From: an uncultured Fibrobacteria bacterium | GTDB taxonomy: Bacteria > Fibrobacterota > Fibrobacteria > UBA11236 | Direction of reading: 5' to 3' | Length of the DNA: 64,000 bases | Assembly (NCBI GenBank): GCA_963716395.1 | Contig: OY970309.1 | Span: forward strand, 2,336,001 to 2,400,000 | Shown here: positions 1 to 64,000 of the stretch, piece after piece | Layout of the letters: every line of letters begins with the position of its first letter | How positions within the stretch are numbered: the stretch's first letter is position 1 | Made by a program: the position numbers and the translations under genes | Notes under the pieces: generated by a model | Database searches by the model: none | Seen by the model: the letters and a program-made list of their open reading frames with translations, nothing else | What the model was told of the DNA's origin: nothing

Positions 1-2068
1 AGGTCATGGGCTTGTAGGGAATGAAGAGCAGGGGATAATCGTTCTCCGATCCCGCGAAGCGCGGTTCCTCGGCATGCGGCAGCAGCGTCGTGGCCAGGGC
101 AGGTTTTCCTAAGGCGGCCAAGGCCTGATCCGGCGTCTGATTTTTCTGTGCCGCCCAGTTTTTGATGCGCGTCTCCGCCAGTTGTGAGCGGAATTCGAAT
201 TTTCCCGACGGCGTTGTGAAGACTTCTTTCCAGCTTTCCGCCGGCAGCGGATCGTCCTGCCAATAGCCGACCTGCGTCAGTTTTTTCATGAAGTCAGCGG
301 GACTCTCGGCCTTCAAGGTGCCGCGTTGGGCGCCGGCGATACCCACCAATCGCTCTTCCATCGCCGACTGAAAGTCTTTCCACGGGAAAGACGAAGCCAC
401 CGCGCCGCCGACGGCTTGTGCGATTTGGATCAAAACATCGCCGCTGTTTTGGGTGTCGTACAGCGGATCCACCGCCGGACGGCGGATGCCGATGGCCGCA
501 CGGAATCCGAAGGGCGGAGGCGTGGCGTCTTCCCAGCGTTCCAGATAGGTGTGGTCCGGTAATATGAGATCAGAATAGAAGGCGCTTTCGTCGAGAAAGG
601 GCGCGAAACTGACGATGAAGGGAATTTTTTCGAAAGCCCGGCGATACCGATCCGGGTCGTTTTTGGCGTACAACGGATTGGAGTAATACAACAGCAAGGC
701 TTCGGTCGGGTAAGGCTTGGCCGCCAGCACGCTTTCCGGTAAAGCATCCAAGGCGGACGCGGCGAAGGGGAAGCGATCGCGCATGCGGCCGTCCAGCGCC
801 GGTTGCTGCAACCCCGCCTTGGCCGCGGCGTCGTGGATCTCCGCCGCCCAGGCCGACAGCGGCAGGGGTTTTTTCACCACCATTCCTCCGGGCCGCTCGA
901 TTGAACCCAGCATGGCGTTTAGCGCCAGCGCGCAGCGGGCGATGTTGAGGCCGTTGGAAGTGGCGGTGGAACGGGAATCGACCACCACCACCGCCGGACG
1001 CGAAGCCGATAATTCGATGGTCAGTCGGTAAATGTCCTGTTCGGGAATCCCCGTCAAGCGCGAAACCTTGTCCGCCGGATAGTCGTTCAGCAGGGCCGAG
1101 AAATCTTCGAAGCCGACGGTATGGGCGGCGACGAAATCGCGATCATACAGATTGTCTTTCAACAATTGATTGGCGAGTCCCAGTGCCAGCACATCGTAGG
1201 TGCCGGGGCGGATGCGAATCCATTCGTCGGCCACTTCGGCGGTGCGCGATTCGTTGGCCTCGACCTGCACGATTTTCGATCGCCGGGTGGGGTTCTCGCG
1301 CCGAAAACTTCCGGTGGCGCGCGCGAAGTGAATGCCGAAGCAGGTGGATTCGAAGATCCCGGATCCGAGGCTCAGGATATAAGACGTCTTGAGCGCATCG
1401 TAGCCGGGAATCTCGGCGCTGCCGGTTCCCATTTCCATGGCTTGCACCAAGGCGCCGTCGCCCGTCGAGAGGGGATCGAAGAAGTTCGGCGTTCCGTACA
1501 CGCGGCAGAACCGCTCCAGCATTTCCTTCATGAAGCCCCGCTGCCGGCCGCACAGGACGGCGAGCTTGTGAGGTTCGCCTTTCGTGCGCAAGGCGCCTAG
1601 ACGTTGCGAAACTTCGGCGGTGGCCTGATCCCAGGAAATCGGTTTCCACCGTCCCGCGCCCCGTTCCCCATCTCTTTTCATGGGGCCGCGGATGCGATCC
1701 GGATCATAGAGGGTGAACACGCCGGATTGTCCTTTGGGGCCGAGTTTGCCCCCCACCAACAGGCATTCGGGGTTTCCGTTGATCTTCACCGCACGTCCCT
1801 GCACCACCCGCACCTTGATTCCGCAGTTGACGGGGCATTGTCCGCAAGCCGTGGCGACTTGGCGTTCTTCGCCGAGATACCAGTGGTCGGATCCGGGAAC
1901 GGGCGCCTTATCCTCGGCAATAGCGAAAGGATCGGTATGCGGCAAGCAGGCCGAAAGCGTTCCCGCCGCGCCCAAGGCGCCGGATACCTGCAGAAATTTT
2001 CTGCGGGAAAATGATCCGGATTTCACCGGGTTTGACTCCGCGTTATTGGTGGCACGTGGTGCAGGCAT
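1..2068 (-). CDS. Tat-exported molybdopterin-oxidoreductase-fold subunit (QrcB/ActB/PsrA-like), truncated by the window edge
   Basis: Not in the ORF track because it runs off the edge; translated manually from ATG 2068. Twin-Arg SRRKFL followed by lipobox-like LSAC, CGQCPVNCGIKVRV, LYDPDRIRGP, KPISWDQA, ADEWIRIRPGTYD, SDLILPDHTYLE and TPSGKFEF are all DMSO-reductase family motifs. Start overlaps the end of the pentaheme gene. Confidence 0.88.
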   Translation of the reverse strand, partial: MPAPRATNNAESNPVKSGSFSRRKFLQVSGALGAAGTLSACLPHTDPFAIAEDKAPVPGSDHWYLGEERQVATACGQCPVNCGIKVRVVQGRAVKINGNPECLLVGGKLGPKGQSGVFTLYDPDRIRGPMKRDGERGAGRWKPISWDQATAEVSQRLGALRTKGEPHKLAVLCGRQRGFMKEMLERFCRVYGTPNFFDPLSTGDGALVQAMEMGTGSAEIPGYDALKTSYILSLGSGIFESTCFGIHFARATGSFRRENPTRRSKIVQVEANESRTAEVADEWIRIRPGTYDVLALGLANQLLKDNLYDRDFVAAHTVGFEDFSALLNDYPADKVSRLTGIPEQDIYRLTIELSASRPAVVVVDSRSTATSNGLNIARCALALNAMLGSIERPGGMVVKKPLPLSAWAAEIHDAAAKAGLQQPALDGRMRDRFPFAASALDALPESVLAAKPYPTEALLLYYSNPLYAKNDPDRYRRAFEKIPFIVSFAPFLDESAFYSDLILPDHTYLERWEDATPPPFGFRAAIGIRRPAVDPLYDTQNSGDVLIQIAQAVGGAVASSFPWKDFQSAMEERLVGIAGAQRGTLKAESPADFMKKLTQVGYWQDDPLPAESWKEVFTTPSGKFEFRSQLAETRIKNWAAQKNQTPDQALAALGKPALATTLLPHAEEPRFAGSENDYPLLFIPYKPMT

Positions 2069-2627
2069 ATTCCGCCCCTCTTTCCTTGTGGCACGCGATG
2101 CACTTGGACATGGTCAAATAGGCGATGTCGGGCTGGGATACCGGTTGCGACACCTTGCGCATGTCGCGATGGCAATCCCAACATTTCATCTGCCCAAAGA
2201 CGACATGCGCCCGATGCGAGAAATAAACATGGCCCGGTAACCTGTTCACCACGATCCAAGGAATCTCTTTCCCCGTCTTCAAATACTCGCGCACCTTCGC
2301 TTCTTCCGGGTTTTTCCCCTGGGGTTCGGAATGGCAATCGGCGCAATCGCGCAACAGGGGCAAGGTCGCGTGCGCCCCTTTATCCGCGAAGCGATGGCAA
2401 TCCGTGCAGTCCATGTCTTCGGCTTTGATATGGGCCGCGTGATTGAAGGCCAGCGGTTGCCGCACCGCCGGTGGGGGAGACAGGAAATCGATGGCGGAGG
2501 CGGGAATGTCTCCCGAGCGATTACACGCTTGGTAGGTCAACCCGATCGCGAGCAACGCGAACCAGGCCGGGAGAAGGAATTTCCTTTCTCCCCGCCGTCC
2601 GCTGAGTTTCCGCTTGCCTGGTTCCAT
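2043..2627 (-). CDS. Membrane-anchored pentaheme cytochrome c (QrcA/ActA-like)
   Basis: Five CXXCH (CTDCH, CADCH, CWDCH, CIACH, CTTCH), QPLAFNH and VYFSHRAH motifs, N-terminal hydrophobic segment; AGGTGA RBS before ATG 2627. Confidence 0.88.
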   Translation of the reverse strand: MEPGKRKLSGRRGERKFLLPAWFALLAIGLTYQACNRSGDIPASAIDFLSPPPAVRQPLAFNHAAHIKAEDMDCTDCHRFADKGAHATLPLLRDCADCHSEPQGKNPEEAKVREYLKTGKEIPWIVVNRLPGHVYFSHRAHVVFGQMKCWDCHRDMRKVSQPVSQPDIAYLTMSKCIACHKERGAEYACTTCHQ

Positions 2628-2656
2628 GTCGTCACCTATCGGTTTGCCGCGGGGGG

Positions 2657-3073
2657 TTACTTCGTGGTTGAATTGGCAACATCGTATTTCAGCGAAGCCA
2701 CCCAGGTTGCCAGCGTATCCAACTCTTCGTCCGACCCCTTGAATTTTTTCTTGTGCTTGTGGCCGTCCAGCTTCACCTCTTTTTTCAGCCACTTGACAAT
2801 CCAGTCCTTCTCTTTTTTCTTGCCCACGTCCGACAGATCCGGGGGTTCGATTTTTTTCCCCAGTAAGGCTTCATCTTCGTCCACGTCCGCGGTGGATTCG
2901 TCCGATTTCACCTTGGCGATTTTCAACGCGGAAATCGCATGGCATTGGGTGCATTTATTCTGGAGAAAGATTTTTTGTCCCGCCGGAACGGCGGCATCGG
3001 CCTGTGCGCGCATCGGCGTCAAGCCCGCCAGTAACATTCCCGTTCCGAGGGAGAGCAGCGTTTGTTTCCACAT
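2657..3073 (-). CDS. Periplasmic monoheme cytochrome c
   Basis: Signal peptide ending AQA, GQKIF..KCTQCH, PPDLSDVG; AAGGAAAGGA RBS before ATG 3073. Confidence 0.85.
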   Translation of the reverse strand: MWKQTLLSLGTGMLLAGLTPMRAQADAAVPAGQKIFLQNKCTQCHAISALKIAKVKSDESTADVDEDEALLGKKIEPPDLSDVGKKKEKDWIVKWLKKEVKLDGHKHKKKFKGSDEELDTLATWVASLKYDVANSTTK

Positions 3074-3276
3074 GGTGAGGTTTCCTTTCCTTCCCGAACC
3101 GGGTTGGGTGGTTCGTTTGTCATCCACGACTCAAGCGAATATCGATCCAAATTGTTCCGACTTGGAATGGCCCGGAGTTTCGGCTTTTTAATGCAACTCA
3201 ATAGGCAAAGTGGCGAAACGGCAGAACTTTCAAGACAGACTGGCACGAATTTGGTGGGGAGCGTGCTTTCTCTTCA

Positions 3277-3315
3277 GGATGAATTTTGATCCCTATCCCG
3301 GATGAAATCTCATAC
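3277..3315. promoter_or_regulatory. Tandem imperfect palindromes GGATGAA-N2-TTCATCC, candidate enhancer-binding-protein UAS
   Basis: GGATGAATTTTGATCC (3277-3292) and GGATGAAATCTCATAC (3300-3315), starts 23 bp apart, about 115 bp upstream of a sigma54 site. Confidence 0.45.
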
Positions 3316-3430
3316 GGCCGGGTAAAAATACCGCGAAAGTCGCGAAGCCGGGGTAGTCGAAAACTGGACCCTGGAATTTATTTGTAATACCTGTCGCAAG
3401 AATGATGCGTTAAACCCGGCGAATGGGGGA

Positions 3431-3446
3431 TGGCATTGATGTTGCT
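3431..3446 (+). promoter_or_regulatory. Sigma54 (-24/-12) promoter of the porin-cytochrome operon
   Basis: TGGCATTGATGTTGCT matches TGGCAC-N5-TTGCW with exact GG/GC spacing, about 33 nt before ATG 3480. Confidence 0.7.
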
Positions 3447-3479
3447 TGTTGCGTAATCGCAGAACGGAGAAGCATCGGT

Positions 3480-4688
3480 ATGAAACCCCGTCCTTTACAC
3501 CAGCCTCTCATCCTTCTCGTCCTGATCGCCGGCGCCGCCCAAGCGGATTACATCAACAGCACCGTCACCCTTGGAGGGTATGCGTTGGATTCCAAGGACG
3601 CGACCAATAGCAACGACTTCTACCAAATGGAACGCGTCAACGTTTCGGCTTTGGAAAACGGCCTGGATCTACATCTCGCCTACGGCTATTCCGATTTCTA
3701 TGAAAAGCGCCCCAACACCTATCAGACTTCCAATCGCCTCGCCTTGGCCAATGTCGGATTCACCCCGGCCGGAATCGACGGGCTGCGCGTCGAAGGCGGA
3801 CGAGACTTCATGAGCTTGATCGATCGCCCGCTCTACTATGATGGGGCCGAAGCGCGCTATCAGTATCAAGGGTTTGTGCAGGCAGAATTGTTCGGCGGCT
3901 ACGGCGTTCCCACGGTTTATCAAAGCGATCTCGTGGATTTCAATTCGGACAAAGCCCTGATGGGCGGCAAGCTCACCTTCACCCCGCTTTCCCAGTTGCT
4001 CATCCATCTCGACGGCTTGGTCAACGGCCGGCAGGATGACGGAACGCTCGGCGGCGACATTCAGGGAAGCCTGGGCGACCAGGTCACGGTGTCGGCCAAC
4101 TCCGTCTACCGGCTGGATTCGAATTACTTCTCCCGGGCGGAAATTTCCGTGCTGGCCAGCGTCGTTCACCGCGTCCAGTACCAGCTTCGGTTCGGATACC
4201 AGGACGAAAAAATCGACTCAACCCGAAACTACGACTATTTCGTCAACCAGGCCCACCAGTACATGCTGACGGGGTTCGTGTATTCCTGGAACGAGAAAAT
4301 CAGCGCCGACGCGGATTACGGGGTGCTGATGTACACCGACACCACGGGCCAACTGGCGGATTTCAAACTGAATGTCTACGGATTTTTCGTGGGCGTCAGT
4401 CAGGAATTTGCCACCGTCACCGACGCCTTCGATTTGACGGCCGGCTACAGCAACACCTACTGGAGCCGTCTGCGCCTCGACGTGGCGGGAGATTACACCC
4501 GCTACGATTTGGATCCGGTCAACATCGGACTGAAAGCCCTCGACTTTTCCGTGGCCCCCACCTACTTCCTCGGCCACGGGCTCGAAGCGACCGTGGAGTA
4601 CGAATATCTGCACAACCGCATCTACGACAGCGACAACCGATTTTACGTCGGGATTAAGGAATCCTTTTTCAGAGGTCTCTCCAAATGA
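3480..4688 (+). CDS. Outer-membrane beta-barrel (porin of a porin-cytochrome conduit)
   Basis: Signal peptide ending AQA; alternating aromatic/hydrophobic beta-strand pattern rich in Y, F, G and D; ATGA overlap with the downstream multiheme cytochrome. Confidence 0.75.
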   Translation: MKPRPLHQPLILLVLIAGAAQADYINSTVTLGGYALDSKDATNSNDFYQMERVNVSALENGLDLHLAYGYSDFYEKRPNTYQTSNRLALANVGFTPAGIDGLRVEGGRDFMSLIDRPLYYDGAEARYQYQGFVQAELFGGYGVPTVYQSDLVDFNSDKALMGGKLTFTPLSQLLIHLDGLVNGRQDDGTLGGDIQGSLGDQVTVSANSVYRLDSNYFSRAEISVLASVVHRVQYQLRFGYQDEKIDSTRNYDYFVNQAHQYMLTGFVYSWNEKISADADYGVLMYTDTTGQLADFKLNVYGFFVGVSQEFATVTDAFDLTAGYSNTYWSRLRLDVAGDYTRYDLDPVNIGLKALDFSVAPTYFLGHGLEATVEYEYLHNRIYDSDNRFYVGIKESFFRGLSK

Positions 4689-5437
4689 AGCAAGTAACTC
4701 TGCCGTTACTGATTTGGGGAATCGCCCTGGGAGGCGAAACCCACCAGTTCTCCCATTATCAGCACGTCAAAACCGAAGGATTGGAATGCACCGATTGCCA
4801 TATCAAAACCATGGTTTCCACCACCTTGGCCGAGGCGCGGGTGGGATTGACCTTGCAGGCCTGCGTGAAATGCCATGACGACGATTCCGACTTTCAGACC
4901 CCCAAGCCCATTGTGCTGGCCGACCCCAGTTTTCGCCTGGTCCGGTCGGACGATCCCGATTTGAAATTCAACCACCGGGCCCATGTGCTCGCGAAAGTGC
5001 AATGCGCCGCCTGCCATGGAACGATCCTGGATTCGAGCGACACCGGCCATGCGCTGCAGCCGGCCAAAAACCTGTTGACCATGGAAAGCTGCATGCAGTG
5101 CCATGTGCAGAAGGCGCAAGTCGCCTGCCTCACCTGCCATACCAAGGTCGACGAACCCCTCAATCATTTGAGCGCGCTGTGGATCCGCAGCATGGGCCAT
5201 GGGATGCAGGCCAACCTGAACAAGCAAGACTGCTCCATGTGCCATGACAAAGGCTCCATCACCACCTGCGCCGAATGTCATATGGGCAACGACGCGCGCA
5301 AAGTGCATGGGTTGAACTACCGGTTCAACCACGGCATAGACGTGAAATTCAAAAAGCTGGACTGCGCGGTCTGTCACGCACCGCTCGATCAATTCTGCGG
5401 GGATTGCCACGAAGGCAAGGGAAGGGTGTCGAGGTGA
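4685..5437 (+). CDS. Periplasmic nonaheme cytochrome c
   Basis: Nine CXXCH (CTDCH, CVKCH, CAACH, CMQCH, CLTCH, CSMCH, CAECH, CAVCH, CGDCH), FSH/FNH c3/c7-type motifs, short signal peptide. Confidence 0.92.
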   Translation: MKQVTLPLLIWGIALGGETHQFSHYQHVKTEGLECTDCHIKTMVSTTLAEARVGLTLQACVKCHDDDSDFQTPKPIVLADPSFRLVRSDDPDLKFNHRAHVLAKVQCAACHGTILDSSDTGHALQPAKNLLTMESCMQCHVQKAQVACLTCHTKVDEPLNHLSALWIRSMGHGMQANLNKQDCSMCHDKGSITTCAECHMGNDARKVHGLNYRFNHGIDVKFKKLDCAVCHAPLDQFCGDCHEGKGRVSR

Positions 5438-5442
5438 AAGCC

Positions 5443-6198
5443 ATGCGGAAGTCGATTGCATACCCACTCACCGCCGCGCTGCTGGTCCTGGGAGGCTGCA
5501 GCAAGCTGGACAATCCGGACAAACCCGACGCCATGGCCTGCGATCTCTGCCACACCACGCCTTTGGACCAATTCGCGGTGCATCGGCTCCATCTCAGCAA
5601 CTTGGCCATGGCCAATTTTCCTTACCGGAACACCTCGCCCGACTTCAATTATCCCGTCGACACCTCCCAGGGGGATTCCACCTACAAGGTCGAGGTGGAT
5701 ACCGCTTTCAGATTCAGCCAGAGCGCCACCCTCGACCAGGCCATGCGCTATCAACAAAACCGGCTGTTGAACGAAGGGATTCAATGCGTGGACTGCCATC
5801 GCGGGTTGGATGGGAGTTTGGTGCAAAACAACGACCCCAATCACCGCAACGGCCGGGAAGATGCGGATTTCGATACCGTCGCCTTGCTGGAAAAGCATTA
5901 CGACGCCGTGGACACCGCCCATTTTCTGGCGACCGCTCCGAGCATGTCCTTTGACGGAACCACCTGCAACAACATGGTGTGCCACGGGGCGGGCCGCAAA
6001 TCATTACAAAACGTGGTGTGGAATACAGCTCCGAAACTGACCGATACCATGTCATGCCTCGGGTGCCATAACACCACGAATCATAAAATCGGCGTAAGTT
6101 GCGACAAATGTCACTATGACGTTACCCTGGACGGCGGGCAGACCATCCACAACTTTCGCAAACACTGGAACGACACCATCTATTACGGCAGGTACTAA
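5443..6198 (+). CDS. Lipoprotein multiheme cytochrome c (4 CXXCH + 1 CX4CH; Geobacter-type CxxxxCH...CXXCH motif)
   Basis: Lipobox LGGC; CDLCH, CVDCH, CNNMVCH, CLGCH, CDKCH. Confidence 0.88.
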   Translation: MRKSIAYPLTAALLVLGGCSKLDNPDKPDAMACDLCHTTPLDQFAVHRLHLSNLAMANFPYRNTSPDFNYPVDTSQGDSTYKVEVDTAFRFSQSATLDQAMRYQQNRLLNEGIQCVDCHRGLDGSLVQNNDPNHRNGREDADFDTVALLEKHYDAVDTAHFLATAPSMSFDGTTCNNMVCHGAGRKSLQNVVWNTAPKLTDTMSCLGCHNTTNHKIGVSCDKCHYDVTLDGGQTIHNFRKHWNDTIYYGRY

Positions 6199-6234
6199 AT
6201 GTCCGGAGAATCTTTTTCTAGAGGAGCGTGGAAA

Positions 6235-7605
6235 ATGAAACAGTTATTGGCTTTACCACTATTGGTTATCGGCGCAATAACCTTCATGACGGGATGTATG
6301 GTGCAAGGCCCTCCGGGCCCTCCGGGGAAGGACGGAACGGACGGGCTGAACGGAGACAGCGCCCTGGCTTCCTGCATGAAATGCCATTCCGATTCCAACT
6401 TCAACATCAAGACCGAACAGTATCAATATTCCAAGCATTTTTTAGGCACGACCGTGGCCCGGGGCCAGAGCAACCGATTCTGTGCCCGGTGCCATACCAA
6501 TGAAGGTTTCCAGGAAATCACCTGGAATGGCATGCCCTTCGTCGCCGCCGAAATGCCGAATGCCACCAAGATTCAGTGTGCCACCTGTCACACCATGACG
6601 GGCTTCGATTTCTCAAACGATACGACGACCATCAATGAAATCTTGCGAACCAATACCCCGGTGCCCTTGCTGTATCTCAATCAAGTCACCTTATCCGGCT
6701 GGACCACCACCAATACCTTCGACTTTTCCCAGGGGGCGTCCAAGATCAATAATTTGTGCGCTACCTGCCATCAAATCCGCGGGGCCACGCAATTCACCTA
6801 CACCGACACGGTGGGAGGCAAGTCGGCCACCAAAGCTTTTGCGCAAATTGCCTACTTCCCGATGGGCACGGCCATTCTACCCGGCGATACCGCTATCGCG
6901 GCCAAAGGGAATCTGAAGCAGCCAGCCGATTCGGTCGCCTATCTAGTGGGAAGAAGCTTCGCGGTGCATAATGGCAACCAGTCGAACATCTTATACGGAA
7001 TGAACGGATACGACTTCGGAACGCCCATTGTCACTGGACCGCGGCATCATGCTAAGAGCAATTGCGTCGATTGCCACATGAATGCCTGGGATTCGACCAC
7101 GCATACCGGCGGACATTCTCTCATCGTGAATCTCGACGACCCCGCTTGCAACGCCTGTCACAATCTCCGAGATACCCTTGCCCAGGATTCGACGGTAGTC
7201 TCCGGCTTGCTCAAACAATTGGGCGATGCACTGGCGGCGCGGAAAGTCGCGGTGAAATCGACGAGTTCCTCCGGAGTGGTATCGTATTCCTTCCTGAACA
7301 CCCATGATTTCTACGGCAAGCTCTATTCCAACAACCCGGCGGATTCGGCGGTGGTTTACGCCAGCCTGACCTCGGCGAACAAAACCGATTCGGCCACCGG
7401 GGTGATCGACTACATCAATAACGTCACCTATTCGAAGGATTCGAATTTGAAGAATAGAATCGGGCGTAAGTGGACCTATGGCGAATTGGGCGCCGCTTAC
7501 AACTACGGGTTCATCAGCTCGGAAAATGATTTAGGCAAGCATAACAGCGACTATACCAAGAAGCTGCTGCAAGCCTCGATCAATTGGCTCGCCGCCCATC
7601 CGTAA
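6235..7605 (+). CDS. Lipoprotein hexaheme cytochrome c with collagen-like N-terminus and OmcB-like helical C-terminus
   Basis: GAGGAG RBS; lipobox MTGC; G-X-Y run; CMKCH, CARCH, CATCH (twice), CVDCH, CNACH; C-terminal GAAYNY...GKHNSDYTKKLLQASINWL. Confidence 0.88.
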   Translation: MKQLLALPLLVIGAITFMTGCMVQGPPGPPGKDGTDGLNGDSALASCMKCHSDSNFNIKTEQYQYSKHFLGTTVARGQSNRFCARCHTNEGFQEITWNGMPFVAAEMPNATKIQCATCHTMTGFDFSNDTTTINEILRTNTPVPLLYLNQVTLSGWTTTNTFDFSQGASKINNLCATCHQIRGATQFTYTDTVGGKSATKAFAQIAYFPMGTAILPGDTAIAAKGNLKQPADSVAYLVGRSFAVHNGNQSNILYGMNGYDFGTPIVTGPRHHAKSNCVDCHMNAWDSTTHTGGHSLIVNLDDPACNACHNLRDTLAQDSTVVSGLLKQLGDALAARKVAVKSTSSSGVVSYSFLNTHDFYGKLYSNNPADSAVVYASLTSANKTDSATGVIDYINNVTYSKDSNLKNRIGRKWTYGELGAAYNYGFISSENDLGKHNSDYTKKLLQASINWLAAHP

Positions 7606-7647
7606 CGAACCCCCCCGCAGGGGACGCAAAGGTCCCCGGTTGTAATG

Positions 7648-7688
7648 AAAGGCTTCAGCCCCCCCCAGGGCTGGAGCCTTTTGATTTT
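7648..7688 (+). terminator. Intrinsic terminator after the cytochrome operon
   Basis: Stem AAGGCTTCAGCCC / GGGCTGGAGCCTT followed by a T-rich tract. Confidence 0.65.
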
Positions 7689-7872
7689 ACCCGCCCTGAA
7701 TCTGAAAATGTGAGCCGAGTCATTGGAGGCCCGGACTTTGCTGTCTTTGGGTGCATGATCAAATCGGATGATTTTCAAGACAATCATCTGTCATTAATGC
7801 AAACCTACGGACAATTAGACAAATCGAGTGGGGTCGAGAATGCGCCAATCCGCCGCGGTAAAACACTTTAGA

Positions 7873-8541
7873 ATGCAGAACGCCACCAAGCTGCGAATTT
7901 TTCTGGGGCTGTGCCTGTCGTTGTTCATGGTGCTGCTTTTCAGTTGCCGGGAAAAGAACGAGAAGCAGAGTTATTCCGAAGTTCAAGGCTTCGACTCTCC
8001 GGTTAAACAGGAAGAGATCAAGGTGCCGGCCGATCTCCCAGCCGATCCGCACGCGGGAATGCAAATGCCCGACGGGCAAAATCCCCCTGCGGGCATGGTG
8101 CCCGCCCATCCCGCCGGAACTCTGACATGGAAACTGCCCCCGGGTTGGACGGCCCAACCGGGAAGCGGCATGTTTTACGCCATGCTTACAACCGGTCCCG
8201 ACGCCAATGCCGGGCAAGTTTCCATCATCGTTTTGCCGGGTGAGGCGGGAGGATTGCCAGCCAATGTCGAGCGTTGGTTGGGGCAACTGGGTTTGCAACT
8301 CCCCGGCTCCGCCGTACAGAACTTCATCGCCCAGAGCAAAAAGATTCGCACCCAAGGGAACATGGACCTTACGCTGTTGGATTTCAGTTCCGTGGTCCCG
8401 GGTCCGGGCAATTCCATGCTGATGGGCATCACCAAACCCGGCGACGACTCCTACTTCATTAAAATGATGGGACCGAAAGCCGCCTTGGAAAGCCAGAAGA
8501 AAAATTTCTTGGACTTCTGCAGTTCCTTGGTCCTGAAATGA
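7873..8541 (+). CDS. Uncharacterised lipoprotein leading the cytochrome c maturation operon
   Basis: Lipobox LFSC; PHAGMQMP..VPAHP His/Met linker; WKLPPGW and ANVERWLGQLGL motifs; ATGA overlap with the ResB-like gene. Confidence 0.7.
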   Translation: MQNATKLRIFLGLCLSLFMVLLFSCREKNEKQSYSEVQGFDSPVKQEEIKVPADLPADPHAGMQMPDGQNPPAGMVPAHPAGTLTWKLPPGWTAQPGSGMFYAMLTTGPDANAGQVSIIVLPGEAGGLPANVERWLGQLGLQLPGSAVQNFIAQSKKIRTQGNMDLTLLDFSSVVPGPGNSMLMGITKPGDDSYFIKMMGPKAALESQKKNFLDFCSSLVLK

Positions 8542-9689
8542 ACTCCGCGACCTTGGCCACCAAGTTGCGCGCCTGGCTGCCGCGCCTGGCTTCTTTGCGC
8601 ATCACCGTGGTATGCCTGCTGCTGCTCTTCATCTTGACGGCTTGGGGCACGATTTACCAGGCCGGAAACGGTTTGTATGCGGCGCAGACCCGTTTTTTCC
8701 ATTCCTGGTTTTTCCTCATCGGCGGCATCATCCCCTTTCCCGGAGCGCAACTCGTCATCTGGGTGCTGTTCATCAATTTGCTGGCTTCGCTGATCTTCCG
8801 CGTGAAATATTCCTGGGGAAATCTCGGCAACATCATCACCCATGCCGGCATCCTTTTTCTGATCGCCGGGTCTTTCGTGACCTATAAATACGCCGTGGAA
8901 TCCTACCTCCCGCTTTCCGAAGGGGAACTTTCCAACGTTTCCCTGGATCGTCGCAATTGGGAATTGGCCGTTTGGCATGAATCCGGCGATGCGATGGCGA
9001 AGAAAGTTTCGACCCTGGAAATGAGTCCGGACCAGATGGGGCGCGAAATCGATTTTTCCAGCCTCGGCTTCAAAGCGGTGGTGGAGAACTACTATCGGAA
9101 TTGCGTCCCCGAAACCGACCCGGCCAATTCGAGCGCCGTCCGGTTAATGCCGCGCCGGCCGGCCAAAGAACCGGAAGACAATGTCGCCGGCATGGTTCTC
9201 AAGGTCGAGCCGCGCGATGGGCCGGCCCGCGAATTCGTTCTTTACGGCGACCAAACCGAACCCGTCACGGTCGGCGGTGACCTGGAGGTTTCCCTCCGGC
9301 ATCAACGCCATCCCCTGCCCATGACCCTCAAACTCCTGACCGTCAGGCGGGAAGACTATGCCGGCACGAACATCGCCCGCAGTTTTCGCAGCACGGTGGA
9401 AGTCAAAAGCCGGGGGGTGAATTTCACCACGCGCATTTATATGAACCATCCCCTGCATTACCAAGGCTTCGTCTTCTACCAGGCCTCGTATTCCCGGGAC
9501 GCGGAGGGCGAGGGAGCTTCGGTGTTCCAGGTGGTCAAAAACACGGGCCGCCCGCTGCCGTATATATCCGGCGGGCTGATTTTTTCCGGCATGCTGATCC
9601 ATTTCCTGTGCATGCTTTTCGGATTCGGCCGCCGCGGCGAACCCGGGGGGCGGCCGAAAACAGCCATGGCGCGCGGGAGGGTGGCATGA
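8538..9689 (+). CDS. Cytochrome c biogenesis protein, ResB/CcsB-like (system II)
   Basis: LASLRITVVCL N-terminal TMs, ITHAGILFL, large periplasmic domain with IYMNHPLHYQGFVFYQASY, C-terminal TM. Confidence 0.85.
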   Translation: MNSATLATKLRAWLPRLASLRITVVCLLLLFILTAWGTIYQAGNGLYAAQTRFFHSWFFLIGGIIPFPGAQLVIWVLFINLLASLIFRVKYSWGNLGNIITHAGILFLIAGSFVTYKYAVESYLPLSEGELSNVSLDRRNWELAVWHESGDAMAKKVSTLEMSPDQMGREIDFSSLGFKAVVENYYRNCVPETDPANSSAVRLMPRRPAKEPEDNVAGMVLKVEPRDGPAREFVLYGDQTEPVTVGGDLEVSLRHQRHPLPMTLKLLTVRREDYAGTNIARSFRSTVEVKSRGVNFTTRIYMNHPLHYQGFVFYQASYSRDAEGEGASVFQVVKNTGRPLPYISGGLIFSGMLIHFLCMLFGFGRRGEPGGRPKTAMARGRVA

Positions 9690-11560
9690 AGACGCAAATT
9701 TTCTGGACCGCACTGGCGGTCGGCATCGGATTGGGTTTTTCCCAAGAAGTTTCCTTGCAGGCCTTCAAGGCCATTCCGATCATGGACGCCGGCCGGGTGA
9801 AACCCCTGGATACCTACGCGCGCATCACTTTGCTGCAACTCAGTTCCCGCAGCAGTTACCGGAACCGGCCCGCCATCGATTGGCTGGCCCGGGTCATGTT
9901 CACTCCCAACGCGGCTTCCAACGACGCGGTGTTCCGGATCAACAATATCGACGTGGTCTACACCTTGGGGTTGGAGCCCACCCGGAACAATCGCTACACC
10001 TTTGCGCAATTGGCGCCGGCCATCAGCAAACTTTCGCAGCAGGCCGAAGCCGCCATGAAGATCGAGGAGAAGCAACGCACACCGGTGGAATCGGAGCTCA
10101 TCCGCGTCGCGAACAATCTGAGCCTATACGTCGGTCTCATGAACAGCTTTCTGTTTACCGAACCGAACCCCGACTTTCAGGTTTCCGATCCCGCCGTGGC
10201 GGCGCACCTCGGGCTCCCGCCTCAAGATGGGCCTTACAGCTTCATGGAAATACGCGCCCATATGGGCCAATTGGCCCCGCTGGTGCAGCCGCTCATGGGC
10301 GGAGGGCAGGGGAAAGATCCTTCCACGTGGAGCCCCGAGCAAAAGGCCGCTTTTCAACTCTTTCAGAACTTCACCAATTGGAGCGAACAATATCGGGACT
10401 TCCCCATTCCCATCATTCCTCCGGCGGGAAACCGGGCGGAAATGTGGATGAGCCCATGGGGTTTGGTGGCCCGGCCAAACCTCGATCCCGGAACCATGGC
10501 AGCAGTCACAGCCCTGCAAGCAATGGATTCGGCCTTTGTCGCGGGTCAGCCGGCGAAATTCGATCGCGCGGTGAATGCGCTCGTCGGTTTCATCGAGGCC
10601 CGCGGGGGTGTGGCGATCAAACCGTGGCGCCTGCACCTGGAAATTTTTTACAACGCTCTCGATCCTTTTTACCGCGCCAAAATCCTCTACGGCCTCGCCA
10701 TTCTGGGAAGTTTACTGGCGATGATGGTGTGGAGAAAATGGCTGTCCGTTCCCAGCCTGGCGCTGCTCGTTTGCGGCGCCTTGCTCGAAGCCGTCGGCAT
10801 CGGCCTGCGGGTGGTCATCAGCGGCCGCGCCCCGGTTTCCAATCTCTTTGAAACCTTCCTCTTCGTGTCCTTTATCGGCGCGCTTTTGGGAATCGCGCTG
10901 GAACTTTTTCATCGCAAAGGCTTCGGCACCTTGGTGGGATCCATCACCGGCTTCCTGGTGCTGCTGATTTCCAGCCGCTACAACACCGACGGCGACACCA
11001 TCGGCGTCCTGGTGGCGGTGTTGAACTCGAATTTTTGGCTGAGCACCCATGTCATCACCATCAGTCTGGGTTATGCGGGTTGCTGCATCGCCGGGGTGAT
11101 CGGGCATCTTTATCTGATGCAAACCGCCGTGAACCCCGCGGCCAAGGAAAAATTGGACGGGTTAAGCCGCATGACCTATGCCATGCTCGCTTTCGGCCTG
11201 CTCTTCGCCTTCATCGGCACCATTTTGGGCGGCATCTGGGCCGACCAAAGCTGGGGCCGATTCTGGGGGTGGGATCCGAAGGAAAACGGGGCGTTGTTGA
11301 TTGTGCTCTGGGGCACGATTTTGTTTCATGCCAAGTTGGGCAAAATGATCGGCCCGCTGGGAATGGCCGTGGGTTCGGTGTTGGGAATCGTGGTGGTGAT
11401 GATGGCCTGGTTCGGCATCAACTTGCTCGGGGTCGGGTTGCACTCCTACGGATTCACCTCGGGAGTGGCCAATTCCCTGGCCGTGTATGTCAGCCTCGAA
11501 GCGCTCTTTCTGGTGGTCGTGCTGTACTTCGTCAAGCGCGCGCAACTGCGTGCGGCTTGA
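9686..11560 (+). CDS. ccsA: Cytochrome c biogenesis protein CcsA/ResC (heme lyase, system II)
   Basis: GRVKPLDT, GRAPVSNLFE, WLSTHV, WWD domain WADQSWGRFWGWDPKEN, GLHSYG; ATGA-coupled to the ResB-like gene. Confidence 0.93.
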   Translation: MKTQIFWTALAVGIGLGFSQEVSLQAFKAIPIMDAGRVKPLDTYARITLLQLSSRSSYRNRPAIDWLARVMFTPNAASNDAVFRINNIDVVYTLGLEPTRNNRYTFAQLAPAISKLSQQAEAAMKIEEKQRTPVESELIRVANNLSLYVGLMNSFLFTEPNPDFQVSDPAVAAHLGLPPQDGPYSFMEIRAHMGQLAPLVQPLMGGGQGKDPSTWSPEQKAAFQLFQNFTNWSEQYRDFPIPIIPPAGNRAEMWMSPWGLVARPNLDPGTMAAVTALQAMDSAFVAGQPAKFDRAVNALVGFIEARGGVAIKPWRLHLEIFYNALDPFYRAKILYGLAILGSLLAMMVWRKWLSVPSLALLVCGALLEAVGIGLRVVISGRAPVSNLFETFLFVSFIGALLGIALELFHRKGFGTLVGSITGFLVLLISSRYNTDGDTIGVLVAVLNSNFWLSTHVITISLGYAGCCIAGVIGHLYLMQTAVNPAAKEKLDGLSRMTYAMLAFGLLFAFIGTILGGIWADQSWGRFWGWDPKENGALLIVLWGTILFHAKLGKMIGPLGMAVGSVLGIVVVMMAWFGINLLGVGLHSYGFTSGVANSLAVYVSLEALFLVVVLYFVKRAQLRAA

Positions 11561-11666
11561 CTTTTCCCATCCTGCCGCTTTGTCAAAAGAAAAACGAGCT
11601 TCGCGTTACCTTCCGGCCTAAGTTAGGGAAAGCGGGTCACATCCCAGGTACCGGCAGGAGGGAATT

Positions 11667-12212
11667 ATGACGGATACGGAATGCGCGGACCGGGAGAGGG
11701 AACAATCCGTTTTTCGTTCCGCGGGCCCTGATGGCAACGCGGCCGGTCGCGGCCGGCCTCCGATACAAGGCTCGGTGCTCGCGCTGTGGCTGGCGCAGGC
11801 GCCGCCCCAAAGCAAAGGGTTCCAGGAAAAGGTGCGTCTGGTTCCGAACCACGAGAAAAATGCCGACCATGCTCTGGTCTGGAGCAGTCCCGTGAATATC
11901 GTGTCCTGGGGGCAGCTTGCCCAGGTCCTGGACAAAGACCCGCTGTTCGAATTCAAGCATTGCGAATTGAACATTTGCGTCACATCGGCGGATTTGTCTT
12001 CGCAGCGGACCGGCGACGTCATTTGGATCGGGGAGGCCCGGTTGGAAGTGTTGCGGAACGGCGGGTCTTGCCCCAAACGCTGCCATTTGCAAGCGGGCGA
12101 TCCGTCGCCTTGCGCGCTCACGACCAGTTGGATTTCCGCCCGCGTCCTGCAAGCCGGCCAAGTGTGCATCGACGATACTTTGTTGGCCCTGGCGCAGTAC
12201 CAAGGCGCCTGA
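11667..12212 (+). CDS. MOSC-domain protein (divergent)
   Basis: AGGAGG RBS; C-terminal IGEARLEV...CPKRC...C..ISARVLQAGQV resembles the MOSC beta-barrel. Confidence 0.6.
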   Translation: MTDTECADREREQSVFRSAGPDGNAAGRGRPPIQGSVLALWLAQAPPQSKGFQEKVRLVPNHEKNADHALVWSSPVNIVSWGQLAQVLDKDPLFEFKHCELNICVTSADLSSQRTGDVIWIGEARLEVLRNGGSCPKRCHLQAGDPSPCALTTSWISARVLQAGQVCIDDTLLALAQYQGA

Positions 12213-12340
12213 GAACCGGTCGGCGGCGGCAACCCCGGTATGCAAAAAACTCTGCCGCCCTGGCAAAATCCCGGTTTGGCGAATTCAAAAGCCGAATCCG
12301 CATTACCTTAAGAGCATCAGGCGGAAGGGAGTGGCCGAAC

Positions 12341-12532
12341 ATGGAAAAGCGAATTCCTGAAATCGAATGTCCCCGGCGCGGCAAGCGAATCTCCTTATTG
12401 GAATGCCACGATTGCGATAAGCGCATTCACGTTCTGCACCGGGATGAAGTCCCCGCCGAATTGCAATGTTCCCTGTGGTTGGAACTGTTGGATGCCGGAG
12501 ATTTTTTCGAAGACGTCTGCCGGAAAGATTAG
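12341..12532 (+). CDS. Small (63 aa) Cys-rich hypothetical protein
   Basis: AAGGGGAG RBS; MEKRIPEIECPRRGKRISLLECHDCDKRIHVLHRDEVPAELQCSLW... with 5 Cys. Confidence 0.5.
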   Translation: MEKRIPEIECPRRGKRISLLECHDCDKRIHVLHRDEVPAELQCSLWLELLDAGDFFEDVCRKD

Positions 12533-12548
12533 CCGCCCTTCGGCGGTT

Positions 12549-12646
12549 CGGCCGGTTCGACAGGCTCACCGACCGAAGTGTGGGTCGGTTCGACAAGCTC
12601 ACCGACCGAGGGGGTTCGGCTGGTGAGCCTGTTAAACCAGTCGAAC
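12549..12646. repeat. REP-like palindromic repeat cluster
   Basis: Two direct copies of CGGTTCGACARGCTCACCGACCGA (12553-12576, 12586-12609) and a degenerate inverted copy GGTGAGCCTGTTAAACC (12622-12638), between convergent genes. Confidence 0.75.
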
Positions 12647-12709
12647 AATCAAACTCTTCGCACTGTGTAGGTCTTATCGCGATAAGATGATTTAGATTCG
12701 GCTCCCGCC

Positions 12710-16315
<3,606 letters not shown>

Positions 16316-16454
16316 CTTCAACCTTTCCGCCAACCCGTACCTTGGCGTATTTCAAGTCTTTTCATTAATAAGTATAAGGCGAACTTTATACGGTATTGAT
16401 CGTCTCCGGCCGACTTTTCCCTGACATTTTGGCGCGGCATCGGCAGCGGGTTTT

Positions 16455-17422
16455 TCATGCGAAACTCGGACAAATTTTTTCGAAGCGGGAACCTTGCCGG
16501 CTTCCCCGGCTCCGAAATTCCGCCTGCATCATTTCCAGGATTTTGGATTTTTCCCGGCACCAGGAGGGGGCGATGAGCAAGTCTCCGCGGGCATCTCCGG
16601 TGAACCGTTGCACCCCCACCGCGGACGGCACGCGTTCGAGAAAATCCACCAAGGACTCGACACATATTCGTCGATTTCCAAAGGCCGGTATTCGCCGCGG
16701 GCGTATTGCGCGGCCAAGGCGGTTCCCCGTACCACGTGCAGCGGATGGATTTTAATCGCGTGGTAGGTCCATTCACCCAAAACCGAGGCGGTGTGGCGAT
16801 AATGCTCCGGTGATTCACCCGGCAGGCCCAGAATGATATGCACGCAGAGGTCGAAGCCGCGCTGCCGGCACAGGTGCATGGCGCGGGCGAAGTCGTCGAA
16901 GGTGTGGGCCCGGTTGATGCGGCGCAGGGTGGCGTCGAAAGCCGATTGCAAACCCAATTCCAAGGTGAGAAAGGTTTTCGTTCCCAACTCTTCCAATAAG
17001 TCCGCGACTTCGGGGCCGACACAATCAGGGCGCGTGCCGATGGAAAGGCCCACCACGTCGGGATGTTCCAGGGCCTGCCGATAAAGCTCGCGCAGGCGGC
17101 GCACGGGCGCATAGGTTCCGGAAAAGGTTTGGAAATAGGCGATGAACTTTTCGGCCCCGAAGCGGGAGCGCGCATAGGCCATGCCCTGCTCCAATTGCAC
17201 GGGAAGGGAAACCCCGCGCTTTCCGGCGGAAGGGGAAAAACCGCGGTTGTCGCAATAGGTGCAACCACCACGCGACTTGGTGCCGTCGAGGTTGGGGCAG
17301 GTGAAGCCGCCGTTGAGCGTGACCTTGCGCACCTTCACGCCGGCGAATCCCCGCGCCGCCAGGAGTTGCGCGTAGGGTGTGTAAGGCGGGTCGACGGAGG
17401 CGGGTTTCGCGGCCGCGGCCAT
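16455..17422 (-). pseudogene. TIGR01212/YhcC-family radical SAM protein, frameshifted near 16660
   Basis: CPNLDGTKSRGGCTYC, YFQTFSGTY, GLSIGTRPDC, ELGLQS. The conserved C-terminus (QRFTGDA..LLIAPSW...RGSRQG) continues in another frame (16455-16652). Confidence 0.8.
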
Positions 17423-17423
17423 T

Positions 17424-18632
17424 TCATTTTCTCTCCGGCAAAACCAGCAGCAGGGGCGCGTAAATCCAAGCCCACCAGGCGACGGCGCCCAGGGCGAAGC
17501 CCGCGGCCACCGCCAGGTGCAGCCAATGACCGCGCGTCCAGATATCGGTGGCCACCCGCGAGGACATGGCCAGCAAAAGCAGCCAGCCGTAGCCGAAGGT
17601 TTGCTTACGATGGTTTTGCAGGATTTCCAGGCGGCCGCCGTGGGCTGCGGTCACGCGCGCGGCGATGGACAGGATCAGCCACAGAAATCCCGTGATGAAA
17701 ATCACATGCTCCCAGGCGACGGGGTAGGCGGGAAGAAACACCGGCATGGCCAGGCCCAATCCCATGGCCAGCAGGGAGTACCGCGCCCCGGCCAGGTAAG
17801 CCGGCAGGCGGCGGGACAGGCGGTGCAGGTGGTGTAAGTGCAGGGGACGCAGCAGGAACCAAAACCAAATGCCCGCCCGCAAGCCGGCGGCCACGCGGAG
17901 GGCCAGCGGCGTCGCGACCCAACCGTCGAGCGCATAACTCAGGGCAAAGAGAAATCCCCAGGGAAGAAGAGTACGGAAGGACGTATTGGGGGAGGAGCGC
18001 AGGTCTTCAGGCTGGACCAACGCGTTGCCGAACAGCTTGGGCAGAAGAAAATTTCCGATGCCCAGAATCAAGAGCAGGGGAAAGGCCTGGAACTGAAGTA
18101 GCGATCCCGTCCGGGCGAGTGCGAATCCGCCGAGGCCGCCGGCGAGGAGTCGAAGCAAAGTCCCGATCATATCGGCGGACACGGCCAGGGCGATAAACGC
18201 GAAGGCCGCAGGAGGATTTCCGCGCCGATGTTTCCAGCGGGTCGCGATGAAGAGGACGAAATTCACAAGCAAGAGGAGATGAAAAATTTGGCCCCAAGCC
18301 GTGGCGCCGATCACGGTCGCGAGGGGAGTCGCGATCAAGAGAATCGGGAACAGCGCGAATTGCCCTGGACCCAAAGGGGCGACGCCCAGCACCTTGGGAA
18401 GCATGGTGCACAGGAATCCGAAAATGAAGCAAAGCACAAATCCCTGAATTTGCAGGGCGGCATGCGCCGGGCCGGGATAGGGGAAAGTTTGCGGCCGGAA
18501 ATAAAAGGGAATCCAGATGCCCAATCCGATCGCGATAAAACCCATCCCCAACGGGAAAAGCAATCGATACGGCTCTTGCCGCAAATCGGCCCACGTGATT
18601 CCAGTGGTCGCGGTGGCGGCTTCCGGCGTCAT
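17424..18632 (-). CDS. nnrS: NnrS-family membrane protein (NO stress)
   Basis: EPYRLLFPLG, HAALQIQGF..GFLCTMLP, WEHVIFITGF, RVTAAHGG; many TM segments. Confidence 0.75.
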   Translation of the reverse strand: MTPEAATATTGITWADLRQEPYRLLFPLGMGFIAIGLGIWIPFYFRPQTFPYPGPAHAALQIQGFVLCFIFGFLCTMLPKVLGVAPLGPGQFALFPILLIATPLATVIGATAWGQIFHLLLLVNFVLFIATRWKHRRGNPPAAFAFIALAVSADMIGTLLRLLAGGLGGFALARTGSLLQFQAFPLLLILGIGNFLLPKLFGNALVQPEDLRSSPNTSFRTLLPWGFLFALSYALDGWVATPLALRVAAGLRAGIWFWFLLRPLHLHHLHRLSRRLPAYLAGARYSLLAMGLGLAMPVFLPAYPVAWEHVIFITGFLWLILSIAARVTAAHGGRLEILQNHRKQTFGYGWLLLLAMSSRVATDIWTRGHWLHLAVAAGFALGAVAWWAWIYAPLLLVLPERK

Positions 18633-18643
18633 GCTTCGGTTCG

Positions 18644-20038
18644 TCAGATCACCCGCGAGTATTGGGGCAGATCGCCGCTGCCGATCATGGGATCAAACGC
18701 CGCGGCCACCATGCGGGACAACAAAAATCCGCTTTCGGTGATGCGGACCACGTCGTCTTCGCGCGCGGCGATTCCGTCGGCGAGAAACGGCGCGAGCTTG
18801 GCGTAACTGGCGGCCAGGTATTCGCGCTTCCATTCCGCCTCCAATCCCGGCACTTCCAAGGCGTCTTCCACTTCGGTTTCGCCGCGGCAGAGCAGGTCGT
18901 TGATGATGGCGCGCACGGCCACATCCTGGGTCCGCATGCGGTAGGCCCGGGCGAAGGAGGGTTTTCCGCTTTCGACCCGGGCGCGGTAGCGGTCCAAATC
19001 TTTTTCGTTCTGAAGGTACCCTTGGTGTAACTGGGAGATTCCGGATGCTCCGAAGGCGTGCACCTGGCCGGCGCGTTCGGCCACGCAATAGCCTTGGAAG
19101 TTGCGGTGCAACCGGCCCTCGGCCTTGGCCCGCCCCAGTTCGTCGTCGGGCTTGGCGAAGTGATCCATGCCCACGGCCACGTAGCCCGCGCGCAAGAAGG
19201 CTGCGCGCGAGGCGAGGGCCATGTCGAGGCGGGCGGCCGCATCGGGCAGGGGGAATTTTTCCAGCGCGCTTTGATGGCCTTTGACCCAGGGCACATGCGC
19301 ATACGGAAAGAGTGAGACCCGATCCGGGTCGGCATCGATGATGGCGGCCACGGTGTCGGCGAAGGAGTCGCGCGTTTGATAGGGCAGGCCGTAGATCAAA
19401 TCGAGGTTGATGCCGAAGAACCCGAGATCGCGGGCGGTTTGCACCAGCTCGGGATGCGGCAGGCGCGTAGGCCGGCGATGCACGGCCTGCAAAACCTGGG
19501 GATGGACGTCTTGGATGCCGAAGGAGACGCGGTTGAATCCCATGTTGCGGAGGTCTTCCAATTTGGATTTCACGATCAGGCTGGGATCGCATTCAATCGC
19601 GACTTCGGTGGCGTCGGAGATGGGGAAGGCCGAGGTAATCGTGCGCAGCACGGCCGCCAACGAAGCGTAAGCAACCGCGTTCGGGGTTCCGCCGCCGAAA
19701 TGGATTTGCGAGACGGGACGGGATGGGTCGAGATAGGGAAGCAATAACGCGAATTCTTGCGGCAGCAAATCCATGTAGGCGCGGATGAAATCGCCTTTGC
19801 GGCCTATCTCGGTGTAGCAACCGCAAAACGTGCAGCGCTGCGGACAAAAGGGAATATGGAAGTAAAAGGAAAGGTTTTTGGGCCCGATGCGGTTCGAAGT
19901 CTTCAGCAATTCCGGGTAATCGATTCCATCGGGATCTTGCACGATGAAGTTCGCGGGGGGATAGGAAGTGTAGCGCGGCGCGAACCCGTCATATTTCGAC
20001 AACAATTCCAGCGGAGATTTTTCTATTACGGCCGTCAT
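18644..20038 (-). CDS. hemN: Oxygen-independent coproporphyrinogen III oxidase
   Basis: PRYTSYP, YFHIPFCPQRCTFCGC, HFGGGTP, GMDHFAKPDDEL, RNFQGY. Confidence 0.95.
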   Translation of the reverse strand: MTAVIEKSPLELLSKYDGFAPRYTSYPPANFIVQDPDGIDYPELLKTSNRIGPKNLSFYFHIPFCPQRCTFCGCYTEIGRKGDFIRAYMDLLPQEFALLLPYLDPSRPVSQIHFGGGTPNAVAYASLAAVLRTITSAFPISDATEVAIECDPSLIVKSKLEDLRNMGFNRVSFGIQDVHPQVLQAVHRRPTRLPHPELVQTARDLGFFGINLDLIYGLPYQTRDSFADTVAAIIDADPDRVSLFPYAHVPWVKGHQSALEKFPLPDAAARLDMALASRAAFLRAGYVAVGMDHFAKPDDELGRAKAEGRLHRNFQGYCVAERAGQVHAFGASGISQLHQGYLQNEKDLDRYRARVESGKPSFARAYRMRTQDVAVRAIINDLLCRGETEVEDALEVPGLEAEWKREYLAASYAKLAPFLADGIAAREDDVVRITESGFLLSRMVAAAFDPMIGSGDLPQYSRVI

Positions 20039-20245
20039 ATCTTCCCACTCAGCTTTCTTCTTCTCATTAAAAGGAGCAAAGCCCAAGCCAAGCTGGTATC
20101 GCGTTTCCCGCGAATTCGATCAAACTTCGCAGCCTCGCTTCCGGGCTTTTTGTCAAAGCGGCATGCAGAATGACAAAGGTGTTCGCGTGCCATGCGGCCG
20201 GATCCGAGTGAGAAACCTGATCCTTCCTTGGAAGGTGGATTCGCG

Positions 20246-20569
20246 TCAATGGGCGGTTTTCAAGAATGCCAGGATCGACTGGTAATCCTGCGCCGCCAGA
20301 TTCGCTCGTAAGCGCATGTGCATAGCCACTACCGACCACTGCGCGTCGCTGTATTTGCTGGGGGATTGCAGGTTGTGGCAGCGGGCGCAATTCTCCGCCC
20401 AAAGTTTGGGGCCGTTTTCCTGGAGATCCGCCGTCGCCGTCGCCGGTGCCGTAGCCGGTGCCGTAGCGGGAGCCGGCGGGGTGGCCGCGCATCCCGTGGC
20501 CAGCCATGCCGCCGCACCCAGGGCGACAATCGCGATGCCTCTTATCAATCCATTGGTTCTGTTCTGCAT
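20246..20569 (-). CDS. Small monoheme cytochrome c lipoprotein
   Basis: AAGGAG RBS; lipobox ATGC; Ala/Pro/Thr linker; GPKLWAENCARCH...WSVVAMHMRLRANL. Confidence 0.85.
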   Translation of the reverse strand: MQNRTNGLIRGIAIVALGAAAWLATGCAATPPAPATAPATAPATATADLQENGPKLWAENCARCHNLQSPSKYSDAQWSVVAMHMRLRANLAAQDYQSILAFLKTAH

Positions 20570-20586
20570 GATGGTAACTCCTTTAA

Positions 20587-22215
20587 TTAAAATCCCGAGA
20601 TGAATTCGAACAGGAAGGCATCGCCATTCGCGCCGGATCCGTTTTCATTGATGACTTCATAGGCCCCTTTGGCGACCACGCATTCCGTGAGCCAATAGTC
20701 CAACCCGCCGGTGACGCGCCATTCGTCGTAGCCGATGGTCGGTATCTGCTTTTGATTCAGCCGGTCGTAGCGAGCCACGGCTTCCAGGTTTTTAACAATC
20801 GGCACGGGAACTTGCGCCGGCCGATAAGAAATCTGGGCGTAGCCTCCGTTCCGGGCATTGTCGAAGTTCACGGCATCGGGCCCCGGGTTGTAGGTCATGG
20901 GATCGACCTTGGACCAAACCCATTGTCCCCGCACATTGAGGTTTCCCCACGCCGATGATTGCTGCACGAAATTCACGTCTACGGATTGCAGCATGGCGTT
21001 CACGTCATTACCGGCCGGCGCGACGCCGGAGTATTGAAATCCATAACCCACCTCGAATTGGGGGATGGGGATAAACCCGGCATGGCCACCCAGTGCCATG
21101 TTGTTGTTGATGTTGTCGTTATTGTCGTATTCCAGATCGCCGTAGGCGGTGGAATCGTCGGTGATCAAACTCGGAGCGTTGACGTTGAACACCGAGTATT
21201 CGAAGCGCGTGGAGCCGAGCGGAATTCCCCCGCGGATTTGCACGCCCAATTCCGACTCCGGCAATAAACCGTCGTACACGGCCAGGGGTTTATCCGGCAG
21301 GCGGTTCACCCAGCCCATGTGTTGGCGTTCCACGAAAAAATTCATGGGGTTCAAAAACCGTCCCACGCCGACGCTCATGTAATCGTTCAGCAGGTAAGAA
21401 GCCTGCGCCACTTCCAGGTTCAGCGTGGTGTAGTTTCCCTCCAACTCCAATTCAATTTCGCCTTCAAAGAACAGCCGGTCGCTCAGCTTCCATAGAAACA
21501 AGGGGTTGAAGGCAGCGGTATACGCGTTGTTAAAGGCCCCGTTTCCCTCCTGCGTCGAGGAGAAGGCCGCGGTTCCGTATCCGACGATCAGCATCTTGAC
21601 CGCCCCGGGAAACGCATCTTTGGCCATGAGCTCGGTTTCCAGGGCTTGTTGCTGCAAATCCTGCAGGGACTGCTTGAGATCCTGAATGTCCGCGGCATTA
21701 GTCGCGGTTTGTTTGGACGCCGGGGCGCTTTCGCTTTCGGCCGGGGTATTCGCGGCGACGGTTTGATTTGACACCACGCCGGCCGGCTTGGGAGCCAAGG
21801 TGCGGAGATAATGCACGATGGTCCAACGTTGCTTCTCGGACAAAGTCGGCCGGAAGGAAGGCATGGGGGAATTCCCCTCGGTGATTTTCCAGAACAGGGC
21901 GCCGTCGCTTTGTTGCCACATGTTCGAATCCGAGAGCACCGCCGGATGCCGGGGTAAGGCCATGGCGGCGGGACCATCCCCATTCCCCTGGGATCCATGG
22001 CAAACCACGCAGTTTTGGGAATAAATCTTTTTCCCTGCGGCGATGGAATTGGAGTCGTCGGGTACCGGATTGATGCTATGGGAGGCGGAAGCAGGAGCCG
22101 TCCATGTGCTCATCCCGTTGGCTTGGACATTGGTTTGCGCCACACCATTCGTGGCCAGGGTGAATGCGCAGGCCGTCGCGGCCGCCACCCTGAAATGAGG
22201 TTTACCGATCTTCAT
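20587..22215 (-). CDS. Class I cytochrome c - outer-membrane porin fusion
   Basis: Signal peptide; AGKKIYSQNCVVCHG..GDG...PMPSF..LSEKQRWTIVHYLRTL; linker and coiled coil; beta-barrel (FNPLFLWKLSDRLFFEGEIE...) ending in C-terminal Phe. Confidence 0.82.
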   Translation of the reverse strand: MKIGKPHFRVAAATACAFTLATNGVAQTNVQANGMSTWTAPASASHSINPVPDDSNSIAAGKKIYSQNCVVCHGSQGNGDGPAAMALPRHPAVLSDSNMWQQSDGALFWKITEGNSPMPSFRPTLSEKQRWTIVHYLRTLAPKPAGVVSNQTVAANTPAESESAPASKQTATNAADIQDLKQSLQDLQQQALETELMAKDAFPGAVKMLIVGYGTAAFSSTQEGNGAFNNAYTAAFNPLFLWKLSDRLFFEGEIELELEGNYTTLNLEVAQASYLLNDYMSVGVGRFLNPMNFFVERQHMGWVNRLPDKPLAVYDGLLPESELGVQIRGGIPLGSTRFEYSVFNVNAPSLITDDSTAYGDLEYDNNDNINNNMALGGHAGFIPIPQFEVGYGFQYSGVAPAGNDVNAMLQSVDVNFVQQSSAWGNLNVRGQWVWSKVDPMTYNPGPDAVNFDNARNGGYAQISYRPAQVPVPIVKNLEAVARYDRLNQKQIPTIGYDEWRVTGGLDYWLTECVVAKGAYEVINENGSGANGDAFLFEFISGF

Positions 22216-22275
22216 GTTGAATCCTTTCCGAAGAGCTTGATGCGGATCGACGCATCGACCCGCATGAGATGAGCG

Positions 22276-22291
22276 AGCGAATGCGATACCA
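22276..22291 (-). promoter_or_regulatory. Possible sigma54 promoter of the cytochrome-porin fusion
   Basis: Minus-strand TGGTATCGCATTCGCT has the GG-N10-GC spacing with mismatches to consensus; about 60 nt from the ATG. Confidence 0.4.
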
Positions 22292-22708
22292 GATTGAAAT
22301 CGGGCGAGAAAAATTTTGGGCCGGGGAAAAAATGCCGAATGAGGATGAAAAAACCGGAATGGCGGAAAGGCAAACGAAGTGAACTATTGGCGATTCAGAA
22401 AATTATCTGGCATTTAGACAACATGAAGTGCCAAAACGGCGAATCGATATCCCGACTTTACCGGTATCAGTCCGAAATTCCATGTAGTTTGGCCACCGTA
22501 AAGGTCCGCCAACTTGTGATGGATGAGGGATCTCGTTAGCGCGGGGCGGGTTGGACTCGGCATTTTGGCAGAGCGCGAAGTGTTCCGGGTCGGGAATCGT
22601 GCCAGTTAGTTGTGAAAAGAAATGGCCGCTTCCGATTGTGACGCACCTGCGGCGGACGGTAGCAGCCCCGTTGCGAACGAAGTCGCGTCGTGATCCAGAT
22701 GCGAAATT

Positions 22709-22970
22709 TCAGAGCCCGACGGTGACACCGATATTGAACGTGCCGTTCTTTATCACCAGATCCTGCGTGGCCACTTCGGTGGAATCGGGTTTCAATACGG
22801 CGGAGAAGGTGCCTTGGACGCGCGTGGCGGAAAAAGCGGTGATGACGATGGTTCCGGTGTCCGGTGCGGTGCCATTCCAACAACATTGGCCCGTGGAACT
22901 GTTGTTGAGCCCGCCGGTGAGCAGGCGCGCGGGTGACTTGTTGGTAAGGGTGTAGGTGCCCGTTCCCGCA
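22709..22970 (-). pseudogene. Orphan C-terminal fragment of a beta-strand-rich secreted protein
   Basis: Protein-like GTYTL...GTIVITAFSATRVQGTFSAVL...IKNGTFNI with no convincing start or signal peptide. Confidence 0.4.
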
Positions 22971-23064
22971 ACACGCTTGCCACCGCTTCGCTGCGGATGG
23001 CTGCAAGAGCGAAAAGACTTTGGCTGCAACGATGCGGAATCAGGATGAAACGCAAAGGGGTGCG

Positions 23065-24354
23065 CTAAGGACTTGCCCCCAAAGGAATCGCCCGCAGGAG
23101 ATACCTTCCGTCGGGCAGGTCGAAATCCTTGCCGAGGGAAACGGTTTGACCCTCCGGAAAAAGTCTGCGCAGCGGCCGACCCATCAGGTCGAAGATTTGG
23201 ATTTCTGGCCTGGTCTCTGGAGGCCAGGCGTGAAAATCGATTTGATCCTGCGCGGTCACAACCCACGCCGAATTCGGACCGGAGGCATTGCGGGCGGCGC
23301 CGATGCGATGGGGATTTTGAATCGCCACGGGCGTCAAAGTGTCCCATTGCATCACCTTCATCACCGTCGCTATGAGGGAGTCGGCGATGATGCGGTGCTG
23401 CGCCTGGTTTGGATGCGAATACAGCGCCAAGGCATTGGTGAGCGTGATGGGGCTGGAAAAAGTGGAAATGTTTGAAAATGACTGCGCCACGGTCTGCACA
23501 TCGGTGAGGATTCTGCCCGCCAGCCCAATCAAGATGATCGGTGCGTTCGTATAATGGTTGCGCACCGTGTTGATGAAGCCTGTATAGGTGGTGATGAAAT
23601 CGGCATCCGACACCCCATTATTGAAATCGTTGATCCCCAGGAAAATGCAAACCACGTCGGGAGTCCACGAGGAGAAATTCCAGTCGCCCGCCGCGTCGCA
23701 AACGGTTTGCGGATAGCGCGCCGGCATGTTGGGATCGCCGGAATTGCTTGTCACCAGGCCGCAGCCTCCGCGCGCGACGAGAATGTCCTGGGCATGAAAA
23801 GCCAGGCTGGTCAGCCGCGCGTAAGTCAGCGAGGCGTTGAAGGTGCTCAGGGAATAGGGCGACGAAGCGGTGGTACCGATCACATCCCCGGCCGTCCAGG
23901 AATCGCCGATGAACTCCATTTTGCGGGTCGGCCGCGTGGGTTTGGCGGCCAGCGTATCGCCGTCGGCGAGATAAAATCCGCCGAAGGAACTGGTCGTCCC
24001 ATTCGTGCGCAAAATGAGGCGGATGGTATGGGTGGTCGTGGTGGAGAGGTTGGTCCGGATGGTCCGATGCGTCGTCGCGGAGGGGCTTAAGGAATCAACC
24101 AATACGCCGTCGATTTCTACGTTGAAGTAGCTGCCGCCGTCGGTGATTTCCGCCCCTATCGAAGGTCCCGAAAAGCGGGCTTCGATAATGCTGCCGGGCC
24201 AGTTGAATTTTACCGCCGTAGCGGAGTTGGAAAAATCAAAGCGCCCGTAATAATTGATATTCGGGTCATTGGGTTTGATCAAGGCTTCGGCGTGAAGAAG
24301 ACCCGATGACAACAAGAGCGAACATGTGATGGACCCAATCGAAAAACGTTGCAT
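23065..24354 (-). CDS. Secreted SGNH hydrolase, carbohydrate esterase family 2-like, with C-terminal sorting domain
   Basis: Signal peptide; INYYGRF..FNWPGS CE2-type N-domain; RKMEFIGDSWTAG, FLGIND, HPN; tail IQIFDLMGR...GRYLLR. Confidence 0.85.
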   Translation of the reverse strand: MQRFSIGSITCSLLLSSGLLHAEALIKPNDPNINYYGRFDFSNSATAVKFNWPGSIIEARFSGPSIGAEITDGGSYFNVEIDGVLVDSLSPSATTHRTIRTNLSTTTTHTIRLILRTNGTTSSFGGFYLADGDTLAAKPTRPTRKMEFIGDSWTAGDVIGTTASSPYSLSTFNASLTYARLTSLAFHAQDILVARGGCGLVTSNSGDPNMPARYPQTVCDAAGDWNFSSWTPDVVCIFLGINDFNNGVSDADFITTYTGFINTVRNHYTNAPIILIGLAGRILTDVQTVAQSFSNISTFSSPITLTNALALYSHPNQAQHRIIADSLIATVMKVMQWDTLTPVAIQNPHRIGAARNASGPNSAWVVTAQDQIDFHAWPPETRPEIQIFDLMGRPLRRLFPEGQTVSLGKDFDLPDGRYLLRAIPLGASP

Positions 24355-24623
24355 GCTTCCTTTCTCCACCTCCGGCGGTCGCGGCTTAGGAGGCGATGGC
24401 GAGAATCTAAGGTAGGGCGTGAGTCGGGTATGGGTTTGGGAAATATCGACCCGTCGATTCCCAAATCCTTGGCGCCCGGATGGAAATAGGCTCGCGAAAT
24501 ACCGGTACACGAAATTCAATGCGCGCCCAATTTTTCTCAATCTACGCTTTTATTTGTGAATAAAGTATGAGAACGCAGTGGGTTTTCAGCGACCTGGCCA
24601 GTATGGATGCATGGGAGGCGCGA

Positions 24624-26741
24624 ATGCGCGTGTGGACGTTCGTTTTTTTGTTCCTGGTGGGGTTGCCGGTAACCTCCGTGGCGGATACGCAGATTCAGAT
24701 CAACGGGCAGGGAACGGGCCGGGTGTTCGACGGCATCGGCGCCTGCAGCGGAGGAGGAGGCAATTCACGCCTGCTCATCGATTACCCGGAACCGCAGCGA
24801 ACGGAAATCCTGAATTACCTCTTTAAGCCCGATTTCGGCGCGTCTTTGCAAATGTTCAAGGTGGAAATCGGCGGCGACGGGAATTCCACCGACGGTTCCG
24901 AACCCAGCGCTGAGCCGGTGAAAGGCGATACGGATTACCATCGCGGGTACGAGTGGTGGCTCATGGCCCAAGCCAGGGCTCGCGATTCCAGCATCAGGTT
25001 ATGCGGGTTGGCCTGGGGCGCGCCCGGCTGGATCGGCAACGGAAATTTCTGGAGCCAGGACAATATCGACTTCCGGATCGGGTGGATCGAGCATGCCAAG
25101 TCCGATTACGGGCTCACCATCGATTACATGGGCGGATGGAACGAAGTGGGGTCTGGCAATCGGGGATACAACAAATCCGCCACGGCCACCTGGTACATCA
25201 ATTTAAAAGCGGCCTTGGTCGCGCAAGGATTAACGACCAAGCTCGTCGCCTTCGACGACAACAGTTGGGACAACCTCCCCGATATCCTTGGGAATACCAG
25301 TCTCTTGAACGCCATCGACGTAATCGGCGAGCATTACCCGAGCAACGGCACGAGCCCGGCTACGGCGCAACAATCGGGGAAAACCCTTTGGGCCAGCGAA
25401 TGGGGCAGCCTCAATTACAACTCCGGCGCGGGACAAACCGCCCAGGAAATCAACCAGACTTACATCAACGGCAAGATGACCTCGTACATTTTTTGGCCGC
25501 TTATCTGCGCGGTATACTCCGGCATGCCGTACGACGGCAACGGGTTGATGGTGGCGCAAACGCCCTGGTCCGGTTATTACCAAGTGGGGAAAGAGGTCTG
25601 GGTTTTCGCCCACACCACCCAATTCACCCAGCCGGGTTGGCAATACCTCGACAATGCCTGCGGCTTTTTGGGCGGCAGCAGTAACAATGGCAGTTACGTA
25701 ACCCTGAAGTCACCTTCCGGGGGCGATTACAGCATCATCGTGGAAACGGTCTCCGCCGGCGGGGATCAATCCTTCACGTTCACGCCCTCGTCCGATTTGA
25801 AAACCGGTCCCGTGCATGTGTGGCGCACCGATCTCGGTTCCAATAATTCCGCGGATTATTTCGCCCAGCAAACCGATTTGATGGCGGCGAACGGCGCGTA
25901 TACCTTGACCTTGAATAAAAACTGTCTCTACACCTTCACCACCACCACGGGCCAGGCGAAAGGCTCAACGACGCCGCCCGCGGACCATGCCATGGCCATT
26001 CCCTATTACGACAATTTCGAGGAGTCCACCCCAAACGAGGAGGCCCCTTTATTTTCCGACATGAACGGGGCGTTCATCCTTGACACCTGCTCGGGCGGTC
26101 GCGCCGGGCAATGCCTGGCCCAAACCGTGCCGGCCCAGCCCATCCTGTGGAACGCGCCCCCGAATAATTTTTCCGGGGTCATCTCCATCGCCGGCGACCG
26201 CGGATGGACCAACTATCAAGTGCAATGCGACGTGCTGCTGCAACAAGCGGGAGCCGCGCAAATCCTGGGACGCATGGGCAACCTCGGGTCGCAAACCACG
26301 GTGCCGGGGTATTTCCTGGAGATTTCCAGCACCGGGAGTTGGCGCTTATTCAACCGCAACTCCAGCAAGAACGAGTCGAGTCTGGCCTCCGGCAGCAAGT
26401 CCTTCCCGGTCGGGTCGTGGCACACTCTGAAAATGGTATTTCAAGGCCAGAGCATTCAAGGATGGATCGACGGAACCCAAGTGGCGTCGGTGACCGACGG
26501 CTCCTATTCCACGGGCAATGCGGGCGTGGGTACAAACGGTTGGAATTTGGCCCAATTCGACAATTTCAGTATCACGGCTCCCGGCACGAATGTGGTGGGA
26601 GTCACCTCCCCGGCGCAACGTAACCGCGCCGTTATGGGTCCTCTCCCGGATGCGCCGGTATGGCTCACCCCGGTCATCGGCCCCGAGGGCAAGCGGGTCG
26701 ACGCGCTGGGTAAAGAGTATCGGAATCTTCCGGCAAAGTGA
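24624..26741 (+). CDS. Secreted GH59-family glycoside hydrolase (galactosylceramidase/beta-galactosidase-like)
   Basis: GRVFDGIGACSGGGGNSRLLIDYPEPQR, KVEIGGDGNSTDGSEPS, RGYEWWLM, GGWNE, LWASE; lectin-like C-domain; tail RVDALGK. Confidence 0.9.
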   Translation: MRVWTFVFLFLVGLPVTSVADTQIQINGQGTGRVFDGIGACSGGGGNSRLLIDYPEPQRTEILNYLFKPDFGASLQMFKVEIGGDGNSTDGSEPSAEPVKGDTDYHRGYEWWLMAQARARDSSIRLCGLAWGAPGWIGNGNFWSQDNIDFRIGWIEHAKSDYGLTIDYMGGWNEVGSGNRGYNKSATATWYINLKAALVAQGLTTKLVAFDDNSWDNLPDILGNTSLLNAIDVIGEHYPSNGTSPATAQQSGKTLWASEWGSLNYNSGAGQTAQEINQTYINGKMTSYIFWPLICAVYSGMPYDGNGLMVAQTPWSGYYQVGKEVWVFAHTTQFTQPGWQYLDNACGFLGGSSNNGSYVTLKSPSGGDYSIIVETVSAGGDQSFTFTPSSDLKTGPVHVWRTDLGSNNSADYFAQQTDLMAANGAYTLTLNKNCLYTFTTTTGQAKGSTTPPADHAMAIPYYDNFEESTPNEEAPLFSDMNGAFILDTCSGGRAGQCLAQTVPAQPILWNAPPNNFSGVISIAGDRGWTNYQVQCDVLLQQAGAAQILGRMGNLGSQTTVPGYFLEISSTGSWRLFNRNSSKNESSLASGSKSFPVGSWHTLKMVFQGQSIQGWIDGTQVASVTDGSYSTGNAGVGTNGWNLAQFDNFSITAPGTNVVGVTSPAQRNRAVMGPLPDAPVWLTPVIGPEGKRVDALGKEYRNLPAK

Positions 26742-26973
26742 ATTTTGTGGTTGCGGCCGTCCCATCACATTGAAAAACAACTCCGCCGATCGAGGGCCGC
26801 GCTGGATGGGACGTTCGATCTAAACGGAAATTGAAACCGGCGCGGGGCGTTGCTGTACTGAGGCGAGTTCGGGAAAGCGTTCCGGACTCGCGTTGGGATC
26901 TATAACTCCGAAATCACGCAGACTCTGGTGGGGAGAAAATAGGTGTCCTGGAAAATCCCTTCGCAGACCAGAA

Positions 26974-27010
26974 CGAAAAAAACCTCGCCGGAGTGGTGAG
27001 GTTTTTTTCG
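26974..27010. terminator. Bidirectional intrinsic terminator
   Basis: CGAAAAAAACCTCGCC-GGAGT-GGTGAGGTTTTTTTCG between convergent genes. Confidence 0.8.
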
Positions 27011-27023
27011 GAGTGATTTAACG

Positions 27024-27668
27024 TTAGGCCTTGCGGGTTTTACGCCAACGGGCCGCGCCAGCTAACCCGATCATCCCCATTCCGAACAGCGCCAGGGTGC
27101 CCGGTTCGGGAACCGCTGCGGGAGACGTATCTGAAATGTCGGTGAGGGTGAAGGTTCCTAACCATTTTGACCCATTGGAAGTGTAATCTTGAGCATACCC
27201 CTCACCAGTATAAGTTTGACCTACACTAAAAGAAGTGTACCCACTGCTGACGTTAGTGATCTCCACATAGTTGTAAAAGGTGCTTTGATCAGTGGGCGAG
27301 ACAACAAATATGTAACCTTGCTCACCGTAATACGCCGGATCCACTTCAAATCCATAACTATAATCATAATTAATCACATTTCCTGCGCCCCCTGTAAAGG
27401 TTGGGCTGGAAACGTAATCCGCTTGAAAATAGTTGTAATACCCAGGTTGATTGTAGGAACTCATATCAACGTTAGTCCCATTAACGATTTTGTGCCCTGG
27501 GGCGGCTAAATCCGCCATGATGACAATGGTCGCAGCGCCGGCACTCGGAGAGGTTATGGTGGAAGAAGAATTACTGGAGGTAATGTCGCCCTCGAAGGTA
27601 AGGTAAACCGGAGTGGCATAGGCCGAAAGCGCTAAGCCCAGCATTGTGGGTAGAATGGATTTTTTCAA
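27024..27668 (-). CDS. PEP-CTERM sorting domain protein
   Basis: AAAGGA RBS with TTG start, signal peptide, C-terminal VPEPGTLALFGMGMIGLAGAARWRKTRKA. Confidence 0.93.
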   Translation of the reverse strand: MKKSILPTMLGLALSAYATPVYLTFEGDITSSNSSSTITSPSAGAATIVIMADLAAPGHKIVNGTNVDMSSYNQPGYYNYFQADYVSSPTFTGGAGNVINYDYSYGFEVDPAYYGEQGYIFVVSPTDQSTFYNYVEITNVSSGYTSFSVGQTYTGEGYAQDYTSNGSKWLGTFTLTDISDTSPAAVPEPGTLALFGMGMIGLAGAARWRKTRKA

Positions 27669-27707
27669 AAGTGATCCTTTTTGGTTTTGGGTGACGGCTG
27701 GGCGTTA

Positions 27708-27789
27708 AGAAAACTTAATGCCAGCAAATATTGCGTAAATCTTCGAAATTATGCCGGGTAATTTCTTTACTATGTAAAGTTTTCCGAAT
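27708..27789 (-). promoter_or_regulatory. PEP-CTERM-box-like enhancer plus sigma54-like promoter
   Basis: Minus strand ATTCGGAAAACTTTACA (27773-27789), then about 50 nt later TGGCATTAAGTTTTCT (27708-27723; TC in place of GC at -12). Confidence 0.55.
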
Positions 27790-27936
27790 TTCGCCGAAAT
27801 TTGTTACAAATCTCATAATCCATTATTGGGCTTTATCGCCCGGCGGATGAAGAGCGGTTGCATGAGGCCTGCGCGGAATGACCCGTGGATTTGGCCGCGA
27901 TCAAAAACGTCCCCGGAAACTTCCTAACCAAACTCC

Positions 27937-29337
<1,401 letters not shown>

Positions 29338-29414
29338 GGATGCCAAAGATAGTCGGGGGAGAAAAAGGGTGGGCCGGTGGGATTCTTCAGGGTGGGATCG
29401 GAAAGGTCATGGGA

Positions 29415-31604
29415 TCAATTCGGATTTTTTCCTCCGCCCAGCAAAATGCAGAACTCCGTTCCCTTCCCTAATACCGAATGGACCAGAATTTTTCCACCCA
29501 TCTGCTCGACCAGAGTCTTGCATTGATATAAGCCGATTCCCACACCCTTCTCTTTCGTGGTCGCAAAGGGCTGAAACAGGCGCCGGCGCACGAAATCGGG
29601 ATCCATGCCCGCGCCTTCATCCTCCACCAGAATCCAGGCTGCGTAGCCGGCGAAGCGTTCGCCCCCGCCGAAAAGATCGGCCAGACGTTGGGGCGCCTCC
29701 GGGTCCAGATACCCGAAGGAAAGGCGCAATCGGCCCCGGGGTCCAGGTTCGCCGCTCCGGCGCAGGGCTTCCAACGAATTGTTGATCAAGTTGCGGATCA
29801 CGAAAAAGAGGGCCTGTCTATCCATGGGGATGCCCGCGGACCCTTGCCCTTCCAGGGCGAAATCCAGTTGGGGCAAAGAAGCCAGGCCGGAATTCTGCAC
29901 GACTTCCAGCAGCAGAGGCCGCAGGGGAGCCCGCGCCATCTTCACCTCCTGGGCCTGGGGCGCCACGGCCAGGCGGTCGATGAGGCCTTGCAGGTTGCCG
30001 GCGCTGCTTTTCACCGAAGCCAGCATGCTGGCCTGGAAGTCGGGATTGCCGAGATTCTTCTCCGCGTTCTTGAGCAGGAGATTCAGGGTCGCGATTTGAT
30101 TCTTGATATCGTGGATGATGAAGGAAGCCACGTGATGGAAGGCGTCGAATTGTTTGCGCTCGATGCGCTCCTGGAGCACGCGGTTTTTAAACAGCGCATC
30201 GCCGATGGAATTTGTGAACACGGATATCAGATCCAGGTCTTCAGGATCGAAGGGCCGCGAGCGGCCCCCTTGCGTGGCCAAGATCCCCGCCAGGCGTTCC
30301 CCGATGAAGACGGGAAAGATCGCGTCCAGCCGCAGGCGCTCCACCAGCGGCTCCTGTTTCGCCAGCTCCAGGCGATCGGTGTTGGCCCCGTCTGTGGCCA
30401 AAAAGTCCACCGGCTCGGCCTCGCGATCCAGCAGGCGCGCCAACGGGCCGTCGCCGCGAATGGAAAGCCCGCGCGCCGTCGCCTCCTCCTTGTTCTCGTG
30501 CTGGTAGAAATGCCCGTCTTGCCAGTTGAGGATGAAGACGAAGGCGTCTTCCACGGTGACGGAGTACTTCATGTTCTCCACCAATTCCGTCAAGGCTGAG
30601 TCGATGTCGGCGCCGCTCATCATGGTCTTATGCAGACGGAAGAACTGCTCCTGGTAATCATATTTGCGGGAATAGATCTGCCGGTTCACCCAGCGGGCGA
30701 TCCGGCGGCGCATGCTGCCCGCCCCCAGCAACAGCACTGCCAAAAAGCAGAGGGAGAAGGCGAACAGAAAAAGTTCGAAGTAGTTGAAATCCAAATCCAG
30801 CCACTGGAATGCGAAAATGGTCAGCGCCACCCCGAGAAAGGCCGACCCGGTGAGAAAGACGGTGGCGGAGGTATAGACGGTTTCGCGCGGCACCATGATG
30901 CGCTCCGAGCCCAGCCGGTAGCGAAGAAAGCCGGCCAAGACCACCGGAAAGGCCATTCCGTACACCACCGAAGAGGCTGCGGCGAAATGCTCGGGCAGAA
31001 GGCGGTAGAGCAGCACGCGGGCAAAAAAGATGATGTGGAATGCCGAGAGGCTTCCGAGGCCGATGAAGCCGAGGCGGGCGATCCGGCGCTGATAGATGTG
31101 GGCGAACCGGTAGGTGTTTTCCAGCAGATAGAGCACATAGACGGAGATGAGCATGCGCAGAATCGGCACGAGCAGGGAGAATCCGCCGAAGATCACGGTC
31201 GGCACCCCCTGGCTCAACGCGGGGATAAGCTGGCCCGGCATCCAGACGACGGCTTCGCCAACGGCCGTGCCCAGCACCGCCAAGGAAAACAGGGAAATAT
31301 GTCGGTGGCCCCACTTCCAGATCTCATCGGCTTCGGCGCCGTCGCGCAGGAAATGCCGCGTCAGCTCCAGGATGCCCAGGCCGATCAGCAGACCCAGACC
31401 CTGCAAGATTCGCTCGAGTCCAAACCATAGCCGCGGCGATCCGGCGAACTCGGAGGCATAGGCGATCCACAGATGGGCGATGAATAAGGCGCTCAGCCCC
31501 AGCAACGCCAGCCGCTGACGCATCCGGTACAACTTGAACTGAACTAAAACACCCAGGGAAAAGATCAACCCCGTGGTGACGATCAGGAAAGCCAGGAGGA
31601 ACAT
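29415..31604 (-). CDS. prsK: PEP-CTERM system membrane histidine kinase
   Basis: Multi-TM N-terminus, RKYDYQEQF, GAF domain, SFIIHDIKN H-box, LFQPFATTK, GVGIGLYQCK. Confidence 0.88.
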   Translation of the reverse strand: MFLLAFLIVTTGLIFSLGVLVQFKLYRMRQRLALLGLSALFIAHLWIAYASEFAGSPRLWFGLERILQGLGLLIGLGILELTRHFLRDGAEADEIWKWGHRHISLFSLAVLGTAVGEAVVWMPGQLIPALSQGVPTVIFGGFSLLVPILRMLISVYVLYLLENTYRFAHIYQRRIARLGFIGLGSLSAFHIIFFARVLLYRLLPEHFAAASSVVYGMAFPVVLAGFLRYRLGSERIMVPRETVYTSATVFLTGSAFLGVALTIFAFQWLDLDFNYFELFLFAFSLCFLAVLLLGAGSMRRRIARWVNRQIYSRKYDYQEQFFRLHKTMMSGADIDSALTELVENMKYSVTVEDAFVFILNWQDGHFYQHENKEEATARGLSIRGDGPLARLLDREAEPVDFLATDGANTDRLELAKQEPLVERLRLDAIFPVFIGERLAGILATQGGRSRPFDPEDLDLISVFTNSIGDALFKNRVLQERIERKQFDAFHHVASFIIHDIKNQIATLNLLLKNAEKNLGNPDFQASMLASVKSSAGNLQGLIDRLAVAPQAQEVKMARAPLRPLLLEVVQNSGLASLPQLDFALEGQGSAGIPMDRQALFFVIRNLINNSLEALRRSGEPGPRGRLRLSFGYLDPEAPQRLADLFGGGERFAGYAAWILVEDEGAGMDPDFVRRRLFQPFATTKEKGVGIGLYQCKTLVEQMGGKILVHSVLGKGTEFCILLGGGKNPN

Positions 31605-31994
31605 GCGGAGTCAGATCGCGCCCGGTTTGCCGGAGCCGAACAGGGCGGAATAAGAGTAAGCGCGCATGGAATGAAGACGGCGATCGAACGGGGGATGCTT
31701 CACCCGTTAAGGGTACCACATGCGCGCGCAGCGCGTTCCAAAACGGATGGGGAAGCCGGGCGCCGCGGCACCGGCATCGCTTTGGGGATGGGTAAAGATC
31801 GAAGGCATGGCTCCCGCGAGACTAGAAAATGCATCCGGCCGGGGATGGGATCAAATCCGAATTCCTTCGCGGCGATGGAAGCCCGAATGCTCCAGCGGTT
31901 CGGAAATCATCGGGGACCGATTGGGCATGATTCGATGGCTTGAAATGGTACAAATGCTAGCTTAGAATGCAGTATTCCAGCACCGGTCCGATTC

Positions 31995-33911
31995 GTGAAA
32001 AAATTCTGGCTTTTACTCATCATTCCCATCCTCGGCCTGGGCGCGTTCCTGATTTACCAGAATCGGCCGACGAAACGGTTCTCGCGGCACATTGCCAAGG
32101 CCAGGCTGTACGCGAAGGAAAACAATCTTATCGCCGCCCAGCGCGAATACGAATCCGCCTACGACATCATCGGAAAATTCTCCCCGCACGTCTCGCTGGA
32201 AGTGCTGCGTTTGATGAACCGTAAAGCCTTGCAGGACAAGAATCCGGCGCAGGCCCTGGTCAACACGCGCGCTTACGTGCAGGAGCATTCTGCCGTCAAG
32301 GAAGGGCGCATTCTCCTCGCCCAGCTCGCCTTTCAGGCCGGCGACGATCAAACCGCCTTTCAGGCGGTAGATACCCTGTTGCAGATGGATTCGGCCTATT
32401 TCCCGGCCCGGCTGCTGCTGGCCGAGGTGCGCACCCGGCAAGGCCGCCTTGATCTCGCCGAAGCGCAGTTGCGCATTCTGTACCACAATTACCCGGACTC
32501 CCTGCACGTGCTGCTTCCCTTGGCGGAGAACCTGCTCAAGCAGGGCAAGATCGGAGAGAGCCGGCGCTTTCTCCGGGACGTTTTGGCCGATCATCCCGAT
32601 AACGCGCCCGCGCGGCTATTTCTCGTGGACGGTTATCTGGCGGAACGGAAAACCGATTCGGCGCAGGCGATTTTGGATGCCTGGCAGAAATCGGCGACAC
32701 CGGAAATGCTGCGACCCATTACGATGCGCCGCGGGCTGATAGCAGCGATATCGGACCGCTTTGCCGCCGCGGAATCCATTCTCGCCCCTTATCGTGAACC
32801 TAACGAGGAGAACGCTCCGGTCGTCTCCGAGATTGCACAGATTAAGGTCGCCCAGGGACAATATGATTCTGCCATTCGAATCTATGCCGCCTTGGGTCAG
32901 AGCGTGCCCAAGGTCCGCGCCTTGTGTGAGCGCATGAACGTGTTGCTGTACTTGAAGACACAAAATCCGGCGCGCTCTCTGCAGCGGGCCGAGGCCCTGC
33001 AAGCGGGCCAAAGAAACCCGGAACTGCTGCCTTTCATTCTGGCCGCCTACGAGTCCCAGGGGATGAACAATAAGATCGAGGAAGTCCTTTCCAAGCAGCC
33101 GGTTTCCGTGCAAGTGGGCCTGCGCAAATTGATCAACGAATGGTTACCGGACAAGGCTTATATCGGGCAATGGGCTCTGGTGAAATACTTCGAATTGAAC
33201 AACCAGCGCTTTTGGGTGCTGACTTCCAGCCAGGAGATGTACAAGAATTGGCCGCAGAACGCACTCGCCACGGAGATATACTCCGGCCAGCTCGCCGCCT
33301 TGGGGCAGGTCGCTGCAGCGGCCAAGGTGCTGGAAGGTTTAAAACATCCGGACTTCGGGCAGCGTACGGTTCTGCTCTCCCTTTATACCCGCTCGGGGCA
33401 AGGGGACAAAGCAGGCGCCTTGGCGGCGAAAATGCTGGCGGAAAAGCCCGATGCGCCCGGCCTCAACCTGATCCTGGCCGACCAGGCCATGGTCAGGGGA
33501 GACCCCACGGATGCTGTGGGCCATTATAAAAGGGAATTGGAAATCAACCCCAGCAGTTTGCCCGCCCTGAACAACCTGGCCTGGGAGTATGGAGTCGTCC
33601 GCGGCGATTACGCTGAGGCCGCCCCTTATTTGGAAAAGCTGCGCAACTTGAAGGTTCGGGACGCCCGCATCTTCGATACCATGGGCTGGGTCCTGGCGAA
33701 GAACGGCAAAGCGGCGGAAGGCGAGCCCTACATCCGCCAGGCCCTGGACCTGGTACCCGACTTTCCCAGCTACCTGTTCCACATGGGTTGGAGCCTCGCC
33801 CAAACGGGCCGGAAAGAGGAGGCACGCCGCTTCGTCGAGGCCGCGCTCAGGAGCAAGCTCCCGTTCGATGAAAGGAAAGAGGCGGAATCCATGCTTGCGC
33901 GGAAAGAGTAG
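31995..33911 (+). CDS. TPR-repeat protein, PrsT-like
   Basis: N-terminal membrane anchor, TPR repeats, ALNNLAW...DTMGWVL C-terminus; located in the exosortase locus. Confidence 0.8.
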   Translation: MKKFWLLLIIPILGLGAFLIYQNRPTKRFSRHIAKARLYAKENNLIAAQREYESAYDIIGKFSPHVSLEVLRLMNRKALQDKNPAQALVNTRAYVQEHSAVKEGRILLAQLAFQAGDDQTAFQAVDTLLQMDSAYFPARLLLAEVRTRQGRLDLAEAQLRILYHNYPDSLHVLLPLAENLLKQGKIGESRRFLRDVLADHPDNAPARLFLVDGYLAERKTDSAQAILDAWQKSATPEMLRPITMRRGLIAAISDRFAAAESILAPYREPNEENAPVVSEIAQIKVAQGQYDSAIRIYAALGQSVPKVRALCERMNVLLYLKTQNPARSLQRAEALQAGQRNPELLPFILAAYESQGMNNKIEEVLSKQPVSVQVGLRKLINEWLPDKAYIGQWALVKYFELNNQRFWVLTSSQEMYKNWPQNALATEIYSGQLAALGQVAAAAKVLEGLKHPDFGQRTVLLSLYTRSGQGDKAGALAAKMLAEKPDAPGLNLILADQAMVRGDPTDAVGHYKRELEINPSSLPALNNLAWEYGVVRGDYAEAAPYLEKLRNLKVRDARIFDTMGWVLAKNGKAAEGEPYIRQALDLVPDFPSYLFHMGWSLAQTGRKEEARRFVEAALRSKLPFDERKEAESMLARKE

Positions 33912-33930
33912 CCGGAGCTACGATCCCCCG

Positions 33931-34860
33931 ATGGAGCCTTCCTCAAATCCAACGCCTTCCCATTTCGAACCACGACCGCTCCAGGCCTATGGCGAATGGG
34001 GGATTTGGGTCGTATTTGCGTTCCTGCTTCTGGGCGCTTATCTCCCCACCTTCCGCTGGATGATCCAACGCTGGGACGAATCCGACTCCTACATGTCGCA
34101 CGGTTGGCTGATCCCGCCCCTCGCGGCCTGGCTGCTGTGGCGGGAACGCAAGACCATCGCCGCGGCCGCGGGAAGCGGGGCGGCTTCCGGTCTCGGGGTG
34201 ATCGCCGCGGCGTTGGCCATCCACCTCGTCGCCGGGGTCGCCGACGTTTCTTCCATCTCCGGTTTGACCCTCATACCGGTTCTGCTGGGATTCACCGCGC
34301 TTCGCTTCGGCTGGGGCCTGACCCGCCAAGCCTGGTTCCCGATCACCTTTCTTTTGTGCATGGTCCCCCCCCCGGAATTCATCATCAACGGGATCAATTT
34401 CAACCTCAAACTCTTCGCCGCCGACATCGCCGCCGGGCTGCTCAATGTGACCGGACTTCCGGCTGTGCGCACCGGATCTTTCATGCTCTTCGGCTCCGAA
34501 AAGCTGGCCATCGGCGACGTGTGTTCCGGACTGCGCAGCCTGCTCGCCCTGCTGACCCTCGGCATACTCTACGCCTGGTTGATCCGTTCTAAAGGCGTCG
34601 TCAAGGTGTTGGCCGTGCTGGCGGCCACCATTCCCGCGGCCATCATCGGCAACGGGCTGCGCATCGGCCTGGTAGCCTACCTGGTCGATTGGTTGGGGCA
34701 TGACCGGGTGTTCACACCGTTGATCGGTTCCTGGGATCTGCATCTTTTCACGGGCGCGATTATTTTCATGGCTGATCTGGCCGTGCTGGCCGGGGTCAGC
34801 GCCGCCTCCGATCGTTTTATCCCCTCGCGCCGCCGCCCCACTTCTGGAATACCCGAATGA
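33931..34860 (+). CDS. Exosortase (EpsH/XrtA family)
   Basis: YMSHGWLIPP, catalytic CSGLRSL, NGLRI, LHLFTG; multiple TM segments. Confidence 0.93.
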   Translation: MEPSSNPTPSHFEPRPLQAYGEWGIWVVFAFLLLGAYLPTFRWMIQRWDESDSYMSHGWLIPPLAAWLLWRERKTIAAAAGSGAASGLGVIAAALAIHLVAGVADVSSISGLTLIPVLLGFTALRFGWGLTRQAWFPITFLLCMVPPPEFIINGINFNLKLFAADIAAGLLNVTGLPAVRTGSFMLFGSEKLAIGDVCSGLRSLLALLTLGILYAWLIRSKGVVKVLAVLAATIPAAIIGNGLRIGLVAYLVDWLGHDRVFTPLIGSWDLHLFTGAIIFMADLAVLAGVSAASDRFIPSRRRPTSGIPE

Positions 34861-35507
34861 GGCCCACGTCCGGATGGCGAATCGGAGTTCTCACGGGAAT
34901 CGCCCTGGCGCTGCTCGCCGTTACGGCGGCCCTGTCCAATGCGCTTCTGTTCCGCCAGGACGTGCAGGGGAATTCCCATAATACCAGCCATATCTCCACG
35001 GTATTGGGACCCTGGGTGCAAGTCGAGGACATCGGCCCTTCCTTAGGGGAAATCCACGGTCTGGAAACGACCGATATCATCAAGCGGGTGTATGCGAATG
35101 GCCCCCATACCATCGAATTGGTGGTCGCCTATATCCCGCATAGCAGCCGAAAATCAGCGCATGCCCAGGAAGCGTGCCTGCGGGGATCGGGGGCCCAGGT
35201 GGGAAGCATTGCAATGCGGCAGCTCGCGCATTCCCCGGTCTTGGCCAAGTCCATCAGTCTGAATTTGCATGGCCGCCGCGATCAGGTCTATTACTGGTAT
35301 AAGGTCGGCCATATCTACACCGCCGATTACTTATCCACCAGCTTCAAATTGTTCCTGGGCAGATTGACGGGCCACGCGTACCATGGTGCTTCCCTGATTC
35401 GGTTGCTGACTCCTGTGTCCGACGGGGAAAGTCCGGCGGCCGTAAACCGGCGTCTGGAGAACTTCACCAGGTATCTCCTCCCGGAGTTGAGTCGAGCTGT
35501 TCCTTAA
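34857..35507 (+). CDS. epsI: EpsI-family exosortase-associated protein
   Basis: IKRVY..IELVVAY..HAQEACLRGSG, VYYWY, ASLIRL; ATGA-coupled to the exosortase. Confidence 0.8.
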   Translation: MRPTSGWRIGVLTGIALALLAVTAALSNALLFRQDVQGNSHNTSHISTVLGPWVQVEDIGPSLGEIHGLETTDIIKRVYANGPHTIELVVAYIPHSSRKSAHAQEACLRGSGAQVGSIAMRQLAHSPVLAKSISLNLHGRRDQVYYWYKVGHIYTADYLSTSFKLFLGRLTGHAYHGASLIRLLTPVSDGESPAAVNRRLENFTRYLLPELSRAVP

Positions 35508-35563
35508 GGGTTGAGCCGGAGGGAGTTTGAAGCCCGGGCAGTTCGTAGTCTGGCTCAATTCCG

Positions 35564-35599
35564 GGCCAAGACTCGAATAAAGGCCAAGACTCGAATAAA
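35564..35599. repeat. Perfect 18-bp tandem duplication
   Basis: GGCCAAGACTCGAATAAA occurs twice in tandem. Confidence 0.85.
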
Positions 35600-35677
35600 G
35601 AATAATAATGTGACCAAAGTCACAAAGCGTGGCCCCCGCGAGGTTGGAGCGGCCGGGGGGAAAGAACGAGGCTTAAA

Positions 35678-37180
35678 TTATCCGCGGGAGAGAATGAAAA
35701 CCGACTGGGTGAAGACGTGGCCTGCAAATTCGGCCATCACCCAATACAATCCCTGAGCGACATGTGCTGCGTTCCAGGAAACCGAACCGTCCGAGGCGGT
35801 CGAGTGCAGCTTTCGCAAAGTTCGCCCTTGATGATCGAATATCGTGTAGCGTACCGGATATTGCGCCGAACTTTGAAGGCGCATGCCGGCGAGCGACAGG
35901 GAAAATATCCTGCCCTGCCGCCGAATGGTGAGGCCCTGCGTTCCGACTCCAGCCCCGCCGGAACGCAGGGCGGTGGTCGTCTTGATTTCATAAACGTCGA
36001 CGCGGGGTTGTTCCCCATAATCAATGGTGACATACCATCTCCGGGTTTCGGGATCATACCCGGCGCCCCGAATCGACGCCGCGCCCGCGCCGCGGAGATA
36101 ATCCAATTCCGGCATCACCCAGGTGGCGTAAGGCCGGGGCTCGTAGCTTTTTTTGGTGCCCGCCTTCACCGCCAACAAATCATCGGCGTCATAGGCCCAG
36201 ACCTGATAGCGATAGGGATAGGCATGCGGGCCCTTGGCGTCCACGAAAATGGGATCATTGCAATCGGTGGCCGTTCCATAGCAATAGGTTCCCGTGCCCT
36301 GCACGCCGAAAAACAAAACGCTGCGGAAGCCGGCGGGGAAGGCCATTCCTCCGTAACTCGAAGTGAGATTGTACAAATCACTGGTCGTGGCTTCGGCGCC
36401 CAGGCAATTCGTGTCCGCGCACAGGGGATGTGCGAGCGGGTAATACAGCAAGGTGCTACCGGGCGTGGGTGTGGTATCCAATTGATCGGGATCGAAAGAC
36501 GTCGCTGCGGGACCCGCCGAGGTGCAACTGACGATGGGCAAGGCCCAGTTCCCCGTCAGCACAGGTCCCCCCAATAGGGTTTGCCATTCGGTCGGCACGG
36601 GGGTCATGGGGCCGCCCAGTGCGCGCGGGATCGCGTCGGCTTGGATCGCGAAATAGCCTTTGAAATCGCGGGTCAATGAAAGATCGAGTGATGAAATTCC
36701 ATGGCTGGTTTGTTGGGTGCAACCATAATATTCCGCCACCGCGGCGATCAACTTTCCATGATACGCCAATAACCCGTATATCGAACCACCATCTGGAGTG
36801 GTGATTTGCGCCTTTTGCAGCATGTCTCCGTCGGAGATGTCGGCGAATCCTTGCAGGAATGTCGCCTGCGGCAGACTGTCATAATCACGGCTGGTGGAAA
36901 AACTGTCGGGAATCTCCACTTGCGCCACCTGCCCGGGGTTTTGCGCATGACCGCACATAAACAGAGTATGTCTTCCCGAAGGATCGGTATAGGGGGTAAT
37001 GGCCAAACCTCCGTAACCGAACCGCGAAGTGCCCATGGTATCCGTCGGTAAAGCGAAAGCGCCGACATACACCAGGTCGGATTGTTGGAGCAGCGGCTCT
37101 TGTTGGGGATCCGCGGAATTTGCAAGTCCGGTGTAGACGAGAATAGCCGCGCAGAGGGTGTTGCAAACATGAATTTTCAT
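35678..37180 (-). CDS. Uncharacterised secreted protein with C-terminal sorting domain
   Basis: Signal peptide; LLQQSDLVYVGAFALP beta-rich body with several Cys; tail IFDHQGRTLR..VSWN..GLYWV. Confidence 0.75.
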   Translation of the reverse strand: MKIHVCNTLCAAILVYTGLANSADPQQEPLLQQSDLVYVGAFALPTDTMGTSRFGYGGLAITPYTDPSGRHTLFMCGHAQNPGQVAQVEIPDSFSTSRDYDSLPQATFLQGFADISDGDMLQKAQITTPDGGSIYGLLAYHGKLIAAVAEYYGCTQQTSHGISSLDLSLTRDFKGYFAIQADAIPRALGGPMTPVPTEWQTLLGGPVLTGNWALPIVSCTSAGPAATSFDPDQLDTTPTPGSTLLYYPLAHPLCADTNCLGAEATTSDLYNLTSSYGGMAFPAGFRSVLFFGVQGTGTYCYGTATDCNDPIFVDAKGPHAYPYRYQVWAYDADDLLAVKAGTKKSYEPRPYATWVMPELDYLRGAGAASIRGAGYDPETRRWYVTIDYGEQPRVDVYEIKTTTALRSGGAGVGTQGLTIRRQGRIFSLSLAGMRLQSSAQYPVRYTIFDHQGRTLRKLHSTASDGSVSWNAAHVAQGLYWVMAEFAGHVFTQSVFILSRG

Positions 37181-37557
37181 TCGGCCCTGCATTGTGACTG
37201 AAACTATATCAGGTTTCCCAGCCATATTCCAAGCACCCCGAACGCGCCCGAGCCACGGGTCAATCCGAGTCTGTTTTCATTGGGAAAGTTCCCACCAAAC
37301 CTCAATGATTCGCCGTCTTCCTTGGTTAAAATCTGAAGTGCTTAGGCGCATGTTTTCGCCCAGGGGGTGCGAAGTCTGGGCCCATGGCTTGGGCCGAGAA
37401 CGAACCTACGAGGGAATCATGGCGCCCGCCCCAAAGAGTTCAAAACCAAGCCAGCCTTTGGCGTACGAGGCTTAGTGTGACTGGGTGTTTGTTGGGAGCA
37501 AAGCCACCAGCATAGGGACAGGCTGCGCTTCCTGCGGGTGGAAAAAAAAGAGGCGTT

Positions 37558-37637
37558 TGTCGGAATTTTTTACAACTCACCCCGGGAGGGTTTTGTTTTC
37601 GATTAATTCAGGATATTTTTTGGGCATGCCATTTGCG
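37558..37637 (+). promoter_or_regulatory. PEP-CTERM-box enhancer (TGT-N11-ACA) plus sigma54 promoter
   Basis: TGTCGGAATTTTTTACA (37558-37574) and GGGCATGCCATTTGCG (37622-37637) with GG-N10-GC spacing. Confidence 0.7.
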
Positions 37638-37674
37638 CTAAAGGGTTATGATTTCTTTGGATGGGAGTACTACC

Positions 37675-38316
37675 GTGAAAAAATTCGCATCGATTTCCTT
37701 GGGCATTTTGACCGCTGGAGTGCTTACGGCCAATGCCAATCTGTTGATTAACGGAAGCTTTGAGGACAACGGAAGCAACCTGATTTATAACTATGGAAAT
37801 TGGCAGACTTATTATTCGATCACTGGTTGGTCGAATACGGGAGCCGTTGAAATTCAAGACAACGGATTATATGGTGCCGTGGCCGCCAACGGATCGTATT
37901 GGCTGGAGTTGGATAGCTATTCGCCTTATACCATCACGCAAAGTTTCGGCGCCGTGGCCGGGCAATCCTATACTCTCACCTTTGACTATGCCGGCCGTCC
38001 TGAGTCGCTCCCTCCCCCCGACTATACGATGACGGTCAATGTCGATGGCACCAATATGAATTTCAATACGGTTGAAAGCACGACCCCTGGGTCTTTGAAT
38101 TGGACCGCGGGCAGCATCACTTTCGTCAGCGACGGTTCCGACGTTATTTCCTTTAGCGGCGACAGTGACAACGACAGCTATGGTATGCTACTGGATAATG
38201 TCAACATTGACGATACCCCCGCCGTTCCCGAACCCGCCTCCATGGGTCTTTTTGGAATGGGCTTGCTGGGCTTGTATGGCATGGCCAAGGCTCGTTCGAA
38301 GCGGAAAAAAGCATAA
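37675..38316 (+). CDS. PEP-CTERM sorting domain protein (DUF642-like beta-sandwich)
   Basis: GGGAG RBS with GTG start; ANLLINGSFE...LLDNVNI; VPEPASMGLFGMGLLGLYGMAKARSKRKKA. Confidence 0.93.
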   Translation: MKKFASISLGILTAGVLTANANLLINGSFEDNGSNLIYNYGNWQTYYSITGWSNTGAVEIQDNGLYGAVAANGSYWLELDSYSPYTITQSFGAVAGQSYTLTFDYAGRPESLPPPDYTMTVNVDGTNMNFNTVESTTPGSLNWTAGSITFVSDGSDVISFSGDSDNDSYGMLLDNVNIDDTPAVPEPASMGLFGMGLLGLYGMAKARSKRKKA

Positions 38317-38347
38317 GCGTCCGGACTTCGCAAAGTCCGCGACTTGC

Positions 38348-38376
38348 AGCGATTCCTCCGGGAATCGCTTTTTTAT
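38348..38376 (+). terminator. Intrinsic terminator
   Basis: AGCGATTCC-TCCG-GGAATCGCT followed by a T tract. Confidence 0.75.
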
Positions 38377-38627
38377 TTTGAGGAATCGTTTTTTCCCCAT
38401 TGGTTCTAACATCCCGCACAGCTTGCCGCAGCTTTAGATTGGAAGCACGCTCCTTCGTTTGCCTTGGTTTTGATACCGTGTGGCTTGCCGCGCGGTGGTT
38501 CATTGATCTCGAATCATCGCTTTTGTGTCTGTGCCTGTGCCGCCGAGGGGGTGGGCCGATGCAGGAGAAGCCGTCGGGCGGCCCCCTGAAGGGGATTTCG
38601 CGGCCACCCCCTAAGCCTCTGAAAAGG

Positions 38628-40034
38628 CTATTGCGCCGCGACGAGTTCGGGTAGACTTTCCAGAGGCGCCGTGTCGCCCTCCTCGGAATCATCGAAGGTG
38701 AGCCGGAATAAGCTGCCTTCGCCCACGCGGCTTTGCACGGTAAGCCGGAACCCCATGATCTCGGCCAGAGCGCGCGAAATGGCCAAACCCAATCCGCTGC
38801 CCCCGTATTTCCGGGCCACCGAACTGTCGGCCTGGCGAAAGGGTTCGAAAATGGCGTCGAGTTGATCCGGGGAAATGCCGATGCCGGTGTCGCGCACTTC
38901 CACGGCACGGGGAGTCCCGTCAGCACCGATGCATAGACGCAGTTGTACCTGGCCGCGTGGGGTGAATTTCACGGCATTGCCCACGAGGTTTACCAGGATT
39001 TGGCGCATTTTCCGGCGATCGCAGGGCAACGGTTCTGCCGACCCGTCCAGACCCTCCAATTCGAAATGAATGCCTTTCTCGCGGCAATGGGGCTCGAAGA
39101 GGTCGGCGGTGGCCAGCAGCACTTCGCCGAGATCCACCGCCTCGACATCCAATTCCAAGCGTCCCGCTTCGATTTTGGAAAGGTCGAGAATATCGTTGAT
39201 CAATTCCAAAAGGTGGCGCCCGTTGCTGCGGATGCGCTGCAAATACACGCGCTCCTTGCAGTCGGGGTCTTCGGGGAATTGCTTGAGCAGGATGCCCGCG
39301 AACCCGATGATGGAGTTGAGCGGGGTGCGCAATTCATGGCTCATGGTGGCCAGAAACACGCTCTTGGCGCGGCTGGCCTCTTCGGCCTGCACGCGCGCGC
39401 GCACCAAATCGGTGATGTCTTGGCACACATAGGCGCAATGCCGGTCGACGCCTTCTTTCCAGGCCACGGGGCATACCGTGGCCGAAAACCAGCGGCGAGC
39501 CTCGCCCTCGTCGCCCTCGACCGCGTATTCGAAGCGCACGGGTTTGCCGCACTGCAGGCATTGGCGGTATTGCGTCAGCCAGAATTCGGTTTCTCCGGTA
39601 TTCTCGGCCAGTTTGTTTTCGAGTTGATCTTCGAGCCCTAAAGGCGTGGTACCGAAATACAGCGCCGCGGCGGCGTTATCCCAGATGTGGCGGATGTCAT
39701 GCGGCAGCACCTCGACCACGCCCATGCGCATGGGTGTGCTGTCGAAAAAGCCTTTGATAATGGCCATGGTGGCGCGGAAGGCTGACTCGGAATCGCGGCC
39801 GCGGCGAAAGCGCCGGCGCAGGAAAAACCAGGCGCCCGCGATCGTGGCCAATGCCGACGCCGCTCCCAAGGCCAGCAGCATGCCGGCCGCCGACAGCAGC
39901 GGTACGCCCCCGGCGGCCAGCCCCGCCCACAACAACACGACGGCCAATGCGCCGCCCGCCGCCAACGCGGTGGACTGCAGGGCGTGGAGTTCCCCTTCCC
40001 GATCTCTGGGCGTTGGCATGCCCGCGGCTTTCAT
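38628..40034 (-). CDS. Membrane-anchored PAS sensor histidine kinase
   Basis: Two TMs, PAS-like region, AKSVFLATMSHELRTPLN, NAVKFT, DTGIGI, GGSGLGL; start overlaps the Hpt stop. Confidence 0.88.
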   Translation of the reverse strand: MKAAGMPTPRDREGELHALQSTALAAGGALAVVLLWAGLAAGGVPLLSAAGMLLALGAASALATIAGAWFFLRRRFRRGRDSESAFRATMAIIKGFFDSTPMRMGVVEVLPHDIRHIWDNAAAALYFGTTPLGLEDQLENKLAENTGETEFWLTQYRQCLQCGKPVRFEYAVEGDEGEARRWFSATVCPVAWKEGVDRHCAYVCQDITDLVRARVQAEEASRAKSVFLATMSHELRTPLNSIIGFAGILLKQFPEDPDCKERVYLQRIRSNGRHLLELINDILDLSKIEAGRLELDVEAVDLGEVLLATADLFEPHCREKGIHFELEGLDGSAEPLPCDRRKMRQILVNLVGNAVKFTPRGQVQLRLCIGADGTPRAVEVRDTGIGISPDQLDAIFEPFRQADSSVARKYGGSGLGLAISRALAEIMGFRLTVQSRVGEGSLFRLTFDDSEEGDTAPLESLPELVAAQ

Positions 40035-40381
40035 GCGGCTTTCTTCAGGCTTTGCAGGGCTTGCATGAATTCTTCGAAGTGGATTTGCAGGGCGCCTTGC
40101 GCCCCGTGTACGACCTCGGGCTGACGGGCCTCGGCCGCGCACTCGATCTCGTTGAGAATCCCGCGCAGGGTTTCGGCCCCTACGTTTCCCGAACTCGACT
40201 TCAAGGCATGGGCGTGAAATTCCACTTCTTTCCAATCGTCCCGATCCATGGCCGTCACCAGTTGGCGGTAGCGCGTGGGCGCCGAAGCCAGGAAGTATTC
40301 GAGCAATTTGTCGAGCAGAGGCTCTCCGCCGGCCTTGCGGATGCGGGCCAGGGCGACGGGGTTCACAACGGTCGGACTCAT
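40031..40381 (-). CDS. Stand-alone Hpt phosphotransfer protein
   Basis: HAHALKSSSGNVGA Hpt motif. Confidence 0.88.
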   Translation of the reverse strand: MSPTVVNPVALARIRKAGGEPLLDKLLEYFLASAPTRYRQLVTAMDRDDWKEVEFHAHALKSSSGNVGAETLRGILNEIECAAEARQPEVVHGAQGALQIHFEEFMQALQSLKKAA

Positions 40382-40548
40382 GGCGATTTTGCTCGGGGTG
40401 AGGACGCGCCTTTCCCCAAGTGCGCCTCGATTGTAGAGGGTGGCGTCCCGCAAGGACAGCAGGTTTGTGTCCGGGAATCCGGGCCGCCAGTTGAGCTATT
40501 TGGACTTTTGGAAAAAGAATGCGGCCGGGCTCTTCGTCCGGGGCCGGG

Positions 40549-41661
40549 TCAGTCGGAGGTCGGCAACAAGATGGTGAAGCGTGTGCGCCCGTGTTCGGAT
40601 TCGCAATGTAAGGTCCCGCCGTGATCATTGACGATTTTCCGCGACAGCGACAGGCCCAACCCCGTGCCCTTGCCTTCGGGTTTGGTAGTGAAAAATGGCT
40701 CGAAAATCTTTTGCATCAGCGCCGGCGGAATGCCGCCCGCATTGTCTTCGTACACGATCTCCGCGGAGCCGAGGGGCGTTCTGCGCGCCTGGATGGAGAT
40801 GTATTTGTCGCCGTCTCCGCTGCTTTCGAAAGCGTCGCGCGAATTGGAAAGCAGGTTGTGGATCACCGATTCGAGTTGGGTGCGGTTGCCCACCACCAGC
40901 ATGAAATCGGAGACTTCGACGCGCAACGCAATGTCGCGCGCGGTCAATTGCCGCTCCGTGAACAGAAAGGCATCGTCGATTAATTCCTTCAACGCCACGC
41001 TGCTGCGCGCCTCGGCCGCATCTTTCTTCGAATACAGGAGCAGATGCTGCAGCACGCGGCGCATGCGCTCCACCCCGCGGATCACCGATTCGGCCGCCGC
41101 CAGCGCCGAGGCGTGATCGGGATTGGGGGAAGGATGGGCGTGCAAATCCTTGAGGTATTCGGCGTCGAGCAGAATGCTGGCCAGGGGGTTGTTCATCTCA
41201 TGGGCCAAGCCCGCGCCCAAGGTTCCCAGCACCACGAGTTTGTTGGCATGCAGCAATTGCTGCTCGAGATGCACCTGTTGGGCCCGGTCGAGCGAGAAGC
41301 CCATATATCCGACCACCGCGCCGTCGCGGCGTACGGGAGAGATGGTCAAGTGAATGTGCACGTCGCTGCCGTCGATGGCTTTGTTGGTCAATTCACCGCG
41401 CCAGGGCGCTCCGCTTTTGATGGTGCGCCACATTTCTTTGTACAGGCCGTTGGGCGTCAACGGGGAGCGGATGATGCTCTGGGTTTTCCCCAACACTTCC
41501 TCTTCGGAGGTGAATTTGTACAGGCGAAGATAGGCCTGGTTAACGCGCAACAGGCGGCCATCGGGATCGGTCAGATTGATCGCATAGTCGGCTTGGGTGA
41601 ACGCGTCTTCCAGCATGGATTGAGGCGACCCCCAGGCGAGAGCCGAATTTTCAATTTGCAA
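40549..41661 (-). CDS. Cytoplasmic PAS histidine kinase
   Basis: PAS (YKEMWRTIKSGAPWRGEL), AGLAHEMNNPL, IFEPFFTTK, GTGLGLSLS. Confidence 0.9.
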   Translation of the reverse strand: MQIENSALAWGSPQSMLEDAFTQADYAINLTDPDGRLLRVNQAYLRLYKFTSEEEVLGKTQSIIRSPLTPNGLYKEMWRTIKSGAPWRGELTNKAIDGSDVHIHLTISPVRRDGAVVGYMGFSLDRAQQVHLEQQLLHANKLVVLGTLGAGLAHEMNNPLASILLDAEYLKDLHAHPSPNPDHASALAAAESVIRGVERMRRVLQHLLLYSKKDAAEARSSVALKELIDDAFLFTERQLTARDIALRVEVSDFMLVVGNRTQLESVIHNLLSNSRDAFESSGDGDKYISIQARRTPLGSAEIVYEDNAGGIPPALMQKIFEPFFTTKPEGKGTGLGLSLSRKIVNDHGGTLHCESEHGRTRFTILLPTSD

Positions 41662-41679
41662 AAATTCCCCGCGCGGCGT

Positions 41680-42615
41680 TCAGCGCCGCACCACTTCGAC
41701 GGTGCAAGGTGCATGTTCGGCCACGTTGAGGGAAACGCTGCCCAGAAAGAAACGCTGCAAGGCGTGCAAACCCCGGCTGCCGAGGAAAATTGAATCGGCT
41801 TTGAAACGTTTGGCTTCGCGCAGAAGTTCTCGGCGCGGATCGCCTTCGGTGACCGAAGAGGTGACGCGCAATCCGCGTTCGGCCAGGGCGAAAACGCCCT
41901 GCTCGGCCAGACGGTCGCCCAGGCGGCCGCGGAAAGGCACTCCTTTCAATGGAAAGCGCGGCGAATTTTCCGCATGGAATTCCTCGGTGAGCGAAAGGCG
42001 GTAATCCACCACCACCACGATCCGGAACTCGGCGCCTTTGGGCCATGTGCGTCGCGCCACGGCGTGGAGCGCGGCTTCGGCGTCTTTGGATCCGTCGACG
42101 CCGATGAGAATGCGCGGGGGCGGCGCGGCCTTGCGGTCCGGGGCCGGACGAACCACGCGCACATTACAGACGGCATGGGTCAGCACCTTGTGCGACACGC
42201 TGCCGAGGAACACCCGTCCCAACTCCGAATGCCCCAGAGTTCCCAAGGCGATGAGAGAGGGCTTCCATTTCTCCGCCAGGGTGAGAATGCCGGCGGCCGG
42301 CGTGTCGAGCTGTGCCGTGCTGGAAACCTTCCACTCGGGAAAAGCCTGACGCAATTTGGCCGCGCCCTTGTCGGCCATGGTTTTGGCGTCTTTCAAAAAG
42401 TTGTCCGAGTCCCAGCGTCCGGATCCGAAGGCGCCGGCGTACCAGCCGATGGCCGCCCCCGACATGGAGTCGACGGGCGGCACCCACATATCGGCGATGG
42501 TGACGACTTTGGCTTGGCCTTTGGCCTCCAGGCCCGCGCGGCGCAAATCGTTGAACACGGCTTCGGCGGCCGGCGATCCGTCGTAGGCGATCAGAATTTT
42601 TTGCGAGCGTGGCAT
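41680..42615 (-). CDS. Tandem-domain universal stress protein
   Basis: KILIAYDGS...FLGSVSHKV and RILIGVDGS...FFLGSVS..HAPCTVEVVR. Confidence 0.92.
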   Translation of the reverse strand: MPRSQKILIAYDGSPAAEAVFNDLRRAGLEAKGQAKVVTIADMWVPPVDSMSGAAIGWYAGAFGSGRWDSDNFLKDAKTMADKGAAKLRQAFPEWKVSSTAQLDTPAAGILTLAEKWKPSLIALGTLGHSELGRVFLGSVSHKVLTHAVCNVRVVRPAPDRKAAPPPRILIGVDGSKDAEAALHAVARRTWPKGAEFRIVVVVDYRLSLTEEFHAENSPRFPLKGVPFRGRLGDRLAEQGVFALAERGLRVTSSVTEGDPRRELLREAKRFKADSIFLGSRGLHALQRFFLGSVSLNVAEHAPCTVEVVRR

Positions 42616-42625
42616 GGACTTCCTT

Positions 42626-43396
42626 TCAAGTGTGGGATGAAAAGGGGGAAGGTGGTGTTTTTCCCTCGAACCGGAGGTCGAACAATCGCTGTTCCAAGGC
42701 CGCGGCTCGGGGAAAAAGTATATCGGATTCCAGGGCCGCATGCGCCATCAGCCGCTGCTCGAAAGCCGACAACCGGGTATGGACTTCTTCCGTTACCGCG
42801 GCGGTAGGTTCTTTCAGACGATGGTTGCGGACCTTTTCCGTGATGTCGGTGATCATGTGTTTGAGTTCGGCTTCGCTGGTGTGGTTTTGCATGGCGGCGA
42901 AGGCGCGCACCGAACCCCGGTGCAGCATCGGGTCGGTGCCTTTTAAACGCTCGCTGGATTCCAAGCGAAGAATATGGGGAAAAACGTGCTGCTCTTCCTC
43001 AAGCATATGATCGCGGAACTTTTCCGCAAAGGGTTGAAACGCCTGTTGCACCAGTTTCAAAACATAGCCGTCGGGATAGTTGGGAATGCTGTGCACATCC
43101 AAGAGATGTTTGATTTCGGGTAAATCTTTTTCGAGAAATTCGCGATGGTCGGCGGTCAAATAATCGAGGACCCGGTACAAAGGCTCTTGCGCGAAATCCG
43201 CCGCGGCGGAAGGCACGGCCAAGGTCGAGGCATGCTTTAAAAATTCCACCGGGCCGACGCCCGCCTCTTGGCAGAACGCCTCGACGCTCAGATGCAATTG
43301 ATCCCAGAAAGGCTTGCGCGTCGCTTCAAGCAATTCCAATACGGCGGGGCGAATTTGCAGCACCTTGGCCAACGATGTGGAACCGGAGAAAAGCAT
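42626..43396 (-). CDS. Hemerythrin-domain, RIC/YtfE/ScdA-like iron-sulfur cluster repair protein
   Basis: DYLTADHREF, HMLEEEQHVFP, HAALESDILFPRA di-iron motifs. Confidence 0.75.
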   Translation of the reverse strand: MLFSGSTSLAKVLQIRPAVLELLEATRKPFWDQLHLSVEAFCQEAGVGPVEFLKHASTLAVPSAAADFAQEPLYRVLDYLTADHREFLEKDLPEIKHLLDVHSIPNYPDGYVLKLVQQAFQPFAEKFRDHMLEEEQHVFPHILRLESSERLKGTDPMLHRGSVRAFAAMQNHTSEAELKHMITDITEKVRNHRLKEPTAAVTEEVHTRLSAFEQRLMAHAALESDILFPRAAALEQRLFDLRFEGKTPPSPFSSHT

Positions 43397-43524
43397 ACAC
43401 TCAAAAATCCGCAAGAATCAGACCATGACAGAATACGCGAATTTCAGATTTTTTCCATGCCGAAAAAACTGCATCGCCAGAATGCCTTGTCATTTTGGCG
43501 GACGCTTTGAAAAGGTGGCAGGAG

Positions 43525-44262
43525 TTAAGTGTCGAAGCGGTAACCCAGGCCGGGCAGGTTGACGATCTTTTTTGCCAGAGCCGGTCCCAGTTTGCTGCGC
43601 AGCGAGGATACGTGCACTTTCACGGTATGCGAATCCACCGGAGCCGATTCGCCGTAGCCCCACACCGTGTGGTAAAGATGGGTGGTGTAAACCACCTGCC
43701 CGCGTTTGCGCAGCAAGGCGGTAAGCAGGTCGAATTCTTTGCGGGTCAAAGCCACCGGGCTCTCGTTGACGTAAACTTTGCGCGAGCGGACGTCGAGCGC
43801 CAGTCCTTCGGCTTTGAGCACATCGGCCAATTCTTCGGGGGAAAAATAGCGCCGCAAAACGGCCCGCACCTTGGCCAGCAGCAATTCGTTGGAAATGGGT
43901 TTTACCAGGTAGTCGTCGGCGCCTTCGCCGAAACCCTGGAGTTGGAATTCTTCGTCGGTCAGCGCCCCCGACAGCAAGATGATGGGAATGGCGCTGGTAT
44001 AGGGGCTGGCTTTCAATTCCTGACACAGCTTGATGCCGCTGGTGCTACCGAGCACCACGTCCATGAGAATGATATGGGGTTGGCGGGCTTTGGCCTGTTG
44101 GAGCACGGCCTCGGGATCTTCGACGACCGCCGCCTGATACCCGTCGCTCTCCAATACCGCTTTGAGGGTCTTGGCAAATACGGAATTGTCTTCCACCACC
44201 AAAATCGGCCGGCCGCCGCCGGATCCGGTGGGTGGAGTCGGGGACGGGGAGGTATCCGTCAT
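43525..44262 (-). CDS. OmpR/PhoB-family response regulator
   Basis: ILVVEDN..ILMDV..GADDYLVKP REC domain; LTRKEFDLL..TVKVHVSSLRSKL..GLGYRF winged helix. Confidence 0.92.
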   Translation of the reverse strand: MTDTSPSPTPPTGSGGGRPILVVEDNSVFAKTLKAVLESDGYQAAVVEDPEAVLQQAKARQPHIILMDVVLGSTSGIKLCQELKASPYTSAIPIILLSGALTDEEFQLQGFGEGADDYLVKPISNELLLAKVRAVLRRYFSPEELADVLKAEGLALDVRSRKVYVNESPVALTRKEFDLLTALLRKRGQVVYTTHLYHTVWGYGESAPVDSHTVKVHVSSLRSKLGPALAKKIVNLPGLGYRFDT

Positions 44263-44364
44263 AGTTTGTAGGTCCATGGAACGGCAGGAAAACATACATC
44301 TCAAAACCCTCGAACCCAAGTCCCATGGACCCTACGGGGCAGGAGGTTTTCCGGGCCTTCCCGT

Positions 44365-47300
44365 TTAGATTTTGGTGCGATTTGTAAAATATTTCACATC
44401 TGTTTCGGAATGCAGTCCGGGGATGCGTGCGCGCAACCAGGTGCTCAGAGATTCAAACTCTTCGGCTTCCAGCGATCCCAGAGCGCGCAAGCGGTGATTT
44501 TCACAGGCCAGCTTGGGAACGCCGTTGACGAACAGCACACGGTGCTTGGGTTGCATGGGCACGCGGCGCTCGGGCGCAAGCAGGCCCTGCAAATTGGCAG
44601 GATCGGTCGCGGCCAAGAGCAGCGGAGAAGTCTCATCGGCCCCATCGGCCGAAAGCCGCTCCAAGGCGTCGGGAGCGGCGAATTGTTCGCCCGAGGGTCC
44701 GGCCACGAAGCGTCCGCCCCGCGCCTCGCCCCGATCTTCCAAGGTGCGCAGCGCGCGGCGCAGCAGCCGCCAGGGCGGCAGGCCCGGCTCGCGTTCGGCC
44801 AGCGCGCGGAAAACCACACCGTAACGGTTAAGTAACGTATGGGCCGCGTGCAGCGCGTTTTCGTCGTCTGCACGCTCGGCAGCGTCGGGCAAAAGGAAAA
44901 ACCGTCCGGCCGGCAACGTGTCGATTCGCCGCGCCGGACGCCAACCGGACGAGGTCCGCGATCGCGGCGCCCGCATGGGTCGGGCCAACACGCGCCAGCC
45001 GGCGAAATTATCGCTGGTCGCCAAACCGGCATACAGCAATACGCGCAGGCCGCGCTCGGCGTCTTCGGGCAAGAGGCGCGCTTCGGCAAAGAGATCGTCG
45101 GCGAAACTGGCGCCCCGCTGCCGCAAGAGCGCTTGCAACTCGGCCGCCGCGCCGGTCACTTGCAACGGAGCCGGCGACGCGTGCCGCCACCAACGCAATT
45201 GGGACCGTGGAAAGAAGGCCACGGGCAGATAGCGCAAAGACAGGAACGGGGGTGGCGGGCCTTCACCCGGCGGGCGCAGGCGCGCGAATCCGAAGCGGCC
45301 CGACTGGCATAAGGCATCAAGCCAAGCCGGATCATAACCGGGAATGCGGGCGGGCAGGATCTCTTTTTCCCAGAGATCCGCGGGCGCTTCGAAGCCTGCG
45401 AGTTTTTCCAGCTCGGCCGCCAGGCGATCGGGGCCGCCCCGATCCTCCGGCCGGTGCCACACTCCCTGCCAGCGGAAAAGAAAGCGCTGGAATTGCGCCG
45501 CTGACACCGTGGTCGCGGCGCGGCGCCGGTGGGCGACGCTGCGTTGGCGCATGCGGAACAACAGCCGCCGCTCGCACCATTGCGGTCCGGTTCCGGCGAG
45601 GTATTCTCCGCGAAAGGCGAAGCCTTCGCTTTCGAGCGCCGCCAATGCGGCCGCCACGGCCTCGGGCCTCCATCCGGTCACGGCGGCCAGGGTCTCTTCC
45701 GACGCCGGACCCGCGCTTTCCAGCCGGCCGCGGATCATTTCGCGCCGGGCGTCTTCCACGCTGCCTCCGAAGCGGGACAGCGCCGCGGGCAGAACGGGCG
45801 TGAAGCCGGGCGCCGCGTCGGGCCAGGCGGCGCGGGCTTCGGCCAGGCGCTCGGCCGCGAACCACAAGGGAGTCGCACCGTCGGCCGCCAGGCTGCCGAC
45901 CCGGCGGTCGCGGCGCAATTCCTCGAGCCACGGCCACCAGGAAATTTGGTCCTTCCCGGCCCGGATTTCGCCTTCGGTCAAAAATCCCGAACTCAACACG
46001 TCGTGCAATTCGTCGGCGTCGCGCGGCGCGGGGCGGGCTTCGGCCGTCACCGCGCGTACGGCCTCGGCATCAAGCGCCGCCGGGGCGATGCGGGCCGGAT
46101 CGTCGGCAGCCCGCGCAGTGACGGCGCGGGTGCGCCGCTCTTCCAGCGGTGCGCCGTCGAGAAAGGCGTAGGGGCGCGCCTGCAACAACTCCTGCGCCAA
46201 CGGCGACGGCTCCGACACGTCCACCGCCAGACAGCGGCAGGCGCCGCTTTCGATGCGGCGCAACAGGTCTTCCAGCGTATCGATATCCATGGCTTCGTGC
46301 AGGCAGTCGTCCAGCGTCTGCCGCACCAGCGGATGATCGGGAATGCTGCGGTCGCCGGTCAGGTTTTCGGCGCAGGCGAGTTGATCGGGAAAGACCAAAG
46401 CCGCGAGGTCCTGGGCTTCGAGGCGCTGGAAAATGGGGGGCACGCGCCGGCCCCCGCGGCGGCGCGCGAGGGCCAAAAACCGCGTGGCGTTCCAGCGCCA
46501 GCGCACCTCGAACATGGGGCTGTCGAGCACGGCTTGTTGCAGGAGATCGCGCACCGTGGCCGCTCGCAAATATTGAAACACGTCTTCCAGGGGAAAGCTG
46601 TGGGTGACCCCCAACGAGAGGATCAGGCCTTCTTCGGTGGCCGCCGCTTGCAATTCGAAATTGAATTTGCGGCAAAAGCGTTTGCGTAAGGCCAGTCCGA
46701 AGGCGCGGTTCACGCGTCCGCCATAGGGGCTGTGCAGCACCAGATGCATGTCGCCGCCCGCGTCGAAAAAACGTTCGGCCACCAAGGTTTCGCAGGTGGG
46801 CAAATGGCCCAGGGCCAACAGGGCCGACGCCAGATACTCGATGACCGAGTTTGCCGCCAGGGGTAACAGACCGGTTTCGGCCTGCAACCAGGCCGCGGCC
46901 GGGGTTTTCCACGCCGCGTCGGAGCCCGAACCCTGGGCGGCCACGGTGGCGCGCAACTTTTCGGCGTCGCCCAGGCGCGCTTCGATTTCGCGACGCAGGT
47001 CGGACACCGCGGCGCTGAGCTCGGTGCTGCGCGAGGGCGCTTCGCCCAGCCAGAAAGGCAGCGAGGGCGCTTCGCCCTGCGCATCGGCCACGCGCACCGC
47101 GTTCTCTTCCACGCGCAGAATGCGCCAGGTTCCGTTGCCGAGCAGGAACACGTCGCCCGCCATGCTTTCGATGGCGAAGTCTTCATTCACCGTGCCCAGA
47201 AATTGATCGCCGGGGTCGAGCCGCACTTCGTAGTCGAAGGAATCGGGGATGGCGCCGCCGTTGAGCAGCGCGGTGAGACGCGCGCCCGGCCGGCCCCGCA

Positions 47301-48747
47301 ACCGGCCGTTGACGGCGTCGAGATGCAGATGGGCGCCGCGCCGTCCCCGCCGCGTGGTATAGCCCTGCGCGGCCAGCCGCACGATTTCGTCGAAACGCGG
47401 GCGGGGCAAATCGCGATAGGGGTGGGCGTGCCGGAAGGCTGCGTAGAGATCGTCCAAGCGCCATTCGCGGCAGCCGGCTTCGGCTACGATTTGCTGCGAC
47501 AGAATATCGAGCGGCGCCGCGGGCACCTGCAAGGCGTCGAGTTCGCCCCGGCGCAGGGCGCGCAGCAACGCAGCGTGCTCCACCAGCTCGGAACTGGTCA
47601 GGGGAAAGATGCGCGCCTTGGGCACGCCGCCCACATGATGGCGCGAACGTCCGGCGCGCTGCAAAAATGGGTTCAAACCCCGGGGCGATCCGATTTGTAC
47701 CACCAGGTCAACGAACCCGATGTCGATGCCGAGTTCCAGCGAAGAGGTGGCGGCCAGAGCTTTGAGCCCGCCGTTCTTCAACCGCTGCTCGGCGTCGAGC
47801 CGCCGCTCGCGCGACATGCTGCCGTGATGGGCGGCCACGGCGTCGTCGCCCAGGCTTTGGCGCAGGCGATGCGCCACGCGTTCGGCCAGGCGGCGCGTAC
47901 TCACGAAAATCAAGGTGGTGCGATGTTCGGCGATCAGCGCCAGCAGCCGCGCGTACACCTCTTCCCAGATTTCCAGCGACATCACGGCCGAGAGCCCCGC
48001 AGGCGGAAGCTCCACCTGCAGGTCGAAATGCCGGCGCCGGCCGACGTCGATTACGACCGCCCCCGGACCGCGATCGCCGGTGAGAAAGCGCGCCACCAAG
48101 TCCAACGGCTTTTGCGTGGCCGACAGCCCGATGCGCTGCAAAGGTTTTTCCACCAGGGTTTCGAGTCGTTCCAGCGACAGGGCCAGATGCGCCCCGCGTC
48201 GGTTGCCGGCCAGCGCATGCACTTCGTCGACGATCACCGTCTCCACGGTTTTCAGGAGGTCGCGGCCGCGCGGGCTGGTGAGCAGCAAGAACAGCGATTC
48301 GGGCGTGGTGATGAGCAGGTGGGGCGGATGCCGCCGCATCTGTTCGCGCTCGGCCGCGGGCGTGTCGCCTGTGCGCACGGCCACGGAAATGTCGGCCTCG
48401 CGCACATGCGTCAACAGCGATCGTCGCCGAATTTCTGCGAGCGGCTCTTCCAGGTTTTTTTTGACATCGTGGCTCAAGGCTTTGAGCGGCGAGACGTAGA
48501 GCACCAAGGTGTGCGGCGGCAACTCGCCTTCCAGTCCCCGTCGCCATAGCCGATCCAGAGCCCAGAGAAAAGCCGCCAGGGTTTTTCCCGAGCCCGTGGG
48601 CGCGGCCAGCAAGGCGCTTTGGCCCGCGGCAATGTGCGGCCAGGCGCGCGTCTGCGCTTCGGTGGGCGCGCCGAAGCGATCGGCGAACCAGGCGCGGATG
48701 TCTGCGTGAAACAAGTCCAGCACCTCGGGACTCAAGATCGTTTCCAT
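44365..48747 (-). CDS. lhr: ATP-dependent Lhr family helicase (long form)
   Basis: APTGSGKT, SPLKAL, TTPESL, DEVH, LSAT, HHGS, SSLELGIDIG; C-terminal HTH region LLNRYGVVFR...RGGRFV. Confidence 0.92.
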   Translation of the reverse strand: METILSPEVLDLFHADIRAWFADRFGAPTEAQTRAWPHIAAGQSALLAAPTGSGKTLAAFLWALDRLWRRGLEGELPPHTLVLYVSPLKALSHDVKKNLEEPLAEIRRRSLLTHVREADISVAVRTGDTPAAEREQMRRHPPHLLITTPESLFLLLTSPRGRDLLKTVETVIVDEVHALAGNRRGAHLALSLERLETLVEKPLQRIGLSATQKPLDLVARFLTGDRGPGAVVIDVGRRRHFDLQVELPPAGLSAVMSLEIWEEVYARLLALIAEHRTTLIFVSTRRLAERVAHRLRQSLGDDAVAAHHGSMSRERRLDAEQRLKNGGLKALAATSSLELGIDIGFVDLVVQIGSPRGLNPFLQRAGRSRHHVGGVPKARIFPLTSSELVEHAALLRALRRGELDALQVPAAPLDILSQQIVAEAGCREWRLDDLYAAFRHAHPYRDLPRPRFDEIVRLAAQGYTTRRGRRGAHLHLDAVNGRLRGRPGARLTALLNGGAIPDSFDYEVRLDPGDQFLGTVNEDFAIESMAGDVFLLGNGTWRILRVEENAVRVADAQGEAPSLPFWLGEAPSRSTELSAAVSDLRREIEARLGDAEKLRATVAAQGSGSDAAWKTPAAAWLQAETGLLPLAANSVIEYLASALLALGHLPTCETLVAERFFDAGGDMHLVLHSPYGGRVNRAFGLALRKRFCRKFNFELQAAATEEGLILSLGVTHSFPLEDVFQYLRAATVRDLLQQAVLDSPMFEVRWRWNATRFLALARRRGGRRVPPIFQRLEAQDLAALVFPDQLACAENLTGDRSIPDHPLVRQTLDDCLHEAMDIDTLEDLLRRIESGACRCLAVDVSEPSPLAQELLQARPYAFLDGAPLEERRTRAVTARAADDPARIAPAALDAEAVRAVTAEARPAPRDADELHDVLSSGFLTEGEIRAGKDQISWWPWLEELRRDRRVGSLAADGATPLWFAAERLAEARAAWPDAAPGFTPVLPAALSRFGGSVEDARREMIRGRLESAGPASEETLAAVTGWRPEAVAAALAALESEGFAFRGEYLAGTGPQWCERRLLFRMRQRSVAHRRRAATTVSAAQFQRFLFRWQGVWHRPEDRGGPDRLAAELEKLAGFEAPADLWEKEILPARIPGYDPAWLDALCQSGRFGFARLRPPGEGPPPPFLSLRYLPVAFFPRSQLRWWRHASPAPLQVTGAAAELQALLRQRGASFADDLFAEARLLPEDAERGLRVLLYAGLATSDNFAGWRVLARPMRAPRSRTSSGWRPARRIDTLPAGRFFLLPDAAERADDENALHAAHTLLNRYGVVFRALAEREPGLPPWRLLRRALRTLEDRGEARGGRFVAGPSGEQFAAPDALERLSADGADETSPLLLAATDPANLQGLLAPERRVPMQPKHRVLFVNGVPKLACENHRLRALGSLEAEEFESLSTWLRARIPGLHSETDVKYFTNRTKI

Positions 48748-48982
48748 GGCCTCTGGAATGTACTCAACTGTTCGTTTGTGCAGTAATGGGATCGAAGGCG
48801 TCCGGCATGCTCCGGCCTCCGGGGAGGAGAGGTCATCCGCTTCTTTGGCCGCGACGCGCGGGTCGGCAGAAGCGATGCGGCGGACTCGGATGAACGCGGA
48901 GGTCAAGGATTAAATTAAGCGGCCGCGCCGGCCGTATGGTAGAATTAGTGCATTCCCGGTAGCGGAAGAAGGGTGGAACATC

Positions 48983-49354
48983 ATGGAAGCGGCGGTGCAA
49001 ACGGATCGGAACGCCTTGCAGCGTTTGGAACGCGTGGGGGGAGCGGCCTTGCTCGTGCGCATCATCGATCAATTCCTGGCCAATGCGCGGCAGCGTTTGG
49101 AAAGCGCTTGCGACTACGGCAAATCCGGCAATCTCGAAGCCTTAGGCCGCGCCTTGCACGGTCTCAAAGACACGGCGTCGAATCTGGGCGCCCTGGGCGT
49201 GCGCGATTTGGCCGCCCATATCGAAAGACTTTCGGTGCAGGGCGCCCAGGATCTGGTGTTGCCCCTGCTCTGTCAACTCGATCGCCTTCTGCAGCAAACC
49301 GAATATTGGTTGCTCGCGGAGCGGAGGGAACGCGTGGTCAAAGGCGACGGTTGA
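48983..49354 (+). CDS. Stand-alone Hpt phosphotransfer protein
   Basis: ALHGLKDTASNLGA; similar to the Hpt at 40031-40381. Confidence 0.82.
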   Translation: MEAAVQTDRNALQRLERVGGAALLVRIIDQFLANARQRLESACDYGKSGNLEALGRALHGLKDTASNLGALGVRDLAAHIERLSVQGAQDLVLPLLCQLDRLLQQTEYWLLAERRERVVKGDG

Positions 49355-49384
49355 AAGCGGCCGAGGCCGGCGGCGGCGTGGATC

Positions 49385-50917
49385 ATGGATGATTTGAAGA
49401 AGTGGTACCGCTCCGGGTTGGCGACGCGGCTGGAGGCGCTGCGGTCGGCCCGGCGCGAATTCGCCCCGGGCGGCGCGGCGCGCGATTCGGTATGCCGGAT
49501 CGCCCGCCTGCTCAAAGACACCGGATCGCTGCACGGCTTTCCCGAAATCAGCCGCGCGGCGGCCGAAGTCGAGCAGGCCGCGGCGGGGGAATTCGAAAGC
49601 GCCCTCGATCAGCTGCTGCTGGTGCTGGAGAAATCCGGCCCTCCCGAAGAGGAAGAAAAAACCACCTTGCTGGTGATCGACGACGATCCCGCCATCGGCG
49701 AAGTGCTGCGCGCCGTGCTCGGCGGCCGTCATCGCGAAGTGCTCACCGTGGGTACGGCCCGCGAGGCCGAGATTCTGTTGGAGGATAAAAAAGTCGATCT
49801 CATTCTGCTCGACCTCATTCTGCCCGACACGGATGGGCGCAATTTTCTGCTGCGGCTCAAAGAGAACGCGGCCACGGCTACTGTGCCCGTGCTGGTGTTG
49901 TCGGCCAAGATCGGTGTGCAACCCAAAACCGAATGCTTTGCCCTGGGCGCCGACGCCTATTTCGAAAAGCCCTTTGAAATCGATACCTTGTCGGTGACCG
50001 TGTCGTCGTGGCTGCATCGCAGCGAAGGCGCCCTGCGCGAATCACGCCGCGACGCCCTGACCGGATTGCCGAACCGCCCCGCCTTCCGCGAAGCCTTTGC
50101 CCGCCACGCCTCGCTGGCACAGCGCAAAGGCGAGCCCCTGGCCGTGGCCATTCTCGATCTCGATCGCTTCAAGCGGGTCAACGACACCTTCGGCCATCGC
50201 GTGGGAGACGACGTGTTGCGCCGCACCGCCGCGGTGATCAGCCGATCGTTGCGCAAGTCGGATTTTCTGGCGCGCTGGGGCGGCGAAGAATTCGTGGTGC
50301 TGTTCCCCAATACCGACGTGGAAGGGGCGGCCAACGCCATGCGCAAATCGCTGGAATGCCTGCAAGCCGAAGAGTTCCAGCCGCCCGAAGGGGCGCTGTT
50401 TCACGTCTCTTTTTCCGCCGGCGTGGCCGCCGTGGATTCCGAAGTCGGGGTCGACGAAGTCGTGGCCGCGGCCGACAAGCATCTCTACCTAGCCAAAGCC
50501 GGCGGCCGATGCCGGGTAGTCACCCATCGCGACCAACCCGGGGAGCAACCGCAAAGCGTGCTGTTGGGAGTGGGAAATTCCGCGGTGGCCGAGGTCATCC
50601 GCTACCGGCTGCAGCGCGACGGCTTCGAAGTCGAACATACGCGCGACGCGCCGGGCATGATCACCGCCGTGCGGGGGCGCGAGTTTTCGGTGGCCATTCT
50701 GGACGCGAACCTGCCCGGACAGAAGGATCTGGAACTGGTGAACGCGCTGCGCGCCGGCCACGGATCGCGGCGCTTGGCGGTGCTCCTGCTCACAACCCCG
50801 GGCGAAGAGCGCATTCTGTCGCGCGGCTTTGAACTCGGCGTCGATGACTACATCGTCGAGCCGTTTTCGCCCATGGAACTCCTCACCCGCGTGCGCAGCC
50901 TGGTGCGCCGCGCCTGA
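49385..50917 (+). CDS. Response-regulator diguanylate cyclase (degenerate Hpt - REC - GGDEF - degenerate REC)
   Basis: LLVIDDD..LLDL..EKPF REC; DALTGLPNR, DLDRFKRVNDTFGH, RKSD I-site, RWGGEEF. Confidence 0.9.
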   Translation: MDDLKKWYRSGLATRLEALRSARREFAPGGAARDSVCRIARLLKDTGSLHGFPEISRAAAEVEQAAAGEFESALDQLLLVLEKSGPPEEEEKTTLLVIDDDPAIGEVLRAVLGGRHREVLTVGTAREAEILLEDKKVDLILLDLILPDTDGRNFLLRLKENAATATVPVLVLSAKIGVQPKTECFALGADAYFEKPFEIDTLSVTVSSWLHRSEGALRESRRDALTGLPNRPAFREAFARHASLAQRKGEPLAVAILDLDRFKRVNDTFGHRVGDDVLRRTAAVISRSLRKSDFLARWGGEEFVVLFPNTDVEGAANAMRKSLECLQAEEFQPPEGALFHVSFSAGVAAVDSEVGVDEVVAAADKHLYLAKAGGRCRVVTHRDQPGEQPQSVLLGVGNSAVAEVIRYRLQRDGFEVEHTRDAPGMITAVRGREFSVAILDANLPGQKDLELVNALRAGHGSRRLAVLLLTTPGEERILSRGFELGVDDYIVEPFSPMELLTRVRSLVRRA

Positions 50918-50923
50918 CCAGTC

Positions 50924-50948
50924 CCCTGCGGCGTCGGGCGCCGCAGGG
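50924..50948. terminator. GC-rich hairpin between convergent genes
   Basis: CCCTGCGGCG-TCGGG-CGCCGCAGGG. Confidence 0.5.
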
Positions 50949-50959
50949 AATCGCAGAAA

Positions 50960-51613
50960 TTACTTGACGACCGTGACCGCAATCGCGACGCCGGGGTGGC
51001 TCCGGTTGTAGAGGTAATAGCCGTCGCCGCTGTAATCGATATACACGTCGTCGTCGGCGTACCAGTCATCGCTCCAATCCTCCGGCCAGGGGTCGACCAG
51101 GACAAAAGAAAAGCCTTGGTATTCGAAGCGCGGATAGCCCAGGTAAATCACGGGGCGGGTATGGATGCGAAACCAGTGATCGCGCCCGAAGTACAGGTGG
51201 AAGCGCTGATGCGGGATATAATACCCCCCGTAACCTCCGCGTTGTGACCAGGTGCGGTGCTCGACCGACCAATGTGTGGCCCGGTCGTCGTGCCAGCTTC
51301 CGCGCCCGTGCCAGCCGTCGGACCGCTCCCAACCGCGGTGCTGTTGCCACGCATGCGCTTCTTTCCAGGAGCGATGGGGATGCCCGGCCCGAGGGTGAGG
51401 GCTCGGCTCGCGCCGGGGCTGGGGCTGCGGCCGTGGCGGCGGCCGGCGATCATGCTCCGCGGGAGGTTTTTGTTCGCGCGGCGGTCGCCGACTTTCGTGT
51501 TGTTTGTCGCGATTCCGATGATCATCGCGCTGGTTGTCGTCGGCCCAAGCCGCGGCCAAGGCCCCCAGCAGCACCAAAGTGGCGACGCGGGTCGGTGGAA
51601 GAAGTCGCATCAT
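50960..51613 (-). CDS. Secreted His/Trp/Arg-rich hypothetical protein
   Basis: Signal peptide ending AWA; low-complexity N-region; HRTWSQRGGYGGYYIP...DDVYIDYSGDGYYLYN. Confidence 0.7.
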   Translation of the reverse strand: MMRLLPPTRVATLVLLGALAAAWADDNQRDDHRNRDKQHESRRPPREQKPPAEHDRRPPPRPQPQPRREPSPHPRAGHPHRSWKEAHAWQQHRGWERSDGWHGRGSWHDDRATHWSVEHRTWSQRGGYGGYYIPHQRFHLYFGRDHWFRIHTRPVIYLGYPRFEYQGFSFVLVDPWPEDWSDDWYADDDVYIDYSGDGYYLYNRSHPGVAIAVTVVK

Positions 51614-51833
51614 GCTGTCCTCTCGTTGGATGGAAGATTCTCTTTGCCGGCCGTCCCGGGGCCCGGCCGCCCATGGCCATAAAATAGCGTATGGGGGCAC
51701 GTTAAACCGCTTTCCTCGTAAGGCACTCATCTGCATCCGAGATGCGGCGAGGGGTTTTGTAATCCGGTTGAGTCCGAAAGTGCCCGGGAGGGAAGCTATT
51801 TTTGCTTTTCCACCGGATTGCGTCGAGGACAAA

Positions 51834-52430
51834 ATGCCCGCCAAAAAAACCAAGAAAACCGTGAAAGCAAAATCCGCCGCCCCGAAAACTCCCGCCCGCC
51901 GGCCGGGGGGCGCTGAAACCAAAGCCAAAGAAACCGCGGTTAAGGCCGCCCCGAAATCCCCCGGCGGGGTGGGACTCAAGGTCGGTGACCGCGCTCCGGA
52001 TTTTTCCCGGCCGGACGAAACCGGCCGCAGCGTGGGCTTGTCCGACTTTCGCGGGCGCAAGCTGGTGATTTATTTCTACCCCAAGGATTTTACCTCGGGA
52101 TGCACCCAGGAATCCTGTGACTTTCGTGACAATTTGAATCGCATTACCGGCTCGGGTGCGGCCCTGGTGGGCGTCAGCGCCGATGCGGTGGACAGCCATC
52201 TTGGCTTCAAACAGAAGCACGGCCTAAACTTCCCTTTGCTCAGCGATCCGGACAAAAAAATGCTCAACGCCTACGGCGTGTGGCAGAAGAAGAGCCTTTA
52301 CGGCCGCTCGTTCATGGGCATCGTGCGCACCACCTTTGTCGTCGACGCAGCGGGCCGCATCGCCGCGGTATTTCCCAAGGTGCGCGTGCAGGGCCATGTG
52401 GACGCGGTCTTGGCCGCGCTGGGGAACTGA
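51834..52430 (+). CDS. bcp: BCP/PrxQ peroxiredoxin with Lys/Ala-rich N-terminal extension
   Basis: GDRAPDF, YFYPKDFTSGCTQESCDFRD, MGIVRTTF; GAGGA RBS. Confidence 0.92.
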   Translation: MPAKKTKKTVKAKSAAPKTPARRPGGAETKAKETAVKAAPKSPGGVGLKVGDRAPDFSRPDETGRSVGLSDFRGRKLVIYFYPKDFTSGCTQESCDFRDNLNRITGSGAALVGVSADAVDSHLGFKQKHGLNFPLLSDPDKKMLNAYGVWQKKSLYGRSFMGIVRTTFVVDAAGRIAAVFPKVRVQGHVDAVLAALGN

Positions 52431-52440
52431 GGAACGACGG

Positions 52441-53670
52441 GTGGATTCGGGTCCCCGCCGCGTGTTGATTCTGGGCGGGGGGTTCGCGGCCTTCCGCTTT
52501 GCGCGCGATCTGCGTCACTCTTCCTACCGCTTGCTTCTGGCCGCGCCGCGTAACCACTTTCTCTTCACGCCGCTTTTGCCCAGCACCACGGTGGGTACCC
52601 TCGAATTCCGCAGCATTCTCGAACCCTTTCGCCGCAACCTGCCCGGGGTCGAGTTGCATCTGTTCGAAGCCACGGGCCTCGACCTGGGGCGCAAAATCGT
52701 GGCGGGGCGCAGCCCGCTCGACGGCCGCGAAGCCGAGCTCGCCTTTGACGATCTCATCATCGCCGTGGGCGCGGTGCCCGGCACCTTCGGCGTTCCGGGG
52801 GTCAAGGAACACGCCTTGTTTTTGAAAGAGATCTCCGATGCGCGCCGCATCCGCCGCGCCGTACTCGATTGCCTCGAGCGCGCGTCCTGGCCCGGCACGA
52901 CCCCGGAGCGACGGCGTGAAATTCTGAGCCTGGTGGTGGTGGGCGGCGGGCCTACCGGCGTCGAGTTCGCCGCCGAGTTGCACGACTTTCTCCACCGCGA
53001 CTTGGCGCGTGCCTATCCGGCCGAAATCGAAGCGGTGCGCATCACCTTGCTCGAAGGCGGCCCGCATCTGCTGGGAGCCTACCATCAGGCTTTGTCCGAA
53101 TACACCGCACGCCGCTTTCAGCGCGAGCACATTGAGGTGCGTACGCACACGCATGTAACCGGTGTCGCAGACGGGCGTGTCACCCTGCAGGATGGATCCA
53201 CCGTGGCCTTCGGCCTCTTGGTGTGGGCCACCGGCAATGCGCCTTCGGCCTTCGTGGCCGGCCTGCCGTTCGCCAAGGATCACGCCGGCCGCCTGGTGGT
53301 CGACCCCACCTTGGGCGTGGCCGAAGGGGTCTACGCCTTGGGCGACTGCTCTTGCCTCGCGTCGCAGCCGGTTCCGGCCACAGCGCAGGTGGCCGAGCAG
53401 CAGGGGCATTATCTGGCTGACGCGTTTCGCCGGCGCGCGCGGGGGAGGCCCGTGAAACCCTTTCGCTATCACCCCATGGGCATGCTCGCCTATGTCGGAG
53501 GCCATCGCGCTGTGGCCGATCTTCCCCAATTCCAGGGCCGGGGCCGCTTGGCTTTCCTGTTCTGGCGGTCGGTGTATCTCACCAAGGTGGTCAGCCTGCG
53601 CAACAAAATTCTGGTGCTGTTCGACTGGGCGAAGACCCGGGTGTTCGGCCGGGATCTTTCCCGCGTATGA
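52441..53670 (+). CDS. ndh: Type II NADH dehydrogenase
   Basis: ILGGGFAA, FLFTPLLPSTTVGTLEFRS, VVGGGPTGVEFAAE, ATAQVAEQQG, LRNKILVLFDW..FGRD. Confidence 0.9.
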   Translation: MDSGPRRVLILGGGFAAFRFARDLRHSSYRLLLAAPRNHFLFTPLLPSTTVGTLEFRSILEPFRRNLPGVELHLFEATGLDLGRKIVAGRSPLDGREAELAFDDLIIAVGAVPGTFGVPGVKEHALFLKEISDARRIRRAVLDCLERASWPGTTPERRREILSLVVVGGGPTGVEFAAELHDFLHRDLARAYPAEIEAVRITLLEGGPHLLGAYHQALSEYTARRFQREHIEVRTHTHVTGVADGRVTLQDGSTVAFGLLVWATGNAPSAFVAGLPFAKDHAGRLVVDPTLGVAEGVYALGDCSCLASQPVPATAQVAEQQGHYLADAFRRRARGRPVKPFRYHPMGMLAYVGGHRAVADLPQFQGRGRLAFLFWRSVYLTKVVSLRNKILVLFDWAKTRVFGRDLSRV

Positions 53671-55727
53671 CGGATTCCGCCTCGTCCTTCGGTGCCGGGA
53701 ACGCGCTCGCGCAGGCAGCCAGCCCGTATTTGCGGCAGCATGCGCGCAATCCTGTGGACTGGATGGAATGGGGCGACCAGGCTATGGCCCGCGCCCGCGC
53801 CGAAGGCAAATTGCTGCTCATCAGCATCGGTTATGCGGCCTGCCACTGGTGCCATGTGATGGCGCATGAATGCTTCGAAGACGCCGGGATCGCGGCGCTG
53901 ATGAACCGCCATTTCGTATGCGTGAAGGTCGACCGCGAAGAGCGGCCCGATGTGGATCAGGTGTACATGGAGGCGGTGCAGCTCATGATTGGCCACGGCG
54001 GCTGGCCCCTGAATTGCTTTGCACTGCCCGACGGCCGGCCAGTCTACGGCGGCACCTATTTCCGTCCCGAGGCTTGGCACACCGTGCTGACGCGCCTGGC
54101 CACGCTGTGGGAACAGGAGCCCGATCGGGTGACCCAAGAGGCGGGCCAATTGGCCAAGTACCTGCAAGCCAGCCACCGCCGCGCCCCGGGCCGCGTCGCG
54201 GAAGGCGTCACCTGGAAATGGCCGGAGGTCTACGCGGCGTTCTCCGCCCGCTTCGACCGCGAGCAGGGCGGCACGGCCGGGGCGCCCAAGTTTCCCATGC
54301 CGGCGGAGTGGCAGTTCCTTCTGCGTTACGGGTGGGCCGCGGGTGACGCCGGTTGCGCGCGCCAGGTGCGCCTGACTTTGGATCGCATGGCCGCGGGCGG
54401 GCTGTGCGACCAACTGGGCGGCGGCTTCGCGCGCTACTCCACCGACGCCGCCTGGAAGGTGCCGCACTTCGAGAAAATGCTGTATGACAACGCCCAATTG
54501 ATCGAACTGTACGCCGAGGCTTCCGCCGTCTATGCCGAGCCCCGTTACCGCGACGCGGCCCTGGACGCGGCCGAATTCCTGGAGCGCGAGTTGGCCCTGG
54601 AGGGCGGCGGCTATGCCTCGTCGCTCGACGCCGACAGCGAAGGCGAAGAAGGCCGCTTTTACGCCTGGACGCGATCCGAATTGGAAAGCGCCTTGGGCGA
54701 GCGCCTGCGCTGGTTCGCCGACATCACCGGCGTAGACGGCGAAGGTCATTGGGAACGCGGCAACAACGTGTTACTTCGGCGTTACTCCCTGGAAGACCTG
54801 GCCGCGCGGCAGGGATGGACGCGCGCCGAGGCGGAACGGGTCTGGGCCGAAGCCCGCCGCGATTTGCTGGCGTGGCGCGCGCGCCGGCCGCGCCCCGCGC
54901 GCGATGACAAGGTCCTGACCTCGTGGAACGGGCTGACGGTGCGGGCCCTGGCCGCGGCCTTCCGGCATACCGGCCGCGACGTGCTGCGGCAACGCGCCGT
55001 GCGCACGGCCGACTTTCTGCTCGGGCGCGCCCGCCGCGCAGACGGCGGCTTGTGGCACCGCGGCTTTGAGGACGCTTTCGCCGTGGAAGGGTTTCTCGAA
55101 GACTATGCCCTGCTGGCCGATGGCTTGATCGAACTTTATCAGGTCACCTTCGCCGCGCGCTATCTCGACGTCGCCCGCGGTCTGGCTGACTACGCACTGG
55201 AGCATTTCGGCGGCGACGATTCGCCCTGGCTGTACTTCACCGCCGACACCGCTCCGCCGCTGCTGGTGCGCAAACGGGAAACGCAGGACAACGTCATCCC
55301 TTCGTCCAACGCCGTCTTCGCGCGCGTGCTGCTGGCGCTGGCCGATTTTTTCGCGGCGCCGGAGTACCGCGTGCGCGCCGAAGCCATGCTGTCCGCGGTG
55401 CGCGCGGAGTTTCCCATCTACGCGCCGGCCTATGCGGTGTGGGCGCAGACGCTCCTGGCCGAAAGCTTTCCCATGGCCACCCTGGCGGTGGTTGGTCCCG
55501 AAGCCCACGCCTTCCGCGACGCCACGGCGGGGAAGTACCGGCCGCAGTGGCGCTATGCCGGCAGCGAAATCCCGGCCGATCTGCCGCTATTGCGCGGCAA
55601 GTTCCAGGCCGGCGCCACTTTGGCCTTTCGCTGCCAAGGCGACGCCTGCGGCCGGCCGCAAACGGATTGGCGGCAGCTGCTGGAGTCGGAGAACCTGCGC
55701 TGGAATCCCGAGGGCGTGGCGCCGTGA
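53667..55727 (+). CDS. Thioredoxin-domain protein, YyaL/DUF255 family
   Basis: SPYLRQHARNPVDW, SIGYAACHWCHVMAHE, VPHFEKMLYDNA, DDKVLTSWNG. Confidence 0.92.
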   Translation: MTDSASSFGAGNALAQAASPYLRQHARNPVDWMEWGDQAMARARAEGKLLLISIGYAACHWCHVMAHECFEDAGIAALMNRHFVCVKVDREERPDVDQVYMEAVQLMIGHGGWPLNCFALPDGRPVYGGTYFRPEAWHTVLTRLATLWEQEPDRVTQEAGQLAKYLQASHRRAPGRVAEGVTWKWPEVYAAFSARFDREQGGTAGAPKFPMPAEWQFLLRYGWAAGDAGCARQVRLTLDRMAAGGLCDQLGGGFARYSTDAAWKVPHFEKMLYDNAQLIELYAEASAVYAEPRYRDAALDAAEFLERELALEGGGYASSLDADSEGEEGRFYAWTRSELESALGERLRWFADITGVDGEGHWERGNNVLLRRYSLEDLAARQGWTRAEAERVWAEARRDLLAWRARRPRPARDDKVLTSWNGLTVRALAAAFRHTGRDVLRQRAVRTADFLLGRARRADGGLWHRGFEDAFAVEGFLEDYALLADGLIELYQVTFAARYLDVARGLADYALEHFGGDDSPWLYFTADTAPPLLVRKRETQDNVIPSSNAVFARVLLALADFFAAPEYRVRAEAMLSAVRAEFPIYAPAYAVWAQTLLAESFPMATLAVVGPEAHAFRDATAGKYRPQWRYAGSEIPADLPLLRGKFQAGATLAFRCQGDACGRPQTDWRQLLESENLRWNPEGVAP

Positions 55728-55967
55728 AAAAGCGGTCGACCGCCCCGGGACCGGGGCAACCGGGACGTTAACCCCTTGATGCAACAGGAAATGAAATCCT
55801 TCGGAGCCGGCCTCGTCACCCCTGCAAGGCCTGTCGCTCTAAGGCCGCAAGCCTTTGCCCCGGAAATTTCCGCTTTGCAAGGGCGGTAACCGAGAGTAGA
55901 TTCCAGGCACGAGATCCCGCACGGCGGGGTCTTGACCTCTACACCCCTCACCTCCATAGGAGCTCTT

Positions 55968-56267
55968 ATGAACAAGCAGGAATTGATTGCGGCCGTAATC
56001 GCCGACAAAAACAGCGGCATCGAATCCAAAGCCGCCGCCGAACGGGCCATCAACGCGGTGCTAGAAGGCATCGAGAGCGGCCTCAAGAAAGACGGCGGCG
56101 TGCAGCTGATCGGCTTCGGAACCTTCTCCGTCAAAACCCGCGCCGCCCGCAAGGGCCGCAATCCGGCCACGGGCGAGGAGATCAAGATCAAGGCTTCGCG
56201 CACCGTCGGATTCAAGGCGGGTCTGGCGCTGAAAGAAATCGCCAAGAAGTCCAAGGGCGGCAAATAA
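55968..56267 (+). CDS. hup: HU family DNA-binding protein
   Basis: MNKQELI, VQLIGFGTF, RKGRNPATGEEIKI; AGGAG RBS. Confidence 0.95.
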   Translation: MNKQELIAAVIADKNSGIESKAAAERAINAVLEGIESGLKKDGGVQLIGFGTFSVKTRAARKGRNPATGEEIKIKASRTVGFKAGLALKEIAKKSKGGK

Positions 56268-56286
56268 TCGCAGGCCCGATACGGGA

Positions 56287-56317
56287 AAAAGGGGTGGCCT
56301 TGCGGCCGCCCCTTTTC
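56287..56317 (+). terminator. Intrinsic terminator after HU
   Basis: AAAAGGGGTGGCC-TTGC-GGCCGCCCCTTTT. Confidence 0.7.
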
Positions 56318-56346
56318 TATTTCGCTGACTTTTCACCGGCGCCGGC

Positions 56347-57192
56347 ATGTCTGATTTTTCCTCTGTTTCTTCCTCTTCTTCTTCTGCATCGCTTCGGGTG
56401 GGACGCATCCCGTTCCTGGTGTGCGCGCCGTATTTTCACGCCTCGCTCGGCGGATGGCCGGGCGCCTGCTTCTCCGCCGGTCCGCCGCGGCTTCTGAACC
56501 GCCTATTGGCCGCCGGCGATCTTGACGCCGCGCCTTCGTCGAGTTTCGAATACGCCCGCCACTTCGAGCGCTATTTGCTGCTGCCGGGTTTGTGCACGTC
56601 GGGCCGGGGCGAAGTGAAATCGGTGCGCTTTCTGTCGCAACGGCCCTGGGAAGCGTTACATGGCGAACCCGTGGCCCTGGCGGCGGCCTCCGATACTTCC
56701 AACGCCGTGTTTCAGGTGCTGAGCCGCTTCCGCTTCGGAGTGACTCCCAAGTTAGGGGAAGAGGGCGATGGGGCGCCGGTTACGGGCCGGGTTTGCATCG
56801 GCGACGCGGCCCTGCGCGCCGCCTCGGGGGACTGGCCGTTTCGCTATGATCTGGCCGAGGTTTGGGAAACCTGGCAGGGTACGCGGCTGCCCTTCGGCCT
56901 GTGGATGGTGCGTCTCGAAGCCTGGCGCGCGGCGCGGTCCCGGGTGCGGGCCTACCATGCGCACTTGCGTCAATCCCTGGCGGATTTTTTCGTCGACCCG
57001 GCCGCAGCCCTGGCGGTGTGGGATCGCGTGCACCCCTTGCCGCTCCGCTTGCCGGAGGCATTGGATTTTTTCTCCACCACCGATTACGCCTTCGGGCCCT
57101 TGCAGGAGCGGGCGTTGCATACCTTTTTCGCGCTGGCGCGCGAAGCGAACCTGTTCTCCGCGGTTCCGCCTCTGCGCTTCGCCGAAGTTTAG
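56347..57192 (+). CDS. mqnA: Chorismate dehydratase MqnA-like (futalosine menaquinone pathway)
   Basis: LRVGRIPF, LNRLLAAGDLD..SSFEY, GEVKSV, IGDAAL, YDLAEVW..LPFGLW. Confidence 0.8.
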   Translation: MSDFSSVSSSSSSASLRVGRIPFLVCAPYFHASLGGWPGACFSAGPPRLLNRLLAAGDLDAAPSSSFEYARHFERYLLLPGLCTSGRGEVKSVRFLSQRPWEALHGEPVALAAASDTSNAVFQVLSRFRFGVTPKLGEEGDGAPVTGRVCIGDAALRAASGDWPFRYDLAEVWETWQGTRLPFGLWMVRLEAWRAARSRVRAYHAHLRQSLADFFVDPAAALAVWDRVHPLPLRLPEALDFFSTTDYAFGPLQERALHTFFALAREANLFSAVPPLRFAEV

Positions 57193-57205
57193 ACCTCGGC
57201 CGCCG

Positions 57206-57297
57206 CCCTTCGACAAGCCCAGGGATCGTAGGGGTGGGCTCCTCGGCGCGGCCGGTGAGCCTGGTTCCCGAGCTTGTCGAGGGATGTCGAACCGGCC
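57206..57297. repeat. REP-like palindromic element related to 12549-12646
   Basis: CCCTTCGACAAGCCCAGGGA pairs imperfectly with TCCCGAGCTTGTCGAGGG; flanked by a split GGTGAGCC...TGTCGAACCGGCC. Confidence 0.7.
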
Positions 57298-57346
57298 AAT
57301 TTCATCGCGTGCGCCTTCGGCGGATGAGGAACTTTTGCGAGTGGTG

Positions 57347-58006
57347 TTAGACTTCGGCTTCGGCCTCTTCCCGGAGAAAGCGCCGGGTGGCGTCGGGATG
57401 CGACAGCGACACCAAATGATTTTTTCCGGGGAGAAGTTGCAAGCCCGGCAAATGCAGGGGCGGGCGGATGAGCCAGTCGCCTTGGCAATGCAGGGCGCTG
57501 CAAGGGACAGCGGGTTCGCAACCCGGCCACTCCATCATCATTTTCGGCAGTTGCCGCAACAGCGCCGGCGAAAAATCGCCCATGACCCGGCGCAAAAATG
57601 CCTCGCCTTCGGCCGTATGCATGCCCAGCCGGCGGAGCAAGGTGGGCAGGCGCAGGAAGAAATGGTGCAATGCGGGTCCGGGAATGGCCCGGGCCATGGC
57701 ACCCGCCATGTGGAAGGGCAGGCGGATGAAGCGGGGATGGGTGCAACTCGCCAACAGGATCACCTTCTTCGCCCCGCATTGGCGGGCGATTTCCAGGGCC
57801 AGCATGCCACCCAGGGAAACGCCGCCGATGACTTCGCCCGCGGCAAACCCGATTTGCCCGGCCAGGCGCAGGGCGTAGTGCTCAAGGCGTTCGCCCGGCT
57901 CGACGGCGATGAGATCGTGGCAAAAATATCGATCTCCCGGGAGATTCAGGCATTCCAACACCCGGCGGTCCAGGGCAAAGCCGGTGAGAAGATGGATTCT
58001 GCGCAT
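57347..58006 (-). CDS. Alpha/beta hydrolase fold protein
   Basis: GGVSLGGM nucleophile elbow, D in GDWLI, H in KNHL. Confidence 0.8.
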   Translation of the reverse strand: MRRIHLLTGFALDRRVLECLNLPGDRYFCHDLIAVEPGERLEHYALRLAGQIGFAAGEVIGGVSLGGMLALEIARQCGAKKVILLASCTHPRFIRLPFHMAGAMARAIPGPALHHFFLRLPTLLRRLGMHTAEGEAFLRRVMGDFSPALLRQLPKMMMEWPGCEPAVPCSALHCQGDWLIRPPLHLPGLQLLPGKNHLVSLSHPDATRRFLREEAEAEV

Positions 58007-58038
58007 TCCTTCTCCCATCCTATTAAATTTTCCGGAGC

Positions 58039-59328
58039 ATGCATATCCATCGGGTCCGCTCTCCCCGCGAAGCCGAAGGCGCCGGTGTTCCGGCGGCCGC
58101 GCCGGCGTCGCTCAAGCCCGGCGAACTGTTCGTCAACCGCTTTCGCATCGTCCGGCATCTGGGCACAGGTAGCTTGTGTGCGACCTATCTCGCCGCCGAC
58201 GAGGATCAGGGCGAAGTCGTGCTCAAGGTGTTGCAGCCCCGCAAAGCCCTGAGTCCGGCTTACACCGAAGACTTTCTGTTCCTGGCGCGATCCGTGGCGC
58301 ATTACCGTCACCCCGGCATCGCGCGCGTGTTGGAGTCGGGCCGTGGCCAGGGTGAAGTCCATTACGTGATGGAAAAGATCGACGGCCCGCCGCTGCGCGC
58401 CTGGCTCTTCGAGCGTCTGACCTTCGCCAACCGCGTGGGGCCGGGGCTGGGACTCATACGACACCTGCTGGCGGTTTTCGAAGTAGTGCATGAACGCGGC
58501 TGTTACGGCGCCTTGAAACCCGAAAACGTGTTCATGCACCCGACGCGCGGCCCGGTGATCCTGGATTTCGGGGTGCCCGGTTTTCTCAGTCCGCAGGAAT
58601 TCGAGTTCAACGCCCATGCCCGCCGCTATTTGCCGTATATGGCGCCCGAGCTCAAACGCGACTGGAGCAATTTGCTGCCGCAAAGCGACGTGTATTCCCT
58701 GGGCGCGCTGTTGTATGAGATATTGGTGGGCCGCCCTCCGGCCTTGCCGTTGCAATTTCTGCCCAGTGAAGCCAGTGCCCGCTTCGGCCTGGCCGCCGAT
58801 GAAGTCGTGCTCAAGGCCATGGCCGAGAATCCCTTCGACCGTTATGACAGCCTCGAAGCCTTTGATGCCTCCTTGATCGGTCTGACGCAGGCCATCTTTG
58901 GCCCGGATTCGGTCGTACGCGAACCCGAAGCCGCGCCGCCGCCGTTTGCCGACGCGCCCTCCGTGGAAATGCCAGAGGCGTCCAATCCGGCCGACGCAGC
59001 AGCTCTCTATGAGTCCTCTGAGCAATCCGCCGAACCGGACGACGGAACCGACACCGAGACCTGGGAGCGCGAAGAGGTGTTCGTGCGCGCTACTCCCGAC
59101 AACGGCGTCGGGGTCGAGACCAGCCTGGCCGCCTTGTCGTGGAACCACATCGAGGGTGCAGGCGATGCCCCCGAAGCGGAGGACCAAGCCGCCGGGGCCT
59201 TCGCCAACGCCGGCAACCTGGTGGCGGGCGACGAAGGAGCCCCGTTTTTGATTTGGATTCTGCTGGGGGTTCTGGCCGTGGCGTTGTGCGTGTTGGCGGC
59301 CATGTTGGGTGCACCCGCGACACGGTGA
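58039..59328 (+). CDS. Hanks-type Ser/Thr kinase-like protein with C-terminal TM (probable pseudokinase)
   Basis: LGTGS, VVLK, LKPENV, DFG, YMAPE, SDVYSLG; the HRD motif is replaced by YGA. Confidence 0.85.
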   Translation: MHIHRVRSPREAEGAGVPAAAPASLKPGELFVNRFRIVRHLGTGSLCATYLAADEDQGEVVLKVLQPRKALSPAYTEDFLFLARSVAHYRHPGIARVLESGRGQGEVHYVMEKIDGPPLRAWLFERLTFANRVGPGLGLIRHLLAVFEVVHERGCYGALKPENVFMHPTRGPVILDFGVPGFLSPQEFEFNAHARRYLPYMAPELKRDWSNLLPQSDVYSLGALLYEILVGRPPALPLQFLPSEASARFGLAADEVVLKAMAENPFDRYDSLEAFDASLIGLTQAIFGPDSVVREPEAAPPPFADAPSVEMPEASNPADAAALYESSEQSAEPDDGTDTETWEREEVFVRATPDNGVGVETSLAALSWNHIEGAGDAPEAEDQAAGAFANAGNLVAGDEGAPFLIWILLGVLAVALCVLAAMLGAPATR

Positions 59329-59359
59329 ACTTTTTGACCTCCGGCCCCCGTCGTCCCGC

Positions 59360-59704
59360 ATGGTGATTCGCGTGCCCGGAGCGCGGCGGTTGCGGCATGG
59401 AGAAACCCGGGTCTTCGACGTGCCATCGAAATACGGCGGCTTGCAGGGATTCGTGATTTGCTATGGCGACGATTTTTTCGCGTATCTGAACCAATGCCGG
59501 CATTGGCCCATTCCGCTGGACGCGGGGGACGAAGATTTTTTCCATCCCGCCATCGACCGCATCCGCTGCAAAACCCACGGCGCCGTTTACCACCCGGCGA
59601 CGGGGTTGTGCGAGGCCGGGCCCTGCGCCTTCAGCAGACTCGACGCGTATTCCCTGCAACCCGACGGTGACGATGTGCTGGTGACGGTCCCGGATTCGGT
59701 TTAG
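59360..59704 (+). CDS. Rieske [2Fe-2S] ferredoxin
   Basis: YLNQCRH ... CKTHGAVY..TGLCEAGPC. Confidence 0.9.
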   Translation: MVIRVPGARRLRHGETRVFDVPSKYGGLQGFVICYGDDFFAYLNQCRHWPIPLDAGDEDFFHPAIDRIRCKTHGAVYHPATGLCEAGPCAFSRLDAYSLQPDGDDVLVTVPDSV

Positions 59705-59803
59705 TCGGCCGGGGAGCAACGGGCGGCGCTGCGCGACCATCATTCATGGCACCAAGCCCGCGTAGTACGCTACAATCAAGCGGCGAAAATCCGCAGGCTT
59801 CCT

Positions 59804-60358
59804 ATGAAATCTTGGCTGCAACGCATGGCGGCAGGCGATCCCGCGCCGCTGGAGGCTCTGTACAATCGGTATGGCGGGGCGCTGTATTCCTTCGCCCTGG
59901 ACTTGGTGCGCCCACCCGAATCGGCCGCCGCCGTGGTCGAAGAGGTGTTCGTACGTCTGTGGGAGCAGGCGGGGGAATGGGAAGCCACCCCGGGAACCCT
60001 GTTCGGCAAATTGGTGGCGCTGACCCGCTATCATGCGCAAGACCGCCTGCGGGCCGCCGCTTTCCCCAACCGCAAACAGGAATGGGGCGGGGTGGAAAAT
60101 CCCGATGCCTTCGGTGGCGGCGACGACCCGGCCCCCGGCGACAAAATTCCGCTGGCTGAGCGCGCCGCGCGCGTGAATGCGGCCTGCGCGGCCCTGCCGG
60201 CGCGACGCCGCGAATTGTTGCAAGCCGCCTTCGGCGCCGGCGAACCCTGCACGCAACTGGCCGCGCGCTGCGAACTTGATCGCGCCGGCGTGGCGCGGGA
60301 ATGCCGCAAGGCCTTGGAAGCCCTGCATGAATTTTGGCGGGATTGGATGGACGCGTGA
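59804..60358 (+). CDS. ECF sigma factor (SigK-like, divergent)
   Basis: GDPAPLEALYNRY..VVEEVFVRLW region 2; ALPARRRELL region 4; overlaps the anti-sigma gene. Confidence 0.75.
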   Translation: MKSWLQRMAAGDPAPLEALYNRYGGALYSFALDLVRPPESAAAVVEEVFVRLWEQAGEWEATPGTLFGKLVALTRYHAQDRLRAAAFPNRKQEWGGVENPDAFGGGDDPAPGDKIPLAERAARVNAACAALPARRRELLQAAFGAGEPCTQLAARCELDRAGVARECRKALEALHEFWRDWMDA

Positions 60359-61170
60359 ATCCGGATTGGGAATCGCTGCGCGACTTCGCGGCGCTGCATG
60401 CCGTCGGCGCTTTGGACGGCGAAGAGCGCACCCGCCTGCTGGAGACGTTGCCCGCGCTTTCCGACGCCGAGCGCCGCGAGTACAACGAATTCGTCCGCAC
60501 GGCCCAATTGCTGGGTTTGGCCGCGCCGCAGGTCTTGCCGCCACCCGATCTCAAGCGCCGCATTTTCGCCCGCATCGGCGCCACTCCGGTGCCGGGAATG
60601 GGGTTCCAGATTCTGCGCGGATCGAATCCCTGGCTGTTGCGCCTGGCCGCGCGCTTCGGCCTTTCTTCGCTCGGGTTATTGCGCTGGGCCTTGGCCGGCT
60701 GGTTGGTGACCGTGGCGGCGCTGGCGATTGGGATTCTGTTTCTGCGGGGAGGCGATTCGGCGAAGGGCGGCGCCGGCACGGTGCAGACCTTGCAACGCGA
60801 ACGCGATACGGTGGCGGGCCTGCGTCGGAATCTCGCTCTCTTGGCGGCACCGCAGGCACAATGGATCTCCCTGCACGCCGCCGATTCGGGTTCGGCTTCG
60901 GGATCGGTGCTTTGGGATCCCCCATCGGGCGAGGCCTTGCTGCAAGAGCGGGGGCTGCCGATACAGCGGGAGTTTGTGCTTTGGGCGGCCGTCGACGGGC
61001 AGGCCACGCGCGTTTATCGCTTTCGACCGCAGCAGCAAGACGGTTCGTGGCGTATCGCCATGCCGCGGACAAGCAACCAGCGCATTTCCGAGTTTTGGAT
61101 CAGCGCACAACCCGACTCCGATTCCGTATTCCCCGGTGGAGCCCGATGGTTGCAGGGGGCGCCGCCTTGA
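60355..61170 (+). CDS. RskA-like anti-sigma factor
   Basis: AALHAVGALDGEE..PPPDLKRRIFARI, TM, GSVLWD..FVLWA..FWIS; GTGA overlap with the sigma gene. Confidence 0.78.
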   Translation: MNPDWESLRDFAALHAVGALDGEERTRLLETLPALSDAERREYNEFVRTAQLLGLAAPQVLPPPDLKRRIFARIGATPVPGMGFQILRGSNPWLLRLAARFGLSSLGLLRWALAGWLVTVAALAIGILFLRGGDSAKGGAGTVQTLQRERDTVAGLRRNLALLAAPQAQWISLHAADSGSASGSVLWDPPSGEALLQERGLPIQREFVLWAAVDGQATRVYRFRPQQQDGSWRIAMPRTSNQRISEFWISAQPDSDSVFPGGARWLQGAPP

Positions 61171-61257
61171 GGCCTCACGGCGCGCGCGGCCATTTTCCGC
61201 TGAGAATCCGTCGGGAATATTCTTAGTTTGCCCAAAACTTCAGCGAGGAGACCCCCC

Positions 61258-62187
61258 ATGTTCACGCCCGCCTTCAACAGCGCCGCCGTCCAACGCCGCC
61301 GCGACCTCATGCCCGTCATCAACGCCGACAAACCCGGCAGCGGATTGCGGCACCCCGCGCCCAAAGGTGCGCGCATCTTCTGCGACTCGGCCACGCGGGG
61401 CGATATCGAACCCCTGCTCAAGGCCGGATTGATCCACGGCATCACCACCAATCCCACCTTGCTGAAAAAGGCCGGGGCGCATTCGTGGAATCATGCCAAG
61501 AAAATCATGCAGGAGTTGTGCTCGCTATTGCGGCCTTTTCCGGTGTCGCTCGAACTCACCGAATTGACCGAGGAGAAAATGGTGGCGCAGGCATCCGAGC
61601 TGGCGGCGCTGGGCGACAACGCCGTGATCAAGGTTCCCACCGGCGGCTATCCCGCCGTGGTTCCCGGAGCCGATCCGTTCACCGGATTCAAGGTGGTCCG
61701 CCGCCTGTGGGAACAGGGTGTGAAAACCAACGTCACCCTAATCTTCAACACCACGCAGGCGTTCTGGGCCGCCAATGCCGGGGCCACTTATGTGTCGCCC
61801 TTTCTGGGCCGGCTGGCCGATTATCTCTACAAGCACGATCAACCCGAGCGGCCGCATGGGAACAGTTTGTATTGGGTCGAGGATCACAAGAATTCCCGGG
61901 GCGATCAAGCCATCGCCAACAGCGAATACGTGGCTTCGGGCGGGGCGCCCAAAGACGCGGGCTCGCGCCTCATTTTCGAAATCGCCACGGCCTTCGCCAA
62001 TTATCAGATCACCACCGAAGTGCTGGCGGCCAGCATTCGCAATCCCGTGCAATTGACCGAATGCCTGCTGGCCGGGGCCGACATTCTTACCGTGCCTGCC
62101 GCCGTGCTGCAAACCGTGGCCACCCATCCGCTCAGCGACGAAGGTATGCAGGCGTTTTTGGAGGATTCCAAAGCCTTCAGCGCCTGA
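61258..62187 (+). CDS. tal: Transaldolase (TalC/FSA family); start uncertain (61228/61258/61309)
   Basis: IFCDSA, GITTNPTL, VSLE, VIKVP, TNVTLIF, ATYVSPFLGRL, AASIR, HPLSDEG. Confidence 0.88.
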   Translation: MFTPAFNSAAVQRRRDLMPVINADKPGSGLRHPAPKGARIFCDSATRGDIEPLLKAGLIHGITTNPTLLKKAGAHSWNHAKKIMQELCSLLRPFPVSLELTELTEEKMVAQASELAALGDNAVIKVPTGGYPAVVPGADPFTGFKVVRRLWEQGVKTNVTLIFNTTQAFWAANAGATYVSPFLGRLADYLYKHDQPERPHGNSLYWVEDHKNSRGDQAIANSEYVASGGAPKDAGSRLIFEIATAFANYQITTEVLAASIRNPVQLTECLLAGADILTVPAAVLQTVATHPLSDEGMQAFLEDSKAFSA

Positions 62188-62193
62188 ACCGAT

Positions 62194-62226
62194 TTTCAGC
62201 GCAGGGCTCCAGGCCCTGCGCTGAAA
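62194..62226. terminator. Hairpin between convergent genes
   Basis: TTTCAGCGCAGGGC-TCCAG-GCCCTGCGCTGAAA. Confidence 0.65.
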
Positions 62227-62232
62227 TGAACT

Positions 62233-62709
62233 TTAATGGGTTTTGGCCGTGTCTTTGGCGGCACCCGAATCGGAGGGCGGGGCGTTTTGTTTGGTTACGG
62301 TAATGTGGATTTGCTGTTCGATTTGCGGGTCGTACGGCACATGATTGCCTTTGGCGAATTGCAAAGTCAGGGTATGTTCGCCCAGCGGCAAGTCCAAGGT
62401 GGTTACGGTATCGCCTTTCCCGAAATGCAGATGGTGGGCGTCTTTCGGAATCGGATTCGGCGCGTCGGTGACGGGCGCATCGATGATGATGTGGAAATGG
62501 CCGTGCCCGTCGGTGACGCCTTGGGAGGCGGGTTCGACCACGAGGCCCTCGGCTTTCATTTCAACCTTGAAAGGGCTGGTCACCTGTTCGCCGTCGGATA
62601 GATTTCCGAAATAAACCCGGCGTGTTTCGGTTTTATGGCAGGCCCAGAGTCCACCGAGCAGTGCCAAGGTCAGCAGCGAGATTGGGGAACGAAACGGATG
62701 AATACGCAT
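62233..62709 (-). CDS. DUF4399-like lipoprotein
   Basis: Lipobox LWAC; GHFHIIID..HLHFGKG..LPLGEHTLTLQF; GGAGG RBS. Confidence 0.85.
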   Translation of the reverse strand: MRIHPFRSPISLLTLALLGGLWACHKTETRRVYFGNLSDGEQVTSPFKVEMKAEGLVVEPASQGVTDGHGHFHIIIDAPVTDAPNPIPKDAHHLHFGKGDTVTTLDLPLGEHTLTLQFAKGNHVPYDPQIEQQIHITVTKQNAPPSDSGAAKDTAKTH

Positions 62710-62818
62710 ATCGCCTCCGCAGGTTTAAGGGTGAAAACCGTGCATAAATTAACAACCTGCGCCGCGCGAACCCGCCCGCGCCGGTAAATCAATTCGTAAT
62801 ATTTATATCGATTAAATT

Positions 62819-63175
62819 TTAATTTCGGAGGCGCAGCGCCAGCCAGCCCCAGCCGGCCAGGAAGCACAGGCCGCCCAAGGGGGTGATGGCGCCGAGGGGC
62901 TTGAGGCCGGTCAACGCCAAGGCGTACAGACTGCCCGAAAAAAACACGATGCCGACGGCGAGCAAAATCCCGCCGGTCCGAATCCCGGCCCCGGAGGCTT
63001 TGGCGTACAGGCCCAGGGCGAACAACGCCACCGCATGGATGAGGTGATAGAACGCCGCCGTATGCCAGATTTGCAGGGCTTCCGGGCTCAGACGCGTTTT
63101 CAGCCCATGGGCGCCGAAGGCGCCCATGGCCACCGCCGCCAAGGCCAAGCCGGCGCCGAGGCGCGCGAAACCCAA
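62819..63175 (-). CDS. DUF423 (YgdD/TMEM256) membrane protein
   Basis: GAFGAHGL, YHLIHA, FSGSLY, GAITPLGG. Confidence 0.92.
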   Translation of the reverse strand: MGFARLGAGLALAAVAMGAFGAHGLKTRLSPEALQIWHTAAFYHLIHAVALFALGLYAKASGAGIRTGGILLAVGIVFFSGSLYALALTGLKPLGAITPLGGLCFLAGWGWLALRLRN

Positions 63176-63177
63176 TT

Positions 63178-63942
63178 TTACACCTTGCCCAGTTGGTTGG
63201 CGCGCACGAAGCCGCCCTGGCCGTTGGCCAGTTTCACCGACAGCCAGTCGCCGTGCTCTTCGACGATTTCGAATTCGGTGCCTTCATGCACCTTGGCCAG
63301 CACCTGGTAGTTGTCGCCCGGGCCGCTGTACAGATCGATGGCGGGATCCAGCACCACGCCGTAATGCACGGTTTCGAGCCGATCGATTTTATACACCAAC
63401 GAAGGCGTCAGCACCAGCAGCACGAGCAGAACCCCGGCGCCGCCCGTCCAGGCCAGCCCCCTCCAGACGCCGCCCACCAACACCGCCAAGGTGGCGAAGG
63501 CGAACAACAAGGCGTACAAAGCAAAAGCGGCCCACAATCCGTCGCGGGCGGTGTAGGCGGTATGCACCTTCCACAATAACCGCGTCAAGAGGGTGGGGGC
63601 GGGTTCGGGAACCTTGTCGGCGACATTGGCTTTGGCAAAGCGCAGATTATACTCGATGTCGGCATCGGTGGGATCGAGTTTGTGGGCCCGTTCGTAATAC
63701 AGAACGGCCGGTCCCAGTTTGTTCAAGCGGTAAAGCGCATCCCCGTAGTTGTAATCCAGATGGGCATTGGCCACGCCCAAATCCACGGCCTTTTGGTAGT
63801 CGGCCGCGGCGTCGGTGAAATGCCCCTGTTCGTAGGCCTGGTTTCCCTTATGGAACCACGCCGTGGCTTCGCTCACGTCCGAGGCCACGGCCCGGCCCAG
63901 ACCCAGGCCGGCGAGGAGCAGCGCACCGCACATCCACCGCAT
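63178..63942 (-). CDS. BatE-like TPR + SH3b protein
   Basis: GNQAYEQG..YNYGDALYR..LYYERA TPR, TM hairpin, SGPG..VHEGTE..GGFV SH3. Confidence 0.82.
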   Translation of the reverse strand: MRWMCGALLLAGLGLGRAVASDVSEATAWFHKGNQAYEQGHFTDAAADYQKAVDLGVANAHLDYNYGDALYRLNKLGPAVLYYERAHKLDPTDADIEYNLRFAKANVADKVPEPAPTLLTRLLWKVHTAYTARDGLWAAFALYALLFAFATLAVLVGGVWRGLAWTGGAGVLLVLLVLTPSLVYKIDRLETVHYGVVLDPAIDLYSGPGDNYQVLAKVHEGTEFEIVEEHGDWLSVKLANGQGGFVRANQLGKV

Positions 63943-64000
63943 TAGCCCAACTCCTTGGACAGTTTTTCCAGCAGACTTTGAGCCTGCGCCAAATCTTTTT
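63942..64000 (-). CDS. 3' end of upstream gene (possibly BatD-like), truncated by the window edge
   Basis: ...AQAQSLLEKLSKELG* with TAATG coupling to the BatE-like start; identity inferred from context only. Confidence 0.4.
   Translation of the reverse strand, partial: KDLAQAQSLLEKLSKELG

Follow-up and report, generated by a model that had tools for sequence, protein, structure and literature searches.

A putative porin-cytochrome electron conduit encoded by a four-gene operon with a sigma-54-type promoter in Fibrobacterota

The four genes and their surroundings

Fibrobacterota are a phylum noted for plant-fibre digestion, and the DNA analysed here, called the window, is a 64,000-nt stretch from an uncultured Fibrobacteria bacterium of the UBA11236 lineage (contig OY970309.1 of assembly GCA_963716395.1, positions 2,336,001-2,400,000, forward strand). 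Four closely packed genes encode, in this order, a predicted barrel, a nonaheme cytochrome, a pentaheme lipoprotein and a hexaheme lipoprotein (Table 1), and all four are present at 3480-7605, where the first-pass annotation of this DNA had placed them. The barrel and nonaheme genes share a 4-base ATGA overlap, and the next two gaps measure 5 and 36 bases. The three cytochromes carry 9, 5 and 6 heme motifs, far above chance: 2000 residue shuffles of each protein gave maxima of 3, 2 and 1. The earlier total of 20 motifs thus holds as a count, although one of them, in the pentaheme protein, is an atypical CX4CH and not a CXXCH. The two lipoboxes and the terminator that had been claimed were found as well.

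Table 1. Features at the beginning of the window
Feature	Position	Strand	Remarks
Molybdopterin-family subunit (QrcB/PhsA/ArrA-like)	2..2068	-	TAT signal; cut by window start
QrcA/ActA-like pentaheme cytochrome	2043..2792	-	5 CXXCH; NCBIfam QrcA E 2.1e-32, 112 bits (cut-off 180)
Monoheme c-type cytochrome	2657..3127	-	signal peptide; 1 CXXCH; Pfam Cytochrom_C E 5.6e-7
Sigma-54-type promoter	3431..3446	+	-24 GG / -12 GC elements; 34-49 bases 5' of barrel start codon
Porin-like outer-membrane beta-barrel, predicted	3480..4688	+	402 aa; signal peptide; Cys-free
Secreted nonaheme c-type cytochrome	4685..5437	+	250 aa; 9 CXXCH; ATGA overlap with barrel gene
Pentaheme lipoprotein cytochrome	most likely 5443..6198	+	251 aa; lipobox LGGC, Cys19 then Ser-Lys
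Hexaheme lipoprotein cytochrome	most likely 6235..7605	+	456 aa; lipobox MTGC (Cys21); 6 CXXCH
Intrinsic terminator of four-gene operon	7647..7690	+	hairpin 7647-7682, then U-run
Weaker sigma-54-like site	7727..7742	+	ahead of maturation operon; looser GG-N10-GC pattern
Conserved lipoprotein, His/Met-rich stretch	7873..8541	+	222 aa from 7873; ORF open from 7828
ResB-like subunit, system II cytochrome c maturation	8538..9689	+	Pfam ResB E 1.4e-11
CcsA-type heme-handling membrane protein, system II	9686..11560	+	624 aa from 9686; TIGR03144 E 1.8e-40; Cytochrom_C_asm E 7.8e-26

We compared the window with three related loci (L001, L002 and L003), all from Fibrobacterota MAGs, and found the same operon with the same lipoboxes; the heme counts of 9/5/6 and the ATGA overlap are kept in all four loci. 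Across these loci all four genes have dN/dS values of 0.11-0.23, with dS near saturation, and by this comparison the operon genes are real and under constraint. We then scanned both strands of the window and the three loci (206,212 bases) for a strict sigma-54 pattern, TGG[CT]A[CT]-N5-TTGC[AT]. It occurs four times, in each locus just upstream of the barrel gene and on the same strand. The looser GG-N10-GC pattern has 11 matches overall in the same bases, and the site ahead of the maturation operon recurs at the equivalent place in L002 (12379) and L003 (12260). At the other end of the four-gene operon, the terminator has a folding energy of -26.9 kcal/mol (z = -5.9; none of 200 shuffles reaches it). 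In L001, L002 and L003, too, a hairpin followed by a U-run lies 3' of the hexaheme gene (z between -3.8 and -4.7). The sigma-54 motif and terminator in 4/4 loci, together with the ATGA overlap, point to a single transcription unit.

Wherever the flanking sequence is long enough, in the window, L002 and L003, the operon is adjoined by a Qrc/ACIII-like cluster of monoheme, pentaheme, molybdopterin-like, FeS and NrfD-like subunits, which is divergent from it in the window and L003. In L002 and L003 the genes after the molybdopterin gene encode a QrcC-like FeS subunit and a membrane subunit of the NrfD type, about 512 aa long. The monoheme cytochrome, with its single CXXCH, and the QrcA-like pentaheme cytochrome both have counterparts in L002 and L003. 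Because the pentaheme counterparts are 186 and 191 aa long, the true start of this gene in the window is probably an internal Met near 2627; that of the monoheme gene is probably also an internal Met, at about 3073. The molybdopterin subunit scores 313 bits with NCBIfam PhsA and 264 bits with QrcB, both under their own cut-offs, and its closest solved relatives are the catalytic enzymes ArrA and PsrA. In pairwise alignments its STGDG stretch falls opposite SVSLCT of PsrA and SSVCAE of ArrA and lacks the Cys of these enzymes, which we take to be their Mo ligand; such a loss would fit, as expected, a non-catalytic subunit of the Qrc/ACIII type.

A lipoprotein-ResB-CcsA operon adjoins in three of the four loci (the window, L002 and L003), L001 being without it downstream. 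Its His/Met-rich lipoprotein, whose gene runs 4 bases into the start of the ResB gene, is conserved in these three loci and gave no match in Pfam, NCBIfam and PDB searches; the ResB-like gene holds the same position in L002 and L003. The window further contains a menaquinone-synthesis gene, as well as pyruvate:ferredoxin oxidoreductase, a glycoside hydrolase and a carbohydrate esterase, which is an organotroph's gene set.

The barrel and the three cytochromes

The barrel ORF is open from 3423, but the start at 3480 is favoured because of the sigma-54-type promoter and a GGAG ribosome-binding site. The signal peptide of the protein ends in AAQA, followed by DY. The best AlphaFold2 model, built from 21 sequences, has 22 strands (pLDDT 80.7, pTM 0.70), and the 22-strand barrel rests on this single model, the remaining four having pLDDT of 59-73.5. 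When this model was compared with the PDB by Foldseek, the matches were exclusively outer-membrane barrels (usher, OprD/Occ and MOMP), with a probability of 1.00 and low TM-scores of 0.25-0.52. The predicted fold and these matches agree with the earlier assignment of the product as a beta-barrel. Pfam, NCBIfam and PDB sequence searches with the protein gave no match, and its family is tiny, with 22 proteins in 5.8 billion clusters and 18 representatives in 1.84 billion proteins.

The nonaheme family is equally small (22 proteins), and 20 of its 22 homologues have 9 CXXCH. In an alignment of 20 homologues, all nine motifs, eight non-motif His and Met133 are invariant. The protein has 27.8 aa per heme, and a low ratio of this kind has been named as a mark of heme wires (PMC5566968). 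The five-heme stretch of residues 18-142 matches ActA, the pentaheme subunit of alternative complex III (6f0k_A, E 6e-12; 8k9e_A, E 1.2e-10), and the N-terminal half shares 31% identity with the QrcA-like pentaheme cytochrome encoded nearby. On these alignments the N-terminal half is ActA/QrcA-like and shares a homologous five-heme module with these proteins, although the full protein reaches only 32 bits with the QrcA family model (cut-off 180). It differs from them by four extra C-terminal hemes and by the coupling of its gene to a barrel gene; moreover, where ActA has a membrane anchor, the nonaheme protein has what looks by eye like a cleavable signal peptide. That the pair is not of the MtrAB type, as first proposed, is borne out by a score of 21.9 bits with the DmsE/MtrA family model (cut-off 192.2), and no MtrA or MtrB chain was listed in PDB profile searches with the barrel and nonaheme proteins.

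The pentaheme lipoprotein combines four CXXCH with one CX4CH, all kept in the four loci, and matches Pfam GSu_C4xC__C2xCH with 22.9 bits (cut-off 21.7). In the hexaheme lipoprotein, six collagen-like G-X-Y triplets precede the first heme and the C-terminal region of about 130 aa is without heme motif. An alignment of 45 homologues shows no variation in the lipobox Cys, the six motifs and five further His, and the tether is present in every one, with 3-15 triplets; six CXXCH are found in 117 of 120 homologues among the matches listed. Residues 37-122 score 29.8 bits with the MtrC/MtrF domain II/IV model (cut-off 30) and 32.8 with an NrfB-like model (cut-off 27). The label 'OmcB-like' given at first is without support: judged by its homologues, the protein falls into a large, distinct lipoprotein family, of Bacteroidota where members are named, which combines a collagen-like tether with a heme module of the NrfB/MtrA/MtrC type.

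Could the hexaheme protein be an enzyme of the NrfA/octaheme kind, acting on a soluble substrate (nitrite, sulfite or hydroxylamine) with the other cytochromes as donors? Its 76 aa per heme make it as protein-rich as enzymes are, many homologues bear a precomputed PF02335 label, and there are weak cytochrome c552/NrfA matches (Pfam E 2.9e-4, below cut-off; PDB profile E 0.0045-0.03). These matches are, however, short and marginal, and the stronger family-wide ones are with electron-transfer modules (DmsE/MtrA-like models in 45/45 members, NrfB in 34/45, OmcA/MtrC in 11/45). All six hemes have CXXCH and none CXXCK, and the further His, five of them invariant and one nearly so, could supply distal ligands, so that no heme need have an open site. 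A lipid anchor and tether, encoded downstream of a barrel gene, are also unlike the NrfA arrangement, and we consider the enzymatic role very improbable.

As to sorting, the residue at +2 of the lipoprotein cytochromes is Ser or Met, not Asp, the residue of the E. coli lipoprotein sorting rule, in line with an outer-membrane anchor. Other motif counts speak against the conduit. The Bacteroidetes export signal K-(D/E)2 was found in 0 of 45 members of the hexaheme family, and K-(D/E) followed by Gly in 21 of 45, both counted by eye on the tails. The proposed hematite-binding motif [ST]-P-[ST] is absent from all eight lipoprotein cytochromes.

[quoted passage not shown] Menaquinol would be the electron source, with the adjacent Qrc/ACIII-like complex and its monoheme cytochrome as the route to the conduit. 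The barrel would serve as a sheath and the nonaheme protein, an ActA/QrcA-like five-heme module plus four hemes, as the heme wire inside it. The pentaheme and hexaheme lipoproteins, anchored in the outer membrane, would take electrons onward from the wire, and the hexaheme on its tether would be the outermost, mobile contact. The final acceptor may be insoluble or large: Fe(III)/Mn(IV) oxide, humics, an electrode or a partner cell. Heme attachment, possibly at the CX4CH site too, would be ensured by the adjacent lipoprotein-ResB-CcsA operon.

Alternatively, the barrel could be an ordinary channel for solutes such as an oxyanion or polysulfide, the cytochromes being periplasmic, with lipoproteins facing inward, and partners of the molybdopterin enzyme. 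ExtI, a porin-like protein for which such a role is proposed, is linked to selenite and tellurite reduction (PMC5877670), the solved relatives of the molybdopterin subunit are arsenate and polysulfide/thiosulfate reductases, and substrate-specific OprD/Occ channels are among the Foldseek matches. The hexaheme family does not show the K-(D/E)2 motif, and a tether of variable length would suit an inward-facing shuttle too. However, another residue stands in place of the PsrA/ArrA ligand Cys, and the four-gene operon is delimited by a promoter and a terminator of its own, apart from the molybdopterin cluster. Moreover, the ATGA overlap in 4/4 loci and the equally small families fit an obligate barrel-nonaheme pair, and 20 hemes in three secreted proteins are, in our judgement, far above what an ordinary periplasmic reductase would be expected to need. 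A solute channel seems unlikely to us.

The direction of the proposed conduit deserves separate consideration. In sulfate reducers Qrc acts to reduce menaquinone, and a Qrc-like neighbour is therefore compatible with flow either way; nor does the sequence decide between the two. Running inward, the same conduit would pass electrons from outside (Fe(II), a cathode or a syntrophic partner, via direct interspecies transfer) through the monoheme cytochrome and the Qrc-like complex to menaquinone. Relative to cut-off, that complex scores best against Qrc, a menaquinone reductase by name. Inward flow has been proposed for porin-cytochrome conduits of syntrophic sulfate reducers (PMC10553843) and for those of Fe(II) oxidisers (PMC5566968). 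Fibrobacteres were also more abundant after magnetite addition to digesters, and their part in DIET-based syntrophy is the authors' speculation, there as electron-donating sulfide oxidisers (PMC10448109). On the other hand, an organism with the organotroph gene set of the window would need electron sinks more than sources, and no terminal reductase for incoming electrons was seen in the window. We regard the inward direction as improbable.

Comparison with known conduits

The putative conduit is compact, and its parts are unlike those of the textbook systems of Shewanella and Geobacter. By gene order and described features, the closest likeness is to ombB-omaB-omcB of Geobacter sulfurreducens, ordered porin, periplasmic cytochrome, outer-membrane cytochrome (PMC4589669). 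OmbB has 20 predicted strands and OmaB, a similarly small periplasmic cytochrome, 8 hemes (PMC4282303), against 22 strands and 9 hemes in 250 aa here. The Pcc class of Shi et al. 2014 is described with porins of 18-22 predicted strands, periplasmic cytochromes of 5-14 hemes and outer cytochromes of 1-15 hemes, some with CX3-4CH motifs, a feature shared by the CX4CH of our pentaheme protein (PMC4245776). In contrast, OmcB is a single 12-heme cytochrome in place of two small lipoproteins with 5 and 6 hemes, and the Omb system has an OrfR/OrfS regulator gene instead of a sigma-54 promoter. The Fibrobacterota locus is further set apart by the adjoining Qrc-like complex and ResB-CcsA operon and by its host phylum. 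The first-pass annotation had suggested a possibly new family outside Desulfobacterota; the three related loci are indeed all from Fibrobacterota, but such a conduit is not new as a kind, because Pcc clusters outside Desulfobacterota, from six phyla, have been in print since 2014 (PMC4245776).

The same annotation had likened the operon to Geobacter ExtABCD, which also has, as described, a porin, a periplasmic cytochrome and two lipoprotein cytochromes, one of them pentaheme. This porin-cytochrome architecture stands, whereas the Ext order (cytochrome, porin, lipoprotein, lipoprotein) differs from the barrel-first order here and the heme counts do not match: ExtA has 12 hemes, ExtB 18 predicted transmembrane domains, ExtC 5 hemes and ExtD 12, not the 6 first assigned to that lipoprotein (PMC6148476). 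With Shewanella MtrCAB we assume a common principle, a barrel-sheathed heme wire with a lipoprotein cytochrome outside (PMC12806980), and the first hemes of the hexaheme protein resemble the NrfB/MtrA/MtrC pentaheme module at a sub-threshold level; MtrB, however, has 26 strands and MtrA 10 hemes.

PCC3 and PCC4 of Fe(II) oxidisers (He et al. 2017) are described as having parts without homology to Mtr or Omb and a co-encoded inner-membrane partner, a five-helix membrane protein where our locus has the Qrc-like complex (PMC5566968). PCC3 has very large cytochromes (medians of 21 and 34 hemes) and PCC4 is described without an outer cytochrome, both unlike the Fibrobacterota operon; together they provide a precedent for naming a new porin-cytochrome type (PMC5566968).

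Layout and transcription of the four-gene operon

The four tightly packed genes that the first-pass annotation had claimed at 3480-7605 were all found on the + strand where it had placed them (Table), and its total of 20 heme motifs is correct as a count, except that one of the twenty, in the pentaheme, is an atypical CX4CH. Shuffling each protein 2000 times never gave more than 3, 2 and 1 heme motifs, respectively, where the three cytochromes have 9, 5 and 6. For this organism the genomic scope was one 64-kb window, in which all multiheme ORFs lie between 2 and 7.6 kb. We put the porin start at 3480 because of the sigma-54-type promoter and a GGAG ribosome-binding site.

Table. Coordinates of the candidate conduit operon and associated features (window positions unless a related locus, L001-L003, is named)
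Feature	Position	Strand	Remarks
Qrc/ACIII-like cluster (five genes)	2-3127; L002 1732-7606; L003 1670-7607	- (window)	
Strict sigma-54 site	3431-3446; L001 718; L002 7978; L003 7851	+ (window)	upstream of porin gene
Porin candidate	3480-4688	+	402 aa, Cys-free, signal peptide; ORF open from 3423
Nonaheme	4685-5437	+	250 aa, signal peptide, 9 CXXCH, ATGA overlap with porin gene
Pentaheme lipoprotein	most likely 5443-6198	+	251 aa, lipobox LGGC, 4 CXXCH and one CX4CH
Hexaheme lipoprotein	most likely 6235-7605	+	456 aa, lipobox MTGC, six G-X-Y triplets, then 6 CXXCH
Collagen-like stretch of hexaheme	6298-6351 (residues 22-39)	+	G-X-Y triplets
Intrinsic terminator	hairpin 7647-7682 and U-run	+	closes four-gene unit
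Weaker sigma-54-like site (looser motif)	7727-7742; L002 12379; L003 12260		ahead of lipoprotein-ResB-CcsA operon in 3/3 loci
Lipoprotein with His/Met-rich stretch	7873-8541		no known family; conserved; 4-base overlap with ResB gene
ResB-like protein	8538-9689		
CcsA	9686-11560		
HemN, oxygen-independent coproporphyrinogen oxidase	18644-20086	-	403 bits, cut-off 325
Menaquinone-synthesis gene	56347-57192		

A scan of one genome per species, run with the porin, returned 115 pattern matches, three of which encode a relative. These three related loci (L001, L002 and L003) all lie on contigs titled Fibrobacterota or Fibrobacteres MAGs. In the window and in all three of them the order is porin, 9-heme cytochrome, 5-heme lipoprotein with a CX4CH and 6-heme lipoprotein, and the ATGA overlap of the porin and nonaheme genes is present in 4/4 loci. 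The operon proteins share 46%-74% amino-acid identity across the four loci, with dN/dS values of 0.11-0.23 that are approximate, dS being near saturation. The terminator announced at the end of the operon is borne out by its folding energy of -26.9 kcal/mol (z = -5.9; 0 of 200 shuffles fold as well), and a hairpin with a U-run stands 3' of the hexaheme gene in each of the four loci.

The strict sigma-54 pattern TGG[CT]A[CT]-N5-TTGC[AT] occurs exactly four times in the 206,212 bases scanned, each time upstream of a porin gene and on the same strand. The site ends 34 bases short of the porin start codon in the window, 33 in L001 and 14 in L002; in L003 it stops 30 bases short of the ATG at 7896. 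Since strict sites are found only ahead of the porin genes, in 4/4 loci, the four-gene operon is predicted to be one sigma-54-dependent transcription unit. In L003, the cluster is adjoined by a gene for a sigma-54 activator that combines AAA+ with HTH_8 domains and lacks a receiver; the equivalent position in the window falls beyond base 1. A search ahead of the promoter for a conserved inverted repeat that might bind an activator gave none common to the compared loci, and a search of the whole window against Rfam returned no family. A signal of horizontal transfer was looked for in the GC3 of the cluster, which at 0.69-0.75 is not distinctive when set against six distant genes (0.75-0.79) and the adjacent Qrc-like genes (0.64-0.72). 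Plasmids searched by tblastn with the porin and with the hexaheme gave no match.

The predicted barrel and the three cytochromes

The product of the first gene is, as had been claimed, a predicted beta-barrel. AlphaFold2, supplied with 21 aligned relatives, gave a model of 22 beta-strands (mean pLDDT 80.7, pTM 0.70; 59.0-73.5 for the other four models), and in the PDB Foldseek matched this model to outer-membrane barrels only, namely the FimD/PapC ushers, Campylobacter MOMP and OprD/Occ channels, with a probability of 1.00 and modest TM-scores (0.25-0.52). The protein matched nothing in Pfam or NCBIfam at E <= 0.1, and its family profile no PDB chain at E <= 0.9. The family is small: 22 proteins at E <= 0.001 in 5.8 billion clusters (7569 candidates scored), and 18 at the same threshold, 12 of them at <= 1e-10, when the profile was run with HMMER over 1.84 billion representative proteins. 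A remote group (P0033-P0038) is truly related, with an hhalign probability of 99.1% over 378 columns. Look-alikes of the porin in the ESM Atlas fall in Zixibacteria and Calditrichota clusters (score 0.98-0.99) and serve as leads only.

The nonaheme has nine CXXCH motifs behind a signal peptide without lipobox, and is probably periplasmic. Its family is as small as that of the porin (22 proteins); 20 members carry nine CXXCH, one fragment carries eight and one distant relative 14. An alignment of 20 sequences shows no variation in the nine motifs, in eight other His or in Met133. The stretch from residue 18 to residue 142 shares homology with ActA, a subunit of alternative complex III (6f0k_A, E 6e-12; 8k9e_A, E 1.2e-10), and this region is 31% identical (E 1e-13) to the QrcA-like gene product encoded nearby. 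The whole protein reaches only 32 bits against the QrcA family, where the cut-off is 180, which argues for common ancestry of a five-heme domain with ActA/QrcA and not for membership as a QrcA. The C-terminal four-heme part (96 aa) gave only sub-threshold c3/c7 matches in Pfam. The most distant relative, P0060, is 28% identical (E 3.5e-8) and has 333 aa and a lipobox-like N-terminus; its 14 CXXCH recall the 14-heme periplasmic cytochromes listed for porin-cytochrome conduit (Pcc) clusters of Ignavibacterium and Kuenenia in an excerpt of PMC4245776.

The pentaheme passes the Pfam model PF09698 (GSu_C4xC__C2xCH; 22.9 bits, cut-off 21.7) and stays below the cut-off of its NCBIfam twin TIGR01904 (22.2, cut-off 27); seven non-motif His are kept in the 4/4 sequences. 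Its ESM Atlas look-alikes, again leads only, are Ignavibacteriota clusters with PF09698 (score 0.92).

The hexaheme belongs to a much larger family, with at least 255 proteins at E <= 0.001 (8000 candidates scored), and 117 of the 120 homologues listed have six CXXCH. In a tree of these 120, built by a quick method and rooted at the midpoint, the 17 closest sequences form one branch (SH-aLRT 100) that includes the window, L001 and L003 proteins, and the other 103 include all six sequences with a Bacteroidota-named source. Across 45 aligned members the lipobox Cys, the six motifs and five His (68, 245, 272, 294 and 436) never vary and His357 hardly does; thus, six distal His are available. Moreover, in all 45 the lipid-anchor Cys is separated from the first heme by a collagen-like run of 3-15 G-X-Y triplets, which may form a trimeric stalk or a flexible tether. 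A collagen-like adhesin model was matched by 5/45, and none of the papers listed in our literature search describes such a stretch ahead of hemes.

The first-pass annotation had called this terminal cytochrome OmcB-like. Weak matches across the family point instead to a pentaheme module of the NrfB/MtrA/MtrC kind (DmsE/MtrA-like models in 45/45 members, NrfB in 34/45 and OmcA/MtrC in 11/45), and therefore the label is unsupported for what is a large and separate family. The window protein scores 29.8 bits, below the cut-off of 30, with the MtrC/MtrF domain model PF22113. The OmcA/MtrC model TIGR03507 is weakly matched by 11/45 members, the window protein not being among the listed matches, and membership of that decaheme family was rejected because no model reached its cut-off and the protein has six hemes, not ten. 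Matches to NrfA are marginal, and the C-terminal 126 aa gave only sub-threshold matches or none in Pfam. Kinship among the cytochromes of the operon was also dismissed: hhalign gives the nonaheme and hexaheme a probability of only 27.9%, and the 90% obtained for the pentaheme and hexaheme comes from a match confined to the signal peptide and first heme region.

Lipoproteins of E. coli are sorted according to an Asp at position +2; in both lipoboxes here this residue is Ser or Met, not Asp. The K-(D/E)2 signal, given for lipoprotein export in Bacteroidetes in PMC5080379, does not occur, K-(D/E)-Gly being present in 21/45 hexaheme members by eye count. The motif [ST]-P-[ST] was found in none of the eight lipoprotein cytochromes.

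Neighbouring gene clusters and a possible electron path

A Qrc/ACIII-like cluster, named after two quinone-interacting complexes, lies upstream of the conduit operon, from which it diverges in the window and in L003; in L002 the two run in the same direction. Its products are a monoheme cytochrome c, a QrcA/ActA-like pentaheme and a TAT-exported subunit of the molybdopterin family; the clusters of L002 and L003 also show a QrcC-like FeS subunit and an unusually long NrfD-like membrane subunit (about 512 aa, roughly 13 hydrophobic segments), in an order that we take to be that of qrcABCD. The nearest solved relatives of the molybdopterin subunit are ArrA and PsrA, and in pairwise alignments the window protein has Gly or Asp where PsrA and ArrA have Cys residues that are presumably the Mo ligands. 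We infer that the cluster is a quinone module of the Qrc/ACIII type rather than a catalytic reductase. Qrc itself acts as a quinone reductase in sulfate reducers.

Downstream of the conduit operon, three translationally coupled genes encode a lipoprotein and the heme-attachment (system II) proteins ResB and CcsA in three of the four loci; L001 has an HD-domain gene in their place. The sigma-54-type sites ahead of both operons suggest that the two are co-regulated by RpoN and an activator. The lipoprotein matched nothing in family and PDB profile searches, and may assist in attaching hemes or in handling metals. Further along, at 17424-20090 on the - strand, the HemN gene adjoins one of the NnrS family, and hemN itself is immediately preceded by a loose sigma-54-like site at 20090.

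We propose that electrons would pass from menaquinol to the Qrc-like complex and through the monoheme cytochrome c to the nonaheme inside the barrel, from where the pentaheme and hexaheme lipoproteins could deliver them to an external acceptor. Going by known systems, a barrel with 22 strands and a wire of nine hemes (27.8 aa per heme) should be enough for such a path. In Melioribacter and MBNT15, ACIII-like complexes have been proposed to feed the multiheme cytochromes that serve to reduce iron (excerpt of PMC9386147). The terms Qrc, NrfD and alternative complex III are absent from a review of quinol oxidases in extracellular electron transfer (PMC6295460). Flow in the inward direction through porin-cytochrome conduits has been proposed for syntrophic partners (excerpt of PMC10553843).

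Comparison with known conduits

In the Pcc class, as excerpts of PMC4245776 describe it, the barrel has 18-22 predicted strands and the periplasmic cytochrome 5-14 hemes; an outer cytochrome, sometimes with CX3-4CH motifs, is usually present, and members may share as little as 8% sequence identity. The arrangement described here fits this class of Shi et al. 2014, and most likely would work like a Pcc: the porin is a 22-strand predicted barrel (pLDDT 80.7), and the candidate periplasmic cytochrome has 9 CXXCH and is ATGA-coupled to the porin gene. The two cytochromes with lipoboxes, which have neither Asp at +2 nor K-(D/E)2, are candidates for the outer cytochrome.

The first-pass annotation was right that the system is not of the MtrAB type. 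With the DmsE/MtrA model TIGR03508, whose cut-off is 192.2 bits, the nonaheme reaches 21.9; it has nine hemes, not ten, and no MtrA chain appeared in its PDB profile search. For the MtrAB/MtoAB/PioAB kind, an excerpt of PMC12806980 gives 26 strands for the MtrB barrel, where 22 are predicted here, and 80 Å spanned with ten hemes for MtrA. The proposed analogy to ExtABCD did not extend to its makeup, which by description is a cytochrome, a porin and two lipoproteins with 12, 5 and 12 hemes; here the porin comes first and the counts are 9, 5 and 6. For comparison, OmbB is given 20 predicted strands, OmaB 8 hemes and OmcB 12 in PMC4282303. Further types, PCC3 and PCC4, were named where the parts are without homology (excerpt of PMC5566968), and searches in the field use four porin models, MtrB, OmbB, ExtB/E and ExtI (excerpt of PMC7399161).

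The idea of a new family outside Desulfobacterota holds in part: all three related loci come from Fibrobacterota, but porin-cytochrome conduits have already been reported in Ignavibacteria, Acidobacteria and others (excerpts of PMC4245776 and PMC7399161). Our literature search found none reported for Fibrobacterota; PMC5317091 names no such system, and in an excerpt of PMC10448109 unknown Fibrobacteres are only speculated to be exoelectrogens after magnetite addition. The architecture is a known one; the novelty lies in its host phylum, its barrel family, the wire derived from ActA, the tether of the hexaheme and the control by sigma-54. An ActA/QrcA-related wire, a collagen-like tether and sigma-54 control in common with a heme-attachment operon are absent from the Mtr, Pcc and Ext descriptions compared. 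It is conceivable, though we would give it only some three chances in ten, that this is a separate machine for electron export across the outer membrane, known so far only from MAGs of Fibrobacterota and with an origin independent of the Mtr and Geobacter systems, made from a new barrel family, a wire derived from ActA/QrcA and a surface hexaheme on a collagen-like, possibly trimeric stalk.

To our knowledge, Fibrobacterota are degraders of fibre and chitin, not respirers of metals or electrodes. If the conduit works, polysaccharide breakdown in this phylum would be tied directly to the reduction of iron, humics or electrodes, and a compact 20-heme system would be open to testing. The hexaheme family, of Bacteroidota origin where a source is named, could mark hidden extracellular electron transfer in that phylum. 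On the reading of a separate export machine, should the large Bacteroidota branch of this family serve the same function, respiration of minerals or electrodes would be common in the polysaccharide-degrading Fibrobacterota and Bacteroidota, and the reported enrichment of Fibrobacteres on magnetite would gain a genetic basis.

Elsewhere in the window, a gene at 20587-22215 (-) encodes a protein of 542 aa, in which a monoheme cytochrome c domain forms the N-terminal part and about 400 aa have no family match. The stretch 27024-35507, which encodes a PEP-CTERM protein, a sigma-54 response regulator with a histidine kinase, a TPR protein, an exosortase (EpsH) and a DUF3485 protein, is a predicted exosortase/PEP-CTERM sorting locus. 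Past 44 kb the GC content climbs from about 0.58 to 0.64-0.68 (about 44000-62000), and here the gene for an Lhr-type helicase of 1513 aa (44365-48906) lies together with several long ORFs without family match.
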